Shown: one piece after another, positions 1 to 32,000 of the stretch | Layout: each line of letters opens with the position of its first letter | Position numbering within the stretch: position 1 is the stretch's first letter | Assembly (NCBI RefSeq): GCF_000014265.1 | Contig: NC_008312.1 | Coordinates: forward strand, 3,210,001-3,242,000 | DNA: 32,000 bases | Source: Trichodesmium erythraeum IMS101 | GTDB taxonomy: Bacteria; Cyanobacteriota; Cyanobacteriia; Cyanobacteriales; Microcoleaceae | Direction of reading: 5' to 3' | The notes under the pieces: generated by a model | The model's database searches: none | What the model was told of the DNA's origin: nothing | The model's input: the letters and a program-made list of their open reading frames with translations, nothing else | Translations under genes and position numbers: made by a program

Positions 1-1
1 A

Positions 2-550
2 ATAGTAATCAAATCAAAATATGGAGGACAAACTGGGCGGGGTTTTTTTGTTGAGGGATTAGCTGCTGTGAGGGTCGGGGCTGGCTATAAATATGGATAT
101 ATAGATCAGGCTGGAGAAATGGTCATTACAGAACAATATAATTTTGCTGGAGACTTTGTTAATGGTTTAGCGAGGGTTCAAATTTTTGATGTTTGGGGGT
201 ATATTGATAAAACTGGTAGAGAAGTCATTAGACCAAACTTTGAATTTAGTCAAGATTTTTCTGAGGGTTTAGCAGCAGTTAAAATTAAAGATAAGTATGG
301 CTATATTGATGTTTCCGGAAAAAGAGTTATTCAACCGAAGTATGATTATGCTGGCAGTTTTTCTGAAGGTCTAGCAGAAGTAAGGATAGATGACAAATAT
401 GGCTACATTAATGCTAAGAATGAGATCATTATTGAGCCGGAGTTTGATAATGCTTTTGCTTTTTCTAATGGTATTGCAGAAGTGTGGGTAGATGACAAAA
501 AGGGTTACATAGATAAAATTGGTAGGTTTGTCTGGAATTTAAGTAATTGA
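2..550 (+). CDS. WG-repeat (KWG-type) beta-repeat protein, C-terminal part; ORF is open to the left window edge
   Basis: Frame 2 has no stop from base 2, so the listed GTG at 68 is internal to a repeat (upstream reads ...GFFVEGLAAV). Several ~38-aa repeats carry the signature [KD]KYGYID/WGYIDKTG..VI.P.F.....F.EGLA.V. TGA stop at 548-550. Confidence 0.7.
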   Translation: MVIKSKYGGQTGRGFFVEGLAAVRVGAGYKYGYIDQAGEMVITEQYNFAGDFVNGLARVQIFDVWGYIDKTGREVIRPNFEFSQDFSEGLAAVKIKDKYGYIDVSGKRVIQPKYDYAGSFSEGLAEVRIDDKYGYINAKNEIIIEPEFDNAFAFSNGIAEVWVDDKKGYIDKIGRFVWNLSN

Positions 551-892
551 TAGCGCTTATATAGCAACTATCATACTGGAGGGTACAAAGTTGTATCTGG
601 CGCGAGAGTAGGGATCAGGTAGGGATGTGGCAAGTGCTAGCACAAGTCAGAATTCAGCAGTCAGAAGTAATATCTGAGTGCATTTGAGCATTTAGCTATG
701 TGCGCCCCTAATATTCCACAACTATACAACATCCCTACTCCTGCTCAATAGCCCGCGCTGAATTTTTTTTGATAAATACTATATGCTTCCTACTTTTTGC
801 CTTTTACTGTCTAACTTTTGGGAGTTTTTAACGATCATAATAGCTAATGCTATGATTAAATTATATTTTCCATCTTAATAAGAAGCAAAATT

Positions 893-1867
893 ATGTCCCA
901 GACTTTCAACCAAGGATACGCTGTTGTTATCGGAGTAGGTGATGATTTGCCGATCACAATTGATGATGCTACTGCCATTGCCAATGTATTGGGTGATTTA
1001 TCTCGTTGCGCCTATCCTACTGATCAAGTGCGTTTACTAACAGGTGAAAAAGCAAACCGTGCCAATGTTCTATCTGCTTTGAGCTGGCTGGCTGAGACCA
1101 CGGGAAAAGATGACACGGCGATCGTTTATTTTTCTGGTCATGGAATTGAAAAACCAGATTATTATTTGATGCCTTATGGTTATAATTTAGAAAATTTGGA
1201 GGGTACAGCTATTCGAGGCGAAACTTTTACGGAGTGTCTGAGAGCTATTAAAACTAAAAAATTACTGGTACTGTTAGACTGCTGCCATGCTGGTGGACAG
1301 GCAGACCCTAAGGGAATTATAAAATCACCTCTACCTCCATCGGCGATCGCTCAGTTGGGGAGCAGTAGTGGTAGGGTTATACTTGCTTCTTCGCGAAAAG
1401 ATGAACTATCTTGGACGGGAAAGCCATACAGTGTTTTTACTGTAGCATTGTTGGAGGCTTTGGCTGGTTATGGCATATTTGAACAAGACGGCTATGCTCG
1501 CGTTTTGGATCTTGCTATGTGGGTCGGACGCAAAGTCCCAGAACGTACAGGGGATGAACAGCACCCTATCATCAAGGTCTCTAATTTAGAGGATAATTTT
1601 GCTTTGGCTTGGTATGCTGGGGGGGAGAAAAGTGTGCGCCCATTGCCAAAATGGGAAACTAATATTCCATCTATTACACCAGGGTTGGATATTGAACAGG
1701 TGGCTACCTGGCGACGGATGTTGGCTAACTATCGTGAAAATCTTCTGTTAATTGAAGAACGCATGAGTGAATTTGTTGAATTTACTGATGTTCCACTAAC
1801 ACTTTTGAAAAATAAACGTCGGATAGAGGCGGAAATAACTAAGTTGGAAAAAAAATTGGGGGGTTAA
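893..1867 (+). CDS. Caspase-like cysteine protease (peptidase C14 fold) with a C-terminal helical adaptor tail
   Basis: ATG start. Caspase/metacaspase-type catalytic dyad motifs YFSGHG (His83) and LLVLLDCCHAGG (Cys131). N-terminal beta-strand YAVVIGVG. The C-terminal ~50 aa (nt 1712-1858) are helical and charged, and homologous to the N-terminus of the next gene. Confidence 0.85.
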   Translation: MSQTFNQGYAVVIGVGDDLPITIDDATAIANVLGDLSRCAYPTDQVRLLTGEKANRANVLSALSWLAETTGKDDTAIVYFSGHGIEKPDYYLMPYGYNLENLEGTAIRGETFTECLRAIKTKKLLVLLDCCHAGGQADPKGIIKSPLPPSAIAQLGSSSGRVILASSRKDELSWTGKPYSVFTVALLEALAGYGIFEQDGYARVLDLAMWVGRKVPERTGDEQHPIIKVSNLEDNFALAWYAGGEKSVRPLPKWETNIPSITPGLDIEQVATWRRMLANYRENLLLIEERMSEFVEFTDVPLTLLKNKRRIEAEITKLEKKLGG

Positions 1868-2171
1868 CTACTGAGGCCGAATAGTTAAAAGTTGGAGAAA
1901 TGTTAATGAATATTGAAAGTATGCTGATTATCTACTATCATAGATTAAGTTTTTTTCAAAAAATTACAGTTTTTTTTCATGGTTTACCAGCTCAAATGAA
2001 GTCAATTAAGACATAGTTAAAAGTTAACAATTACCAATAGAAAAAAAACCATACTTGCCAAATATCTAGGTGTGGTTTGCTGATTTATAGCTTCCCTAAT
2101 GTCATACTTATAACTGGGGAATCAAAGCTTGTATTTTTGAGTAAGAATAACTAAAATGACTATTAAAGTTA

Positions 2172-3308
2172 ATGGATGAGATTGAATCTATTGAAAAACA
2201 AATTAACAATACTAAAAAAAATCTACTTCTGACTGAGGAAAGAATATCTGAATATCCTGAGACTACGAGTGTTCCACTAAAAGACATCAAGAATAAACGA
2301 AAGTTAGAGACTAGGTTAAAAAAATTGAGAGCTCAATTAATAGGTCTTGATAAGCATCGCGATCGCTTAAAAGAACGTCGTGATATTCCTCCTTTACTTC
2401 CTTACTTTGTTAATCGTAGTAGTCAACAAATTGAACTTAAAGAAGCATTAAAAAAATTGTTCAATCATCCTTATTCTCAGCCACTTTTATGTATAATTCA
2501 CGGGGATAAATTACAATGTCATGATACATTTTTTCAATTTCTTGAAAAGGAGTTTCTGCCAAAAATATTCAAGGAAAATACCAATATAAATACAAATAAT
2601 AACTATACAGAATTTATCAAAGAATACCAACTGAAATGGCCGCCGAGAAATACTTCTATAGAAGACTTAAAAAATAGACTAGAACACAATTTAGTAGATA
2701 CGGTACTTGACAATAAATTTGCTTCAAAAGCAGACATAAATGAGTACCTGGCTAGTATTGGAACAGTTATTATTCACACACATTTGCTCACTGCTGATTT
2801 GCAGGAAAATTCATCTATAATTATTGAAAAATTTATAGAATTTTGGCAAGATTGGCCTGAACTTATTCCTAATCAACATCTAATTATTTTCTTGTTTATT
2901 AAATACAAAATTGAACCAAAACAAAACTATTTTCAGAAACTACAGAATTGGATTTTTCAGAATCTATTCAAGAATAATTCCAACACTCGAACCGGGAATT
3001 ATTCTATTCAAAAAAGTATCAAAGATTTGTCTTCCTCTAACTTTACTAAATTTGATAAAATTATCGGGGTAGTTCTGCCCGAACTTCAAGGAATTACGCA
3101 AACAGAAGTAGAAGACTGGGCCCGTAGGGAAGAAGTAAAGAATTATTGGGATGAGGAAAATATTCAAGATTTAATTAATATAATTGAGGATATGTTTGAA
3201 AAATGGGAGAAACAGCAAGCATCTGATACTATGCCTATGTCTAATTTAGCTATAAAATTGACTGATATTTTGATGGGAAAAATACCTATCAAGGAGGATA
3301 CTGCATGA
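2172..3308 (+). CDS. Adaptor protein: N-terminal helical module shared with the caspase tail, plus a P-loop-less STAND-like body (iSTAND/VMAP-like; inferred)
   Basis: 378-aa ORF. Its stop overlaps the MoxR start (ATGA at 3305-3308). Residues 8-56 align without gaps to caspase residues 274-322. The segment LPYFVNRSSQQIELKEALKK..PLLCIIHGDKLQCHDTFFQFL has the strand-loop-helix layout of a STAND NTPase, but no GxxxxGK[ST]. Confidence 0.6.
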   Translation: MDEIESIEKQINNTKKNLLLTEERISEYPETTSVPLKDIKNKRKLETRLKKLRAQLIGLDKHRDRLKERRDIPPLLPYFVNRSSQQIELKEALKKLFNHPYSQPLLCIIHGDKLQCHDTFFQFLEKEFLPKIFKENTNINTNNNYTEFIKEYQLKWPPRNTSIEDLKNRLEHNLVDTVLDNKFASKADINEYLASIGTVIIHTHLLTADLQENSSIIIEKFIEFWQDWPELIPNQHLIIFLFIKYKIEPKQNYFQKLQNWIFQNLFKNNSNTRTGNYSIQKSIKDLSSSNFTKFDKIIGVVLPELQGITQTEVEDWARREEVKNYWDEENIQDLINIIEDMFEKWEKQQASDTMPMSNLAIKLTDILMGKIPIKEDTA

Positions 3309-4297
3309 ATTTTCCATTTTACTTTGGTGACGGAAAACGGAAACCAAATAATACACCAGCTACTCTACCTGTGTCGCGACGAGCCGAATTTATCAAACCA
3401 GAAAATTATTTGGCAGATCCTGGTCTTCGCGATGCCTGCAACGTTGCTTTACTCTTGGGTCAACCCTTATTACTTACTGGAGAACCCGGTACTGGCAAGA
3501 CTTTGTTCTCTTATAGTCTAGCCTGGGAATTGGGTTTTGACGAACCACTGAAGTTTGAAACCAAGTCTACCAGCACTGCCCGGGATTTATTTTACAGCTA
3601 TGACTCCTTGAAACAATTTCAAGATGCCCAAAACAGTATATTAGACAGAAAACCTCTAGACTATCTGACATACAATGCTTTGGGTCAAGCCATCTTGCTC
3701 ACTAAAGAGCCCTCTGAAATTGAGAACTTTGTACCTCCAGATTTTTTTCACCCTGGTAAAAGACGCTCTATCGTTCTCATTGACGAAGTAGATAAAGCAT
3801 CCCGTGATTTTCCTAATGATATCCTCAACGAATTGGAGTATCTATACTTTCGGGTCCGAGAACTGGGCAATATCAAGATTGAAGCTAACTCCAAACTACA
3901 GCCTATAGTCGTCATTACCAGCAACTCTGAGAAAGACCTTCCGGATGCATTTTTGCGGCGTTGTGTTTACTACAATATTCCTTTTCCACAAAAAGAGCGC
4001 CTTGAGAATATTGTTACCAATAGACTAGGTTTGTACTCTGCTGGTAGTAGTGACTTTCTCCAGGACGCTCTAGATATTTTTTTTCAGCTACGAAAAAGCG
4101 GCTTGCGGAAGAAACCGACTACTTCTGAACTTTTGGGTTGGATGATAGCGCTCCAAGAAATTTCAGGCGGTGCAGAAAACCCCCTGGTTCAGTCTGAGCT
4201 GGCTCTGCAAACCTTGAGTAATTTGATTAAAACTGCTGAGGATCAAGATAAAGCTAAGGAGATAATGAAGCAATGGGTAAAAAGTCGCCAAAGTTAA
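3305..4297 (+). CDS. MoxR-like AAA+ ATPase (AAA_5 type)
   Basis: Walker A LLLTGEPGTGKT, Walker B IVLIDEVDKA, sensor/arginine region DAFLRRC. About one third identical by eye to the second MoxR-like ORF at 28692-29666. Translationally coupled to both neighbouring genes. Confidence 0.85.
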   Translation: MNFPFYFGDGKRKPNNTPATLPVSRRAEFIKPENYLADPGLRDACNVALLLGQPLLLTGEPGTGKTLFSYSLAWELGFDEPLKFETKSTSTARDLFYSYDSLKQFQDAQNSILDRKPLDYLTYNALGQAILLTKEPSEIENFVPPDFFHPGKRRSIVLIDEVDKASRDFPNDILNELEYLYFRVRELGNIKIEANSKLQPIVVITSNSEKDLPDAFLRRCVYYNIPFPQKERLENIVTNRLGLYSAGSSDFLQDALDIFFQLRKSGLRKKPTTSELLGWMIALQEISGGAENPLVQSELALQTLSNLIKTAEDQDKAKEIMKQWVKSRQS

Positions 4298-6798
4298 GCC
4301 CAGGGTGGCTAGAACCAGAACAGTTGATGGAATTCATTGATCAGCTTCGTAGAGAATACAAATACAATATCGGTGTATCCCAATATATTGCAGCTCAAGA
4401 GTTGATACTTGCTTTGAGTGCAAAAGGAGAGCAGTTAGAAGAACCCCAGAGGCTTAAAAGTCTTCTCGGTCCCTTGTTATGCAGTTCCCCAGCAGAACAA
4501 GAAGATTTCCAACTACGGTTTGACCAATGGATGGAACGTATGGGTTTTACCGTTCGCGAAGTTATTCATGCTGACGAAAATGCTGAGGCTCTTGAACAGG
4601 AGTTAAAAAAGATGCGGCAGGAATGGCGATGGCTACGGTGGGTACGTTTAGCGATCGCTGTTTTTCTTGTTATTGTTCTAACCAATTTCCTGATACAGGA
4701 TTTTTCGGCTTTAACTTCCCGGATGCAGCAGTTTCCCACTCCAACAGTAGATCCCTTGAAACTATTTCCACCTCAAACTCTTCAAGAATGGCGGACTACA
4801 TTTTTATGGTTAATACTCGTGCCCCCGGTTACATTCTTAGTTTGGAGACTATGGTGGCGTTGGCGTGTGGCTCTATACCTCAACCGTCGTCAGACCAGGC
4901 GGCCTCCTGAAATTCAGCGAGTGTCTATATCAGGGCTAAATGAGGAACTATTTCCCAGAGTTTTGTTTTTGCGCATTGCTCAGGGTTTGAGGCGACGTAT
5001 TCGGGTTCCATCCAATGAACTTGATATTGACAAGACCGTAGAAAAAACTGTCCGGGGAGGAGTTAGGTTTGCCCCAGTATACGGCTACTATAAGCTTCTT
5101 CCTGAATACCTGGTTCTGATCGACCGGGCAAACTACAGCGACCACCAGGCGAGACTTGTCAAGGAAATGATTGCTCAATTAACCGAGAACGAAGTCTTAA
5201 TTATAGGTTACTATTTTGATGGCGACCCCAGGGTATGTTTTCCGGTTACAGGAAAAGGCTCTCCTTGTAAGTTACGGGAAATTTCTTTGAAGTACAGCCA
5301 GCATCGGCTCCTCATCTTCTCTGATGCAGAAGGTTTTTTTAATTCCCTGACTGGGGAACTTGAAGCCTGGCTTGATTTATTTTCAAGTTGGTCTCAGCGG
5401 GCTGTTTTCACTCCCAAACCTTCGGAACATTGGGGATATCAGGAACTGAAATTATCCCGAGAGTTTATTGTTCTACCTGCAACAAATGATGGGTTAATTG
5501 ACTTGATACGGAGCATTGAACATGGAAAACTGCCTTATGTGTCTTCAGAAAAAGGTAGGGCACCTTATCCGGAAGCATTGAGAGTGCGGGGGCGGCGCTG
5601 GGTTGAGCAAGATCCACCTGAGCCATGGTTGCTGACTAATGTCCTAGGGTCTGTCCGAAACTATCTGGGGGAAGCTGGTTACTATTGGCTGAGTGCTTGT
5701 GCTGTATTTCCTGAGTTAAATTGGAATCTCACGGTTTACCTGGGGAATGCTCTTAGTGCTGGTGATGGTCGTTCTTTGCTTCAGGCTTGTCGGCTAACAG
5801 TTCTCGCTCGTTTGCCTTGGTTTCGATATGGTTATATGCCTGACTGGCTGCGCTTGTGGTTACTTTCTGAGTTACCTCGCCACCAGGAGGATGAGGTTCG
5901 TCAACTGCTTAGAAGTTTCTTGGTGGCAAAACCTGATGAGCAAGGCTCAGTTGGAAGATGGCAATTGGAAATTGCTCGGCAATACAGCAATGTTGTCTCT
6001 AGGTTGGTGCAACCACTTCTCCGCTTATTTTCTGGGGAAGCTCCTGAGGATAGTCCTCTGCGGGATTATATTTTTCAGGAGTTTATGGCAGGTCGTAAGG
6101 GACTCGCAGTGAGAATGCCGGAAGAGTTACGGGAGGAACTCCGTCGCAAATATTCACAACAAGTAGGATGGTGGTTTTGGTTTCAGTGGGTGTTGGCAAA
6201 TAGTGTGGGTTTGTTTGTGGGTTTGTTTGTGGGTTTGTTTGTGGGTGGACGGGTTGACAATATTATGGTTAGTTTTCGTATTGCTGTTTTCGGTACTGTT
6301 TTCGGTGCTGTTGTGGGATCACTCCAGTGGTGGGTACTTAGAAAACGACTTTCCCAGGCTAGATGGTGGATACTGGCAACTGCCTTGGCATCAGCTATAC
6401 TATTCTCTACAGCAGAAGTTATGTTGAATGCTGTAAGGGACGTTGTGAGCAATACTGTGATTCAGGTTGTTGTTATATCTTCTGTGGTGGGACTTGTTAT
6501 CGGATCAGCTCAATGGTTGGTTCTCAGAAAACAACTTTCTCAATCTCACTGGTGGATACTGGCAAGTGTTTTAGGAATAACTGCTACGCTCTTTGCTATT
6601 GTTTATTCTTCGCTCTTTGCTATTGTTTATTCTTCGCTCTTTGCTATTGTTTATTCTTCAAGGTTCGAGCTGGGTCTGCTTAAGACTTTTATATCCTTCC
6701 TGAGCATTTTCGGCATTATATACGGAGTAATCACTGGATTTGCCTTAGTTTGGCTGCTGCGACAACCGGGCAATTCTGTCATCAACAATAAAAAGTAA
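4273..6798 (+). CDS. Large membrane protein, predicted MoxR partner: N-terminal helical domain, 2 TM helices, CoxE-type vWA-like domain with degenerate MIDAS, C-terminal multi-TM repeat domain
   Basis: 841-aa ORF overlapping the MoxR stop by 25 nt (alternative ATG at 4327). LRRRIRVPSNELDIDKTVEKTVRGG..(20 aa)..YLVLIDRANYSD (nt 5017-5142) mimics the CoxE-type vWA lead-in and beta1 strand, but DxSxS is replaced by DRANY. LLIFSDAEG (5308-5331) resembles the vWA 'llTDG' strand. Hydrophobic helices near aa 118-140, 175-200 and 630-830. Confidence 0.6.
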   Translation: MGKKSPKLSPGWLEPEQLMEFIDQLRREYKYNIGVSQYIAAQELILALSAKGEQLEEPQRLKSLLGPLLCSSPAEQEDFQLRFDQWMERMGFTVREVIHADENAEALEQELKKMRQEWRWLRWVRLAIAVFLVIVLTNFLIQDFSALTSRMQQFPTPTVDPLKLFPPQTLQEWRTTFLWLILVPPVTFLVWRLWWRWRVALYLNRRQTRRPPEIQRVSISGLNEELFPRVLFLRIAQGLRRRIRVPSNELDIDKTVEKTVRGGVRFAPVYGYYKLLPEYLVLIDRANYSDHQARLVKEMIAQLTENEVLIIGYYFDGDPRVCFPVTGKGSPCKLREISLKYSQHRLLIFSDAEGFFNSLTGELEAWLDLFSSWSQRAVFTPKPSEHWGYQELKLSREFIVLPATNDGLIDLIRSIEHGKLPYVSSEKGRAPYPEALRVRGRRWVEQDPPEPWLLTNVLGSVRNYLGEAGYYWLSACAVFPELNWNLTVYLGNALSAGDGRSLLQACRLTVLARLPWFRYGYMPDWLRLWLLSELPRHQEDEVRQLLRSFLVAKPDEQGSVGRWQLEIARQYSNVVSRLVQPLLRLFSGEAPEDSPLRDYIFQEFMAGRKGLAVRMPEELREELRRKYSQQVGWWFWFQWVLANSVGLFVGLFVGLFVGGRVDNIMVSFRIAVFGTVFGAVVGSLQWWVLRKRLSQARWWILATALASAILFSTAEVMLNAVRDVVSNTVIQVVVISSVVGLVIGSAQWLVLRKQLSQSHWWILASVLGITATLFAIVYSSLFAIVYSSLFAIVYSSRFELGLLKTFISFLSIFGIIYGVITGFALVWLLRQPGNSVINNKK
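6205..6246 (+). repeat. Perfect in-frame 12-bp tandem repeat (gtgggtttgttt x3.5) encoding (GLFV)3 inside a TM segment
   Basis: Read directly: units at 6205-6216, 6217-6228 and 6229-6240, plus a partial unit at 6241-6246. Confidence 0.95.
6587..6658 (+). repeat. Perfect in-frame 24-bp tandem repeat (cgctctttgctattgtttattctt x3) encoding (LFAIVYSS)3 inside a TM segment
   Basis: Read directly: units at 6587-6610, 6611-6634 and 6635-6658, all identical. Confidence 0.95.
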
Positions 6799-7925
6799 CA
6801 TACTTGCGCTGCAGGCTTTAAACATCTCACATCGACGCCTCACATCAGACTCCATTAATTAACCACAATACAAAAAGACAGCACAGACAACCAAACTATT
6901 AGGCAAATATCACAGCAACTTTCATATCATTAGACCACAGTAGGGAAATGCAACCCCCCTATCTACAACCTTCCTACAAAGCTTTAGTTATGGCGATGTA
7001 GTCAATAAACTTGAAAAGCGCTGTAAAATCCTTGGGTAACTAGGGGATATGATTTTATTATAAACAAGACTTAAGCAAACACCCAGATAATACCCGATCT
7101 GTAGGAGGCAAACACCAGAAAACTCCCACTAAATCAGCTATCAGCATTCAGATATCAGCTAGAAAGAGGAATTAGGTTGCAATAAAAATCAAAAGTCAGA
7201 CACAAAAAAGATGATCAGCTCAACTTAGTAACTTTTCAGCATTCATAATTCACCATTCAGAATTCACCATTCAGCTCGAAAAATAAATTAGCCTCCAAGA
7301 ACAATTAAAATTCCGACACAGATCTGAGAATTAATGACTAGCAAATATAGCAGTCCTACATCTTATGTAAAATCATTAGACATCTGAACAAAAAACTATT
7401 TCTCACACTCCTTCAACATCAGTTTTTCCTGCTGAGAGCCTTCAGCCTTCTGTTTCCAACCTCTTACCTTCTATTGTTTGCCTGAAAGCAGACCCAATAT
7501 TTCACCCTTCAGATAGGATGAGTAGACCTTTAGTCATATTTAAATAGCTTCTGCTAGTAGCCAAGCAACTTATTTTTTTAACCAATGTACATTTAACTTG
7601 CAAGTCATCAAAATAATCAACCTAAATTAGTAGTAAAAATGTAAATTTGTATCTAGTAATAAAACTGTTTTAAAGGTATAATTATCTGGATTTATGCTCA
7701 CTTAAATTAAAATTTCTGCTTATAATTATATCTAAACAATGCAGTCATGTCAAGACTTATATAAACTTTTTTTCAATCAAAAAAAAAGTAACAATCAATA
7801 CTAACAATGTTTAAAAAAATATGATAATTTCAAAAGTAAGGTTATAAAGATAACCTCTATTAACGGCAAAAAAAAAGCCATCATATTAATCATAAGAATT
7901 ACTTAGTTGAAAGAGGGAAATAACT

Positions 7926-9299
7926 ATGAGTCTTAAACCAGGAAAAGCATCAATCTATCTTCAATCTCCTCACCACGTTGTCATCGTTGGAGGTGGATTT
8001 GCAGGACTAGAAGCTGCCAAGCAACTTGGGAAAGCACCTGTAAAAGTAACCTTGGTTGACAAAAGAAATTTCCATCTATTTCAACCACTACTTTATCAGG
8101 TAGCGACAGGAAGTCTTTCCCCTGGAGATATTGCCTCTCCTCTTCGGGGTGTAGTTGCAGAACAGAAAAACACCCATGTTATTATGGGAGAAGTCGTAGA
8201 CATCGATCCCGAAGAGAAAAAACTTACCTTACATGATCAAGAATTAAATTATGATTCATTAGTTATAGCCACTGGTGTGAGCCATAACTACTTCGGAAAT
8301 GATTGGTCAGAAAAAGCTCCCGGACTAAAAACAGTAGAAGATGCATTAGAAATGCGTCGGAGAATATTCGCCTCCTTTGAAGCAGCAGAAAAAGAAACAG
8401 ACTTAGAAAAACGGAAGGCACTCTTAACCTTTGCTATTGTGGGTGCAGGTCCAACAGGTGTTGAATTAGCTGGTGCTCTAGCAGAACTAGCTCATACCAA
8501 ATTAAAAGAAGAATATCGTTCTATCAATACCACTGAAGCTAAAATTTATCTGATTCAAAGTGGAGACAGAGTTTTACCCTCCTTCAAGCCTGCTTTATCA
8601 CAGAAAGCCAGACTAGAACTAGAGAAATTGGGCGTCACAGTAATGACCAAAACACGAGTAACTAATATTGAAAACAATGTAGTTACTGTTAGCTCTGGAG
8701 AAACAAAAACCGAAATTCCAGCTCATACAATATTATGGGGAGCAGGAGTTAAAGCATCAAAAGTATCTGAAATCATATCTAACCGTACAGGAGCAAAATT
8801 AGACCGTGCAGGCCGTGTGTTTGTCAACAAAGACTTGACAATACCTAATTATTCTGATATATTTGTAATTGGAGACTTAGCCAACTTCTCCCATCAAGGT
8901 GACTCCCCAATTCCTGGAGTTGCACCAGCAGCAATGCAGGAAGGATTTTATGTCGCAAAGCTAATTAGAAAGCGCTTGAAAGGTGAAAGTTTAAAGCCAT
9001 TCTATTATATTGACTATGGTAGTTTAGCTGTTATCGGTCGTCACCAAGCAGTTGTACAGTACAAAGCCATTCGTTTCTCAGGACCTATAGCTTGGCTTGC
9101 CTGGTTATTTATTCATATCTACTATATGATAGAATTTGATAACCAATTAATTGTAATGATCCAGTGGGCATGGAGCTACTTTACAGGTCAAGGTGGTGCT
9201 CGTCTAATCACTGAAAAATCAATGAAGACACCCAGTTATGAAGAACGTCAAGCTCGCTATACTCCATTAGTACCAAGTAAATCATCTATTGAAACCTAA
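7926..9299 (+). CDS. Type II NADH dehydrogenase (NDH-2) / FAD-dependent pyridine-nucleotide oxidoreductase
   Basis: Two Rossmann dinucleotide motifs (VVIVGGGFAGLEAAK; FAIVGAGPTGVELAG). GDLA motif near the C-terminus, then a C-terminal membrane-anchoring hydrophobic segment. Length is typical of cyanobacterial Ndb proteins. Confidence 0.85.
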   Translation: MSLKPGKASIYLQSPHHVVIVGGGFAGLEAAKQLGKAPVKVTLVDKRNFHLFQPLLYQVATGSLSPGDIASPLRGVVAEQKNTHVIMGEVVDIDPEEKKLTLHDQELNYDSLVIATGVSHNYFGNDWSEKAPGLKTVEDALEMRRRIFASFEAAEKETDLEKRKALLTFAIVGAGPTGVELAGALAELAHTKLKEEYRSINTTEAKIYLIQSGDRVLPSFKPALSQKARLELEKLGVTVMTKTRVTNIENNVVTVSSGETKTEIPAHTILWGAGVKASKVSEIISNRTGAKLDRAGRVFVNKDLTIPNYSDIFVIGDLANFSHQGDSPIPGVAPAAMQEGFYVAKLIRKRLKGESLKPFYYIDYGSLAVIGRHQAVVQYKAIRFSGPIAWLAWLFIHIYYMIEFDNQLIVMIQWAWSYFTGQGGARLITEKSMKTPSYEERQARYTPLVPSKSSIET

Positions 9300-10214
9300 T
9301 TGTAGACATTTTTATTAGGTTTAGTTAACCTAGACCATAGTAAAGAAGTCCTCTAAAATATCCTTACAAGATTTTGATGATGACGATCTAGTTCATAACG
9401 CGATATCATATCTTGTAAAATAATTTGTGTATAAAATAGTTAAAATTGAGGTAAGCCCTTTTCTATAAGAGCCTTCTGTCTCCTACTTTGCTTCCACAAA
9501 GTATAAGTATTCAGGTAGACATCATCCTCAAATATTTTTTAAATTTCTCGTTCTTCCCGACCCCCGACTTCCAACTCCTTATTCCCTCGGAGTTGGTAGA
9601 TCTAATGATGAATTATAGAATCTATTTGGTATCTTTTTCAAGCTAAATATACTTGCTGAATTAGCTAGTGTATCAAAAATTCGGGTGCTTGTAATGACCA
9701 AGTAGAGACTATTTCTGCCAATAGTAACTATAGCTTACTAATTAAGTCTAAAACCATTGACTGACATTAGTAAGTTTTTTTTTATTTGAAAAAAGTATCA
9801 GTTTTTCAGTGGGTATTGCTGATGTATGTTAGCATTTTGTGTCCCAGAATAGCCCAAAAATTGAGGAATAAATATACCCCACTACCTCCTAGGTATATCA
9901 TGTCCGGATAGTTCAGTGATCAAAAAAAAAGCGAACATCAGTGGCAACTCTATTCTCCTGCTCCAGAGCTACCCAGAGCTACATAGCCTCCTGGCAAAAT
10001 CCTCCAAAGTGTAAATATTCAACCGAACATGATATAATATATACTCCTGACTATGCCCCTCAAAAATTGTCATTAAGGTAAAAGTATAATACCCAATAAT
10101 TTCTAGAAACCAGAATTTCACAGACCTCTCTAGACCTCTCCATAAAAGCTTCTGAAACCCTGATAACAAAGTTCTAAAACCAGCATTTCTGGAGAGGTTT
10201 AACAACTCAAAGTA

Positions 10215-12668
10215 TTAACTTCTGAGATTAACTTTAAATTTATCAACCAAAGCATCCCTAACTTTTTGCTGCAGAGGATCAACATCAGCATCCGTAAGAG
10301 TGCGATCGCCAACTCGGTAAATTAACCGAAAAGCTAAACTTCTTTCACCATCGGGCACATTTTCACCCTGATATTCATCAAATAACTCAATAGACTCCAA
10401 TAACTTACCAGCAGCTCGAGAAATTACCTGTTTAATATCATCCACTGATACCCCAACTGTTACAAAGAAAGCAATATCTCGCGCAGCAGGAGGGAAAGTA
10501 GAATAACTACTAAACTTCCGTTTCCAAATATTTCCTTGAGTCATTACCGACACCAATACCCCTAAGTCAAGTTGAAAAACATAAACCTCATCTGGCAACT
10601 CTCGCTCCTGCCTTACTTGAGGGTGTAGTTGTCCAAAAATACCCAGATATTTACCTTGCAGCCACAATGACGCTGTCCGACCTGGATGTAGTAGAGAATT
10701 CTCTGAGTATGCTTTGTACTCAACCTTCAAATAGAGTCGTTCAAAAACTTGTTCTAAAATACCCTTAGCTTCAAACCAACTCAGAGGTTGTTCCTGACCA
10801 CCTCTAGTCCAACTTTTACTACCATTACTGATAACTCCAGCGATCGCCTCTGCCTCTTGATATTTTTCAACTTCATTCCAGAATATACGACCAACTTCAA
10901 ACCCATTTAAAGCTCCATTTCCTTTTTCCAGGTTATATTGAAAAGCATCAATAAGTCCCGTTAATAATTCTGTGCGCAAAGCAGAATATTCTACAAATAG
11001 AGGGTTAGCGATCGCTATTTGATTTTCCCCTCCTTGCTTAACCAAAGAATAGTGCATCAACTCTGTCAACCCCGCGCCGCGCAAAGCTGCCCGAATACTA
11101 CGGACTGCCAACTCTCCTGGAGGCAAATAACCTGCAGCACTTTTACTGGGTAAAGTTTCACAGAAATTATCATACCCATATAAACGTGCAACTTCTTCGA
11201 TCAAGTCTATTTCCCGTTCTAAGTCTCGATAACGATAAGCAGGTACTGTAACATTCCACCCCACCGCTCCTTTAGCCTCAATTTTACTCAACTCACATCC
11301 TAAAGACTTGAGAATACCTTCAACTGCTTCTGGTTGCAGAAAAGATTCATCTAAAGTATTTTCCGAAGGCTTAAGTGGCCCTAAAATTGCATTAATACGC
11401 TCTAGACTAAGGGATAACTTACGAGTTGCTGTAATACTATCTGCTTTAGTTGTAAAAGTGTCTTGATAACTCACCTTTCCTCCCGCTAATTCAGTAATTA
11501 AATGAATAGCGCGACTACAAGCCAATACTAATTCCGCAGTATTCACCCCCCGTTCAAACCTTGTAGAAGCTTCTGTGCGTAGGCCTTGACTTCGAGCTGA
11601 ACGACGGATAGCAATAGGAGCAAAAATTGCTGCTTCCAATAATAAATTTGTCGTCTGATCGCTCACCTCAGTTTCTTCACCACCCATAACTCCTGCCAAA
11701 GCCACTGGTTTCTCATTCGCCGTAATTAATAAAGTTTCAGTTTCCAGGGTGCGCTTCTGACTGTCCAAAGTTATGAGTTCCTCATTTTCATTAGCATAAC
11801 GAACTCCAATTGTCAATAACTTATGTCCTATGATCTGCTGAATTTTATCTTGATCAAACCCATGAAGTGGCTGACCCCACTCTAACAGAATATAGTTAGT
11901 GATATCCACCACATTATTGATAGCTCTAATACCTGTAGCTTCTAATCGTTCTTTTAACCATTTTGGTGAAGGACCAATCTTTACTCCTTCGATAACAGTA
12001 CCAATATAAATAGGGCAAGCACTTGATGCCGAGATATCTATTTTGATACTACTATCCCCCTCTTCATCTGGAATCAAAATTTCAGAAACATCTGGTATTC
12101 TTAGAGATGCTCCGGTCAGGGCCGCAACTTCACGAGCTACACCAATCATACTCAAAGCATCAGCACGATTTGCCGTTGTTGTCAAGTCTAAAATTACATC
12201 ATCCAGACCAAGTAAAGGCCCCACATCACTCCCCAACTCTGGGTTTTCCAGATCAAATATATGAATACCTTCAGAATCTTTTGTTAAGCCCAGTTCTGAC
12301 AAAGAGCAAATCATTCCTTCGGAGTGGACTCCCCGGAGTTTACTTTTTTTAATCTTTAAGTCAATGGCGGGCAAATAAGTACCGATGGTAGCTACTGGGA
12401 CATAGATATCTGCTGTGGCGTTAGAAGCTCCACAAACAATATTTAATGGGTCTGACTTACCAATGTCCACTTGGCAAACTTTAAGCTTATTGGCATTGGG
12501 GTGCTTGTCAGCTTCCAGTATTTTTCCTAATACTACCCCTGCTGACCAAGTGCTTCGATCTTCTATTTCTTCTACCTCAAAGCCTGCCATTGTCAAAGTT
12601 TCAGCTAACTCTTCTGGAGTAATATTGATATCTACCAGTTCTTCGAGCCATTTCAGAGAGATACGCAT
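10215..12668 (-). CDS. pheT: Phenylalanine--tRNA ligase beta subunit
   Basis: 817 aa. Canonical N-terminus [12 protein letters not shown] with a tRNA-binding OB domain ([14 protein letters not shown]), B3/4 and B5 regions, and a C-terminal FDX-ACB domain (DIAFFV...SLAFRL.YR). Confidence 0.95.
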
Positions 12669-14427
12669 TCTTTAATAATTCCCAATTTTTAGTTATAATA
12701 GTGGTGTATGTAAATTTATTTTGCGGGTATCCCCCGAACCCTCTCCTACAAGGTAAATTCCCTGCTCAGGAAGGGGTTTAGATTTTTTCGACCTTTTAAA
12801 GTTAGATACGCGCTTTCAGAGCAAATATCTCCCTCTATTAGGCCATGTTTATAACTTCAATTAACATTTTATCTCTCATGATGTCGTGGTTTTCATCAAG
12901 TCAGAAGTTGTTTTGATCATGGGAATAACCAACTTAAAACTCACAAATTAGACAACTTTATTTGTAGGGTACCTATTGAAAGCTAAAATGTAGGCTATTA
13001 AAGGGATTTAATAATTTATTGCCCAATTAATTATTAAATCCCCAAATTTTTCAGAATATTTTCCACTCCATTTACTAAATTCACATAACTTTCATAAGTT
13101 TTGATTAAATATATCCAAAAATTATCAAGGACTTGCTACTTGCTATAAATGTAATTTATCAAAACTCAAACATCAGGGCAAACCCATTTTGTCAATAAAC
13201 TGGGGATTATTTTTAAGTTATTCATAGTTTTAAGTTATTCATAGTTTATTGTGCTTGTTGGTAATAGACTGTCCACATTATGGCGCTAATAAAATAATTT
13301 AAATAATTCAAATAATTTAAATAACTCAAAACACGATAATATAAAGTTAACAGGATTTACCACGCCTGGTAGATGATATCCTATCTGTAGGGAGTGAATG
13401 CTTTATGTCCCTGGATATCGTCGTTGGTGCGTAAGTCCTGAATAAGTAAATTAGTAGGTTGACGTCCTCCCCGCCCTTTAGGCACGGGGAGGAATTTCTA
13501 CTTAGTAGTAGCTCCGAGTCCATTTAAAGTCTCTAAGTCTTGAAATGCCCGAAGGCAACTTACTAAAAATTCTTGTTGGTATTTATATGTGCCTTCATTG
13601 CGGGAGCTTCTCCGAAACCTGAAAGCTTTTCAAGTTCAATTCTTAACTTCGGATAGTTTCCTATAACCTCTTCTTTTCTACAATATTTAGAGATAAGGCG
13701 GGTATTTGAACCCTAATTATTAAAAAATTCAAAGTTGTCCAATGGGCAGGAGAGGCTTTAAACCCAATTTTTTATTCAAACCAATTTCAAGCATACTTAG
13801 GGTTTGCTCAAAAAAAACTAAAAGTATGAAAAATAAAGACTTTAGCCTTTACGTCTGCGCACCTTGAAGTTATAATCTCAAAATTGAGAATTTTGAGGTG
13901 TTTCGATCAGAAACAGGTCGGGACAATACTCCCTACTATATCCTTTATAATCCTTATTTATCCTCATTTTGTGTCTTATATCTTTACTCATTAAGGCAAA
14001 TTTTAGCAAGCCTTACTTATTTTTTTGTTCTAGTTTACCTTTGTAAAAACTGCTATACTATTGAATAGTTATAGTTTAAAAATATAAGAAAAATGTCTTT
14101 TTTAGTTAGTATTATAATCATAACTTGAGATATAAAATCATTAAAAAAAGTTCCCAGCTAAGTTGCAATCAAAATTATTTTATGGGAGATATGTTTTGAT
14201 AACAACTATAGATTTTGATTGATATAATAGATAAGTATAATGTTATTCTGACCAAAAAAAATTAGGTCTAGGTCTTCAGCTTCCTTTCTGTGAATAGGGA
14301 TTAAAAAAAAATATTCGATTCAGTATTTTAAGGATCTGGCTTCAACAGTCTGCACTAATAACTGATAACTGGAATGAAAAGATTGGTCATTTAAATAAAA
14401 AAAATTAATAATATTATTATATTTAAG

Positions 14428-16050
14428 ATGAGCTATTGTATAAATCCTGCCTGTCCTCAACCTCAAAATTTAAATAGTGTTAATAAATGTACTGCCTGTG
14501 GTTCACAGTTAATTTTGCGCGATCGCTATAAAATTATTAAACCTATTGGGAAAGGAGGTTTCGGAGTAACTTTTCTAGCCAAGGATATATCTTTGCCAGG
14601 AGCTCCCATTTGTGTAATTAAAGAACTACGGCCATCTAGTACAAAAGCAAGTGAATTAGAAATGGCTAGAAAACTATTTCAGCGAGAAGCAGAAACACTA
14701 GGAAAAATTGGCCATCATCCCCAAGTTCCCAGATTATTAGATTATTTTGAATGGAAGAAACGTTTTCATCTAGTTCAAGAATATGTAAGTGGTTTAACCT
14801 TAAAACAGGAGGTCAAAAAACAGGGAATATTTACTGAAGAACAAGGGAAAAAGTTTCTAATTGAAGTGTTGTCAGTCATAGATTATATACACACTCAAGG
14901 AGTAATTCACCGAGATATTAAACCTACAAATATTATTCGGCGGAGTGAAGATGGTCATTTAGTTCTGATAGACTTTGGTGCTGTCAAAGATCATGTGAAC
15001 CAAACTTATATATCAGGTGGTACAGGAGAAACTGCTTTTACAAATATCTCTATAGGTACTTCAGGTTTTTCACCACCAGAACAAGTGCTTTTGCGACCTG
15101 TATATGCAAGTGATATATATGCTTTGGGAGTAACTACCATTTTCTTACTGACGGGAAAAACTCCAAATAATCTTGGTTATAATCAGGTTAATGGCGAAAT
15201 TCTCTGGCATTCTCAAGTTAATGTTAGTGATATGTTTAGGGAAATCTTGAAAAAAATGCTAGAAGTTTCTGTAGAAGATCGCTTCCAGTCAGCAGAAGAA
15301 CTTTTAGCAGCTTTGAAGACAAAACAACCTGAGAAAAAACAGGTACAACCCAGACTAGATGATGCTGTTAAAACTATATTTAGAGATGAAATTACAGTTT
15401 TTAATGACAATAAAGATAATTTTTCATCGATGTCTGCCAATATTAAAATTGCTCAAAAAATTCGGCAACGCAAATATGGTTTAGAAAAAAACTCTACAAA
15501 TCAAGTTCTACCTAATTCTGTGAAGACGAAGCCCAAACATATTGAAGGATATTTGACGGTAGTACCTCCAAAAAGCAAAGCAACTAATACAACACAATTG
15601 GGTAATGAAACTCCTATAAAATGGACTGCGGCGACCTTGCGCAGTGCTTATATGAAAGGTAGAAGAGATTTTGCTGAGTGTAATTTAATTCGCTTGAATT
15701 TGTGCAATGCTAAGTTATCTGGAGCTAATTTTTATGGGGCAAATTTGGGTGGAGCTAATTTGCAAGGTGCAGATTTATCTGATTCTAATTTTGGTCATGC
15801 TAATTTAACTAATACTATCCTGAAAAATGCAACTCTGACTAAAGCTTATTTAAGTACAGCCAGTTTGGCAAATTCTAATTTGCAGAACGCAAATATGAAA
15901 AATACTTATTTGAGTGGCGCAAATTTAGGGGGTGCTAATTTGTATGGTGCTAATCTCACAAATGCAATAGTGAGCGATCGTCAACTTGAGACAGCAAAAA
16001 CTAATTGGTGGACGATTTTTCCTAATGGTAAAAGAGGTTCGATATTCTAA
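14428..16050 (+). CDS. Ser/Thr protein kinase with N-terminal Cys4 zinc-ribbon-like motif and C-terminal pentapeptide repeats
   Basis: CINPACPQ...CTACGS. Glycine loop GKGGFGVTF, VIKEL lysine, HRDIKPTNII catalytic loop, DFG, SPPE. From about aa 420 onward, A(N/D)LxG-type pentapeptide repeats (GANLGGANLQGADLSDSNFGHANL...). Confidence 0.9.
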   Translation: MSYCINPACPQPQNLNSVNKCTACGSQLILRDRYKIIKPIGKGGFGVTFLAKDISLPGAPICVIKELRPSSTKASELEMARKLFQREAETLGKIGHHPQVPRLLDYFEWKKRFHLVQEYVSGLTLKQEVKKQGIFTEEQGKKFLIEVLSVIDYIHTQGVIHRDIKPTNIIRRSEDGHLVLIDFGAVKDHVNQTYISGGTGETAFTNISIGTSGFSPPEQVLLRPVYASDIYALGVTTIFLLTGKTPNNLGYNQVNGEILWHSQVNVSDMFREILKKMLEVSVEDRFQSAEELLAALKTKQPEKKQVQPRLDDAVKTIFRDEITVFNDNKDNFSSMSANIKIAQKIRQRKYGLEKNSTNQVLPNSVKTKPKHIEGYLTVVPPKSKATNTTQLGNETPIKWTAATLRSAYMKGRRDFAECNLIRLNLCNAKLSGANFYGANLGGANLQGADLSDSNFGHANLTNTILKNATLTKAYLSTASLANSNLQNANMKNTYLSGANLGGANLYGANLTNAIVSDRQLETAKTNWWTIFPNGKRGSIF

Positions 16051-16721
16051 AATAGAATTGATTATATAAGCTTACTCCCATAGACCTCTTTTAAATCAAA
16101 AAAAATTTAGGTATAATTGTAGTGAAAATATTGTCAAGGCACTTAGTAATCCTAAATATTATCTAAAATTATATGCTTTACTTAAAAAATAACTCCAACT
16201 CCTATGACTTCAGCACAAGTGTCTTGGTGCTTCAGGCCTTAAATCAGTAGATTTTTTTTGACTTTGGGAACAAAATCATGAGAAACTTTCAGTGATTCTC
16301 TGATTTAATGATCAGAATATCTTTACTCTAGCCATTTTAGCTACCAAAGTTCTTCTGATTTATTTGGCCTCTTTTGTCTGATTAATAACATGATTGAAGT
16401 TATCATAAATAACTATTAACTTTGGCCTCAATTAGATTGTCAGAAAAAATATTCTCTTTGAGAATTTAATGGTGATCAAGCTGATAGCATAAAATATTAT
16501 CGCTTCATCGTCCCAAAGATTTCCTTGAAACTCTTCCGACGGCCAATAGTTGGTAGAAGTAGAACTAAATGCTTGTGGAAAAGAAGCTCAAAAGTAGCTC
16601 TTAATAAGCAATAACTAAGCTTAAGGGAAACCCTGAGAAGCAAGCACCTCTCGTTGTCTATACTTTTAACAGTGAGAGTGCCAAAATCTAATAGTTGAAT
16701 TTTAGGAATGACAGTATAGGC

Positions 16722-18179
16722 ATGGCATCCATTAGCGATATCCATCAACAATTAATCAGTAAGCAACGCTCTGCTGTAGAAATTACCCAAGAAGCTCTCG
16801 AAAATATCAACCAATTGGAGCCGAAGTTAAAAAGCTTTATCTGTGTTACAGCAGAAAAGGCCATTGCTCAGGCCCGTCAGGTGGATGCAAAGATTGCTGC
16901 AGGAGAGAAAATTGGACTACTAACAGGGATTCCGATCGCTGTAAAGGATAATATATGTACTAGGGGTATCCCTACTACTTGTGGGTCTAAGATTTTACAA
17001 AACTTTATTCCCCCTTATGAATCTACGGTAACTCAAAAACTTGTGGATGCTGGGGCAATAATTTTAGGCAAGACCAATTTAGATGAATTTGGTATGGGCA
17101 GTTCAACAGAAAATTCTGCCTATCAAGTCACGACTAACCCGTGGGATAACACTCGAGTTCCTGGTGGATCTTCGGGAGGGTCAGCAGCAGCAGTAGCATC
17201 GGCAGAATCTGTAGTAGCATTGGGTTCAGATACAGGTGGGTCGATTCGTCAACCAGCATCTTTTTGTGGAGTGGTAGGAATTAAGCCTACTTATGGTCTG
17301 GTTTCTCGCTATGGGTTAGTGGCTTATGCTTCTTCTATGGATCAAATAGGGCCGTTGAGTAGAACTGTGAAAGATTCTGCTATTTTATTGCAGGCGATCG
17401 CTGGTTATGACCCTAAAGATTCTACTAGTCTTAATGTCCCTGTCCCAGATTACACTAAAAACCTCACACCTAATTTAAGACCTAAAGGGCAAATTAGAAT
17501 TGGTCTCATTCAAGAGACTTTTGGTGATGGTTTAGACTCATCTGTTCTTCAAGCTTTTACTAAGGCAGTGGAACTAATGCAGGAGTTGGGGGCAGAAATT
17601 CAGGTAATTTCTTGTCCTAGATTTAGTTACGGTTTACCTACTTATTATGTTATTGCTCCATCGGAGGCTTCGGCAAATTTAGCCCGCTATGATGGGGTCA
17701 AATATGGTTTCCGTGCTAGTGAGTCGGAAAACCTCTTGAATATGTATGCTAAGACTCGTTCTGAAGGTTTTGGTTCAGAAGTTAAACGCCGAATTATGAT
17801 TGGTACTTATGCTTTATCGGCTGGATATTATGATGCTTATTATCTGAAAGCTCAAAAAGTTCGGACTTTAATTAAGGAAGATTTTGATAAAGCTTTTGCT
17901 AAAGTAGATATTTTGGCTTGCCCCACTTCTCCAACTACAGCATTTAAGCTGGGTGAAAAAAGTGATAATCCACTGAGTATGTATTTGTCTGACTTAATGA
18001 CTATTCCAGTTAATTTGGCTGGTTTACCTGCTTTGAGTTTACCCTGTGGCTTTGATCAACAAGGGTTGCCTATTGGTATGCAATTGATAAGTAATGTTTT
18101 GAAAGAAGATTTACTATTTGAAGCAGCTTATGTTTATGAACAAGCTAATAATTGGTATAAATTCCAACCTCAGCTTTAA
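16722..18179 (+). CDS. gatA: Glutamyl-tRNA(Gln)/aspartyl-tRNA(Asn) amidotransferase subunit A
   Basis: Amidase signature [12 protein letters not shown]...[12 protein letters not shown] and GatA-type N-terminus. Start moved to the in-frame ATG at 16722 ([11 protein letters not shown]), because the listed start at 16695 is a TTG. Confidence 0.93.
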
Positions 18180-19984
18180 AAATTTAGTTTTGAGTTTTGA
18201 GTTTTTATTGATTAGGTTTGAAGTGTTCATAATAGTGTGTTAGTTAATAGCTGCAATTGGAGCTTAGGAGTTAGGCACACGTTGGGAATAATTAAGTAGT
18301 TGTGCTAAGTTAATTACACATCTATACTATACAAGTTAAATTATTTGCTATATTGTAAGATTAGGTAATTCGGGGTTTGCTCACAAAATGAAAGGATTTA
18401 CCTAAATCTTACTAAGGGCTTTGTTTATTTGTATAAAAAATGTATAAGAAGTTGGTACGAGGATGTTGAAAATTGAGGATTTTCATTCAGCTATTAAAAC
18501 TAGAAAAATTGAAAGAAAATTCTTCCAATCACATCCTCTTGCTCTTGAATTTTCATTTATCTGTGCCTCTGTGGGTCACTCAATTAGTTCATATCTACCT
18601 GCCTCCTAACCTCACTCATGAAACTTATTCAGTAAGTCCTAATAAAATAGGTAAATAATTTTGCTGATGCACTCAACAATATTAACAAGTATAAACAGGA
18701 ATATACTAAGAGCTTCCATTTACATAATTTGTGAAAAATTAACAAAAAATACCTATAAGTTTTGATAGTTATATAATTTTTTTATCTCTCAAAATAATTT
18801 GCTTTGAAAGCAAGAAAATGAATGAAAAAAAGAAGTATTAATATTCTTTTTGCCGACTTATTGACTAGACTGACAATATAATAAAAATTTTTGAAGTTTC
18901 TCTAAAATATTAATAGTGAAAAACTGAGGCTGATAATTATTCTAATCTGGTATTAGCTGTGAAATTATTATGAATGGGGTAGAAGAATATACAATATATT
19001 TTGTAATGGTACTTAATTAATTAAGGGGACATAATTTAATTATCAACTTTTGTTATTTAGATTATGAAGTTGGTCTGAAAGCGCTTTCGGTTGTTATAAG
19101 ATAAGGATACGGGGGCAAGATGCCTGCAATACATGATTTTCACTATTACTTTATACATCATTTGCCCGATCGGATGTCTTAGTTGTTGGGATAGTTACTA
19201 TTATTACTATGGAAGTAGTCACTATTTCTGAAAGACTCATTCATAAAAGAACTAAACTTAAACTATTTATTAAAAACTTTTTTACTTGAGCGAAAATTAA
19301 CATAATTAGTAGAGCGTTAATCGTGCAAAAAGGTTACTCTATTTGTGTTAATTCTTTAAATTTTATGAAGTTTTATAAAAAGTTTGCATTAATTTACGGG
19401 AATTGTTGTTGCAGTGGCGTTTTCTAGATATAGAGGAAGGCTGCAAATGTTACTGATCAATAGTCTCAAAATAATAGTAATTAGCCCAAGTTATCAATGT
19501 TACAAAAAAAATTATGATGTCCAAGTCTAATAAAATATTAATAATTATTAGTAGGGTGAATCAAAATTTATTCAAACTAATTAGAGCTGCTTTTTTTTCA
19601 ACTTAGTTTGTTTAGTCTATCAAGCTCACCTTGGTTAGGTTAGAGTTCTATTTGACTGCAAAAAATAAGCTCTTTTGACTTTAAAGTCTATGTTCATTTT
19701 TCTGGCCAGGCCTTAGCTAATAGGAAACCCCGGGTATAAAGGTTGGGAAGTTATGGCTCAGTCCTTTATTTAGGAAGGGCTGTAATTTGAAAAAATATCT
19801 TCTTACTAAGGCGCGTTTTTTATGAATGCTTAAGTTTATGAGATACACTATGGAGAAAAAGTAGTCTAGTAATCTTGACAAAATAATTATCTTGTGATAT
19901 AGTCGACAGACTGTATTAAAGGGGTTATTCAAAATAAATATAATACAACGACTATAAACAATCAATTAGGAGACTATACCTAAG

Positions 19985-20479
19985 ATGAGTTTACTAAATA
20001 AGGTATTTGAAGCTTACAATGGACATCGGGTTATGTTTTCACAACCTGAAGCAATAGCTGCAATTGCAGCGTCTGCAATTGCTTCAGATGGTTATCTTTT
20101 AGAACAAGAAACAGAGCTGGTTATAACACTTTTATCTCAAATGGAAGTATTTAAAGGCTATTCAGAAAAACAAATTACGAATATGCTTAATAGGTTGTTA
20201 AGTACACTCAGCGTCAAAGGAATTAATAATGTAGTAGCGATAGCTAATGATTCACTACATCCGGAGTACAAAGAAGCAGTTTTTATGTTAGCTACTGAAA
20301 TAATTTTAGTAGATGGGGTTTTATGTGGTAAAGAACAAGCGTTTTTAATTGATTTGTTTCAGGTATTGGAAATCTCTTCAGAAAGGGCTTCACAAATTTT
20401 TACCTCTAAATCAGAGGCCTATCGGGTTACTAATAAGAAATCTAAAAACTATAGAATTAATCAAGGTTCTCTTAAGTAG
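19985..20479 (+). CDS. TerB-like (tellurite-resistance TerB family) small protein
   Basis: Two helical halves, each with the TerB-type pattern A..ASDG.L...E / E.ILVDG.L...E..FL..L...L.I. Size matches the conserved cyanobacterial TerB-family proteins. Confidence 0.55.
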   Translation: MSLLNKVFEAYNGHRVMFSQPEAIAAIAASAIASDGYLLEQETELVITLLSQMEVFKGYSEKQITNMLNRLLSTLSVKGINNVVAIANDSLHPEYKEAVFMLATEIILVDGVLCGKEQAFLIDLFQVLEISSERASQIFTSKSEAYRVTNKKSKNYRINQGSLK

Positions 20480-20556
20480 ATGAGAATATAGTTTGATCAT
20501 AAAATTACGAACATAGATATACTAGATAACTTAAGGATCATTTCTTATTGATTAAT

Positions 20557-21741
20557 TTATTTACATGAAATAATTTTTTCATAGGCTTGAATGGTTTGTG
20601 TGGCGATCGCTTGCCAACTATAATTATTTTTCGCTAACTCTTGAGCATTCAAACCCCGGCGTTTTCTCTCTGCTTCATCCTGCAAAGCTAATTTCATTAA
20701 AGCAGCCATGTCTTCTGTTTTGCAACCACCAACCCAACCTGCTTCTGCATTTGCTACATCTTGATAAATATAAACTTGGTCTGAAATCACTACGGGGGTA
20801 CCTGCTATCATAGCCTCTGCTACTGCAATACCAAAGTTTTCATAATAAGAAGGTAGTACAAATAAATCAGCAATTCTTAATAAACTTGTCTTTATTTCCC
20901 CTGTAACAAACCCCATTATTTTGGTAAACTTAGCAATAGGTGAAGCCTTTATTTGTGAGTAAATTTGTGCCTCATAATTAGGATCTTGAGGATTTGCACC
21001 TGCTAAGATAAATTGAAAATCTACCCCTTGTGCTAACAATTTTTCTAAAGCAGGTAATAATAAATCTAGTCCTTTTTTTGGTTCAATGCGAGACATAAAT
21101 AAAATTATGGGATGTTTCACTTCTACTCCTTGAGATCGGAGACTATTAACTAAATTTTCATCTTGAATATTCTCTAGAGTATTGACTCCATTGGGAATTA
21201 CTAAGTCTTTTGTAGATAAGCCAAATCTTTCGGAAACTTTTGCCTCTTGTGTTGTGGTAAAATGAAGGGCAGCAGCATGAGCAATATTCCGCTTTTCTAA
21301 GAGAGAAACATAAATTTTTTTGAGTTGTTTTTTCTTGCGTAGATCAGCGGGGTCTAAGGTTCCTAATGGTCTTAAAATATAGGGTAAGTTATTGGTTCTA
21401 GCAACAGTTGCAGCTATGGTTGTTACTGGTGAAAAAAGAGCATGAATATGAGCTAAATCAAATTCAGTAGCGTGTTCATTTAACCATTGTAATAATTGTA
21501 GAGAAAATTTATAACGACGAAACGGAGAACAAGGAAAATAACGAATTTGATAACCATTTTGTTTGACAGGTTTATTGATAGGAACATCTAAGGGTGGCTG
21601 ACCAGTGTCTCCATTAGAATTTGTGGTGAGAATGGTAACATCTATGTTCTGAGTGGCAAGAGCGGTAGAAAGTCCTATAACCATTTGACTCGGACCGCCA
21701 TAAACAAGAGATATAGATGGTAATATTTGTACTATTCGCAT
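20557..21741 (-). CDS. Glycosyltransferase, GT4 (group 1) family
   Basis: GT-B architecture: N-terminal MRIVQILPS..YGGP, C-terminal R.EPKKG.D.LL and E-x7-E region PSYYENFGIAVAEAMIAGTPVV. Confidence 0.85.
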   Translation of the reverse strand: MRIVQILPSISLVYGGPSQMVIGLSTALATQNIDVTILTTNSNGDTGQPPLDVPINKPVKQNGYQIRYFPCSPFRRYKFSLQLLQWLNEHATEFDLAHIHALFSPVTTIAATVARTNNLPYILRPLGTLDPADLRKKKQLKKIYVSLLEKRNIAHAAALHFTTTQEAKVSERFGLSTKDLVIPNGVNTLENIQDENLVNSLRSQGVEVKHPIILFMSRIEPKKGLDLLLPALEKLLAQGVDFQFILAGANPQDPNYEAQIYSQIKASPIAKFTKIMGFVTGEIKTSLLRIADLFVLPSYYENFGIAVAEAMIAGTPVVISDQVYIYQDVANAEAGWVGGCKTEDMAALMKLALQDEAERKRRGLNAQELAKNNYSWQAIATQTIQAYEKIISCK

Positions 21742-21809
21742 AACTTTGTCTGGTTTTTCTATATATATAAATGAAATGCTATATAAAACTGATATAATTC
21801 CAGTGATAT

Positions 21810-22226
21810 CTACTCACTAAGTAGGGTGCACCTAGGGCCTCTGCCAGCTCTTGCGTTTTCTGATGCATAGCAGGCAATAACACTGAGAGCATTACAAGCT
21901 CTGCGATCGCCCCGACGGCAAAAACGTCCTAGGTTCCTTGGGCCGCCACTTTGGTTAATTAGGGCTAAAAAATTACAGGCGCGAGTATTATTTCGCTGTC
22001 GGCAATAATAGTTGATCTGAGCAATGCCTCCTTGAGTGGCAGTGTTAACTAAGTTGCAAGCTCGTGAATTTCCCTCCCCGCAAAGAATGCCTAAGGCCGC
22101 GCAGCTCTGCACATTTCCGTTTTTGTAGCAACTTTCGTAAAAGTTGTTAAGTTGATTTGATTTTGCAGGTAATATTACGGATAGGAGTGTAGCAACACTA
22201 AGCATTCCCAGAAATATCCATTTCAT
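21810..22226 (-). CDS. Secreted cysteine-rich repeat protein (hypothetical)
   Basis: Start taken at the ATG at 22226, giving MKWIFLGMLSVATLLSVILPAKS (signal-peptide-like). The mature part has four repeats ending in ..(S/R)xxACN.L.. No recognised family. Confidence 0.45.
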   Translation of the reverse strand: MKWIFLGMLSVATLLSVILPAKSNQLNNFYESCYKNGNVQSCAALGILCGEGNSRACNLVNTATQGGIAQINYYCRQRNNTRACNFLALINQSGGPRNLGRFCRRGDRRACNALSVIACYASENARAGRGPRCTLLSE

Positions 22227-22317
22227 ATTTGATAACTGAACTATTTGGATGTGCTCTGAGCATAATAACATGAAAATATGGTTGCTTCCATAGAATTTTT
22301 CATTGGTTCACCCTAAA

Positions 22318-22565
22318 GTTTATTACTTTGTAGCTTGGCTTGAGGTCACTAAACCCAAAAAAGCTAGATAATACCGCTGCAGCAGGAAATTTCAGGAAAA
22401 AGAAAAACAGGGTACACAGCAAAAGGGGAAAGGATAAAAGGTTTATTACTTTGTAGTTTGGGTTGAGTTCGCCAAACCCAACAAAGATAGATAATACTGT
22501 CGCTGCAGGAAATTTCAGGAAAAAGAAAAACAGGGTAAAGGGCTGAAGGGGAAAAGAGAAAAGGG
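22318..22565 (-). repeat. Two tandem ~124-bp units (22318-22440, 22441-22565) directly 3' of the stand-alone FGS gene; a partial third copy lies 3' of the 892-aa gene (about 23916-23968)
   Basis: Direct alignment: both units start gtttattactttgtag and share ggaaatttcaggaaaaagaaaaacagggta. They are roughly 80-85% identical by eye. On the sense (minus) strand each unit starts with a pyrimidine-rich tract cccttttc.cttttcccctt and contains a ttgggtt..aacccaa hairpin. Confidence 0.85.
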
Positions 22566-22697
22566 TTAAAGAGTTCTCCCGCCGTCGCAGACTACACGAA
22601 AACCGATAACGTCGTAGTGGACGTCGCGCCCAGCAGAGTTGTAGCGAATCGCAGAACGGCAATCATTAGGAATGTTGACCCAGGAACCGCCCCGCAG
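22566..22697 (-). other. Candidate DGR variable region (VR-B), including the stop codon
   Basis: See the DGR finding. Gapless 132-nt alignment with 23969-24100, with mismatches concentrated in codon positions 1-2 of NNY codons. Confidence 0.6.
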
Positions 22698-23411
22698 CGG
22701 TGAACGTTTTTTATTTCCATTTAGCCAAACACTGCCATCTGTAGGAGCATTTTCATAATTATCATGCCACTCATCAGCACACCATTCCCAGACATTCCCG
22801 TGCATATCGCTCAACCCAAAAGAATTAGCTACTTTAAAATAACCTACAGGTGTAGTTTCCTGACGATATTCTCCTTTGAGTCCTCTGCCGTAAGAACCTT
22901 CATCGCCTGTCCCGTCATAGTTGGCTAAGTCTGTAGTAATAGTTTCTCCAAAATGAAAGGGAGTTGTAGTTCCAGCACGACAGGCATATTCCCATTCAGC
23001 TTCCCTTGGTAGTCTATAATTTCTTCGAGTTAGTTTTGAAAGTCGTTGGCAGAATTCTACTGCTTCGTACCAATTCACTCGCTCTACTGGTCTTTGCCAT
23101 CTATCTATATCTTGGTACGGTTTTTTAAAGTAAGATGGATCTGGGTCTAAATCTTGTTTTTCTTTCAGGTCTGCTCGGGAGGCGATCGCTCTCCACTGTC
23201 CTTGAGTAACAGGATAACGGCCCATGAGAAACTCGGAGATAGTTACATTATGTTGGGGTCTTTCATTATTTCTACTTCCTTCTTCAGATTTTGGTGCGCC
23301 CATTGTAAAGGTGCCACTAGGAATTAAAAACATTTCCAGAGGCACCTCAGCATATTCTCTGTAACCTCGAATTTTTTGTTTTTGACGTTTTATGATAGGT
23401 GTTGTCGCCAT
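22566..23411 (-). CDS. Stand-alone FGE-sulfatase (SUMF1/EgtB/PvdO-type, FGS) domain protein
   Basis: 281 aa. Motifs IPSGTFTMG, RPQH.V....F.MG.YPVTQGQW, YRLP.EAEWEYACRAG, HGNVWEWC, LRGGSW, GFRVV. Roughly 75% identical by eye to the C-terminal domain of the 892-aa protein. Confidence 0.9.
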   Translation of the reverse strand: MATTPIIKRQKQKIRGYREYAEVPLEMFLIPSGTFTMGAPKSEEGSRNNERPQHNVTISEFLMGRYPVTQGQWRAIASRADLKEKQDLDPDPSYFKKPYQDIDRWQRPVERVNWYEAVEFCQRLSKLTRRNYRLPREAEWEYACRAGTTTPFHFGETITTDLANYDGTGDEGSYGRGLKGEYRQETTPVGYFKVANSFGLSDMHGNVWEWCADEWHDNYENAPTDGSVWLNGNKKRSPLRGGSWVNIPNDCRSAIRYNSAGRDVHYDVIGFRVVCDGGRTL

Positions 23412-23888
23412 GTAACTACTTTTGCAAATGTTGGGGGGGCTGAAGGAATTTTCAGTTTTACTCTATGTTGCTTAAAGTTTCCTCACCTAATTTTACCTTG
23501 AAGATAATCTTTTTGCAATTTTTTTAGTCTTTTTCTTCCAGGATGGAGATCACTGTTTCTAACTCAAATTGTTTGAGGAAAAACTCTAGAGTCTAGAAAT
23601 ATAGACTTAGGTTTAAATGCTTTTTATACGGTACAGAAATTGTTTGCAAACCTGTACAGAAGAGCAGGGAATTTACTCACCCCCAACCCCGACGTGGAGG
23701 GAAGGTCAAATTATTAGTCGTTATATCTCCGACTATAAATTTATGACTTTTGGGGAATCTTTCAATTATTGGGACATAGTATTTGACTAAATCATAGGTT
23801 TTTTGGACAACTGATAATTCTTTCATTTTTTTTTACTTTAGGGTTTTGTCATTTGTCGAAAATTTAAGACACTTGACACTTGGACATC

Positions 23889-23914
23889 AAAAAAATTTTT
23901 CCCGCTTCGCGGGA
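23889..23914 (-). terminator. Putative intrinsic terminator of the 892-aa gene
   Basis: Minus strand reads tcccgc-gaa-gcggga, followed by aaaa and then ttttttt. This is a 6-bp GC-rich stem (23900-23914) about 55 nt after the stop codon. Confidence 0.5.
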
Positions 23915-23968
23915 GGTAAAGGAAAAAGAAACATAGTGTAAAGGGCAAAAGGGGAAAAGGGAAAAGGG

Positions 23969-24100
23969 TTAAAGAGTTCTCCCGCCATCGCAGACAAGAC
24001 GAAAACCATCATAGCTGACGTGGACGTCGCGCCTAAGATAGCCGCTGCGAACCGCAGAACGGCAATCAATAGGAGAGTTGCACCAAGAACCGCCCCGCAG
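23969..24100 (-). other. Candidate DGR variable region (VR-A), including the stop codon
   Basis: See the DGR finding. Pairs with 22566-22697. Confidence 0.6.
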
Positions 24101-26647
24101 ACGGGTATAACTATCAGTAGAACTGTCTTCGTTACTATCAACCCAAGCGCTTCCATCTGTAGGAGCTCCCACATAGTTATCATGGCTATCATCAGCACAC
24201 CATTCCCACACGTTTCCATGCATATCATATAATCCAAAAGCATTAGCAGGAAATTGGCCTACAGGAGTTGTTTGTTTTTTATATTCTCCTTTGGGCCCAT
24301 CGCCGTAAGTAATATTACCATCATAGTTAACTAACTCAGGTGTTATAGTTTCTCCAAAGTAGAAAGGTGTAGTAGTTCCTGCCCGACAGGCATATTCCCA
24401 TTCTGCTTCACTGGGCAACCTGTACTTTTTTCCAGTTAATTTCGATAGTCTTTTACAAAATTCTACTGCTTTGTACCAACTCACCGTCTCAACTGGCCTT
24501 TGCCATCTATCTATACCTTTATATGGTTTTTTAAAACGAGATGGATCTGGGTTTAGGTCTTCTTTTTCTTTCAGGTCTGTTCGGGAGGCGATCGCTCTCC
24601 ACTGTCCTTGAGTAACGGGATATTTGCCCATAAAAAAGGAAGGGACAGTCACATCATGTTGGGGGCGTTCATCATCATAGCTACCTTCTTCACTTTTAGG
24701 GGAACCCATAGTAAAAGTACCACTAGGAATAGCCACCATTTCTAGACTAACGTTATCTGGAAGGCTTTGAGTAAAGTAAAAAGCTTTATGAATTGTTCTT
24801 TCGACAATTTTACCCAGCCTGTTAACAGTAGGAGTTTCAAAACTCCACTCTTGTAATTCTATTTCAACTTCCTTAGTTTCTTCTTCAAAAACAATAGTAG
24901 CAATTTCAATTTCAGTTTCAAACTCAATTAAATCTTTTATTTCATTAGTAGAACCAGTATTAGAAGCTCTTATTTGATTAGCAAAATAAGCATAAGAACC
25001 CCCTAATTTCTCCAATACTTCTGCCTGAACTTGAGCTAAAGGATAAACCTGTTTAGCTAGCTTATTCTCAGGTTTTGAAGAATCTATCAACAGAGCTTCA
25101 AATTCTTTGGGACTTATTCCCATTTTCTCAGCTAAATAAGAAGATACTTCCTCAATAACATCGGTAATTTCATCAACAGTTAACCCACTCAATAGTTCAT
25201 CCCGCACCCCATCAAAAAACTCAAATTCGATTTCATCTGGATTAATATTAGGGGTGATTTTTTCACTTAAAGGTTTAAATAACCCTCCCATTAATACTTC
25301 TGCCACATGACCTTGGTTGAACTGAGGAAGCATAGTATATTGAATTACTCTAATCACAGGTAAAGTAACAAGAACTGCGGAGAGATGTTCAGCTAGTCTA
25401 ACGGCATTAGGTGAGGCAATTTCTTGAAACCTTTCTACTCTTTCGGTAGCCGTAATTTCTTCTTGAACAAAGTTAGAATAACGATGATTATCAGGCTTAA
25501 TTCCATAACCAACAGACTGATTATTTCCTACTCCCATTAATAATTTTGACCATTCTTCTAAAATATTAGGGTCAAGACAAAGGACGGGTAATTTAAATTC
25601 TCCATCTTGAGAAATTTCTTGTTTTTTTGAACTAGGAATAATAGTTAAATTCTGATTAGAAGTAAGACGAACAGAAGCATTTAATTTTAAAGACTTTTGT
25701 TGACCAAGATTAGTGCGGAGCCACAAACGTTCTGGTAGAAGCTGCAATAAATTTACCATCCCTTTTCGCCCCCACTCCTGCAAAAGAGTATAGGTTTCTG
25801 GGCGAGACCAAACAGAAGAAACTAGATCGCTTACTAATAGAATTAAAGTTTTTCCACTGGTAGCCCCAATAAATTCTGGAGAGTAGGGACGCATCTGAGG
25901 ATCATCGTAGTGGAAAATTTCAATCCTTTGGTTTTGAGAGGATAAAATCAAAAATAGTATAAATTCAGGAGATACCCTAACAATAAGTTTAAACAACAAT
26001 TCCTGATGTAATAGTTGAGAAGAATTAAATTTTAATCCCCTAGTTTCAGTATGACGAAAAATCCCCAAACTTTGGAGAAATTTCCTCAACTCTTTAATAG
26101 TTTGTTTCCAAATTACGAGGGAGTTATTTACTTCTATAACCAATACTAAATCTAGCCAACGACGGGTTAAAGTTGGTTGTTTAATGGGCATCCAAATCTT
26201 TTGTTCGACAAAAAAATCAATAGTTTTAGCTTCGTTTAATTCCTGTTCTGTTGAGGATGGAAATTTTCGGCGTAAAGATTTTAAAGCAATACCAAGCTCC
26301 TGTTTATTGGGAATAGCTGGAGCATCGGGAACTTGTAGAGGGTAACGTTCCTTTTTATTATTGTCTGTTTTAGGTAAATATTTATCAGCAGCAGCTTTCG
26401 GATAAAGATCTAAATTTGTTTTTGCTGGAAGTTCAGGAATATTAACTTTTAAATTTCGTCTATTTTTCTCTGAGTAAATTTGATTGTTTGATTCAGATCC
26501 TTGAGCATCTTTTTTATCAGTTTCTAATAATTCTAATTCTCCATCCGGCAAAGTTTTTACCCATAACCAAATTATTTCTGCTATTTCTCTAGCAGTTGGG
26601 TCATAATTAGCTTTTTGTAATCCTTCTATGAAGTTAGAAATCGACAT
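23969..26647 (-). CDS. Multidomain protein: N-terminal helical domain, vWA-like domain with degenerate MIDAS, linker, C-terminal FGE-sulfatase (FGS) domain
   Basis: 892 aa. N-terminus FIEGLQKANYDPTAREIAEIIWLWV. ALKSLRRKFPSS.EQELNEAKTIDFF...RRWLDLVLVIEVNNSLVIW and TLILLVSD (about nt 25718-26245) parallel the vWA-like region of the 841-aa protein. The last ~260 aa (about 23972-24750) form a full FGS domain. Confidence 0.8.
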   Translation of the reverse strand: MSISNFIEGLQKANYDPTAREIAEIIWLWVKTLPDGELELLETDKKDAQGSESNNQIYSEKNRRNLKVNIPELPAKTNLDLYPKAAADKYLPKTDNNKKERYPLQVPDAPAIPNKQELGIALKSLRRKFPSSTEQELNEAKTIDFFVEQKIWMPIKQPTLTRRWLDLVLVIEVNNSLVIWKQTIKELRKFLQSLGIFRHTETRGLKFNSSQLLHQELLFKLIVRVSPEFILFLILSSQNQRIEIFHYDDPQMRPYSPEFIGATSGKTLILLVSDLVSSVWSRPETYTLLQEWGRKGMVNLLQLLPERLWLRTNLGQQKSLKLNASVRLTSNQNLTIIPSSKKQEISQDGEFKLPVLCLDPNILEEWSKLLMGVGNNQSVGYGIKPDNHRYSNFVQEEITATERVERFQEIASPNAVRLAEHLSAVLVTLPVIRVIQYTMLPQFNQGHVAEVLMGGLFKPLSEKITPNINPDEIEFEFFDGVRDELLSGLTVDEITDVIEEVSSYLAEKMGISPKEFEALLIDSSKPENKLAKQVYPLAQVQAEVLEKLGGSYAYFANQIRASNTGSTNEIKDLIEFETEIEIATIVFEEETKEVEIELQEWSFETPTVNRLGKIVERTIHKAFYFTQSLPDNVSLEMVAIPSGTFTMGSPKSEEGSYDDERPQHDVTVPSFFMGKYPVTQGQWRAIASRTDLKEKEDLNPDPSRFKKPYKGIDRWQRPVETVSWYKAVEFCKRLSKLTGKKYRLPSEAEWEYACRAGTTTPFYFGETITPELVNYDGNITYGDGPKGEYKKQTTPVGQFPANAFGLYDMHGNVWEWCADDSHDNYVGAPTDGSAWVDSNEDSSTDSYTRLRGGSWCNSPIDCRSAVRSGYLRRDVHVSYDGFRLVCDGGRTL

Positions 26648-26803
26648 TAGGCCTTAGGTTTTAGGTGGCAGGTGTTAGTATGCAGTCCGAGCGCTCCCCC
26701 CTCGAACTGCACCCCAACATTTCTCAATAAGCGTTTTCTTTTTGTTGAAATATTCTTCAGTTGCAGAATGCAAAACCCCTTCTATATATAGCTTTTAATT
26801 AGC

Positions 26804-27550
26804 TTATAACCCCGTGAACATTAACAGACTCCTTTGTTCCCAGAGAAGAAAAAGACCACTGAAAATCACAAAAGCAGTTACTAATTGACGGAACAGCTGA
26901 GGACTAATTTTTTCTAATACTAAATGACCCAACCTATTTCCTGGATAAGCAGCTACTCCTATGAGTATCCCATATCCCAAATAAGGTAAAGTTAAATTAC
27001 CAAAAATTGCATAAGTAATTGCCTTAAAAATATGAACTACCATCCGGTTAACTGCTTGAGTTCCCAATAATTCTTCTTTTTCCAAACCATAATTCAGGTA
27101 AAATGGTGCAAGTAAGGGTCCCATACTACCAATAATTCCTGATAAAAAGGAATAAATAAAACCTGCAGGCAAAAAATACCATGCACGAACAGTAAAAGAT
27201 TTTTCTTGATTTTTAATAATTAAATTTATCCCAGAGATCAATAGAAATAATCCTACTAAAAAACTGAGCCATCTGACAGGAATTTGAGTGAAAATAAAAG
27301 CCCCTAAACAACCACCAAAAATAGCACCAGGTAGTTCCCACAAAATGACAGTCCAGTTAATTTTTTGCCAATAAGCAAAAACACGTTCAGCGTTACCAAG
27401 AATTCCTCCAGTCGTAATGACTGGTGGAATAGCTATAGTTCCTAAAAATAAACCTACTATTGGCATTAAGAGAAAGGAACTACCCCCACCTGCTAGGTTG
27501 CTGACAAACCATCCAACCATACTTGCTAATGCTAACCAGAGATTGGTCAT
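26804..27550 (-). CDS. TauE/SafE (DUF81, TSUP) family anion-exporter-like membrane protein
   Basis: 248 aa, about 7-8 hydrophobic helices, two-fold internal symmetry. Glycine-rich first helix with GGGSSFLLMPIV, typical of the family. Confidence 0.75.
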   Translation of the reverse strand: MTNLWLALASMVGWFVSNLAGGGSSFLLMPIVGLFLGTIAIPPVITTGGILGNAERVFAYWQKINWTVILWELPGAIFGGCLGAFIFTQIPVRWLSFLVGLFLLISGINLIIKNQEKSFTVRAWYFLPAGFIYSFLSGIIGSMGPLLAPFYLNYGLEKEELLGTQAVNRMVVHIFKAITYAIFGNLTLPYLGYGILIGVAAYPGNRLGHLVLEKISPQLFRQLVTAFVIFSGLFLLWEQRSLLMFTGL

Positions 27551-27752
27551 ATTACTTGATTAAGTTATAATTTTTTACTATAGTTCCTTTTTAGCTTAAA
27601 TTTCTGAATTTTAAATATCAACTAAAATTCAGAAATTATCTTTAGAATTTGCCCATAGAAACATTTAGTTAATTTAGTAGTTTCTAAAGAACAAATCTCA
27701 ACAAAATTAATTCAGAAAAAAATTTACCGTCCTCCCTGTATCAGACAGTAAG

Positions 27753-28223
27753 CTATTCATAAAATAATCCTTCTATTGGCACACCATCTTCATGTTTATT
27801 TTCCTTAGATTTTCCTGGTAATGAATTACCATCAACACCTATACGATGAACTGGAAGTTTGTCTTTTTCTGCGCCTACCCGTAACAAGACAAGAGGTTCA
27901 TCTCCACAACTTTGAAACTTATAAAAGCATCCTCTGGGAAGCATAATACCTTGATTTATAGAAAAGACACCAACTTCACCATCTTTGCCAAAAAATCTGG
28001 CTTTTCCTGCTAAAACAATAAAAGTATGATCCTCTCCTGGATGAGAGTGCAAAACATTTTCTCCTCCTTGAGCGTAACATTTAATTCTCACGCTCATTAA
28101 ATCAGTTTTCGCAATAGTATAGTCGCTCCGGCCTTTACTCAAAAGCTGGGTTTTAAGTTGAAAAACTTGTGGTTCTAGACTTTGATTGGAGGATTTTTCT
28201 ATGGTTTCTTGATTAGCAATCAT
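27753..28223 (-). CDS. Cupin-domain protein
   Basis: Cupin motif 1 G-x5-HxH-x3,4-E (GGENVLHSHPGEDH) followed by a beta-rich region with a second motif-like segment (G..P.G..Y.F). 156 aa. Confidence 0.7.
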   Translation of the reverse strand: MIANQETIEKSSNQSLEPQVFQLKTQLLSKGRSDYTIAKTDLMSVRIKCYAQGGENVLHSHPGEDHTFIVLAGKARFFGKDGEVGVFSINQGIMLPRGCFYKFQSCGDEPLVLLRVGAEKDKLPVHRIGVDGNSLPGKSKENKHEDGVPIEGLFYE

Positions 28224-28510
28224 AAGAGATTTTTAAAATAAAAATTAATACAAATTCCTAACTATTAATTATACATACCCTGTCCCCAATATCCGAAAAT
28301 ATCCTAGAATATCTTTATAATCATCCAAGAGAGACAAAATTATAACTATAACTTACTTAGACATTATATGAGAATGCAGTTGCTGTTTGTGCCTGGTTAA
28401 TAATTTTTACTTTTTGAAGTGCCTATAAAGTGAGAATTTTTATTCTGGCTCCATCCCAATAAAAGTGGTTTATAAAATTTTTTTGTAGTCAAATAACTTC
28501 CTAAATATTT

Positions 28511-28605
28511 AGGTTTTAGGTGTTAGGTTTTAGGTTTTAGGCGGCAGGTTTTAAGCGGCAGGTTTTAGGCGGCAGGTTTTAGGCGGCAGGTTTTGGGTTT
28601 TAGGT
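28511..28605. repeat. Heptamer tandem array, 13.5 units (AGGTTTT alternating with AGGCGGC/AGGTGTT); STRR-like
   Basis: Read directly: aggtttt aggtgtt aggtttt aggtttt aggcggc aggtttt aagcggc aggtttt aggcggc aggtttt aggcggc aggtttt gggtttt aggt. A 3-unit copy (aggtttt aggtggc aggtgtt) lies at 26656-26676. Confidence 0.95.
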
Positions 28606-28691
28606 ATCATCATAAATTTGAAATTGGAGGTAAGAGCTTAGTTAGATGAATTTTAAAATTAGAACTTATAACTAATAATTAGTAATTAACT

Positions 28692-29666
28692 TTACCTTCG
28701 ATCTAAAGACTGCAATAAACATTCAAGTAGATTTTTTTTATCCTGTTCTGAGGGAGACTTTTTCTTAGTTAGCATAAATATAAAATTAAGTAACTGATCG
28801 GTGGCGAGATTTTTACCCCCTTCTCGCTCTCTAACAAATCTTTCAATGAACTCTTTTGCTATATTTAAAGTATCTGTATCTGACTCTAAATTATCAAAAT
28901 GAGATTCAACAATTTGAGCAAGTTGTTCTCTGGTAGGTTCAGGCATTTCTAGTTGCAAACATCGCCGTAAAAAAGGTGGAGGAAAATCACGCTCCCCATT
29001 ACTTGTCATAATTACTAAAGGAAATTGTTGACAAGCAACTTTTCCCTCGTAAATATCAACTTTTTGATTATCATAAGTTCTCAAATTAACAATTTTTTCC
29101 TGCTCTGATATTCTTGCTAATTCAGGAATTTCAAATTCTCCTTCCTCAAATAAATTTAATAGATCGTTAGGTAAGTCAATGTCACTTTTATCAATTTCAT
29201 CTATTAATAATACCCTTGGATATTCATTGGGAAGAAATGCTGTTCCTACTGCACCTAACTGTATATATTTACCAATATTTGGTTTGTTTCCTAGTTGAGC
29301 ATCTTGTAAACGACCAATAGCATCATAACGATATAAACCATTACTTAAAGTAGTGCGGGTATTAATTGGCCATGTTAATACTTTTCCTAATTTTAGTTGA
29401 TAGGCGATCGCATAAGCCAAAGAAGATTTTCCAGTTCCCGGCTTTCCTGTCACCAAAAGAGGGCGACGCAAATATAAAGCGGCATTAACTAACTCAACTT
29501 GCCTATCCGAGACTTGAAAGGTTTTCCCTTTAATTTCTTCCCGAGACTTTTTTTCAGTAGTTTTGGCTTCAGTATTAAAACTTCTCCAAGGTGGAGGCTC
29601 TGGTAAATTTTTTATCCCATCATGTGGCTCATGATCTTTGTTAAAAATTTGCCAATTTTCAGTCAT
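28692..29666 (-). CDS. MoxR-like AAA+ ATPase (AAA_5 type), paralogue of 3305-4297
   Basis: Walker A LLVTGKPGTGKS, Walker B VLLIDEIDKS, PPFLRRC. It shares with the first MoxR the motifs Y.YD....QDAQ, LPND.LN and MTSN.E.D.P. Confidence 0.85.
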   Translation of the reverse strand: MTENWQIFNKDHEPHDGIKNLPEPPPWRSFNTEAKTTEKKSREEIKGKTFQVSDRQVELVNAALYLRRPLLVTGKPGTGKSSLAYAIAYQLKLGKVLTWPINTRTTLSNGLYRYDAIGRLQDAQLGNKPNIGKYIQLGAVGTAFLPNEYPRVLLIDEIDKSDIDLPNDLLNLFEEGEFEIPELARISEQEKIVNLRTYDNQKVDIYEGKVACQQFPLVIMTSNGERDFPPPFLRRCLQLEMPEPTREQLAQIVESHFDNLESDTDTLNIAKEFIERFVREREGGKNLATDQLLNFIFMLTKKKSPSEQDKKNLLECLLQSLDRR

Positions 29667-29752
29667 AATTAATTAATTTATAGTTAATAATTTAATAAAT
29701 TTATACAAGTTTAAAGATATGAGAAAAATACTTTTATTTTCTCATATAGAAT

Positions 29753-31135
29753 TTAAGAACTTAAAGCATATTTAGGCTCACTAGGTTCCGGTGGCATTCT
29801 CTCAGGGTTATCCCATAAGAGGCAAATATGCTTTCCAATATGTTCTTCTCCTTTTGCCTTTTTTCTCTCATCTGTTACTTCCTTTGGTAACTGATTAAAA
29901 TTACCTTGAACATTCCTGAGTATTCGATTAATTTCATTTTGGCAAGAAATGGTTTGTAAATCACGCCTTGACCAAATAGCAAGAGGCAGAGAGTTGAGTA
30001 CAATTAGGTCAAAAAACTTAGTTAGTTCAGAAAGTTTATTTAGTTTAATTCCTACGGTTTTATTTAGCCCTAATTCATAATCATCTGTGTGATAAAAATC
30101 TACCACATTACCTTGATTAGAGTTTAAATTTTCCCATTTTCTTTGCCAAGCTCCCCCTAAATCTTGAGCTGTATATTTTAACCTTTCAGCTAAACGAAAA
30201 GTAACAATATATTGCTTACACATTTTTGCAGGACGGTTGAGCTTTGTTACCTCCAGCCAATCAAAATAAGAGTTACTTTCTATAAGCAAATTAGTATCTA
30301 AAAATAACTCTATCCTCAAGTCTTTACTGCCAATTTTTTTCATTCTCTTATTGGATTCGTCTATCAGTTCTGTTAATTTTTTAGATAGATATTCCCGTTC
30401 AATCAAGTCTTTTTCTTGAATATTACGGATTAATTGACTAGACCAAAACCAACTTTGTATTTGTAAAGAACTATAATTCTTTTTCTTAAGCTCAATCAAC
30501 AAATAAGATTCTAGTAACTTGGGATTTTGGGTATCAGGTGAAGATTTTCTAAAATTTGGTGTTGCTGTTTCCTTAAACTCAGAATATCCAAAAAAATTAC
30601 CGTATTCTTCTAGCCATTTATCTAGGGTTTTTTGTAGATTTGAATCAGAAACTTGTTGTTGAATTCCTACTACAAATGGAATAATAAGCCGATATTTTTT
30701 TAGGGGAATAATACGATTTAGTTGAGTCAAAATATCATCAATATTCTTAACTGTTTTATCTGCCATTTCAGGGCGACATGATAAGTATATTTTTTCTAAT
30801 TTTTCAAAAGATTGATTCTGTAAATACTCTCCCAAATCATTAATTGCTTTATCTTCTTTATTCCTAGAACCCGATAAGTTTGTCTGTTCTTGTCTGTCAG
30901 TCTCAAACTCATTAAAAGCCTTAGGATTGATTTCTTGAATTTCATTTAGTAAATCATCTATTTTTTCGTGTTTATCAATATAATCAAATAAAATTCGGAA
31001 TCTTTGATTTTTACTTTGTCCATTTATAAATTGGCTATAAACATCATGAAAGCTATAAAAAACTAAATCTTCAAATTCGTCTGGTCCTAGAGCTTTGTTA
31101 ATTAAATTCCGAATAAGTTTAAGATCATATTTCAT
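29753..31135 (-). CDS. EAD-like N-terminal helical domain plus VMAP-C-like body (vWA-MoxR-associated adaptor; inferred)
   Basis: Start taken at the ATG at 31135 (MKYDLKLIRNL). The N-terminal ~75 aa fit the pattern L..L..L...L...EF..L.F........F.......K..R...L.DY......I..LL..I...NP seen in effector-associated/death-like helical domains. C-terminal motifs LRIELFLDTNLL, LPLAIWSRRD and HICLLWDNPERMPP match my recollection of VMAP C-terminal domains. Confidence 0.6.
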   Translation of the reverse strand: MKYDLKLIRNLINKALGPDEFEDLVFYSFHDVYSQFINGQSKNQRFRILFDYIDKHEKIDDLLNEIQEINPKAFNEFETDRQEQTNLSGSRNKEDKAINDLGEYLQNQSFEKLEKIYLSCRPEMADKTVKNIDDILTQLNRIIPLKKYRLIIPFVVGIQQQVSDSNLQKTLDKWLEEYGNFFGYSEFKETATPNFRKSSPDTQNPKLLESYLLIELKKKNYSSLQIQSWFWSSQLIRNIQEKDLIEREYLSKKLTELIDESNKRMKKIGSKDLRIELFLDTNLLIESNSYFDWLEVTKLNRPAKMCKQYIVTFRLAERLKYTAQDLGGAWQRKWENLNSNQGNVVDFYHTDDYELGLNKTVGIKLNKLSELTKFFDLIVLNSLPLAIWSRRDLQTISCQNEINRILRNVQGNFNQLPKEVTDERKKAKGEEHIGKHICLLWDNPERMPPEPSEPKYALSS

Positions 31136-31213
31136 TATAAACAAACAAATAAAAAAACAATGTAATAGACTAATTAATCACCAAACAAAATGATAACTAA
31201 TAACTAAAATATC

Positions 31214-31999
31214 TTACTGCCGCATAATCCAATAACCCCCCTCTTCCGACGGTTCTAACCGACCTCTTCGCTGCCCTGGGGAAGTATTATTAATTAATAA
31301 GTCCCGTATATCTTCAAGTACCAAACGAGCATCAGCAAAATAACCATGTCCTAATAAAGTTAAATCTATCTTAGAAACTTTTACCGTGTCTATTCCTTCT
31401 ACAACAGTAACAGGGGGGAAAAAACCAGCTCGGCCATGCTGATGAATAAGCGCTGAAGTTGCTAAGGCTTTGTCTTTTGATGATATGTATAATGTAGTTC
31501 GTTCTGCTAATTGATGATATCCTTTAGCTAACTCTTTAAACAAGTCAATATCTACATCTGGAGCGGCTAAAATAATTTGCCCAAAAGCAATATTAGTTAT
31601 TGTTTGAACTTGAGAAATAATTCTTTGGACTGCTCTGAGTAAACCTCGGTTTCCCATACTATGAGCAATAATATGAATTTTCTCAATGTCCGTTTTTTCG
31701 GCTAGGTTGAGTAAAAATTCTGTCATGTACTTTTCGCTGGCTTCAATACTTGCCTCGTCTACCGGATATGCTGATAATTTCCCTTGAGATGGCCAACTAT
31801 AAAAGGCTGTAATTCCTGGCACTTGCAGGTCAAACCCCATTTGTGCGGCTCTAATAGCTGCATCTTCAAAATTGACGTTGTATCCATGAACAAAGACTAA
31901 AGCAGACCTTTCATTTATTTCATGGTCTTTTAATTCTTCGTTGATATTTTCCCAAAATAGTTCTTTTTCCAGAATTTGCAAACTTTGAAAATGTAGTTT
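31214..31999 (-). CDS. DUF900-type alpha/beta-hydrolase (esterase/lipase-like), N-terminus outside the window
   Basis: LVFVHGYNVNFEDAA, SWPSQG, nucleophile elbow IIAHSMGNRG (GxSxG-type), AAPDVD, Y.SSKDKAL. The listed start is a TTG, and the frame stays open to the right window edge. Confidence 0.8.
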   Translation of the reverse strand, partial: KLHFQSLQILEKELFWENINEELKDHEINERSALVFVHGYNVNFEDAAIRAAQMGFDLQVPGITAFYSWPSQGKLSAYPVDEASIEASEKYMTEFLLNLAEKTDIEKIHIIAHSMGNRGLLRAVQRIISQVQTITNIAFGQIILAAPDVDIDLFKELAKGYHQLAERTTLYISSKDKALATSALIHQHGRAGFFPPVTVVEGIDTVKVSKIDLTLLGHGYFADARLVLEDIRDLLINNTSPGQRRGRLEPSEEGGYWIMRQ

Positions 32000-32000
32000 G

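What the first reader, a model, noticed from the sequence alone, without database searches (positions are those of the whole stretch)
893..6798. Caspase / adaptor / MoxR AAA+ / vWA-like membrane protein: a four-gene predicted NTP-gated cell-suicide module
Seen in sequence:
- A caspase-fold protease with an intact His83/Cys131 dyad.
- A 378-aa protein whose N-terminus repeats the caspase tail.
- A MoxR-type AAA+ ATPase.
- An 841-aa membrane protein with a CoxE-type vWA-like domain.
- The last three genes are translationally coupled (ATGA overlap at 3305-3308; 25-nt overlap at 4273-4297).
- The caspase gene sits 304 bp upstream on the same strand.
Established: MoxR ATPases work with vWA partners. 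From memory, comparative genomics (Kaur, Burroughs, Iyer and Aravind, eLife 2020) predicted vWA-MoxR-VMAP 'ternary' conflict systems in multicellular bacteria that deliver effectors through effector-associated adaptor domains.
Inference: this locus is a member or variant of that class in which the effector (caspase) is a separate polypeptide recruited through a shared helical module. The vWA partner is membrane-embedded and has lost its metal site. To my knowledge no such module has been tested experimentally.
Basis: partly seen in the sequence, partly recalled or inferred. Interest (0 to 1): 0.85.

Follow-up and report, generated by a model that had tools for sequence, protein, structure and literature searches.

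The report
Caspase-linked iSTAND MoxR-vWA conflict system
This Trichodesmium locus is a good example of a predicted but untested bacterial defence or cell-suicide system (the iSTAND type of MoxR-vWA 'ternary' systems), in which a caspase-like protease is probably docked onto its hub protein through a small shared helical adaptor that no domain library names.

Summary
All the sequence observations hold: the four ORFs, the His83/Cys131 dyad, the 4-nt and 25-nt gene overlaps, and a real 58-aa similarity between the caspase tail and the N-terminus of the 378-aa protein (z = 20 against shuffles).

[quoted passage not shown] 2020). The 378-aa protein is an inactive STAND hub (Pfam iSTAND). The ATPase belongs to the AAA_5/Midasin lineage. 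The 841-aa protein has the family's conserved core and a variable C-terminus, here six TM helices. Its vWA fold is supported only structurally (best hit NorD). The metal site is degenerate family-wide, but both key aspartates are kept.

The triad keeps its order in about 67 of 78 related loci. The separate caspase gene is confined to one clade (Trichodesmium, Okeania, Dapis, some Nostoc).

The new element is the adaptor. It has 509 cluster representatives, sits on caspase, CHAT and TIR proteins and on iSTAND, VMAP and nSTAND1-WD40 hubs, and matches no Pfam or NCBIfam model.

Verdict: a new member of a known, computationally predicted kind. No experimental test of the iSTAND type was found. A canonical VMAP system lies 16 kb away in the same window.

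The parts
893..1867 (+). Gene 1: orthocaspase-type protease (324 aa) with a C-terminal adaptor module
   Evidence: Peptidase_C14 E 3.7e-21, residues 8-236; H83/C131 dyad; the identical protein is on at least 22 Trichodesmium contigs in the same context
1691..1858 (+). Adaptor module, copy 1 (caspase residues 267-322)
   Evidence: Homologous to the N-terminus of gene 2; matches the 162-sequence module profile at E 4e-31
1868..2171 (.). 304-bp intergenic spacer, specific to Trichodesmium
   Evidence: The spacer is 17-20 bp in Okeania, Nostoc and Dapis orthologous loci. It is unique in the window and found only in Trichodesmium loci. It has no terminator-like site and one promoter-like site at 1913-1941, not above chance
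2172..3308 (+). Gene 2: iSTAND hub protein (378 aa): adaptor module, inactive STAND domain, helical C-terminal region
   Evidence: Pfam iSTAND PF19995 E 1.8e-14, residues 77-243, above the gathering score. There is no Walker A: CIIHGDKLQCHD. It is the fastest-diverging component among orthologues
2172..2345 (+). Adaptor module, copy 2 (iSTAND protein residues 1-58)
   Evidence: E 6.6e-22 against the module profile
3305..4297 (+). Gene 3: MoxR-clade AAA+ ATPase (330 aa), apparently catalytically intact
   Evidence: AAA_5 3.6e-8. The family profile hits Midasin best in PDB sequences, 5.7e-13. It is 30% identical (E 1e-35) to the ATPase of the Pfam-verified VMAP system in the same window. Walker A/B and RR are invariant. 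The ATGA overlap with gene 2 and an AAGGAGG site are present
4273..6798 (+). Gene 4: membrane-anchored vWA-like component (841 aa)
   Evidence: 229 homologues share the first ~620 aa and differ in the C-terminus. AlphaFold model has mean pLDDT 78. It overlaps gene 3 by 25 nt
4315..4539 (+). N-terminal four-helix domain (residues 15-89), predicted cytoplasmic
   Evidence: Four helices in the model. Kaur 2020 describes a CoxE-like 4-helix N-domain for this component. Homology to CoxE was not tested here
4576..4887 (+). Two-TM hairpin (residues 102-205)
   Evidence: Long helices at 102-152 and 169-205. A hydrophobicity scan finds two TM segments here in 44 of 52 homologues and one in the other 8
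4999..5523 (+). Divergent vWA-like alpha/beta domain (residues 243-417), with D284 and D351 at strand ends
   Evidence: Domain model pLDDT 83. The best PDB match is NorD vWA 9qhe_G: E 6.6e-4, prob 1.00, TM 0.42/0.40.
5572..6156 (+). Conserved helical linker region (residues 434-628; presumably the 'vWA-L' of Kaur 2021), ending in a basic flexible segment FMAGRKGLAVR
   Evidence: Helical and high pLDDT, with a dip below 50 at 611-615.
6169..6762 (+). Variable C-terminal domain: six predicted TM helices (residues 633-830) with an internal repeat (QWxVLRKxLSQxxWWIL) and in-frame DNA tandem repeats
   Evidence: Homologues of this domain occur mainly in the caspase-coupled clade. No Pfam family matches

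Best explanation
The four genes form an iSTAND-type MoxR-vWA 'ternary' conflict system of a filamentous cyanobacterium (Trichodesmium).

Shown:
- Gene 2 encodes an inactive STAND hub.
- Gene 3 encodes an apparently active AAA+ ATPase of the AAA_5/Midasin (MoxR-clade) lineage.
- Gene 4 encodes a membrane-anchored protein with a cytoplasmic, divergent vWA-like domain and a hypervariable C-terminus.
- Gene 1 encodes a caspase-fold protease with an intact dyad, whose C-terminal 55-aa helical module is homologous to the N-terminus of the hub.

Inferred:
- The two module copies bind each other, as CARD binds CARD in the apoptosome, so the hub concentrates and activates the protease.
- The ATPase ring grips the vWA domain (as NorQ grips NorD through a pore-inserted finger) and uses ATP to remodel it. 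This sets an energy-dependent threshold, so the system fires only on a real signal.
- The fast-evolving iSTAND protein and/or the fast-evolving C-terminal membrane domain perceives the trigger, such as phage infection or envelope damage.
- Firing ends in proteolysis, possibly including cleavage of gene 4's product at the basic flexible segment before the membrane domain. This causes arrest or death of the affected cell and protects the rest of the filament.

I put about 0.9 on membership of the iSTAND class, about 0.6 on a conflict or cell-death role, and no more than about 0.35 on either direction of signal flow.
For: Class membership:
- iSTAND Pfam hit above the gathering score, and in 55 of 57 orthologous third components.
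- ATPase: AAA_5, Midasin top PDB hit, paralogous to the ATPase of a VMAP-C-linked system.
- NorD vWA is the top structural hit twice.
- The iSTAND, ATPase, vWA order and strand are conserved: iSTAND is found in 67 and the ATPase in 70 of 78 loci, and the rest are mostly cut by contig ends.
- The C-terminus of gene 4's family is hypervariable, with FGS commonest, as Kaur 2020 describes.
- Hosts are filamentous cyanobacteria, Beggiatoaceae, Chloroflexi and Acidobacteria.

Adaptor:
- z = 20 similarity, paired in 10 of 10 loci of the clade.
- In 38 of 57 loci the iSTAND N-terminus matches the adjacent upstream product, whatever the module. Partners are trypsin-EAD9, CHAT, TIR and CHAT-NACHT-bDLD3.
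- The module has 509 representatives, at C-termini of caspase, CHAT and TIR proteins and at N-termini of iSTAND, VMAP-C and nSTAND1-WD40 proteins.

Conflict role:
- iSTAND is 30-68% identical among orthologous quartets, and the C-terminal domain 27-48%, where the caspase and ATPase are 73-91%.
- A second ternary system and other conflict-type genes lie in the same window.

MoxR-vWA mechanics: PMC13036017 and PMC9976466. Published models: Kaur 2020 section 35.
Against: No experiment exists for any iSTAND-type system in the library searched.

The vWA assignment is weak: no sequence profile detects it, TM is only about 0.4, and phosphoribosyltransferases and other Rossmann-like folds score close behind.

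The canonical MIDAS DxSxS-T-D is not intact, so peptide capture may work differently.

Neither the module-module interaction nor the module's helical fold was modelled.

The proposed cleavage site rests only on conservation of basic residues and a pLDDT dip.

The 304-bp spacer with a promoter-like site means the caspase may be transcribed separately in Trichodesmium.

The link between the caspase and the polytopic C-terminus comes from essentially one clade.
Confidence: 0.6

Rival explanations
1. Reversed signal flow (Dore et al. 2024). The variable C-terminus of the vWA protein, here a polytopic membrane domain, is the sensor of envelope or membrane perturbation. MoxR relays the signal to the iSTAND hub, and the recruited caspase is the terminal effector that degrades cellular proteins.
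For: The variable C-termini in the family are mostly binding-type domains (FGS/CLec, WD40, TPR, pentapeptide, CVNH). About 20 of 52 homologues have a single TM after the core, which would put that domain outside the cytoplasm. iSTAND N-termini or their partners are classical effector enzymes (TIR, caspase, CHAT, trypsin, PNP). The module also heads nSTAND1-WD40 proteins, where the N-terminus is the output end. The model is published for VMAP systems with DGR-diversified targets (PMC10907252).
Against: iSTAND itself is as hypervariable as the C-terminus, which a passive relay would not need. Some C-termini are enzymes (amidase, VanY, trypsin). The window's C-terminal domain has no obvious ligand-binding part.
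Confidence: 0.3
2. Housekeeping chaperone. The MoxR-vWA pair matures or inserts a cofactor into a membrane protein complex, as NorQD, CoxDE and RavA-ViaA do. The caspase and iSTAND proteins are processing or regulatory accessories, with no role in conflict.
For: All experimentally characterised MoxR-vWA pairs are maturation chaperones. The closest structural match is NorD. Gene 4's product is an integral membrane protein.
Against: No client gene is conserved nearby; the flanks differ between loci. The third component and C-terminus are hypervariable. Partner domains are TIR, CHAT, trypsin and Death-like. The distribution is patchy and biased to multicellular bacteria. The locus clusters with another conflict system. 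The MIDAS site is degenerate.
Confidence: 0.07
3. Stress-triggered or developmental programmed cell death rather than anti-invader defence. The system links membrane or energy stress (iron or phosphorus starvation, high light, oxidative stress) to caspase activation during Trichodesmium bloom collapse.
For: Cell death accompanied by expression of caspase homologues is reported for Trichodesmium (PMC3501461). The system is membrane-anchored and ATP-dependent, so it could read energy status. The exact protein recurs in many field assemblies.
Against: Hypervariability of iSTAND and of the C-terminus suggests an arms race with a changing partner rather than a fixed physiological cue. The same architecture occurs with many different outputs across phyla. 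No expression data were examined here.
Confidence: 0.15

Closest known systems
vWA-MoxR-iSTAND ternary conflict systems (Kaur, Burroughs, Iyer, Aravind, eLife 2020; extended in eLife 2021)
   Same: It has an inactive-STAND third component, a MoxR-clade ATPase without the VMAP-type extensions, and a vWA component with a 4-helix N-domain, TM segments, a helical linker and a variable C-terminus. The gene order is the same. It is concentrated in cyanobacteria and other filamentous bacteria. A peptidase is coupled through a domain shared between the iSTAND N-terminus and the adjacent gene product.
   Different: The coupling domain matches none of the Pfam EAD or bDLD models. The C-terminal 'effector' is a polytopic membrane domain rather than FGS, repeats or PG-binding domains. 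Whether this exact locus is in the authors' source data could not be checked.
   Same: They share a paralogous MoxR ATPase (30% identity to the one at 28692-29666), the overall ternary logic, EAD coupling and peptidase or TIR inputs.
   Different: Their third component is VMAP-C, not iSTAND. [quoted passage not shown] A real VMAP system (EAD7-VMAP-C) sits on the other strand of this window.
Apaf-1/caspase-9 apoptosome (CARD-CARD recruitment)
   Same: A STAND-family hub and a caspase-fold protease each carry a copy of one small helical adaptor. The same adaptor also heads nSTAND1-WD40 proteins, which have an Apaf-1-like layout.
   Different: The hub's NTPase is inactive and the energy input is delegated to a separate AAA+ ATPase. 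The adaptor looks like a two-helix hairpin of about 53 aa, not a six-helix Death fold (not modelled). On the caspase it is C-terminal rather than N-terminal. The protease is an orthocaspase or metacaspase type, expected to cut after Arg/Lys.
NorQ-NorD, CbbQ-CbbO and RavA-ViaA MoxR-vWA chaperone pairs
   Same: An AAA+ ring plus a vWA partner encoded by the next gene. NorD is the best structural match for the vWA-like domain. A linker between the N-domain and the vWA domain is the likely remodelled element.
   Different: Those pairs mature metalloenzymes or respiratory complexes and have an intact MIDAS. This one has a degenerate MIDAS, a hub protein, a protease and a hypervariable C-terminus.
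Named effector-associated domains EAD7 and EAD9
   Same: Similar size (EAD7 and EAD9 have 62-position Pfam models), the same positional logic, and the same partners (peptidases, iSTAND, VMAP). The EAD9 sequences seen in these loci also look like a helix-turn-helix. EAD7 co-occurs with the module in small adaptor-adaptor proteins.
   Different: No detectable homology: hhalign probability 2.5% against EAD9, and the module profile does not match the window's own EAD7.

Membership tests
vWA-MoxR-iSTAND ternary system (Kaur 2020) | The third component contains the iSTAND domain | tested here: met
   PF19995 E 1.8e-14, 54.9 bits against cutoff 24; 55 of 57 orthologous third components match
vWA-MoxR-iSTAND ternary system (Kaur 2020) | The STAND module is catalytically inactive (no P-loop) | tested here: met
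   The expected P-loop strand reads LLCIIHGDKLQCHD, with no GxxxxGK[ST]. H110 and G111 are nearly invariant in the family
vWA-MoxR-iSTAND ternary system (Kaur 2020) | Adjacent AAA+ ATPase of the MoxR clade (helix-2 insert clade) | tested here: inconclusive
   AAA_5, Midasin as best PDB hit at 5.7e-13, and paralogy to the ATPase next to a VMAP-C gene all point to the clade. The 95-residue Walker A-to-B spacing fits an insert. The helix-2 insert itself was not examined structurally, and Pfam's MoxR model AAA_3 did not hit
vWA-MoxR-iSTAND ternary system (Kaur 2020) | Adjacent protein with a vWA domain | tested here: inconclusive
   No sequence-profile hit. The predicted alpha/beta domain's best PDB match is NorD vWA (E 6.6e-4, prob 1.00, TM ~0.4), and the Ro vWA domain is also listed, but other Rossmann-like folds score close behind
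vWA-MoxR-iSTAND ternary system (Kaur 2020) | Two conserved aspartates at the ends of core strands 1 and 4 of the vWA domain | tested here: met
   D284 (D in 38, N in 13 of 52 homologues) and D351 (D 41, E 8) are both present in the window protein
Canonical MIDAS-bearing vWA domains | DxSxS-T-D metal-ion-dependent adhesion site | tested here: not met
   The sequence is D284-R-A-N-Y. The serine positions are A/T/R/S and Y/F across the family. The motif definition comes from PMC9976466
vWA-MoxR-iSTAND ternary system (Kaur 2020) | Conserved three-gene neighbourhood across genomes, with a hypervariable C-terminus on the vWA component | tested here: met
   Same order and strand across 78 species-level loci (iSTAND in 67, ATPase in 70). 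C-termini include FGS, WD40, TPR, pentapeptide, trypsin, CVNH, PG-binding and TM domains
vWA-MoxR-iSTAND ternary system (Kaur 2020) | Acts against invaders or triggers regulated cell death | not testable with these tools
   Only indirect evidence: hypervariability, effector-type partners and clustering with a second system
VMAP ternary system | The third component carries VMAP-C | tested here: not met
   Gene 2 has iSTAND and no VMAP-C. VMAP-C is found only in the separate minus-strand gene at 29753-31144
Effector-associated domains (EAD principle) | One copy at a terminus of a core component and another on an effector or signalling enzyme, often in the adjacent gene | tested here: met
   The caspase C-terminus and iSTAND N-terminus share the module in 10 of 10 loci of the clade. 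Elsewhere it is C-terminal on caspase, CHAT and TIR proteins and N-terminal on iSTAND, VMAP-C and nSTAND1 proteins
Effector-associated domains (EAD principle) | Small, non-enzymatic, usually all-helical; homotypic interaction | not tested
   About 53 aa, with sequence pattern helix - [ED]xTDxPL - helix.
Named EAD families in Pfam (EAD1-EAD11, bDLD) | Matches the family profile | tested here: not met
   No EAD hit at E <= 10 for either copy. Of 89 carriers, none matched an EAD model attributable to the module; the 7 EAD7 matches, where located, map to other positions. hhalign against EAD9 gives prob 2.5%. The test has low power for short coiled-coil-like profiles
EACC1-caspase two-gene system | A 5' gene for the single-TM EACC1 protein and a caspase of the EACC1-associated type | tested here: not met
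   NF047832 scores 83.7 bits against cutoff 140. There is no EACC1-like gene upstream; the neighbour is a WG-repeat protein
Peptidase C14 (caspase / metacaspase / orthocaspase) | Caspase fold with a His-Cys catalytic dyad | tested here: met
   Pfam E 3.7e-21 over 229 residues. H83 and C131 lie in the canonical SGHG and DCCHAG motifs. Substrate specificity was not tested

The most novel reading that the evidence does not exclude
The ~53-aa helix-turn-helix module shared by the caspase and the iSTAND hub may be a formally undescribed, widespread adaptor family that plays the CARD role in bacteria. It would wire caspase, CHAT and TIR enzymes to three kinds of hub (iSTAND, VMAP, nSTAND1-WD40), sometimes through small adaptor-adaptor proteins (module plus EAD7) or tandem arrays. 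In Trichodesmium it could be the missing link between a sensor and the caspase-type activity seen when blooms collapse.
Probability: 0.3. Interest if true: 0.65.

Novelty: new member of a known kind. Interest (0 to 1): 0.45.

Why it matters
iSTAND-type ternary systems are a large predicted class of immunity or cell-death systems in multicellular bacteria. I found no experimental test of the iSTAND type.

This locus is compact: four genes, one protease, one adaptor pair and no repeat-rich sensor. That makes it a convenient entry point for asking how a MoxR-vWA switch gates a caspase.

It comes from Trichodesmium, a globally important nitrogen fixer whose bloom collapse has long been linked to caspase-like activity without a known upstream pathway.

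The adaptor module found here extends the list of Death-domain-like wiring elements in bacteria and gives a simple search handle (509 cluster representatives) for finding more effector-hub pairs.

Tried and rejected
(1) VMAP membership was rejected. Gene 2 has no VMAP-C domain.

(2) The EACC1-caspase system was rejected. The score is below cutoff and there is no EACC1 gene.

(3) Known anti-phage systems in PADLOC gave only generic caspase and P-loop hits.

(4) A sequence-level vWA/CoxE assignment for gene 4 failed: nothing in Pfam, NCBIfam or PDB sequences, even with a 52-sequence profile.

(5) 'The module is EAD9' and 'the module is EAD7' were both rejected by profile comparisons.

(6) 'The module is exclusive to the caspase-iSTAND pair' looked true from the loci and from the word-indexed search, which returned only short fragments. 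The exhaustive HMMER search overturned it.

(7) The 'stand-alone' small module genes (P0138, P0145) lie in frameshift-ridden assemblies and are probably fragments.

(8) The 304-bp spacer is not a repeat or mobile element within the window. There are no Rfam families in the window.

(9) The promoter and terminator scan was uninformative, with counts at chance level.

(10) I could not find what NCBIfam's 'MadB family AAA-type ATPase' refers to.

(11) The Kaur 2020 source data listing accessions is not held, so I could not check whether the Trichodesmium genes are already listed.

Full report
OBSERVATION

Protein 1 is a Peptidase_C14 caspase-fold protein (E 3.7e-21). H83 lies in SGHG and C131 in DCCHAG, and both motifs are conserved in all nine orthologues found.

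The last 58 residues of protein 1 align with the first 58 of protein 2 at 41% identity (E 2e-11). Because the segment looks coiled-coil-like, I tested it against 5000 composition-preserving shuffles. The observed Smith-Waterman score was 123 against 26 +/- 4.9, and no shuffle reached it. Other coiled-coil coupling modules from related loci score only 25-42 against it.

The ATGA overlap at 3305-3308 and the 25-nt overlap at 4273-4297 are real. AAGGAGG and TAAGGAG precede the two downstream starts. Similar overlaps recur in relatives. The one weak point is the 'vWA-like domain', discussed below.

WHAT THE PROTEINS ARE

Protein 2 is not just an adaptor. Residues 77-243 match Pfam iSTAND (PF19995, E 1.8e-14, above the gathering score). 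The position where a P-loop would be reads CIIHGDKLQCHD, so the STAND module is inactive.

Protein 3 matches AAA_5 and AAA. A 37-sequence family profile hits Midasin best among all PDB sequences (5.7e-13), and Kaur et al. place Midasin in the MoxR clade. Walker A, Walker B and an RR motif are invariant.

Protein 4 has no hit in Pfam, NCBIfam, PADLOC or PDB sequences, even with a 52-sequence profile. It does have 229 homologues that share the first ~620 residues and then diverge into FGS, WD40, TPR, pentapeptide, trypsin, CVNH, PG-binding, amidase, VanY, EAD10, Tic20-like or multi-TM C-termini.

An AlphaFold model of protein 4 (pLDDT 78, above 90 over much of residues 270-560) shows these parts in order:
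- four N-terminal helices (15-89);
- two long TM helices (102-205);
- an alpha/beta domain (243-417);
- a helical region (434-628);
- six TM helices (633-830).

The best PDB match is NorD, the vWA partner of the MoxR ATPase NorQ. This holds for the whole model (E 9.8e-3, prob 1.00) and for a separately modelled domain (pLDDT 83; E 6.6e-4, prob 1.00, TM 0.42/0.40). The Ro vWA domain also appears, but phosphoribosyltransferases and B12-binding domains score nearly as well. The fold is therefore vWA-like and very divergent.

On the metal site, D284 (end of strand 1) and D351 (end of strand 4) are both present and mostly conserved. These are the two residues Kaur et al. use as their criterion. The DxSxS serines of the canonical MIDAS are absent throughout the family, not just here.

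IDENTITY OF THE SYSTEM

Kaur et al. [quoted passage not shown] Their features are:
- an inactive STAND third component;
- a MoxR without the VMAP-type extensions;
- a vWA protein with a CoxE-like four-helix N-domain and TM segments in a subset;
- a highly variable C-terminal effector region, with FGS commonest;
- caspase, trypsin, TIR or EAD domains at the iSTAND N-terminus;
- a second EAD copy on an effector encoded by the adjacent gene.

Kaur et al. 2021 add the helical vWA-L linker. The locus fits this description point by point.

CONSERVATION

A scan of one genome per species returned 78 loci. They come from filamentous cyanobacteria, Beggiatoa, Thiomargarita and Marithrix, Chloroflexi, Acidobacteria and others. 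iSTAND is present in 67 and the ATPase in 70, always upstream of the vWA gene, in the same order and on the same strand. Most of the rest are cut by contig ends.

The separate caspase gene with the module occurs only in Trichodesmium, Okeania, Dapis and four Nostoc genomes. In L006, L027, L041 and L049 a caspase domain is instead fused to the iSTAND protein. Other iSTAND N-termini carry DUF4062, TIR, EAD9, EAD2, EAD8, bDLD3, PNP or trypsin.

In 38 of 57 loci the iSTAND N-terminus matches a segment of the adjacent upstream product. The partners include trypsin-EAD9, CHAT, TIR, CHAT-NACHT-bDLD3 and small proteins without Pfam domains. Split coupling of an enzyme to the hub is therefore the rule in this family, not a peculiarity of this locus.

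THE ADAPTOR MODULE

Within the 78 loci the module occurs only in the ten caspase/iSTAND pairs. A word-indexed database search returned only short fragments of those two kinds.

An exhaustive HMMER search with just the window's two copies gave a very different picture. It found 509 cluster representatives at E <= 1e-3 and 80 at E <= 1e-10. The matches are nearly full-length. Among the best 150, the module is at the extreme N-terminus in 75, at the extreme C-terminus in 55 and internal in 20.

The carriers include:
- caspase, CHAT and TIR proteins (among carriers whose partner domain I could place, CHAT and TIR carry the module at the C-terminus, as do most caspases; three caspase carriers have it internally);
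- iSTAND, VMAP-C and nSTAND1-WD40 or nSTAND1 proteins (module N-terminal);
- small proteins combining it with EAD7;
- tandem arrays of three or four copies.

This satisfies the positional definition of an effector-associated domain. The module nevertheless matches no Pfam EAD model. None of the 89 scanned carriers matched a Pfam EAD model that could be the module. In the four carriers where I could locate an EAD7-like segment, it lies at a different position from the module. The module shows no detectable relation to EAD9 (hhalign prob 2.5%) or to the window's own EAD7. Its consensus is ieslrrqLanarenLlLIeERkseYveetdiPLqLvkekrrlearIaeLearL, which reads as helix, turn, helix. The fold was not modelled.

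MECHANISM

The experimentally grounded parts come from NorQD. A finger from the vWA domain enters the pore of the AAA+ hexamer, ATP hydrolysis remodels a linker in the vWA protein, and the MIDAS face binds the client (PMC13036017 and PMC9976466).

For the conflict systems two models are published:
- Kaur et al. propose that the third component senses the invader, MoxR-vWA sets a threshold, and associated peptidases release C-terminal effectors.
- Dore et al. 2024 propose that the variable C-terminus of the vWA protein is the sensor and the N-terminal enzyme of the third component is the output.

My data bear on this choice in three ways.

First, topology. Almost all family members have the 2-TM hairpin, and 47 of 52 have at least one TM after the core. 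In about 20 a single TM precedes a soluble domain, which would then be extracytoplasmic.

Second, divergence rates. Among orthologous quartets the caspase domain (80-91%), the ATPase (73-98%) and the vWA core (56-95%) are conserved. The iSTAND protein falls to 30-32% in Dapis, where the caspase is 87% and the ATPase 88%. The C-terminal membrane domain falls to 27-48%. There are thus two hypervariable elements.

Third, a candidate cleavage site. The core-to-tail boundary carries a conserved basic segment (FMxGR..LAV[RK]) with a pLDDT dip. Metacaspases cleave after basic residues rather than aspartate (PMC3501461). This is only a candidate site.

I therefore commit to the general mechanism and leave the direction of signal flow open. 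In that mechanism the adaptor recruits the caspase to the iSTAND hub, a MoxR-vWA switch gates firing with ATP, and the output is proteolysis and membrane damage that arrests or kills the cell.

A 2026 preprint shows that a related beta-propeller MoxR-vWA pathway is needed for a defensive response in Actinobacteria. That supports the class as threat-sensing, but it is not the iSTAND type.

SURROUNDINGS

The organism is Trichodesmium. The best relatives are Trichodesmium MAGs, and the identical caspase is on at least 22 contigs in the same context.

The 304-bp caspase-iSTAND spacer is specific to Trichodesmium, against 17-20 bp in relatives, and is not repeated elsewhere in the window.

The same window carries a canonical VMAP ternary system on the minus strand: a DUF900 hydrolase, EAD7-VMAP-C, an AAA_5 ATPase 30% identical to protein 3, and an 892-aa protein ending in FGS. 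Nearby are a GT4-conflict glycosyltransferase, a TerB protein and a kinase-pentapeptide protein. The region therefore looks like a conflict island.

VERDICT

The paper and the logic are right, but the subtype is wrong and the novelty was overestimated.

The locus is a new member of a known, computationally predicted kind. The genuinely new item is the unnamed, widespread adaptor module.

Interest is moderate. A specialist would not be surprised by the system. It is, however, a compact and testable example, in an ecologically important organism with a long-standing open question about caspase-linked cell death.

Noticed in passing
window 22566-31981, minus strand: A second MoxR-vWA ternary system, of the canonical VMAP type. 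Its genes are a DUF900 alpha/beta-hydrolase (31214-31981), EAD7-VMAP-C (29753-31144), an AAA_5 ATPase (28692-29666, 30% identical to the iSTAND-system ATPase), a cupin, TauE, an 892-aa protein ending in FGS (23969-26647) and a 281-aa FGS protein (22566-23411).
   Followed up: partly
window 14428-21741: Further conflict-type genes between the two systems: a Ser/Thr kinase with pentapeptide repeats (14428-16050), a TerB-domain protein (19985-20479) and a glycosyltransferase matching Pfam GT4-conflict (20557-21741). The region looks like a defence island.
   Followed up: no
window 6204-6246 and 6587-6659: Perfect in-frame tandem repeats inside the C-terminal membrane domain of the vWA protein: 12 bp x 3.6 (encoding GLFV) and 24 bp x 3.0 (encoding LFAIVYSS). 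Trichodesmium homologues range from 821 to 859 aa, so repeat number may vary between strains.
   Followed up: no
window 1868-2171: The caspase-iSTAND spacer is 304 bp in Trichodesmium but 17-20 bp in Okeania, Nostoc and Dapis. It is unique DNA with a promoter-like site at 1913-1941, and a 36-aa ORF is called in it in some assemblies. The caspase may have become separately regulated.
   Followed up: partly
L010, L017, L020, L026, L029, L076 (iSTAND N-termini and the ~146-150-aa upstream proteins): In these loci the iSTAND N-terminus is a short Q/N/G-rich motif repeated near the C-terminus of a small upstream protein with no Pfam domain. From memory this resembles bacterial amyloid signalling motifs, a different coupling principle from the helical adaptors.
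   Followed up: no
L037 and L001 (Dapis) versus the window: The iSTAND gene is only 30-33% identical while the flanking caspase (87%), ATPase (88%) and vWA core (84-88%) are highly conserved. This suggests cassette replacement or extreme acceleration of the hub gene.
   Followed up: partly
P0173, P0184, P0284, P0198, P0155, P0172 (from the representative search): Small proteins consisting of EAD7 plus the new module, and proteins with three or four tandem copies of the module. These may be bridging or scaffolding adaptors that link different effector networks.
   Followed up: no
window 3305-4297: The ATPase's best named match is NCBIfam 'MadB family AAA-type ATPase'. The alignment is full-length but scores 77.8 bits against a cutoff of 475. 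I could not find what the Mad system is in the paper library.
   Followed up: partly
L035 9457-11773 (Nostoc sp. S9 bin 6): A caspase closely related to protein 1 abuts a vWA gene lacking its first ~250 residues, with no iSTAND or ATPase between them. This looks like a rearranged or decaying copy of the system.
   Followed up: no
window 6799-7925: A 1.1-kb stretch downstream of the operon has no ORF of 60 aa or more. It contains 7-bp and 14-bp tandem repeats at 7133-7274 and has no Rfam match.
   Followed up: no

Follow-up and report, generated by a model that had tools for sequence, protein, structure and literature searches.

A caspase-family protein and an iSTAND protein encoded by neighbouring genes of Trichodesmium erythraeum IMS101 carry homologous copies of a small module, at the C-terminus of the former and the N-terminus of the latter. 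We consider it probable (roughly 0.7) that both segments represent a single ancient domain of ~58 residues, mobile and non-enzymatic, which docks the caspase onto the iSTAND as an effector-associated domain (EAD). Homotypic coupling of EADs in bacterial apoptosis-like immunity is still unproven, and the 58-residue pair offers a minimal test case for it.

Organization of the locus

The genes lie at one end of a window of 32,000 nucleotides, the whole stretch of DNA that was analyzed. The first (893..1867, + strand) encodes a caspase-family (orthocaspase) effector or signalling protease of 324 aa (ABG51299.1/WP_011611670.1). Pfam analysis revealed a Peptidase_C14 match at aa 8-236 (E=3.7e-21), and the protein contains both catalytic motifs, SGHG at aa 81 and DCCH at aa 129. 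The catalytic domain is joined to the module by a Pro/Gly-rich linker (1601..1690, + strand; aa 237-266), which has no Pfam coverage and is non-helical and of low confidence in the AF2 model of the caspase. The first copy of the module, a predicted helix-loop-helix hairpin, forms the C-terminus of the protein (1691..1864, + strand; aa 267-324) and scores 101.5 bits against the family HMM. A literature search for Tery_2058 returned no matches, and a survey of cyanobacterial orthocaspases makes no mention of the caspase tail.

The next gene, Tery_2059 (2172..3308, + strand), encodes the iSTAND (inactive STAND), a protein of 378 aa that is the third component of a ternary system. Its first 58 residues (2172..2345, + strand) are the second copy of the module, with a family HMM score of 70.4 bits. 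The PF19995 iSTAND model matched aa 77-243 at 54.9 bits (cutoff 24), and a search of the protein for a P-loop motif found none. The start of the third gene (3305..4297, + strand) overlaps the iSTAND stop by 4 nt. It encodes a MoxR-type AAA+ ATPase of 330 aa with intact Walker A (GEPGTGKT) and Walker B (IVLIDE) motifs and Pfam matches to AAA_5 (33.9 bits) and AAA (33.5 bits); its assignment to the MoxR clade is based on the AAA_5 match and the gene context. The fourth gene (4273..6798, + strand) overlaps the MoxR gene by 25 nt and encodes a large protein of 841 aa at the vWA/effector-component position. A conserved core of ~620 aa is followed in this protein by a lineage-variable C-terminus, here a ~6-TM region (aa ~635-830). 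Homologues share the core (~73-78% of the query covered) and carry FGE-sulfatase, WD40, TPR, pentapeptide, trypsin, CVNH, PG-binding, amidase or VanY domains at their C-termini; FGE-sulfatase is the commonest of these variants, and TM variants occur as well as PG-binding ones.

This arrangement resembles the iSTAND-MoxR-vWA ternary system (PMC7159879, section 20) in four respects: a PF19995 iSTAND, an adjacent MoxR-type AAA+ with overlapping frames, a large protein combining a conserved core with a hypervariable C-terminal effector region, and a filamentous cyanobacterium as host. Unlike in that system, a vWA domain was not detected in the fourth protein, either by Pfam HMMs or by a 24-sequence profile searched against the PDB. 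From its sequence we take the locus to be one of the ternary conflict systems described by Kaur et al. 2020, in which the iSTAND heads an operon of iSTAND, MoxR and large variable protein.

The caspase and iSTAND genes are separated by an intergenic spacer of 304 nt (1868..2171), unusually long compared with the 17-170 nt of orthologous loci. A promoter-like match was present at 1913-1941; across the whole spacer, promoter-like matches were not enriched relative to shuffles. The gap is a point against assuming co-transcription of the caspase and the iSTAND in Trichodesmium.

Homology of the two module copies

BLASTP aligned caspase residues 267-324 with residues 1-58 of the iSTAND protein without gaps, at 24/58 identical and 40/58 positive positions (E=2e-11). 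A preliminary description of this DNA had noted a module of ~49 residues common to the caspase C-terminus and the adaptor N-terminus. Its count of 23 identities in 49 positions was reproduced, its coordinates were exact (caspase aa 274-322, nt 1712-1858; adaptor aa 8-56, nt 2193-2339), and BLASTP widened the match to 58 residues. All other HSPs between the two proteins had E>3, and the bodies of the caspase and the iSTAND protein are therefore unrelated, again as first described. The best local gapless BLOSUM62 score of the pair was 123. Among 2000 shuffles that preserved composition, scores averaged 25.9 +/- 4.4 and never exceeded 48, which places the pair at z=22. When the register was fixed, shuffles averaged 4.8 identities (maximum 15) compared with 23/49 in the real pair. 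Thus no composition-matched shuffle, a control that the preliminary description had proposed, was as good as the real match.

At the DNA level the two copies are 54% identical (51/61/51% at codon positions 1/2/3), which argues for old, protein-level conservation of the module and not for a recent DNA duplication. We rejected recent duplication and gene conversion as origins of the similarity on this figure and on the lack of a third-position excess. These two copies were the only ones detected in the 32-kb window by tblastn.

Predicted fold of the module

The family consensus, sLrrQLanaReNLrLIEERmSEYVxxTDIPLQLIKekRrLeqRIAELEakL, contains two conserved motifs that do not follow a heptad pattern, N-L-x-L-I-E-E-R-x-S-E-Y-V and D-I/V-P-L-Q-L. 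The module, at ~58 aa, has no match to a catalytic family in Pfam. AF2 placed helices at residues 267-293 and 302-321 of the caspase tail, in a single-sequence model of the whole caspase that was poor (pLDDT 42) and from which the secondary structure alone was used. Hydrophobic positions in both helices, read from the alignment, have a 3-4 heptad spacing. The AF2 model of a two-module protein (P0013), which may be an assembly chimera, contained two hairpins (pLDDT 84) without inter-module packing. The module is thus predicted by modelling to be an antiparallel two-helix hairpin.

Breadth of the module family

A word-indexed search with a two-sequence profile gave only 7 Trichodesmium-like fragments, and an exhaustive HMMER profile search was needed to recover the family. 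This search recovered 614 cluster representatives with a threshold of E<=1e-3, of which 201 remained at E<=1e-10. In almost all of the top 155 matches the module was terminal: it stood at the N-terminus in 45 and at the C-terminus in 53, was internal in 11 and was present in several copies in 10. The effector partners, typical of conflict systems, were Peptidase_C14, CHAT, TIR_2, FGE-sulfatase, HD-CE, Mrr_cat (REase) and SIR2_2. The scaffold partners were iSTAND, nSTAND1+WD40 and NACHT+HD, and there the module was placed N-terminally. Other members were small bridge proteins, in which the module is fused with an EAD1, EAD7 or EAD9-like domain, and module-only multi-copy proteins (four copies in P0008, three in P0028). 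Two kinds of Rosetta-stone case were identified: P0091 combines caspase, module, P-loop STAND and HEAT in a single chain, and distant iSTANDs have TIR, trypsin or DUF4062 fused directly at the place of the module. Viral contigs were scanned for phage-encoded mimics of the module and none were found. On these profile matches, the module is a mobile domain family distributed over many effectors and scaffolds.

Pfam-based surveys record caspases of this type as Peptidase_C14 only. A new HMM for the module would annotate at least 600 protein clusters, exposing effector-scaffold wiring and bridge adaptors that databases miss.

Recurrent pairing of module genes

We sampled 18 unrelated loci across the phyla Chloroflexota, Acidobacteriota, Desulfobacterota, Planctomycetota and others, using a search pattern from a 9-sequence alignment that is biased toward modules of the caspase-tail type. 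In 11 of the 18, a gene encoding an effector or other protein with a C-terminal module was followed on the same strand by a gene encoding a protein with an N-terminal module. The gap between paired genes was usually -13 to +71 nt. All three iSTAND loci (3/3) had a module-bearing gene directly before the module-scaffold gene. The four-gene order of caspase-module, module-iSTAND, AAA+ and large protein was kept in Okeania and in one metagenome contig, and a Nostoc edaphicum plasmid carried the first three genes in the same order, the fourth gene not being called. At locus L015, the gene for an EAD1-module bridge protein lay directly upstream of a module-nSTAND1-WD40 gene; for this arrangement to be sensible, modules carried by different proteins would have to meet. 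In 5/18 loci, at least 2.5 kb of sequence downstream of the module-bearing protein contained no partner, which counts against docking.

The preliminary description had suggested looking in other genomes for recurrent effector-scaffold pairs, and these 11 unrelated loci and three iSTAND loci, with their differing scaffolds, provide them. It had also read the two segments as homotypic adaptors that follow the logic of EADs and death domains. The mobile family and the recurrent gene pairs, as comparative evidence, strongly support that part of the reading. Its remark that C-terminal placement on an effector is unusual does not hold, given the 53 C-terminal and 45 N-terminal copies among the top matches and the N- or C-terminal placement of EADs reported by Kaur et al. 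2020 (PMC7159879, section 30).

Cognate module pairs had a mean score of 108.6 compared with 101.0 for non-cognate pairs (permutation P = 0.012), with the cognate partner ranked first in only 2/11 loci, and the family alignment did not separate N-type and C-type modules into distinct subfamilies. Any pairing specificity is therefore not evident at the sequence level.

Alternatives to docking

Caspases require dimerization for activity. The module might self-associate separately on each protein, dimerizing caspases and, independently, oligomerizing the iSTAND, or it might bind a common third partner (MoxR, the 841-aa protein, the membrane or nucleic acid), with no docking of the caspase onto the iSTAND. 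The weak cognate preference and the lack of a class difference between N-type and C-type modules are consistent with this, as are the existence of module-only proteins with three or four copies and of module-bearing proteins without a nearby partner. We nevertheless regard it as unlikely: effector-module genes lie close to module-scaffold genes, always in one direction, in case after case from different phyla and with different scaffolds, a bridge protein is encoded directly beside a module-bearing scaffold at L015, and direct fusions stand in for the module pair.

Orthocaspases cut after basic residues, according to PMC6426788. The module could on this basis be a pro-domain or cleavage substrate, its basic patch (K-x-K/E-R-R) being cut by the Arg/Lys-specific orthocaspase and marking proteins for processing. 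Conservation of K306, R309 and R310 fits such a role, but these residues lie inside a predicted helix, the module also accompanies non-protease effectors (TIR, REase, FGE-sulfatase and SIR2-like), and it occurs in systems without a caspase nearby, making this explanation very improbable. Lastly, generic coiled-coil or compositional similarity without specific homology would account for the weak matches of module sequences to many coiled-coil Pfam families (E 0.001-0.1) and to designed coiled coils in the PDB (E~0.2), and for the coiled-coil or generic helical-bundle noise that was all that PDB sequence-profile and Foldseek searches returned, but it is effectively refuted by the shuffle result, by the retention of the non-heptad motifs (P301 in 96-98% and R290 in 92-98% of module sequences) and by the confinement of the 201 strongest profile matches to termini in conflict-system architectures.

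Relation to catalogued EADs

The docking reading places the module beside the EADs (EAD1-EAD11, bDLD1-3; PMC7159879, PMC8195603). Like them, it is small and non-catalytic, with one copy on the N-terminus of an iSTAND and another, N- or C-terminal, on an effector or signalling enzyme encoded by an adjacent gene. Its partner repertoire is the same (caspase, CHAT, TIR, FGS, REase and STAND), and homotypic coupling is its predicted function, as it is theirs. Compared with the functional definition of an EAD (Kaur et al. 2020), we found fusion to a core component, fusion to an adjacent-gene effector and a small non-enzymatic size. That definition has one copy at the N- or C-terminus of a core component, for which it names VMAP, iSTAND, GAP1 and STAND. 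It also expects copies from neighbouring genes to resemble each other most; here cognate pairs scored higher on average, and the cognate partner led the ranking in only 2/11 loci. The fusions and the small size support the view that the module behaves as an EAD in the sense of that study. The EAD1 model has 90 positions, and the module, a unit of ~58 aa with two predicted helices, is shorter.

No Pfam or NCBIfam model matched the module, including every Pfam EAD model able to score, and the family consensus had no match among the Pfam EAD models at E<=0.1. In 84 full-length members, any one Pfam family matched at most 8; therefore no Pfam family covers the module itself. A Pfam scan of 63 module sequences at E<=1 gave matches to EAD9 alone among the EADs, in 6/63 sequences and below cutoff (best E=0.029). 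Kinship with EAD9 was rejected, as hhalign against the EAD9-like domain gave a probability of 0.6%, equal to that of shuffled controls. Where EAD1, EAD7 and EAD9 matches were found in module-bearing proteins, they occupied regions separate from the module.

iSTAND ternary systems with caspases or trypsins coupled through EADs from an adjacent gene are explicit in PMC7159879 and PMC8195603, and the published framework predicts exactly the architecture seen here (PMC7159879, sections 20 and 30). Homotypic interaction between EAD copies is only predicted in PMC7159879 itself. The docking logic is a restatement of the published EAD principle and is not new, and the conceptual picture, published in 2020-2021, is unchanged by the module. 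What is new is modest: a two-helix family that is uncatalogued as judged by Pfam and NCBIfam models. We propose only tentatively that the module is a previously uncatalogued EAD family, with no model in Pfam 2025 or NCBIfam 2026, that no smaller adaptor of this kind exists, and that it serves as a hub linking caspases and other effectors with iSTAND, nSTAND1 and NACHT scaffolds in at least five phyla, cross-wired to the EAD1, EAD7 and EAD9 networks via bridge proteins. As part of this proposal, the near-universal order of an upstream C-terminal module and a downstream N-terminal module would promote co-translational docking on polycistronic mRNA.

Proposed mechanism

In the docking model, the C-terminal copy on the caspase would dock onto the copy at the N-terminus of the iSTAND sensor or scaffold. 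By docking, the caspase, which is catalytically competent, would be held at the iSTAND-MoxR-(vWA-like/TM effector) ternary conflict system. Triggering of the scaffold and its remodelling by the MoxR ATPase would then gather and activate the docked caspases. Active caspase would in turn cut a downstream effector, in this locus the 841-aa protein, probably at its multi-TM C-terminus, or other targets, and the outcome may be growth arrest or cell death. Direct module-module binding and its stoichiometry are inferred in this model, as are proximity-driven activation of the caspase and the choice of its substrate. The module would in this way explain the link between an NTPase-regulated sensor and a Trichodesmium orthocaspase that is otherwise "domain-less".

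In the animal apoptosome, CARD-CARD coupling of caspase-9 to Apaf-1 leads to activation by induced proximity. The system predicted here shares with it a homotypic helical adaptor that tethers a caspase to a STAND-type scaffold, and the caspase-9/Apaf-1 coupling is cited as a precedent in PMC7159879. The two differ in that CARD, a death-fold domain of six helices, sits at the N-terminus of its caspase, and the module, a predicted two-helix hairpin, at the C-terminus; also unlike the apoptosome, the STAND here has no catalytic activity and the ATPase function lies in a separate MoxR protein. Death-folds (CARD/DD/DED/PYD, bDLD) are six-helix bundles of ~90 aa. Pfam, PDB sequence and Foldseek searches gave no match of the module, with its two predicted helices over ~58 aa, to a death-fold and no sequence or fold kinship with CARD.

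Rop-type dimers form a four-helix bundle from two hairpins of ~60 aa. No sequence similarity between Rop and the module was found; the resemblance is in size, predicted helix-loop-helix topology and heptad hydrophobic spacing. It suggests a plausible docking geometry, and the most likely arrangement for the caspase and iSTAND copies would be hairpin-on-hairpin packing into a four-helix bundle.

The caspase and the neighboring inactive STAND protein share a terminal module

The first gene cluster of the window comprises four co-directional genes, encoding a 324-aa caspase (893-1867, ABG51299.1), a 378-aa protein (2172-3308, Tery_2059, ABG51300.1), a 330-aa AAA+ ATPase (3305-4297, its start overlapping the preceding stop) and an 841-aa protein (4273-6798, sharing 25 nt with the ATPase gene). 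The same locus is kept in many Trichodesmium assemblies. The caspase matched Peptidase_C14 at aa 8-236 (E = 3.7e-21) with intact SGHG and DCCH catalytic motifs, followed by a Pro/Gly-rich linker (aa 237-266). The 378-aa protein, called an adaptor in the preliminary description, is an inactive STAND (iSTAND) protein; it matched PF19995 at aa 77-243 (54.9 bits), and a motif check found no P-loop. The ATPase matched AAA_5 and AAA, with intact Walker A and Walker B motifs. The iSTAND gene region (2001-3000) has a markedly lower GC content (0.30) than the caspase gene (0.41) or the downstream genes (0.39-0.47). The AT-rich caspase-iSTAND intergenic region (1868-2171), in which some assemblies call a 36-aa ORF, measures 304 nt in Trichodesmium compared with 17-170 nt in Nostoc, Okeania and a metagenome contig, and co-transcription across it is putative.

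The alignment initially made by hand was exact, with 23/49 identities between caspase aa 274-322 (nt 1712-1858) and iSTAND aa 8-56 (nt 2193-2339). BLASTP extended it to caspase 267-324 and iSTAND 1-58 (24/58 identical, 40/58 similar, gapless, E = 2e-11); the best remaining match between the two proteins had E = 3.8, in agreement with the earlier view that their bodies are unrelated. The best local gapless score was 123, compared with 25.9 ± 4.4 for 2000 composition-preserving shuffles (z = 22). At the DNA level the copies, the only two in the window, were just 54% identical, without an excess at third positions of codons, so the resemblance is old and has been kept in the protein sequence.

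The module consensus is sLrrQLanaReNLrLIEERmSEYVxxTDIPLQLIKekRrLeqRIAELEakL, with L284, L286, R290, P301, L302, I315 and L318 (caspase numbering) near-invariant and hydrophobic positions at 3-4 heptad spacing in both halves. AF2 predicted helices at 267-293 and 302-321 of the caspase tail, joined by a loop, in a model that was poor overall; for a two-module protein it predicted two helical hairpins (mean pLDDT 84).

The module is a widespread, mobile domain

Exhaustive HMMER searching of 1.84 billion cluster representatives with a 9-sequence profile revealed 614 proteins (E ≤ 1e-3), 201 of them at E ≤ 1e-10. The module is a real, widespread and mobile domain. Among the top 155 matches, terminal placement was nearly universal: the module was N-terminal in 45, C-terminal in 53, internal in 11 and multi-copy (up to four in tandem) in 10, with 38 fragments or stand-alone copies. 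N- and C-terminal copies do not form distinct subfamilies; they share one consensus, and mean identity was 43% (N-N), 45% (C-C) and 43% (N-C). Domains joined to the module included Peptidase_C14, CHAT, TIR_2, FGE-sulfatase, HD-CE, Mrr-type restriction endonuclease, PQQ propellers, HEAT and protein kinase, and on the scaffold side iSTAND and nSTAND1 with or without WD40. In some small proteins (135-260 aa) it was combined with effector-associated domains (EADs) as EAD1-module, EAD7-module, EAD9-like-module, EAD7-EAD9-like-module or module-EAD1; these proteins look like bridges between adaptor networks.

Four proteins (P0008, P0028, P0029 and P0036) consisted of two to four tandem modules without any other domain; in analogy to CARD-only proteins, they could serve as multivalent hubs or as inhibitors. 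The 155-aa P0013, from a 675-nt ENA contig, joins a variant iSTAND-type N-terminal module, resembling those of P0309, P0310 and P0315, to a caspase-tail-type module at 'GRDI|EQVA'; this could be a chimera of the assembly or else a true two-module protein, in the latter case possibly an adaptor or decoy.

Module carriers recur as adjacent effector-scaffold gene pairs

Scanning GTDB representative genomes identified 18 loci, in Anaerolineae and other Chloroflexota, Okeania, Syntrophorhabdus, Acidobacteriota including Holophagales, and an anammox planctomycete. The recurrent effector-scaffold pairing that the preliminary description had proposed to look for was seen in 11 of them, where a gene whose product ends with the module precedes one whose product begins with it on the same strand (gap usually -13 to +71 nt). 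Upstream partners were caspases (loci L006, L009, L010, L011) or an EAD1 bridge protein (L015); downstream partners were nSTAND1 with or without WD40 (L011, L015, L018), NACHT+HD (L010), an AAA_16 STAND-like protein (L006) or beta-propeller proteins (L009, L013, L014). L011 also encodes a Big_5/GIFT-domain protein with an internal copy, and L003 two C-terminal-module proteins, SIR2-like and caspase, ~3 kb apart. The nearest iSTAND homologues (Trichodesmium, Okeania, a Nostoc edaphicum plasmid) carry the module at the N-terminus, and a module-ending caspase gene lay upstream in 3/3 retrieved contexts. Rosetta-stone fusions support the functional link: in distant iSTANDs the N-terminus itself is fused to TIR, trypsin or DUF4062, and P0091 is a single caspase-module-P-loop STAND-HEAT chain. 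Similarity scores were only slightly higher for cognate than for non-cognate module pairs (108.6 versus 101.0, permutation P = 0.012), with the cognate partner top-ranked in only 2/11 loci.

Proposed docking of caspase and iSTAND

Homology, breadth, partner domains, adjacency and the helical prediction are established here; in the best-supported reading, a homotypic or near-homotypic hairpin-hairpin dock would join caspase and iSTAND. Through this dock, probably a four-helix bundle, the active caspase would be held by its Pro/Gly-rich linker at the N-terminal end of the iSTAND sensor. Scaffold activation controlled by the MoxR ATPase would then concentrate and activate the caspase by proximity, as CARD-CARD coupling does in the apoptosome; PMC7159879 proposes that EADs work in this way. 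The active caspase would subsequently process the effector, for which the multi-TM C-terminal region of the 841-aa protein is a plausible candidate in this locus. That adjoining module-coding segments in most loci favor co-translational assembly is speculation.

Alternatively, the module might self-associate independently in each protein or bind a shared third partner, which we consider unlikely and which accounts less well for the bridge proteins and the directional gene adjacency. That the conserved basic patch serves as a cleavage tag is possible but unsupported, and hard to square with the non-protease partners. A generic coiled coil is excluded by the far lower scores of composition-matched shuffles, by conserved motifs outside the heptad pattern and by a distribution restricted to certain architectures.

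An apparently uncatalogued adaptor of a known kind

To a specialist the arrangement would be immediately recognizable as that of an iSTAND ternary system with its EAD pair. In the published EAD principle, the third component bears one copy and an effector or signaling enzyme from the adjacent gene bears a second; either terminus can carry the copy, and the coupling is predicted to be homotypic (PMC7159879 section 30; PMC8195603 section 5). The homotypic-adaptor logic first suggested for this pair is this published principle, and the C-terminal placement on the effector, then thought unusual, is not, because published copies occur at either end. No Pfam family covers the module, each matching ≤8 of 84 members; EAD matches among 63 module sequences were limited to sub-threshold EAD9 in 6/63, and the consensus had none. 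NCBIfam yielded nothing, hhalign against the co-occurring EAD9-like domain gave noise-level scores, and PDB sequence and Foldseek searches returned generic helical matches only. The family appears uncatalogued, although the authors of PMC7159879 and PMC8195603 may have recorded the region under some label. We regard it as a new, or at least uncatalogued, adaptor of known kind within a known kind of system; what is added is the definition of a new family, evidence that adaptors form a cross-wired network, and a minimal pair, amenable to experiment, with which to probe the still-unproven homotypic-coupling hypothesis.

The fourth protein and the surrounding systems

No Pfam match was found in the 841-aa protein. 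A core of ~620 aa is common to its homologues, whose C-termini beyond it differ widely, most commonly FGE-sulfatase but also WD40, TPR, pentapeptide repeats, trypsin, CVNH, peptidoglycan-binding, amidase, VanY and CHASE2. The protein of the window ends instead in a region of ~six TM helices. With an iSTAND, an AAA+ ATPase and a large protein with variable C-terminus, the locus matches the iSTAND-MoxR-vWA ternary conflict system, described with a variable C-terminal effector, FGS as its commonest domain and membrane-proximal variants (Kaur et al. 2020, PMC7159879 section 20), except that the defining vWA domain was not detected in the 841-aa protein by Pfam or by a 24-sequence profile against PDB sequences. 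The TM-rich C-terminus contains perfect in-frame tandem repeats at 6204-6246 (12 nt x3.6, GLFV) and 6587-6659 (24 nt x3, FAIVYSSL), and orthologues range from 821 to 859 aa across Trichodesmium assemblies, which suggests repeat-driven length variation of a putative membrane effector. In Okeania sp. SIO3B5, an 861-aa TPR-CHAT protein (L026 3236-5821), in which the module was not detected, is encoded immediately upstream of a caspase-iSTAND-AAA-906-aa operon.

A second MoxR-centered ternary system, of VMAP type, lies on the minus strand (22566-31981), ~16 kb from the first (6798 to 22566), encoding a DUF900 alpha/beta-hydrolase (31214-31981), an EAD7+VMAP-C protein (29753-31144) whose EAD7 had no second copy within the window, an AAA_5 ATPase (28692-29666), an 892-aa protein that ends in an FGE-sulfatase (23969-26647) and an FGE-sulfatase that stands alone (22566-23411). 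Between the two systems lies a gene whose product joins a Ser/Thr protein kinase to pentapeptide repeats (14428-16050).

What the first reader, a model, noticed from the sequence alone, without database searches (positions are those of the whole stretch)
22566..24100. DGR-type variable-region signature at the 3' ends of both FGS-domain genes
Gapless 132-nt alignment of 23969-24100 with 22566-22697 (sense strand is minus) gives 27 mismatches.
- 20 of them lie in codon positions 1-2 of 12 codons whose third base is the same pyrimidine in both copies. Sense codons (892-aa gene / 281-aa gene): tgc/gtc, tct/att, att/aat, gtt/att, agc/tac, ggc/aac, tat/tct, ctt/gct, agg/ggg, gtc/tac, agc/gac, tat/gtt.
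- These are separated by blocks of perfect identity: ctgcggggcggt, gattgccgttctgcg, cgcgacgtccac, ggttttcgt, ggcgggagaactctttaa.
- Protein view: RGGSW-x-N-x-P-x-DCRSA-x-R-xxxxx-RDVH-xxxx-GFR.
This is what adenine-specific mutagenesis of AAY codons in a template repeat produces. The C-terminal ~43 codons of a C-type-lectin/FGE fold are the canonical VR location (Bordetella phage Mtd paradigm; FGS-type targets are known in cyanobacteria). Just upstream the genes differ by a 15-nt indel and fall to roughly 75-80% identity. So the invariant VR scaffold is better conserved than the rest of the domain, as expected if both copies are rewritten from one template.
Caveat: 7 mismatches (gat/gac, ctt/gta, gat/atc, tct/tcc) do not fit an A-only rule.
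Basis: partly seen in the sequence, partly recalled or inferred. Interest (0 to 1): 0.9.

Follow-up and report, generated by a model that had tools for sequence, protein, structure and literature searches.

The report
Orphaned variable regions of a dead retroelement
The two gene ends really are variable regions written by a diversity-generating retroelement, but in this strain (Trichodesmium erythraeum IMS101) the element's template and reverse transcriptase have been deleted, leaving two frozen targets and small gene fragments, while wild relatives keep the whole element at the same spot.

Summary
In detail: there are 27 mismatches in the 132-nt gapless alignment.

**What the locus is**
- The window is Trichodesmium erythraeum IMS101. 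The genes are Tery_2071 (892 aa) and Tery_2069 (281 aa).
  - the first 40 codons of a DGR avd gene (Tery_2070);
  - a 123-nt filler;
  - a 133-nt reverse-transcriptase pseudogene fragment.

**The intact element in relatives**
- The syntenic locus of Trichodesmium sp. MAG_R01 is 97-98% identical. It and several ocean contigs carry the whole cassette: VP1, avd, RT, TR, VP2.
- That TR has AAC/AAT at the predicted codons.
- IMS101 VR1 differs from it at 17 adenines and 1 other base. VR2 differs at 14 adenines and 7 other bases.
- Of the 27 VR1/VR2 mismatches, 20 lie on TR adenines (P about 1e-9).

**What happened in IMS101**
- Two deletions (1162 nt and 354 nt) removed most of avd and RT and the whole TR.
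- The two published IMS101 TRs do not fit: 25-33 non-adenine mismatches, gaps and different 3' ends.

**Population picture**
- VR1 is hypervariable at TR adenines only.
- VR2 exists as a few recombining alleles and lacks the downstream GC hairpin.

**Verdict:** this is a degraded third DGR locus, a known kind of system. The held papers do not list either gene as a DGR target. Interest is modest.

The parts
23969..26647 (-). VP1 gene Tery_2071 (892 aa): SAV_2336 N-terminal domain plus a C-terminal FGE-sulfatase/CLec domain. This is the upstream target gene of the cassette.
   Evidence: Pfam PF03781 at residues 636-885. NF041121 at 341 bits. Identity to ABG51312/Tery_2071. The ortholog is 900 aa in L034.
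23969..24100 (-). VR1, the variable region of Tery_2071, including the stop codon.
   Evidence: Differs from the wild TR at 17 adenine sites and 1 non-adenine site, with no gaps. Eight distinct alleles in 9 population contigs, changed almost only at TR adenines.
23900..23914 (-). GC hairpin (CCCGCGAAGCGGG) after a pyrimidine-rich tract, about 55 nt downstream of the VR1 stop. It is a candidate DGR target-recognition hairpin/cruciform.
   Evidence: Predicted in the DNA fold of 23870-23968 and at the same place in L034. Similar GC hairpins follow VRs in other cyanobacterial loci. Function is inferred from the BPP-1 work in PMC3240598.
23707..23826 (-). avd remnant, the 5' part of the 49-aa ORF Tery_2070 (23677-23826). 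Only Avd residues 1-40 survive, and nucleotide homology ends at 23724.
   Evidence: NF033474 DivGenRetAVD E = 6.7e-10, profile positions 1-37 of 104. 88% identity to residues 1-40 of the intact 113-aa Avd of L034. Breakpoint.
23601..23723 (-). 123-nt filler at the first deletion junction. It replaces L034 9672-10833 (1162 nt: the avd 3' two-thirds and about 830 nt of RT). Its origin is unknown.
   Evidence: No match in L034, L032, L028, L029, L033 or L060, nor elsewhere in the window. Present in all contigs that carry the deletion allele.
23468..23600 (-). Reverse-transcriptase pseudogene remnant, corresponding to RT residues about 274-322. It has two in-frame stops.
   Evidence: 86% nucleotide identity to L034 10834-10966, which lies inside the 352-aa RT gene. 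tblastn E = 1e-13. Translation shows the stops.
23465..23467 (-). Second deletion junction. L034 10967-11320 (354 nt: the RT 3' end, the whole TR and its conserved 3' spacer) is missing here.
   Evidence: Alignment breakpoints. No TR and no TR 3' spacer anywhere in the window.
22566..23411 (-). VP2 gene Tery_2069 (281 aa): a stand-alone FGE-sulfatase/CLec protein. This is the downstream target gene of the cassette.
   Evidence: Pfam PF03781 at residues 26-274. Identity to ABG51310. Orthologs follow RT-TR in L034, L035, L036, L032, L029 and L028.
22566..22697 (-). VR2, the variable region of Tery_2069, including the stop codon. It looks like a degenerate or inactive target.
   Evidence: 14 adenine-site and 7 non-adenine differences from the wild TR. 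The 24 population contigs show mosaics of two haplotypes, with the first three variable codons fixed. No GC hairpin downstream.

Best explanation
The window holds the wreck of a third diversity-generating retroelement (DGR) of Trichodesmium erythraeum IMS101.

**The intact element (shown in relatives)**
- Gene order: VP1 (a SAV_2336-FGS protein) with VR1 and a GC hairpin, then avd, then RT, then a 131-nt TR, then VP2 (an FGS protein) with VR2.

**How it works (inferred from the established DGR mechanism)**
1. The TR is transcribed.
2. The Avd-RT complex copies it into cDNA and misincorporates opposite template adenines.
3. The cDNA replaces the VR. Replacement is guided by the shared 3' end (GGCGGGAGAACTCTTTA) and helped by the downstream hairpin.
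4. The AAC/AAT codons of the TR therefore become any of many codons in the ligand-binding face of the C-type-lectin fold.

**What happened in IMS101 (shown)**
- Two deletions removed the avd 3' two-thirds with most of RT (1162 nt, replaced by a 123-nt filler), and the RT 3' end with the whole TR (354 nt).
- What remains is Avd codons 1-40, a 133-nt RT fragment with stop codons, and the two VRs.
- Neither of the strain's two other TRs matches them.

**Inferred consequences**
- VR1 and VR2 are frozen alleles in this strain.
- VR1 was the active target up to or near the time of loss.
- VR2 had already drifted out of efficient targeting, because it has non-adenine mismatches and no hairpin.
For: - **Source genome.** The proteins are exact matches to Tery_2068-2071.
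- **Remnants in the window.**
  - Avd fragment: NF033474 E = 6.7e-10 over profile positions 1-37 of 104, and 88% identical to the L034 Avd.
  - RT fragment at 23468-23600, 86% identical to L034 10834-10966, with stops.
- **Intact cassette at the same locus.** L034 (Trichodesmium sp. MAG_R01) shares the flanking genes from the EAD7-CHAT gene to the kinase gene and is 96.7-98.5% identical. The cassette is also intact in L035-L039, L032, L028 Okeania, L029 and L060.
- **Accessory gene.** The L034 Avd scores 135.9 bits against NF033474, cutoff 80.
- **TR against the VRs.**
  - VR1: 17 adenine-site and 1 non-adenine mismatch.
  - VR2: 14 and 7.
  - 20 of the 27 VR1/VR2 mismatches fall on TR adenines, P = 1e-9.
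- **Published IMS101 TRs.** TR1 and TR2 show 25-33 non-adenine mismatches, gaps and unrelated 3' ends.
- **Published target lists.** Tery_2069 and Tery_2071 are absent from them.
- **Window-wide search.** No TR, no TR spacer and no further RT or Avd anywhere in the window.
- **Population data.** VR1 shows 106 adenine-site and 5 non-adenine changes over 9 contigs.
Against: - I could not scan the whole IMS101 chromosome. An unlinked solitary copy of this TR is excluded only indirectly, by the published RT and TR inventory.
- Six different VR1 alleles sit on contigs that carry the same deletion. Four of them have zero non-adenine mismatches to the wild TR. On its face this suggests rewriting after the deletion.
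  - I attribute this to recombination (mosaic flanking SNPs) and to possible chimeric metagenome assembly. That is an inference.
- The role of the hairpin and the inactivity of VR2 are inferred from BPP-1 experiments and from allele patterns. They were not measured.
Confidence: 0.88

Rival explanations
1. The two VRs are live remote targets of one of the two DGRs still present in IMS101 (DGR1 with RT Tery_1035, or DGR2 with RT Tery_1728/1729). IMS101 is already known to have many remote targets.
For: - IMS101 has 18 published remote targets. Tery_2077, about 5 kb from Tery_2071, is one of them.
- The DGR1 RT is intact according to the literature.
Against: - TR1 and TR2 align to VR1 and VR2 only with 25-33 non-adenine mismatches plus 2-8 internal gaps. 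Their 3' ends, the part that directs homing, are unrelated.
- The Tery_2077 VR differs from the wild TR of this locus at 31 non-adenine positions.
- Both genes are listed only as unlabelled CLec paralogs and are not in the target table.
Confidence: 0.02
2. VR1 is still being rewritten in genomes that carry the deletion. The source would be a cognate TR and RT located elsewhere in those genomes, or repeated import from strains with the intact cassette. On this reading the locus is switched off only in cis.
For: - Six distinct VR1 alleles occur on deletion-allele contigs, including the cultured strain 21-75 (L054). Four of them have 0 non-adenine mismatches to the wild TR.
- The RT remnant on the same contigs is 14% diverged.
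- Both allele types are common in Tara Oceans assemblies.
Against: - The flanks of VR1 are a mosaic of SNP blocks shared between deletion and intact carriers. Recombination can therefore move VR1 alleles onto the deletion background.
- Metagenome contigs can be chimeric, and contigs L045 and L052 are visibly odd.
- The two cultured deletion carriers have 1 and 3 non-adenine changes in VR1, as expected for frozen, slowly decaying VRs.
- No third DGR RT is listed for IMS101.
Confidence: 0.08
3. There is no retroelement history. The two paralogous lectin-fold C-termini diverged by ordinary mutation and positive selection on ligand-contact residues.
For: Contact residues of C-type-lectin folds are often under diversifying selection. 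The pattern of first and second codon positions changed with the third conserved could in principle reflect selection.
Against: - An independent TR in sister genomes has adenines exactly at the variable sites (P = 1e-9 to 2e-11).
- avd and RT remnants lie between the genes.
- Identity outside the adenine sites (93%) exceeds that of the rest of the domain (73-82%).
Confidence: 0.01

Closest known systems
DGR2 of Trichodesmium erythraeum IMS101 (RT Tery_1728/1729, 265-nt TR RNA; Pfreundt et al. 2014, PMC4143802; Paul and Eren 2022, PMC8867640)
   Same: - Same organism.
- Same target fold, a C-terminal FGE-sulfatase/DUF323 (CLec) domain.
- Same layout, with two target genes flanking RT and TR.
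- A GC hairpin follows the VR.
- Also disabled in the culture strain, where the RT carries a stop codon.
- Wild populations keep an intact copy.
   Different: - A different TR family: 25-27 non-adenine mismatches to VR1 and VR2 and an unrelated 3' end.
- DGR2 keeps its TR and has many remote targets. Here the TR and most of RT and avd are physically deleted, and only the two flanking targets are known.
- This locus is not in the published inventories.
Bordetella phage BPP-1 DGR (mtd VR, TR, avd, brt; target-site rules in Guo et al. 2011, PMC3240598)
   Same: - Adenine-specific TR-to-VR differences in AAY codons.
- The VR occupies the last 40 or so codons of a C-type-lectin fold.
- An Avd accessory protein.
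- A shared 3' homology and a GC hairpin downstream of the VR.
   Different: - A chromosomal cyanobacterial element with two flanking targets.
- The hairpin lies about 55 nt after the stop, behind a pyrimidine tract, with a 5-6 bp stem and a 3-nt loop. In phage DGRs it lies 4-34 bp away, with a 7-10 bp stem and a GRNA loop.
- The targets are intracellular conflict-system-type proteins rather than a phage tail fibre.
- In this genome the machinery is gone.
Degenerate DGR loci (Thiohalocapsa PB-PSB1, Dore et al. 2024, PMC10907252; degraded cassette in Anabaena sp. 90, Vallota-Eastman et al. 2020, PMC7517822)
   Same: - Target genes with VR signatures sit next to missing or pseudogenised DGR machinery.
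- The targets are fused to conflict-system domains in a multicellular bacterium.
   Different: - In Thiohalocapsa each class keeps one complete locus in the same genome that can serve the degenerate ones. Here no cognate TR is known in the genome.
- The complete version exists as an allele of the same locus in other strains of the population.

Membership tests
Diversity-generating retroelement (DGR) target / variable region | The VR is a near-copy of a template repeat and differs from it (almost) only where the TR has adenine. | tested here: met
   Tested against the TR of the syntenic locus (identical in L034-L039).
- VR1: 17 adenine-site and 1 non-adenine difference.
- VR2: 14 and 7.
- P = 2e-11 and 1e-5 respectively.

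The TR comes from sister genomes, not from this one.
Diversity-generating retroelement (DGR) target / variable region | The VR lies at the 3' end of an ORF encoding a C-type-lectin/FGE-sulfatase-type fold. | tested here: met
   PF03781 covers residues 636-885 of 892 and 26-274 of 281. The VRs are the last 43 codons.
Diversity-generating retroelement (DGR) target / variable region | A 3' homing element shared with the TR, and a GC-rich inverted repeat downstream of the VR. | tested here: inconclusive
   - The shared 3' end GGCGGGAGAACTCTTTA is present in both VRs and in all TRs.
- The hairpin CCCGCGAAGCGGG is present after VR1 and absent after VR2.
- Its function here is inferred from BPP-1.
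Diversity-generating retroelement (DGR) target / variable region | Site-specific hypervariability in populations, confined to TR-adenine positions. | tested here: met
   - VR1: 8 alleles in 9 contigs, with 106 adenine-site and 5 non-adenine changes.
- VR2 does not meet this. Its 24 contigs are mosaics of two haplotypes that share 6-8 non-adenine differences.
Complete, functional DGR cassette in this genome | A cognate template repeat is present in the same genome. | tested here: not met
   - No third copy and no TR spacer in the window.
- The TR position is deleted.
- The published TR1 and TR2 of IMS101 are not cognate.
- The rest of the chromosome could not be scanned directly.
Complete, functional DGR cassette in this genome | A DGR-type reverse transcriptase gene next to the TR. 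| tested here: not met
   Only residues about 274-322 survive, with two stops. Orthologous loci have an intact 352-aa RVT_1 protein.
Complete, functional DGR cassette in this genome | The Avd accessory protein (four-helix bundle, about 105-115 aa). | tested here: not met
   Only 37 of 104 profile positions are present (39.2 bits, cutoff 80). The L034 ortholog is 113 aa and scores 135.9 bits.

The most novel reading that the evidence does not exclude
The intact and deleted forms of this DGR are two alleles of one locus that coexist in ocean Trichodesmium populations. VR1 keeps acquiring fresh adenine-site variants even on the deleted allele, either through an unlinked helper (a cognate TR and RT elsewhere, or the heterologous DGR1 RT) or through frequent gene conversion from intact strains. 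The population would then carry a natural on/off polymorphism for targeted hypermutation of one conflict-system sensor, with diversity shared horizontally.
Probability: 0.1. Interest if true: 0.55.

Novelty: new member of a known kind. Interest (0 to 1): 0.35.

Why it matters
- **Annotation.** It adds a third, decayed DGR locus to T. erythraeum IMS101, the reference strain for marine nitrogen-fixing cyanobacteria. It also explains two CLec paralogs that published surveys left unassigned. Tery_2070 is an avd stub, and Tery_2069 and Tery_2071 are former DGR targets.
- **Method.** TR-centred DGR finders miss orphaned VRs. Pairwise comparison of paralogous C-termini, followed by a look at syntenic loci in relatives, recovers them.
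- **Biology.** The same locus exists with and without the mutagenic machinery in wild populations. That gives a natural contrast for asking how fast a target decays once diversification stops, and whether the downstream hairpin decides which of two adjacent targets is used.

The mechanism itself is not new.

Tried and rejected
- **Genome-collection scan** with GATTGCCGTTCTGCGNNTCGC.
  - It gave 23 hits, none from Trichodesmium, although both window VRs contain the pattern.
  - So the source region is masked or absent in that collection.
  - In hindsight the pattern would also have missed the TR, which has AAT rather than GAT at codon 11.
  - The scan gave no information about the source genome.
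- **Homolog search with the 49-aa Avd stub**. It returned only five short fragments. Contigs for one of them were uninformative.
- **RT cluster P0202**. I followed it because its contig length equalled that of L031. It turned out to be an unrelated cassette (L033), so the match was a coincidence.
- **Metagenome scan with the TR 3' spacer pattern**. It found only two loci (L060, and L061 which equals L029). It could not test for a second genomic site of this TR in T. erythraeum.
- **Rfam scan of the window**. No family matched.
- **Search for the origin of the 123-nt filler**. No match was found anywhere I could look.
- **Rejected: TR1 or TR2 of IMS101 as templates**.
- **Rejected: ordinary paralog divergence**.
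- **Rejected: L045 and L052 as evidence for a real inverted cassette.** The junction lies exactly in the hairpin loop and creates a near-perfect long palindrome. I treat it as a probable fold-back assembly artefact.
Full report
**1. The observation**

Reading the minus strand, 23969-24100 and 22566-22697 align without gaps and show 27 mismatches in 132 nt.

- Similarity runs on for about 50 nt past both stop codons.
- It breaks down immediately upstream of CTGCGGGGCGG.
- Both genes end in an FGE-sulfatase domain (PF03781, E about 1e-56).
- The 892-aa protein also has a SAV_2336 N-terminal domain.

**2.

The 49-aa ORF at 23677-23826, directly downstream of the 892-aa gene, matches the first 37 of 104 positions of the DGR accessory protein Avd (NF033474, E = 6.7e-10; also PF22296).

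No reverse transcriptase ORF and no third copy of the repeat exist in the window. The 394-aa ORF downstream is a GT4 glycosyltransferase.

**3. Source**

Exact-sequence look-up identifies the proteins as Tery_2068, Tery_2069 (281 aa), Tery_2070 (49 aa) and Tery_2071 (892 aa) of Trichodesmium erythraeum IMS101.

From the published coordinates of the neighbouring Tery_2077 and its distance in L001, the window is inferred to be about 3,210,001-3,242,000 of CP000393.

**4. The intact element in relatives**

Homologs of the 281-aa protein led to cassettes with the order VP1, avd, RT, TR, VP2.

- They were found in Okeania sp. SIO2C2 (L028), in two metagenome lineages (L029; L032) and in Trichodesmium sp. 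MAG_R01 (L034).
- L034 shares the whole gene neighbourhood with the window:
  - on one side the EAD7-CHAT, EAD7-VMAP-C, AAA, cupin and TauE genes;
  - on the other side the 138/153-aa ORF, the GT4, TerB, amidase and kinase genes.
- L034 is 96.7-98.5% identical to the window at the nucleotide level.
- Between VP1 and VP2, L034 carries a 113-aa Avd (135.9 bits against NF033474, cutoff 80), a 352-aa RT, and a TR at 11081-11211.
- Five further ocean contigs (L035-L039) carry the identical TR.

**5. The deletions in IMS101**

The fine alignment gives the following correspondences.

| Window | L034 | Content |
|---|---|---|
| 23800-23724 | 9595-9671 | avd 5' end |
| 23723-23601 | no match | 123-nt filler |
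| 23600-23468 | 10834-10966 (86% identical) | inside the RT gene |
| 23465 onward | 11321 onward | upstream of VP2 |

- Deletion 1 removed 1162 nt: the avd 3' part and most of RT.
- Deletion 2 removed 354 nt: the RT 3' end, the entire TR and its conserved 3' spacer.
- The RT remnant translates with two stops.
- Across the whole window, tblastn finds only Avd residues 1-40 and RT residues 274-322.
- The TR query finds only VR1 and VR2, and the TR spacer is absent.

**6. Test of the adenine rule**

The wild TR reads CTG CGG GGC GGT TCT TGG AAC AAC AAT CCT AAT AAT TGC CGT TCT GCG GTT CGC AAC AAC TAT AAT AGG CGC GAC GAC CAC AAC AAC AAT ACT GGT TTT CGT CTT GTC TGC GAT GGC GGG AGA ACT CTT TA.

So the predicted AAC/AAT codons are there. 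The TR has 33 adenines in 131 positions.

| Comparison | Mismatches on TR adenines | Other mismatches | P |
|---|---|---|---|
| IMS101 VR1 vs TR | 17 | 1 | 2e-11 |
| IMS101 VR2 vs TR | 14 | 7 | 1.2e-5 |
| VR1 vs VR2 | 20 | 7 | 1.1e-9 |

TR and VR homology ends at ...CTCTTTA.

- TRs then continue with the conserved spacer CAGTGAGAGTTGGCAAG....
- VRs continue with a CCCTTT-rich tract.

**7. Is there another template in this genome?**

Paul and Eren 2022 (PMC8867640, supplementary Tables S1 and S2) give the sequences of both IMS101 TRs, ten RT genes and 18 remote targets.

- Tery_2069 and Tery_2071 are not listed.
- Vallota-Eastman et al. 2020 list ABG51310 and ABG51312 only as unlabelled CLec paralogs.
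- Aligning TR1 and TR2 to VR1 and VR2 gives 25-33 non-adenine mismatches, internal gaps and unrelated 3' ends.
- The neighbouring published target Tery_2077 belongs to the TR2 family and differs from this locus's TR at 31 non-adenine positions.

So no cognate template is known in IMS101. I could not scan the chromosome myself, which is the main residual uncertainty.

**8. Population data**

The deletion allele, recognised by its filler, is common.

- It occurs in IMS101, GBRTRLIN201, strain 21-75, several MAGs and many Tara contigs.
- VR1 shows 8 distinct alleles in 9 contigs. Together they carry 106 adenine-site and only 5 non-adenine changes relative to the wild TR.
- Six of those alleles are on deletion-allele contigs.
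- VR2 behaves differently. Its 24 contigs are mosaics of two haplotypes that share 6-8 non-adenine differences, and the first three variable codons (GTC AAC ATT) are fixed.
- Several of the non-adenine states in VR2 (TCC, GTA) match the TR of the L029 lineage. This suggests VR2 was last written by an older template variant.
- Flanking SNPs form blocks that are shuffled between deletion and intact carriers. Recombination is therefore frequent here and can explain diverse VR1 alleles on the deletion background.
- The two cultured deletion carriers show 1 and 3 non-adenine changes in VR1, as expected for frozen regions.

**9. Target-site anatomy**

- A GC hairpin (CCCGCGAAGCGGG, window 23900-23914) lies about 55 nt downstream of VR1. 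It is found at the same place in L034, and downstream of VR2 in L032.
- It is absent downstream of VR2 in the T. erythraeum-type loci, whether deleted or intact.
- In the BPP-1 DGR such a hairpin/cruciform is required for efficient retrohoming (PMC3240598).
- I infer, without a test, that its absence explains why VR2 is no longer diversified even where RT and TR are intact.

**10. Conclusion**

In this genome, however, it is a fossil. The cassette that wrote it has been cut down to an avd stub and an RT shard, and its TR is gone.

The system is a known kind. It is closest to DGR2 of the same organism and to the 'degenerate loci' described in Thiohalocapsa. This particular locus is not in the inventories I could read.

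Interest is modest. The most novel reading still open is continued rewriting of VR1 on the deleted allele, and I rate it at about 10%.

Noticed in passing
L001 881-2791 (just beyond window position 32000): Tery_2077, a caspase-FGS protein, lies about 5 kb beyond Tery_2071. It is a published remote target of DGR2, and its VR belongs to a different TR family (31 non-adenine differences from this locus's TR). Targets of two unrelated DGR templates therefore sit in one gene neighbourhood.
   Followed up: partly
window 893-6798 and 28692-31981: The VR genes are embedded in conflict-system-type genes.
- One side: a caspase (893-1867), an inactive-STAND protein (2172-3308), an AAA_5 ATPase (3305-4297) and an 841-aa ORF with no Pfam hit (4273-6798).
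- Other side: an AAA_5 ATPase (28692-29666), EAD7-VMAP-C (29753-31144) and a DUF900 hydrolase (31214-31981) that is part of an EAD7-CHAT-DUF900 protein.
   Followed up: partly
window 22315-22560: A 123-nt tandem duplication (85% identical copies) starts right after the VR2 stop codon. Each copy begins with the pyrimidine-rich motif that follows VRs and contains a GTTGGGTT...AACCCAAAC inverted repeat. It occupies the place where VR1 has its GC hairpin.
   Followed up: partly
L045 1707-2071 and L052 (same structure): In two ocean contigs an inverted avd-RT-TR module (94-96% identical to L034 and L032) is joined to the deletion allele exactly at the loop of the VR1 hairpin. This makes a palindrome with arms of about 180 nt. 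It is probably a fold-back assembly artefact, but a real hairpin-mediated inversion is not excluded.
   Followed up: partly
window 23905-23907 (hairpin loop); alignment columns 916-918: The 3-nt loop of the VR1 hairpin is GAA in some contigs (window, L040, L055, L034, L032) and its complement TTC in others (L047, L048, L051, L054, L037). The state is independent of whether the cassette is intact. In BPP-1 the loop sequence is orientation-dependent.
   Followed up: no
window 28504-28608 and 26642-26676: Arrays of heptamer tandem repeats (AGGTTTT/AGGCGGC) in intergenic DNA. They look like cyanobacterial short tandemly repeated sequences.
   Followed up: no
L029 2580-12383: In one lineage the RT-TR-VP2 module sits beside genes typical of phages or conjugative elements: ArdA, Bro-N, DUF932, a ribonucleotide reductase with an intein, and dUTPase. 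This hints that the cassette family is carried on mobile DNA.
   Followed up: no
Genome-contig collection: The pattern GATTGCCGTTCTGCGNNTCGC occurs twice in the window, yet the scan returned no Trichodesmium record. The source region therefore seems to be masked or missing in that collection.
   Followed up: no
window 23601-23723: The 123-nt filler at the first deletion junction has no detectable relative in the window or in any fetched locus. Its origin is unexplained; it may be a scar of a mobile element.
   Followed up: partly

Follow-up and report, generated by a model that had tools for sequence, protein, structure and literature searches.

Very probably, a 2-kb block that contains two ordinary metabolic genes and is bounded by matching repeat arrays has interrupted a three-part conflict operon of Trichodesmium, where it now parts the ATPase gene from the sensor gene. 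The operon encodes a known MoxR/vWA/VMAP defence system; the novelty lies in an unusual, lineage-specific local rearrangement and not in a new kind of system. The window, by which we mean the whole 32-kb stretch of DNA that was analysed, holds most of this operon (Table 1). As an initial annotation had remarked, no vWA gene adjoins the MoxR gene of the right-hand module, and an 892-aa gene lies about 2 kb downstream on the same strand; we measured 2,044 nt from the MoxR stop codon to its start. We found no unrelated MoxR partner for this gene elsewhere in the window: the sole other MoxR, that of the left-hand module, is accompanied by an iSTAND and an 841-aa partner of its own and is 30% identical to the right-hand one (E 7e-31). 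The effector gene at the window end is complete in locus L001, where it encodes 661 aa with EAD7, CHAT and DUF900 domains. The 892-aa protein matched NCBIfam SAV_2336_NTERM with 341 bits (cutoff 200) and, at its C terminus, FGE-sulfatase. Its sequence supports a role as sensor (the 'vWA' component) in a MoxR–vWA ternary conflict system of the cyanobacterial VMAP type, with a putative vWA fold.

Table 1. Features of the interrupted operon, in window coordinates and in order of transcription.
Feature	Position (strand)	Size	Basis or remark
EAD7-CHAT-DUF900 effector gene, 3' part	31214..32000 (-)		Continues past window end; DUF900 E 3.6e-45
EAD7-VMAP-C adaptor (VMAP component)	29753..31135 (-)	460 aa	VMAP-C 60.6 bits (cutoff 27), EAD7 38.5 bits (cutoff 32)
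MoxR-like AAA+ ATPase	28692..29666 (-)	324 aa	AAA_5 E 1.2e-8; bpMoxR E 0.0012, short of its cutoff
Residual ancestral MoxR-vWA spacer	28649..28691 (-)		blastn block ends at 28649; alignable with 69-nt spacer of L011/L026
Inserted block	26651..28648 (-)	1998 bp	No counterpart in non-Trichodesmium relatives (84 related loci)
Array A	28508..28605 (-)	14 units	Heptamer family CCTAAAA/CCTGCCG (coding strand); MoxR-side junction of insert
Cupin_2 gene, putative passenger	27753..28223 (-)	156 aa	Pfam match
Perfect hairpin	27599..27637 (-)	15 bp	Inverted repeat in cupin-TauE spacer; L027 cupin deletion stops here
TauE/SafE-family permease gene, putative passenger	26804..27550 (-)	248 aa	Pfam E 4.9e-31; dN/dS 0.15-0.26
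Stem-loop	26681..26711 (-)	11 bp	Between TauE and array B; predicted centroid structure, z -2.4
Array B	26649..26676 (-)	4 units	Heptamer family of array A; ends in 892-aa gene start codon
vWA-like (SAV_2336 N-terminal) + FGS gene	23969..26647 (-)	892 aa	Third component of ternary system, supported by domains and synteny
Putative vWA-like alpha/beta core	25493..26170 (-)	Residues ~160-385	E172-x-N-x-S176 and S273-D274
FGS (FGE-sulfatase / C-type-lectin fold) domain	23993..24742 (-)	Residues 636-885	Pfam E 1.2e-56
FGS variable region (VR)	23996..24100 (-)		Strain differences
avd remnant (DGR accessory gene)	23707..23826 (-)	Residues 1-40 only	bAvd E 6.7e-5; tblastn with L011 Avd
DGR reverse transcriptase (RT) remnant	23468..23599 (-)	Residues 279-322 only	tblastn with L011 RT; blastn 87% identity
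Second, stand-alone FGS gene with own VR	22566..23411 (-)	281 aa	Differences from L010 cluster in VR

The strongest evidence for an interruption comes from gene order in relatives. In L011 and L026 (sensor protein identity 76–80%), L012 (60%) and L028 (32%), CHAT-DUF900 is followed by VMAP-C, MoxR and the SAV_2336N gene, except that L028 lacks the CHAT-DUF900 gene; no FGS domain is recorded for its SAV_2336N protein. MoxR is separated from the sensor gene by 69 nt in L011 and L026 and by 4 nt in L012, and the two overlap by 4 nt in L028. Cupin and TauE genes are absent from all four. Among 80 metagenome loci of sensor homologs, the gene immediately upstream, on the sensor's strand, was a MoxR gene in 78, with an estimated gap below 100 nt in most, and neither cupin nor TauE was present in any. 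Extra genes stand between MoxR and sensor in the other two (L050 and L055); they are of the toxin–antitoxin (TA)/nuclease type and unrelated to cupin/TauE. MoxR adjoins the sensor gene where cupin/TauE are absent, as had been predicted, and relatives do not always carry the two genes, since all 84 non-Trichodesmium loci are without both. In the nearest relative, L011, 17 nt stand in place of the 1,998 bp at 28648..26651. Synteny supports the proposal of the initial annotation that an insertion, which it put at about 1.9 kb, split an ancestral adaptor–MoxR–vWA operon.

The insert was confined to Trichodesmium contigs. We found the entire MoxR-to-sensor interval in the window/L001, L010 and L027; upstream of the sensor gene, L109 and L111 have TauE and array B, and L110 has the hairpin and array B alone. 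No Trichodesmium allele without the insert was found, so its excision is hypothetical. The cupin is 90% identical (dN/dS 0.13) to that of Dapis locus L015, which has housekeeping surroundings, and TauE is 83–88% identical to proteins of Dapis, Okeania, Microcoleaceae and Calothrix rhizosoleniae, with an HMGL-like gene adjoining in four of these loci. The cupin–TauE pair stands among housekeeping genes in Dapis and Okeania. Across Dapis, Okeania and Microcoleaceae, the pair or TauE lies by HMGL-like and FmdA genes, at some loci with Fmt or MscS upstream, and these loci are without conflict genes and CCTAAAA arrays. Compared with Dapis, the passenger genes have dS values of 0.25–0.37, like those of MoxR and vWA against L011/L026 (0.33–0.53), and dN/dS of 0.13–0.27. 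A search for signs of a mobile element detected neither a transposase nor terminal inverted repeats, and no clear duplication of a target site.

Cupin and TauE had been described as bracketed by one heptamer family, and our searches confirmed this. Two heptamer patterns matched in the 32-kb window at arrays A and B only (7 matches where 0.27 were expected, and 5 where 0.16 were), and no shuffle gave a count as high as that observed. A further stretch of about 8 kb flanking the locus in L001 contained no additional copy, nor did L010, and the nearest insert-free relatives have no heptamer array at the junction. TRF assigned array A a period of 7 and 14.0 copies; its core can also be read as a 14-mer, AGGTTTTAGGCGGC x4.5. 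Array B reads CACCTGC CACCTAA AACCTAA GGCCTA on the coding strand, running directly into the ATG. To our knowledge, this unit (CCTAAAA/CCTGCCR, partly a 14-mer) matches none of the classical STRR units. Array copy numbers show a four- to fivefold spread among Trichodesmium lineages, with about 14–19 units of array B in L027, L110 and L111. In L027 both arrays are expanded (array A to about 40 units, array B to about 17) and the cupin gene is deleted, the deletion starting exactly at the edge of the expanded array. The suggestion that the repeats mark a recombination or regulatory site had been offered as an alternative to the split; with a deletion at an array edge and variable copy numbers, it is compatible with the split and no rival to it. 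The 11-bp stem-loop shows one compensatory change in L027, and promoter and terminator scans gave background levels only. Heptamer arrays of different sequence also adjoin genes in the window, in Dapis and in Okeania.

We then consider the sensor protein itself. Its putative vWA-like core rests on AF2 strands at residues 165–172 and 267–272 and on family columns (n=78), in which position 172 is Asp in 61 and Glu in 17, S176 is kept in 70 of 78 and D274 in all 78. PDB profile matches to integrin I domains reached only E 0.17, none of the 78 family members had a Pfam vWA match, and neither hhalign nor hmmsearch rose above noise against a validated vWA alignment. Full-length AF2 modelling gave a poor result (pLDDT 52; 60–70 in the putative vWA core), and a single-sequence structure model was useless. 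The claim that the protein is organised like the 841-aa partner of the left-hand module is suggestive, not proven: a 78-sequence profile gave a co-linear alignment over 159 columns at E 0.033, pairing the pre-domain R..PS..LD...TV motif, strand-1 'LVLID' and strand-4 'LLIFSD', and the two proteins gave no match by BLASTP or by hhalign with a shallow profile. The MIDAS-like motif is E-V-N-N-S against a family consensus of D-E-S-x-S, which may weaken the binding of metal or peptide. Since the E-x-N-x-S variant is common to the insert-free L011, L012 and L026 in the alignment, it is older than the insertion. The dN/dS of the N-terminal half ranges from 0.09 to 0.53.

The C terminus had been read as an FGS domain, and the Pfam match establishes it as such; Foldseek matches included PvdO, the T. 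denticola variable protein (2y3c) and FGE. Two cysteines, which we take to align with the FGE catalytic pair, are present, the first on a hypervariable position. Among near-identical strains, the FGS tip is hypervariable despite the degraded local DGR: identity for P0002 and P0004 is 79–80% in the VR versus 99% across the N-terminal 560 aa, and the VR differs from that of L010 at 20 of 150 nt. The locus is without a template repeat (TR) and a working RT, so a DGR located elsewhere in the genome must drive the diversification. A single Trichodesmium TR acts in trans on at least 12 FGE-sulfatase genes (Pfreundt 2014, PMC4143802).

We infer that the ancestral order, kept in relatives, was CHAT-DUF900, VMAP, MoxR, vWA-FGS, Avd, RT and FGS, with 0–70 nt from MoxR to vWA-FGS. 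In the Trichodesmium stem lineage, the 2.0-kb cupin and TauE block would have come to lie exactly between the spacer next to MoxR and the vWA-FGS start codon. It may have entered or become fixed by recombination or slippage at the arrays; exactly such a direct-repeat-flanked structure is what a crossover of the Campbell type between them would yield. The passenger genes are likely to stand outside the defence mechanism. Expression of the sensor gene would persist, probably via read-through or from inside the insert, and the sensor, its gene intact and its VR rewritten by a DGR in trans, presumably still works with MoxR and VMAP. By analogy with the literature, the FGS tip may bind ligand, MoxR may remodel the vWA/VMAP complex, and EAD7–EAD7 contacts may recruit or activate the CHAT-DUF900 effector, a predicted peptidase/hydrolase.

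The arrays could instead be mainly cis-regulatory, forming a variable-length C/A-rich leader or promoter spacer that tunes cupin and sensor, and be neither scars nor substrates of recombination. Array B reaches the start codon and takes the place of any Shine–Dalgarno region, its length behaves as a VNTR among lineages, and the other-sequence arrays near genes in the window, Dapis and Okeania suit a regulatory reading. An effect on transcript stability or translational coupling has been proposed for 7-bp STRR arrays of filamentous cyanobacteria (PMC2670836). We nevertheless regard this account as unlikely, since it leaves unexplained both the presence of one family exactly at the two ends of a block missing from relatives and the L027 deletion beginning at an array edge; nor did any promoter-like signal exceed background. 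A regulatory role and recombination are not mutually exclusive. That the order is a chimeric join at the repeats has a negligible probability. Eight short-read Logan contigs do stop inside array A at 28565, so array A breaks assemblies, but the order MoxR–array–(cupin)–TauE–array–sensor recurs in the independent assemblies GCA_018457135.1 and GCA_000963755.3 (the latter 97.9% identical over 10 kb) and in one JGI metagenome contig, and ENA contigs span TauE–array B–sensor.

Two further explanations accept the split and differ on its consequences. The 892-aa gene might have been uncoupled from MoxR and now be decaying or serve as an orphan target of a DGR, as 2 kb and two foreign genes now separate the pair, the first Asp and first Ser of the MIDAS are replaced by Glu and Asn, local Avd and RT are degraded, and one assembly's gene caller cut the gene to 522 aa. 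This seems improbable, however: all 892 codons are unbroken in the window, L010, L027, L109, L110 and L111, the N-terminal half has a dN/dS of 0.09 against L010, the MIDAS variant predates the insertion, and VR diversification continues. Less probable still, and in our view barely credible, is the idea that cupin and TauE have been co-opted by the conflict system, perhaps to act as an effector at the membrane or to partner the 'sulfatase-modifying' domain in a sulfur-related role. Each gene is intact, lies on the operon strand and is under purifying selection, and L050 and L055 likewise have genes between MoxR and sensor, but these are unlike cupin/TauE. Moreover, the pair is missing from 84/84 non-Trichodesmium loci and lives elsewhere among housekeeping genes, the cupin is dispensable in L027, and the FGS domain is a DGR-type binding domain whose first putative FGE cysteine is hypervariable. 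An operon split by passenger genes remains our preferred reading.

The VMAP ternary system was defined by Kaur, Burroughs, Iyer and Aravind (2020, eLife; PMC7159879), and the vWA-FGS fusion is its typical cyanobacterial form. The present locus shares with such systems (PMC7159879) a VMAP-C protein that carries an EAD adaptor, an AAA+ ATPase of the MoxR-like type, a large protein that ends in an FGS domain, a caspase-like/alpha-beta-hydrolase effector linked to an EAD, and DGR association. It differs in the 2-kb MoxR–sensor gap with two housekeeping-type genes and heptamer-array flanks, in having only fragments of a local DGR, and in a first MIDAS residue that is Glu, not Asp. The classical MoxR–vWA pairs RavA–ViaA, CoxD–CoxE and BchI–BchD (Mg-chelatase; PMC7159879) likewise place the partner gene after that of an AAA+ ATPase, and in the partner acidic residues likewise end strands 1 and 4, whereas the partner here has a hypervariable, predicted ligand-binding domain and is joined by adaptor and effector proteins; there was no significant sequence match to solved MoxR or vWA proteins. 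As in DGR-diversified FGE-sulfatase sensors (PMC4143802; Dore 2024, PMC10907252, in multicellular bacteria), the last ~35 residues of the C-terminal domain are hypervariable between strains, the 3' flank is conserved, a GC hairpin follows the stop codon and a short second FGS target lies close by, but this locus lacks a TR and a working RT. The arrays resemble STRR heptanucleotide repeats (PMC2670836) in being tandem 7-bp units that are intergenic, on the gene strand and variable in copy number, and differ from them in that two arrays of one family occupy both junctions of an inserted gene block.

The right-hand module of the window seems incomplete but is best read as a full VMAP ternary system with an interrupted operon. 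The VMAP protein combines an EAD7 with a VMAP-C domain, and the CHAT-DUF900 protein carries a matching EAD7. The ATPase scores 35.4 bits against AAA_5, a dynein/MoxR-related family (cutoff 22), and 18.4 bits against bpMoxR, below the cutoff of 27; it has no PDB match at E ≤ 0.01 and is 30% identical to the ATPase of the iSTAND module at the left of the window. The 892-aa protein supplies the FGS component of the system: Pfam recognizes FGE-sulfatase alone, over residues 636–885 of 892 (E = 1e-56), and the N-terminal part matches NCBIfam SAV_2336_NTERM (NF041121) with 341.4 bits against a cutoff of 200. Going by the literature (PMC7159879, PMC10907252), the system most likely works through ligand binding by the FGS tip, remodelling of the VMAP complex by the vWA module together with the MoxR hexamer, and recruitment of the CHAT/DUF900 effector by EAD7–EAD7 contacts. 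PADLOC holds no model for VMAP-type ternary systems. The VMAP gene evolves fast (dN/dS 0.63–0.74 against its closest insert-free relatives, loci L011 and L026; within Trichodesmium dN exceeds dS, on few substitutions), and MoxR has a dN/dS of 0.15–0.21 against more distant relatives.

The window is identical (100%) to contig JAGGDU010000171 of GCA_018457135.1 and 97.9% identical across 10 kb to Trichodesmium erythraeum 21-75. The gene call in GCA_018457135.1 cuts the sensor to 522 aa (14130–15698 of locus L001, window 23969–25537) despite an uninterrupted 892-codon reading frame, concealing the SAV_2336/vWA-like half. Past the window end, L001 has a caspase–FGE-sulfatase fusion immediately upstream of the CHAT gene. 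Within the window, the module has conflict-associated neighbours encoding a GT4-conflict glycosyltransferase, a TerB-like protein and a WG-repeat protein, and Rfam and tRNA scans were empty.

Coordinates of the features discussed (window positions unless a locus is named)
Feature	Coordinates	Strand	Remarks
EAD7-CHAT-DUF900 gene, 3' part	31214 to window end	-	661 aa in L001
EAD7-VMAP-C gene	29753-31135	-	PF20028 VMAP-C, 60.6 bits (cutoff 27)
MoxR-like AAA+ ATPase gene	28692-29666	-	
Cupin_2 gene	27753-28223	-	
TauE/SafE permease gene	26804-27550	-	
892-aa ORF (sensor)	23969-26647	-	
Hypervariable FGS tip, sensor	23996-24100		typical DGR VR pattern
Hypervariable FGS tip, 281-aa gene	about 22590-22700		typical DGR VR pattern
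Further conflict-associated genes	20557-21741, 19985-20479, 68-550		
Left module, iSTAND-type ternary system	893-6798	+	caspase 893-1867, iSTAND 2172-3308, MoxR 3305-4297, 841-aa gene 4273-6798
841-aa gene tandem repeat	6587-6659	+	24 nt x 3
841-aa gene tandem repeat	6204-6246	+	12 nt x 3.6
Expanded array B	L027 3479-3601		
Expanded array B	L110 1-124		
Expanded array B	L111 ~195-328		
Genes between MoxR and sensor	L050 2441-5019		AAA_15/AAA_21 ATPase and PIN-domain protein
Gene between MoxR and sensor	L055 4323-5852		Uma2-family protein

The initial annotation had proposed, as one of two readings, that an operon with MoxR directly before the sensor was split by a segment carrying the cupin and TauE genes, and the comparison of gene orders bears this out. 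In L011 and L026, with sensors 76–80% identical to that of the window, the order is EAD7-CHAT-DUF900, EAD7-VMAP-C, MoxR and SAV_2336N-FGS, with 69 nt between MoxR and sensor in each; the gap is 4 nt in L012 (sensor 60% identical), and the two genes overlap by 4 nt in L028 (32%). We also scanned metagenome contigs with an alignment of the sensor N terminus and retained 80 loci. A MoxR homologue is the next gene upstream on the same strand in 78 of them, at estimated gaps mostly below 100 nt, and the remaining two have too little upstream sequence. A cupin or TauE homologue accompanies the sensor at none of the 80 metagenome loci and at none of the four closer relatives. Interruption of the MoxR–sensor junction is rare: other genes lie there in only two of the 80 loci (L050 and L055), each of which also has an unannotated protein of ~225 aa straight after MoxR. 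In the window, the cupin and TauE genes separate MoxR from the sensor gene, leaving an interval of 2044 nt. Since the adjacency that characterizes VMAP ternary systems is broken here but present in the orthologous loci, we regard the window as a disrupted member of this class rather than a non-member.

In a nucleotide alignment with L011, the window is continuous from 32000 to 28649 and restarts at 26650, with 1998 bp of the window in place of 17 nt. Every Trichodesmium contig that extends far enough upstream has TauE before the sensor gene, and we found no insert-free Trichodesmium allele. Parsimony over so many lineages identifies the Trichodesmium state as derived: the block was inserted there and not lost elsewhere. 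The insert does not have the make-up of an IS element or transposon: the 2-kb block contains no transposase, and we saw neither terminal inverted repeats nor a compositional anomaly. A target-site duplication was considered on the grounds that the 43 nt left of array A, the heptamer array on the MoxR side, resembled decayed first codons of the sensor gene. Local alignment of these 43 nt to four gene starts gave p = 0.59, 0.18, 0.33 and 0.006, and with three of the four tests not significant this candidate was dropped.

We traced the origin of the inserted genes by a genome scan with TauE as the query. The cupin–TauE pair occurs in L015, L016 and L017 and at the contig end of L014, and TauE alone in L013; the hosts of these five loci are Dapis, Okeania, a Microcoleaceae MAG and Calothrix rhizosoleniae, at 83–90% identity. 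The setting is one of housekeeping genes, with an HMGL-like (homocitrate-synthase-like) gene after TauE on the opposite strand in L013, L015, L016 and L017, an FmdA-like amidase next in L013, L015 and L016, and formyltransferase, MscS or MsrB genes upstream. These loci contain no conflict-system genes and no CCTAAAA arrays, and their homology to the window begins at the cupin ATG and stops at the TauE stop codon. In the window, neither gene is disrupted, and both evolve under purifying selection (dN/dS 0.13–0.27). Their dS to Dapis (0.25–0.37) lies in a range similar to that of MoxR and sensor to L011 and L026 (0.33–0.53). Recent horizontal transfer could account for the pair, and judging by these dS values relocation of a resident gene pair would fit at least as well. 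The pair may be dispensable in several lineages, to judge from its reading frames: the cupin and/or TauE frames seem broken, in two tblastn pieces each, in L016 (6001–6730) and L017 (5183–6736), from Dapis M229 and Okeania SIO2F4, and a 'Trichodesmium sp.' MAG (L018, 187–918) has a stop codon shortly after the TauE start.

Both junctions of the insert carry heptamer arrays, and the coordinates and copy numbers initially annotated for them were reproduced by TRF, pattern searches and a regular-expression scan. Array A (28508–28605 by TRF) contains 14.0 heptamer units, and its core can also be read as a 14-mer repeated 4.5 times. Array B (26649–26676), on the coding strand, reads CACCTGC CACCTAA AACCTAA GGCCTA directly into the sensor ATG. 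Unit searches allowing mismatches found only these two arrays in the 32 kb, with 7 matches where 0.27 were expected and 5 where 0.16 were expected; shuffled sequences never attained the observed unit counts, and the regular-expression scan of Trichodesmium loci returned the same two sites per locus. The MoxR–sensor spacers of the nearest insert-free relatives contain no array. An exact-match repeat scan of the metagenome contigs was also empty, yet the pattern is present in L027, itself a JGI metagenome contig, so this zero is of little informative value. Heptamer arrays with other unit sequences occur commonly in these genomes.

Both arrays are dynamic features of the insert junctions. L027 represents a Trichodesmium lineage ~89–94% identical in nucleotides, in which the MoxR stop codon is followed by the same 80-nt spacer, an array A of ~285 nt (~40 units) and then sequence 50 nt upstream of TauE. 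Its locus is without the 910 nt that carry the cupin gene, and the far end of this deletion is a perfect 15-bp hairpin (window 27599–27637). After TauE, array B of L027 spans ~120 nt and continues into the sensor ATG. Array B has 4 units in the erythraeum-like clade (the window, L010 and L109) and about 14–19 in the other clade (Table). Several smaller features accompany the arrays. The last unit of array B in the window, altered to GGCCTAA, places AAGG 8–11 nt upstream of the sensor ATG. An 11-bp stem at 26681–26711 precedes array B and shows one compensatory change in L027; the 15-bp stem after the cupin gene is A/T-rich, and both insert hairpins are stable. Position 28565, inside array A, is an assembly breakpoint, at which all eight independent short-read Logan contigs with the MoxR gene stop.

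If an array on a circular intermediate recombined once with an array at the target, the product would be an insert flanked by direct repeats, as seen here, and the arrays may have mediated the rearrangements. A more general version, which we think improbable, is that in Trichodesmium, heptamer (STRR-like) arrays that occur in pairs serve as portable sites of recombination, with array-bounded blocks being moved into, trimmed within and excised from loci by array–array crossover or slippage; here, this would have uncoupled the sensor from its ATPase and placed a leader of variable length before it, with array copy number tuning sensor dosage between lineages. The system is probably still functional, in which case the sensor would be transcribed by read-through or from inside the insert. 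Promoter and terminator scans of the locus were uninformative.

The state of the sensor tip bears on whether the gene decayed after the split. For the sensor proteins P0002 and P0004, identity is 79–80% in the last 67 residues, which include the variable region (VR), versus 99% over the N-terminal 560 aa, and 20 of 150 nt here differ between the window and L010. The differences follow the pattern LRGGSWxxxPxxCRSAxRxxxxxRDxHxxxxGFR, as expected of the target of a diversity-generating retroelement (DGR). Such hypervariability between strains indicates that the sensor gene is in use, which argues against decay. The DGR itself is largely gone from the window. In L011, the sensor is followed by intact Avd and reverse transcriptase (RT) genes, a TnpB-like gene and a short FGS gene. 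A full-length Avd also persists in L110, a contig of the Trichodesmium clade; window 23468–23826 retains only fragments, Avd residues 1–40 and RT residues 279–322. We found no copy resembling a template repeat (TR) in the window besides the VR of the second FGS gene (281 aa), and none in L011. In T. erythraeum, one highly expressed TR located elsewhere in the genome acts in trans on at least 12 FGE-sulfatase genes, and its activity extends to natural populations (PMC4143802). The VR pattern without a TR in the window points to a DGR that acts in trans in this published manner. An element of ~50 nt is conserved after the stop codon of each FGS gene (23920–23971 and 22517–22568), with a GC hairpin at 23900–23914 after the first copy. 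A third copy (22394–22445) lies downstream of the 281-aa gene within a twofold tandem duplication of 123 nt (22318–22568). These elements and the hairpin may be DGR homing or cruciform elements.

The assignment of a vWA-like core to the sensor rests on its alignment and predicted structure. The consensus of the 78-sequence homologue alignment is WLDLALVVDESxSM...LILVVSDCVS. At position 172, 61 sequences carry D and 17 carry E, as the window protein does; 70 of the 78 have S176, and every one has D274. In the AlphaFold model, E172 and D274 lie at the ends of predicted strands 165–172 and 267–272. The vWA component as defined by Kaur et al. (PMC7159879) is a six-stranded Rossmannoid fold in which strands 1 and 4 each end in a conserved aspartate (MIDAS), and the conserved acidic pair at the predicted strand ends matches the latter feature. 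The full-length model has a mean pLDDT of 52, with 60–70 in the putative vWA core (31 for a single-sequence structure model), and Foldseek matches of the AF2 model are confined to the FGS domain (PvdO, the Treponema variable protein TvpA 2y3c and FGE). Profile-to-PDB searches gave nothing significant, the integrin alpha-1 I-domain aligning on the MIDAS strand at E = 0.17. Pfam vWA models matched none of the 78 family members, and hhalign and hmmsearch against an integrin/vWF vWA alignment (validated against PDB) gave noise-level scores. Two further homologue searches for a deeper alignment returned one 262-aa fragment and nothing usable. The name 'vWA-like' is consistent with this sequence evidence and the literature.

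The initial annotation had further credited the sensor with the same organization as the 841-aa MoxR partner in the left module. This likeness is marginal: BLASTP and a shallow profile detected nothing, and a deep profile aligned 159 co-linear columns at E = 0.033, with the expected motifs lining up. The 841-aa protein is vWA-like/TM, and perfect in-frame tandem repeats occur where its gene encodes the TM-rich C terminus (Table).

The interrupted operon means that finders and annotation pipelines demanding MoxR–vWA adjacency would miss this system in Trichodesmium. The locus provides a dated and polarized case of a housekeeping pair relocated into a defence operon, with unstable heptamer arrays at both junctions. 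Together with the array-edge deletion in a second lineage, it offers a concrete setting in which to study what 7-bp arrays, abundant in Trichodesmium genomes, and the large non-coding part of these genomes do. Two FGE-sulfatase genes with DGR-type VRs are further placed in context as sensors of a caspase-like (CHAT) effector system, which is relevant to programmed cell death in Trichodesmium blooms.

The kind of system is already known, and the picture of how such systems work is unchanged by these results; the modest novelty lies in a housekeeping insert bounded by repeats and in an array of variable length that abuts a start codon. The arrays resemble the STRR repeats described in filamentous cyanobacteria (PMC2670836) in being intergenic tandem 7-bp units, array A having a period of 7 and 14 copies. 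Compared with other VMAP ternary systems, the locus has the typical cyanobacterial vWA–FGS/DGR form and differs in MoxR–vWA adjacency, one of their defining features, which is broken in the window but intact in its orthologues.

Follow-up and report, generated by a model that had tools for sequence, protein, structure and literature searches.

Hydrolase, adaptor and MoxR genes of Trichodesmium erythraeum as the probable front end of a DGR-associated VMAP-type conflict system

Overall reading and gene content

Three neighboring genes of Trichodesmium erythraeum IMS101, encoding a hydrolase, an adaptor and a MoxR ATPase, very probably make up the first part of a MoxR-vWA ternary conflict system of the DGR-associated VMAP type, with a putative role in anti-invader defense or programmed cell death of the kind typical of multicellular bacteria. 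The locus is an instance of a published class (Kaur et al., 2020; Doré et al., 2024), and the class itself is not new. For the VMAP system as such, a counter-invader or cell-death role is putative; no experimental test of any VMAP system was found in the literature searched, and PADLOC holds no model covering the VMAP ternary system.

The window, i.e., the whole stretch of 32,000 nucleotides that was analyzed (NC_008312.1:3210001-3242000), and a contig reaching beyond it contain the following features:

31214-32000, minus strand: 3' part of the effector gene (residues 400-661 and stop), of which only the DUF900 part lies inside the window
L001:6468-8453, contig beyond the window: full effector, 661 aa, with EAD7 (residues 11-74), CHAT (113-258) and DUF900 (418-628)
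29753-31135, minus strand: VMAP third component, 460 aa from the ATG, with EAD7 (about 30923-31114), a helical variable middle and VMAP-C (about 29804-30415)
28692-29666, minus strand: VMAP-type MoxR AAA+ ATPase, 324 aa (Pfam AAA_5/AAA)
28497-28616, unstranded: tandem 7/14-nt repeat, minus-strand CCTAAAACCTGCCG, in the 468-bp spacer after MoxR
26804-28223, minus strand: insertion between MoxR and vWA, with a cupin gene (27753-28223) and a gene for a TauE/SafE-family membrane protein (26804-27550)
23969-26647, minus strand: vWA component, 892 aa, with N-terminal helix, linker, vWA, helical vWA-L and C-terminal FGS
23970-24106, minus strand: DGR variable region VR1, covering the final 137 nt of vWA-FGS, with 18 of 19 mismatches at template adenines
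23468-23826, minus strand: local DGR remains, comprising an Avd stub (23677-23826) and an RT fragment (23468-23614)
22566-23411, minus strand: stand-alone FGS protein, 281 aa (Pfam FGE-sulfatase, E 2e-56)

Read along the minus strand, the whole set is EAD7-CHAT-DUF900 (661 aa), EAD7-VMAP, MoxR, cupin and TauE, vWA-FGS (892 aa), the Avd/RT stubs and the stand-alone FGS. The initial annotation had described the first three as minus-strand genes separated by gaps of 78 bp (hydrolase and adaptor) and 86 bp (adaptor and MoxR). The gene coordinates and both gaps proved exact (31136-31213 and 29667-29752), and the products were assigned by Pfam to DUF900, to EAD7 and VMAP-C, and to the MoxR-type AAA+ ATPases. 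The genes of this trio are real and co-occurring, but the trio was incomplete, its obligatory vWA partner at 23969-26647 lying outside the region that had been delimited.

The effector protein

Upstream of its stop at 31214, the hydrolase ORF runs uninterrupted to the window edge, in line with the earlier description of a DUF900 hydrolase with an HSMGN nucleophile elbow and an N-terminus cut by the window edge. The match to Pfam DUF900 (PF05990) had an E-value of 3.9e-45 and 154.6 bits (cut-off 20.5), and the nucleophile of the elbow is Ser514 (codon 31658-31660). The 5' 1.2 kb of the gene, encoding EAD7 and CHAT, extends past the window edge. An EAD had been predicted for this unseen part, and Pfam EAD7 was indeed found there, sharing 54% identity over 74 residues with the EAD7 of the adaptor (E 3e-27); judged by sequence, the two EAD7 domains are close paralogs. 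The VMAP protein and the neighboring enzyme hence carry the same EAD, and EAD7-EAD7 binding is predicted.

The hydrolase had been proposed to be the effector, and a DUF900 hydrolase it is; however, it is not a bare one, as a CHAT protease is fused between EAD7 and DUF900. This CHAT domain (PF12770), located outside the window, was matched with an E-value of 1.6e-10 and 41.4 bits (cut-off 24). Its dyad H163 (FSGHG) / C209 (NAC) was invariant in 17 homologs, as were S514, D548/D550/D576 and H618 of the hydrolase, for which a Ser-Asp-His triad S514/D576/H618 is predicted, with D576 as the candidate Asp. The CHAT region could also be aligned with PDB 8tl0_A (E 1e-14), the H163 and C209 motifs coinciding with ILHFIGHG and VVLNAC. 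The catalytic residues of CHAT, of DUF900 and of the MoxR ATPase are all intact and conserved. The DUF900 hydrolase may act as a lipase/esterase toxin; published accounts differ as to whether the pair of caspase and hydrolase acts as a terminal effector or as a signal-processing step.

The VMAP and MoxR proteins

The 460-aa protein had been suggested to combine an EAD-type N-terminus with a VMAP C-terminus, and Pfam returned precisely these, with no unrelated family: EAD7 (E 9.9e-10, 38.5 bits, curated cut-off 32) and VMAP-C (PF20028, residues 244-447, E 2.8e-16, 60.6 bits, curated cut-off 27). The motifs LRIELFLD, LAIWSRRD and LLWDNPERMPP, which had been associated with VMAP-C, are all there, at positions that are conserved in the family alignment. 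A search of a representative library identified 1,939 VMAP relatives at E<=1e-3. In the AF2 model residues 1-80 formed a confident helical bundle (pLDDT about 88-91); the VMAP-C fold was poorly modeled and left unresolved by AF2.

Both Walker motifs of the MoxR ATPase, A (GKPGTGKS) and B (LLIDEID), are intact, and the protein also has a TSN sensor and FLRR. Its N-terminal extension carries WQIFNK and PPWRSF, where the motifs specific to the class read WxhapG and PsWRxa (Kaur et al., 2020, PMC7159879); the former has K in place of G. The clade assignment is suggested by these motifs and the gene context. Compared with the gene following VMAP-C at 13 distant reference-genome loci, the protein showed 40-58% identity, most alignments starting from residue 4-5, and the alignment with the MoxR of the iSTAND-type module at the left of the window started only at residue 31. 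The paralogy that had been claimed with this latter MoxR (3305-4297) stands as homology (30% identity, E 7e-31), but at the family level, the two representing different subtypes.

The vWA-FGS protein and the DGR remains

The 892-aa protein contains a vWA domain at about 25448-26200 and an FGE-sulfatase/C-type-lectin (FGS) domain at 23993-24742, and was matched by Pfam FGE-sulfatase (E 1.2e-56) and NCBIfam SAV_2336_NTERM (E 8.8e-102). In all related loci whose flank was long enough, the gene that follows MoxR encodes a homolog of it. When the PDB was searched with a profile built from residues 150-400, only integrin I (vWA) domains were retrieved (best E 0.0029). The AF2 model of the vWA protein had a mean pLDDT of 58, and Foldseek searches with it gave weak, non-significant matches only, many of which were vWA domains. 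The MIDAS is degenerate, reading EVNNS instead of DxSxS. Because this E-for-D variant is also found in P0200 and P0201, relatives from contiguous operons, the cupin-TauE insertion is not the cause of the MIDAS change.

The 3' end of the gene bears the signature of DGR mutagenesis: 18 of the 19 mismatches between VR1 and the template of the sister genome (L007:18934-19070) are at template adenines, as are 11 of 11 mismatches between the VR1 of L007 and its own template, and VR1 has a dN of 0.24 with a dS of 0. No complete DGR with intact RT, Avd and template repeat is present at the locus. The Avd stub is a 49-aa ORF with 40 aa matching Avd (tblastn, 87.5% identity, residues 1-40 of 113), the RT fragment comprises 49 aa (tblastn, 67% identity, residues 274-322 of 352), and neither a template repeat nor a third repeat copy was found in the window, in which 23466-23736 stands in place of 1,662 bp of L007. 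An independent scaffold (L028) has the Avd/RT stubs in the same state.

The stand-alone FGS gene, which occupies the same position in L007, L008, L028 and L029, is a paralog of the vWA-fused FGS (75-82% nucleotide identity). Its VR-like 3' end (VR2, about 22567-22697) differs from the L007 template at 21 positions, 14 of them adenines; decay of VR2 has begun, with non-adenine changes accumulating. As the local RT and template are lost, any continuing diversification of the sensor must take place in trans via a remote T. erythraeum DGR. Remote RTs are documented in this species (PMC8867640), its DGRs have remote targets that include the neighboring Tery_2077, and 12-18 target loci have been published for the DGR of strain IMS101 (Pfreundt et al., 2014; Paul and Eren, 2022).

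Recurrence of the gene order and the cupin-TauE insertion

The gene string recurs, as the initial annotation had proposed to check, in Trichodesmium, Anabaena, Nostoc, Merismopedia, Cyanomargarita/Tolypothrix-type contigs and metagenomes. The order effector, EAD7-VMAP, MoxR, vWA-FGS and then Avd/RT was found at four loci (L007, L008, L035, L031), and the same order without DGR genes at three (L010, L030, L034). VMAP-C, MoxR and a homolog of the N-terminus of the 892-aa protein follow each other in this order at 13 distant reference-genome loci from cyanobacteria, Chloroflexi and actinomycetes. Among the EAD7-bearing metagenomic effector genes with enough flank, six of seven were followed by an EAD7 gene, and also by MoxR where the contig reached that far; none of the approximately 26 CHAT-DUF900 or DUF900 homologs lacking EAD7 (flank of at least 3 kb) was followed by one. 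All four core ORFs (effector, VMAP, MoxR, vWA-FGS) are intact across several independent assemblies. Because the same gene string occurs in independent assemblies and other genera, the trio is not a chance arrangement. Each of the three observations named beforehand as speaking against the trio thus came out otherwise: the N-termini of hydrolase and adaptor are related, the trio recurs, and the 460-aa protein belongs to no unrelated family.

In T. erythraeum the contiguity of MoxR and vWA is interrupted by 2 kb containing two unrelated genes (Pfam matches to Cupin_2 and TauE), while the gene order itself is kept. This insertion is present in the Trichodesmium loci L007 and L028 and absent from L008, L010, L030, L031, L034 and L035, with MoxR and vWA contiguous in L008, L010, L030 and L034-L035. 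The 13 distant reference-genome loci whose flank was sufficient lack it too; in these, vWA follows MoxR with the matches at most about 1 kb apart. The insertion is older than the split of the two Trichodesmium lineages, and the cupin and TauE pair probably stands outside the VMAP system. A short copy of the CCTAAAACCTGCCG repeat abuts the vWA start codon (26649-26691), so that two repeat arrays (28497-28616 and 26649-26691) flank the inserted segment. Co-expression of MoxR and vWA across the insertion is putative.

Selection on the core genes

Purifying selection acts on the core genes, though only weakly on VMAP: compared with L008, dN/dS was 0.15 for MoxR, 0.22 for the effector, 0.29 for vWA-FGS and 0.74 for VMAP. 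VMAP-M and EAD7 evolve at a near-neutral or faster rate (dN/dS about 0.95); fast VMAP evolution is typical of the class (Kaur et al., 2020, PMC7159879). Between the two closest Trichodesmium lineages the vWA core had a dN of 0 and a dS of 0.031 (comparison with L007), MoxR had a dN/dS of 0.54 since the split, and the effector and VMAP had values of about 1, based on few substitutions.

Proposed mechanism and alternatives

In the mechanism that we propose, the hypervariable FGS/C-type-lectin domain of the vWA protein would bind an invader-derived ligand, in agreement with the sensor model of Doré et al. (2024). The MoxR AAA+ ATPase, its vWA partner and the VMAP scaffold would then act as an ATP-dependent threshold switch, and the CHAT-DUF900 protein would be recruited to and concentrated on VMAP via homotypic EAD7-EAD7 contact. 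The caspase-like protease and the Ser-hydrolase would thereby be switched on against cellular proteins and other targets, probably esters or lipids, and the infected cell would be killed or arrested, protecting the remaining filament. Which way the signal flows, and what the protease and the hydrolase act on, is conjecture.

A possible, if unlikely, alternative is the flow described by Kaur et al., in which the variable VMAP middle senses the invader, MoxR licenses the caspase/hydrolase recruited by VMAP as a processing step, and the vWA protein is cleaved to release FGS as the effector that binds and neutralizes invader molecules; with the same low probability, CHAT-DUF900 would then be a signaling protease module and no toxin. 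Kaur et al. regard caspase and trypsin domains located N-terminally in VMAP proteins as signaling peptidases and FGS as an effector, but count EAD7 with those EADs that "primarily recruit other effectors". The dN/dS of VMAP-M/EAD7 would suit an arms-race surface, and residues 565-603 of vWA-FGS, preceding FGS (pLDDT below 50), could hold a cleavage site. What argues for the proposed direction is that FGS is the domain diversified by the DGR, as would suit a sensor recognizing a ligand (Doré et al.), and that CHAT-DUF900 fusions are common without VMAP or vWA nearby (about 26 loci); the fusion is therefore a self-contained unit and not a dedicated vWA-processing enzyme.

It is rather improbable that the locus serves, instead of anti-invader immunity, an endogenous programmed-cell-death or signaling pathway (for example, in bloom collapse, nutrient or oxidative stress, or kin recognition) with FGS recognizing a self or environmental ligand. 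Caspase-like PCD is known in Trichodesmium, and regulatory functions were suggested for the diversified proteins in earlier work on DGRs, but the fast evolution of VMAP and the hypermutation of the FGS tip by the DGR are typical signs of conflict with a partner that changes, and GT4-conflict, caspase-FGS and iSTAND genes lie nearby. The only experimentally studied MoxR-vWA relative feeds a signaling cascade without direct killing, yet itself senses a parasite.

We consider it very unlikely that the genes are a decaying relic and no longer a system, with vWA uncoupled from MoxR by the insertion, the DGR lost and the MIDAS degenerate: the repeat-rich junctions of the insertion, the Avd and RT stubs, the EVNNS motif, the non-adenine changes in VR2 and the effector/VMAP dN/dS of about 1 (few substitutions) would be expected of a relic, but the four core ORFs and the catalytic residues are intact, the former in several independent assemblies, the vWA core has accumulated 0 non-synonymous changes since the lineage split (dS 0.031) and MoxR remains at 0.54, P0200 and P0201 have the E-for-D MIDAS in contiguous operons, and remote DGRs of T. 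erythraeum have many trans targets.

Comparison with known systems

Strict gene order, EAD pairing and the pairing of caspase and alpha/beta-hydrolase were described for the VMAP system by Kaur et al. (2020, eLife 9:e52696, PMC7159879), who also found about 80% of the cyanobacterial VMAP systems to be linked to a DGR. The T. erythraeum locus shares with these systems the VMAP-C protein, the MoxR with class N-terminal motifs, the vWA protein with N-terminal helix and variable C-terminal FGS, the order 5'-VMAP-MoxR-vWA-3', the matched EAD on VMAP and on the protein of the neighboring gene, the combination of a caspase-superfamily domain with an alpha/beta-hydrolase, the filamentous host and the rapid VMAP evolution. 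It differs from them in the 2-kb cupin and TauE insertion separating MoxR from vWA, in the placement of CHAT and hydrolase on one EAD7-tagged polypeptide (there the caspase is on VMAP and the hydrolase next door), in the degenerate MIDAS and in the loss of the local Avd, RT and template repeat. With the DGR antigen-sensor loci of Doré et al. (2024, PNAS) it has in common a C-terminal FGE-sulfatase/C-type-lectin domain with an adenine-specific VR linked to MoxR/vWA/VMAP; unlike these and the published IMS101 DGR loci, it has neither its own template nor a functional RT.

The iSTAND module at the left of the window (893-6798) resembles the locus in having an adaptor-tagged enzyme, a third component, a MoxR and a large downstream protein. 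The initial annotation had seen the same architecture with effector and adaptor swapped; the architecture is the same but nothing is swapped, both modules consisting, in the direction of transcription, of an EAD-tagged enzyme, an EAD-tagged third component and then MoxR. The left module is of the iSTAND subtype and the right one of the VMAP subtype. In the former, the adaptors are the 58-aa C-terminal tail of the caspase and the head of the third component (41% identity, E 2e-11) and are not EAD7, the third component is an inactive STAND NTPase, the MoxR has no N-terminal extension, and the downstream protein is membrane-bound without an FGS domain.

The Esr pathway of Schaalia odontolytica, a beta-propeller MoxR-vWA system experimentally required for the response to a parasite (bioRxiv 10.64898/2026.09.08.750141), similarly couples a MoxR-vWA pair to a sequence-variable sensor domain. 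There, however, sensing is done by a surface beta-propeller filament, a kinase/FHA phosphorelay serves as the output and activates Esx secretion, and VMAP, EAD, caspase/hydrolase and DGR are all absent. The SAVED-CHAT protease of type III CRISPR (PDB 8tl0) has a homologous CHAT domain (E 1e-14) with the His/Cys dyad motifs HF.GHG and NAC, but is activated by cyclic oligoadenylate via SAVED, whereas the T. erythraeum protein has no SAVED and is predicted to be recruited via EAD7.

Further conflict-type genes lie in the neighborhood of the locus, namely GT4-conflict, a caspase-FGS gene and the iSTAND system. The caspase-FGS gene matches the published DGR target Tery_2077.

Domain Composition of the VMAP System

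The following genes of the putative MoxR-vWA ternary conflict system (VMAP system) were annotated using Pfam and NCBIfam models.

Genes of the VMAP system in the window (coordinates, strand, description)
31214 (stop codon) and open to the window edge, minus: effector gene, 3′ part encoding DUF900 (Pfam DUF900 E 3.9e-45)
29753-31135, minus: adaptor, 460 aa, with Pfam EAD7 (38.5 bits, cut-off 32) and VMAP-C (60.6 bits, cut-off 27)
28692-29666, minus: MoxR AAA+ ATPase, 324 aa, best Pfam match AAA_5, Walker A and B intact
23969-26647, minus: vWA-FGS protein, 892 aa, with NCBIfam SAV_2336_NTERM (E 8.8e-102) and a C-terminal FGE-sulfatase domain (FGS; E 1.2e-56)

The initial annotation had described a hydrolase with an HSMGN elbow truncated at the window edge, a 460-aa adaptor combining an effector-associated domain (EAD) with a VMAP-type region, and a MoxR ATPase related to the one at 3305-4297. 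All three were borne out, as the hydrolase frame is open to the edge and matches DUF900, both adaptor domains score above their Pfam cut-offs, and the two ATPases are homologous (30% identity, E 7e-31). The gaps of 78 bp between hydrolase and adaptor (on the minus strand) and 86 bp between adaptor and MoxR were confirmed. A phmmer search of MoxR against the PDB returned no match at E<=0.01. PADLOC was rejected as a source of the system assignment, having only generic ‘chat’ and AAA matches and no model for the system.

The sequence past the window edge was obtained from a 111,551-bp contig (L001) of NCBI assembly GCA_018457135.1 (T. erythraeum MAG GBRTRLIN201), with which the reverse-complemented window is completely identical across all 13,309 shared bases; IMS101 encodes the same effector protein (100% identity). 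The complete effector comprises 661 aa with EAD7 (residues 11-74), CHAT (113-258) and DUF900 (418-628). The matching EAD predicted for the unseen hydrolase N-terminus was thereby found, effector and adaptor EAD7 being 54% identical over 74 residues (E 3e-27). The locus is a clean test of the EAD principle, with an EAD predicted from partial sequence and then confirmed on the contig, and the paired domains could serve directly in binding and structural work. The proposed architecture of the putative effector stood for DUF900 and the EAD, and has to be extended by a caspase-like CHAT protease between them that could not be seen in the window. This CHAT region aligns to the solved CHAT protease 8tl0_A (E 1e-14) with agreeing His and Cys motifs, and residues H163 and C209 (CHAT) and S514, D548/D550/D576 and H618 (DUF900) are invariant in 17 effector homologs of 50-81% identity.

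Relative to the metagenomic locus L008, dN/dS was 0.13 for DUF900, 0.15 for MoxR, 0.26 for CHAT, 0.29 for vWA-FGS and 0.74 for the adaptor, in which EAD7 and the variable middle region (VMAP-M) had values of about 0.95. The rapid evolution of VMAP in the window fits the observation of Kaur et al. (2020; PMC7159879). Between the two Trichodesmium lineages (the window and the sister genome L007) the adaptor EAD7 (30890-31135, minus strand, vs. L007:10001-10246) has diverged more than any other part of the locus, with 76% amino acid identity vs. 98% for VMAP-C. Its 82 codons carry 24 non-synonymous and 2 synonymous changes, compared with 15 and 7 across the 378 codons of the remaining adaptor. 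The changes are strikingly clustered, although the contrast in the ratio of non-synonymous to synonymous changes is not significant (Fisher p 0.06). Gene conversion between the effector and adaptor EAD7 copies was weighed as the cause of this rapid change but found no support, the copies being no more than 49-54% identical in both lineages.

A Foldseek search with the AF2 model of VMAP gave nothing significant. Weak RNase-H-like/ASKHA matches (E >= 7e-3) fell within a short beta-beta-beta-alpha-beta segment of the model, whose VMAP-C part has a pLDDT of 30-40, and this putative likeness is regarded as a lead only.

Recurrence of the Effector and Its Coupling to VMAP

The effector had 527 relatives at E<=1e-5 in a word-indexed search, the best of which nearly all combine EAD7, CHAT and DUF900 and are from filamentous or colonial cyanobacteria; the VMAP family comprised 1,939 representative clusters at E<=1e-3. 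Genomic contexts were looked up in Trichodesmium MAG_R01, two metagenome lineages, Anabaena cylindrica, Nostoc UHCC 0870 and Merismopedia glauca, and wherever flanking sequence was available the effector gene was immediately followed by a gene encoding EAD7 or VMAP-C, and by MoxR. The surroundings of 80 DUF900 relatives were additionally scanned in metagenomes.

Effector relatives followed by an EAD7 gene, VMAP or MoxR
EAD7-bearing effector loci with enough flank (n = 7): 6/7
EAD7-less CHAT-DUF900 or DUF900 loci with at least 3 kb of flank (n of about 26): 0

Since the neighborhood depends on EAD7, we infer that this domain is what links the otherwise free-standing cassette of CHAT and hydrolase to the VMAP system. 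In two metagenomic relatives (L008:2292-7687 and L010:71-6346) a second, divergently transcribed EAD7-VMAP/MoxR/vWA system lies beyond the single EAD7-CHAT-DUF900 gene, its VMAP in L010 being split into two ORFs; a single effector may serve two sensors there.

The vWA-FGS Protein and the Insertion Upstream of It

VMAP-C, MoxR and a homolog of the N-terminal 560 residues of vWA-FGS were found by tblastn in the same order in 13 distant reference-genome loci, which had been recovered with the VMAP alignment (in two of them the VMAP-C match came from this recovery scan and not from tblastn). Their sources were Aetokthonos, Dictyobacter, Anaerolineales, Chloroflexaceae, Lentzea, Actinacidiphila and eight Streptomyces. 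Pfam models gave only noise on the vWA-FGS N-terminus at E<=10. A profile of residues 150-400 searched against the PDB matched integrin alpha-1 I domains only (best E 0.0029), pairing LDLVLVIEvNNS with the metal-binding MIDAS strand LDIVIVLDGSNS and LLVSD with IVTDG. An AF2 model, of moderate quality, has an alternating beta/alpha pattern, and Foldseek gave no significant match for it and many weak ones to vWA domains. By sequence profile and synteny, the 892-aa ORF is identified as the vWA component. Its degenerate MIDAS motif (EVNNS) is common to relatives with a contiguous operon. The full, uninterrupted ORF was called in the independent metagenome scaffold L028; the NCBI gene call in MAG GBRTRLIN201 begins at Met371 (522 aa) and so lacks, at 25537-26647 (minus strand), the N-terminal helix and the entire vWA domain.

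Between MoxR and the 892-aa ORF lie 468 bp of repeat-rich sequence, followed by genes for a cupin and a TauE-family protein. The MoxR-vWA spacing is about 10-130 bp in L008 and L010 (53-55% VMAP identity) and in Nostoc, Cyanomargarita and Tolypothrix-type loci, and among the loci compared cupin and TauE occur at this position only in those of Trichodesmium (window, L007 and L028). Both junctions carry a 7/14-nt tandem repeat (CCTAAAACCTGCCG on the minus strand; AGGTTTT/AGGCGGC on the plus strand), in the following arrays.

28497-28616: repeat array after MoxR
26649-26691: repeat array abutting the vWA start codon

These arrays may mark the recombination behind the insertion, which is older than the split of the two Trichodesmium lineages. 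In L007 the cupin gene is closely followed by a 296-bp duplicate of the MoxR 3′ end (13248-13543; 94.6% identical, last 68 aa), which is absent from the window and looks like a footprint of the cupin insertion. The vWA core has undergone no non-synonymous change since the split (dS 0.031), and the gene has therefore remained under constraint. Counts from a promoter and terminator scan did not exceed those in shuffled sequence and have no bearing on co-transcription.

Signature and Remains of the Diversity-Generating Retroelement

bAvd and a reverse transcriptase (RT) accompany vWA-FGS in L007, L008 and three further related loci (L029, L031 and L035), usually together with a second short FGS gene. 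Mismatches between the L007 template repeat (18934-19070) and the vWA-FGS 3′ end fell on template adenines in 11/11 cases within L007 and in 18/19 cases against the window (23970-24106, variable region VR1), and this stretch has a dN of 0.24 at a dS of 0. This pattern identifies the tip of the lectin domain fused to vWA as a variable region of a diversity-generating retroelement (DGR). In the window the element itself has decayed, 271 bp standing in place of 1,662 bp of L007 and leaving the following stubs.

23677-23826, minus: Avd remnant, 40 residues within a 49-aa ORF
23468-23614, minus: RT fragment, 49 residues

An active local DGR was thus ruled out, as was an assembly artefact behind the RT deletion, the same structure being present in the independent scaffold L028. 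The window holds no third copy of the template repeat. Remote DGR targets in T. erythraeum IMS101 include the caspase-FGS gene Tery_2077 (Pfreundt et al., 2014; Paul and Eren, 2022). Outside the window, 657 bp upstream of the effector gene and on the same strand, L001:3900-5810 encodes a 636-aa protein of caspase (Peptidase_C14) and FGS that matches the description of Tery_2077 and may be a further arm of the VMAP system.

A pyrimidine-rich 60-nt tract (AACCCTTTTC.CTTTTCCCC...) follows both VR1 and the variable region of the stand-alone 281-aa FGS gene (23860-23969 and 22457-22565, minus strand) and is lacking from the template repeat; after VR1 there is also a hairpin rich in GC (CCCGCGAAGCGGG, 23900-23914). 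Both may be DGR target-recognition elements. An exact-protein look-up of the 281-aa FGS returned no record.

Comparison With Described Systems and Putative Mechanism

Kaur et al. (2020; PMC7159879) described VMAP systems as ternary with the strict order VMAP, MoxR, vWA, and covered VMAP-C, EAD7, the pairing of caspase with alpha/beta-hydrolase, the cyanobacterial vWA-FGS fusion and a DGR linkage in about 80% of cyanobacterial systems, in a genome set that included T. erythraeum IMS101. Every element of the locus is thus already described. The locus itself deviates only modestly, in having CHAT and hydrolase on a single EAD7-tagged polypeptide, cupin and TauE genes separating MoxR from vWA, a degenerate MIDAS motif and a decayed local DGR.

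The analysis established which components are present and that their order is conserved, that effector and adaptor carry matching EAD7 domains, that the catalytic motifs are intact and that vWA-FGS bears a DGR signature. Following the model of Doré et al. (2024), the hypervariable FGS lectin fused to vWA would bind an invader molecule, whereupon MoxR, vWA and VMAP could act as an ATP-dependent threshold switch (Kaur et al., 2020). As in published models, EAD7-EAD7 contact would then draw CHAT-DUF900 to VMAP, and proximity would switch on protease and hydrolase, with death or arrest of the cell as the outcome. The same parts could also operate with reversed roles, VMAP sensing, the caspase/hydrolase pair processing the vWA protein and FGS being the effector. 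We consider this less likely, because CHAT-DUF900 is widespread without any VMAP or vWA and because the DGR targets FGS, which fits a sensor; both points favor the model with the lectin as the putative sensor. The only experimental work found on a MoxR-vWA relative, on the Esr pathway (beta-propeller; bioRxiv 10.64898/2026.09.08.750141), supports variable-domain sensing and MoxR-vWA signaling. No experimental characterization of a VMAP system was found in the papers examined, so that any tractable homolog, such as the Nostoc or Anabaena loci, would be informative.

Blooms of Trichodesmium, a nitrogen fixer of global importance, end in caspase-like cell death. A combined reading, tentative and doubtful as a whole, would be that CHAT-DUF900 is a self-contained two-enzyme ‘executioner cassette’, common on its own, which short death-like adaptors (EAD7) plug into different sensors, one effector perhaps being shared by two divergent EAD7-VMAP systems in relatives; in T. 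erythraeum it would be driven by a lectin sensor rewritten in trans by a remote DGR and would execute the caspase-like death at bloom collapse, with the 2-kb MoxR-vWA insertion tolerated. If so, ‘strict’ gene contiguity would not be mechanistically needed. The cupin/TauE insertion together with the RT loss forms a natural experiment on how much disruption VMAP systems tolerate. The locus offers a tie to Trichodesmium ecology, since it places a conserved fusion of caspase-like protease and hydrolase under a putative, hypervariable lectin sensor beside Tery_2077, and it therefore becomes testable which of the many Trichodesmium caspase homologs answer biotic triggers.

Left Module and Other Neighboring Genes

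The left module (893-6798, plus strand) is an iSTAND-type MoxR-vWA system.

893-1867, plus: caspase
2172-3308, plus: iSTAND (Pfam E 1.8e-14)
3305-4297, plus: MoxR
4273-6798, plus: 841-aa protein with several hydrophobic segments, one of them repeated

The C-terminal 58 residues of the caspase are 41% identical to the iSTAND N-terminus (E 2e-11), a pairing analogous to that of EAD7 but using a different, coiled-coil-like domain, which no Pfam model matched. The 841-aa protein matched no Pfam or NCBIfam family, and hhalign against the vWA profile from the 892-aa protein was negative. It has vWA-like strand motifs (YLVLIDRANYSD and LLIFSDAEG) and a 186-nt direct repeat (6281-6382 and 6467-6568) encoding the repeated hydrophobic segment, and probably corresponds to the membrane-anchored vWA protein that has been described in iSTAND systems. 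Two further genes, for a WG-repeat protein (68-550, plus strand) and a Ser/Thr kinase-pentapeptide repeat fusion (14428-16050, plus strand), had no visible link to the VMAP system.

Directly beyond the FGS genes lie three others.

21810-22271, minus: Cys-rich 153-aa protein, no family
20557-21741, minus: glycosyltransferase, Pfam ‘GT4-conflict’
19985-20479, plus: TerB protein

The position of the GT4 gene is kept in L007 and L028, and the conflict island may therefore extend to 19985-22271. Directly downstream of the 281-aa FGS gene, 22315-22560 holds a 123-nt unit twice in tandem (85% identical), which overlaps a 120-aa ORF with a repeated peptide and is present in at least one copy in L007.
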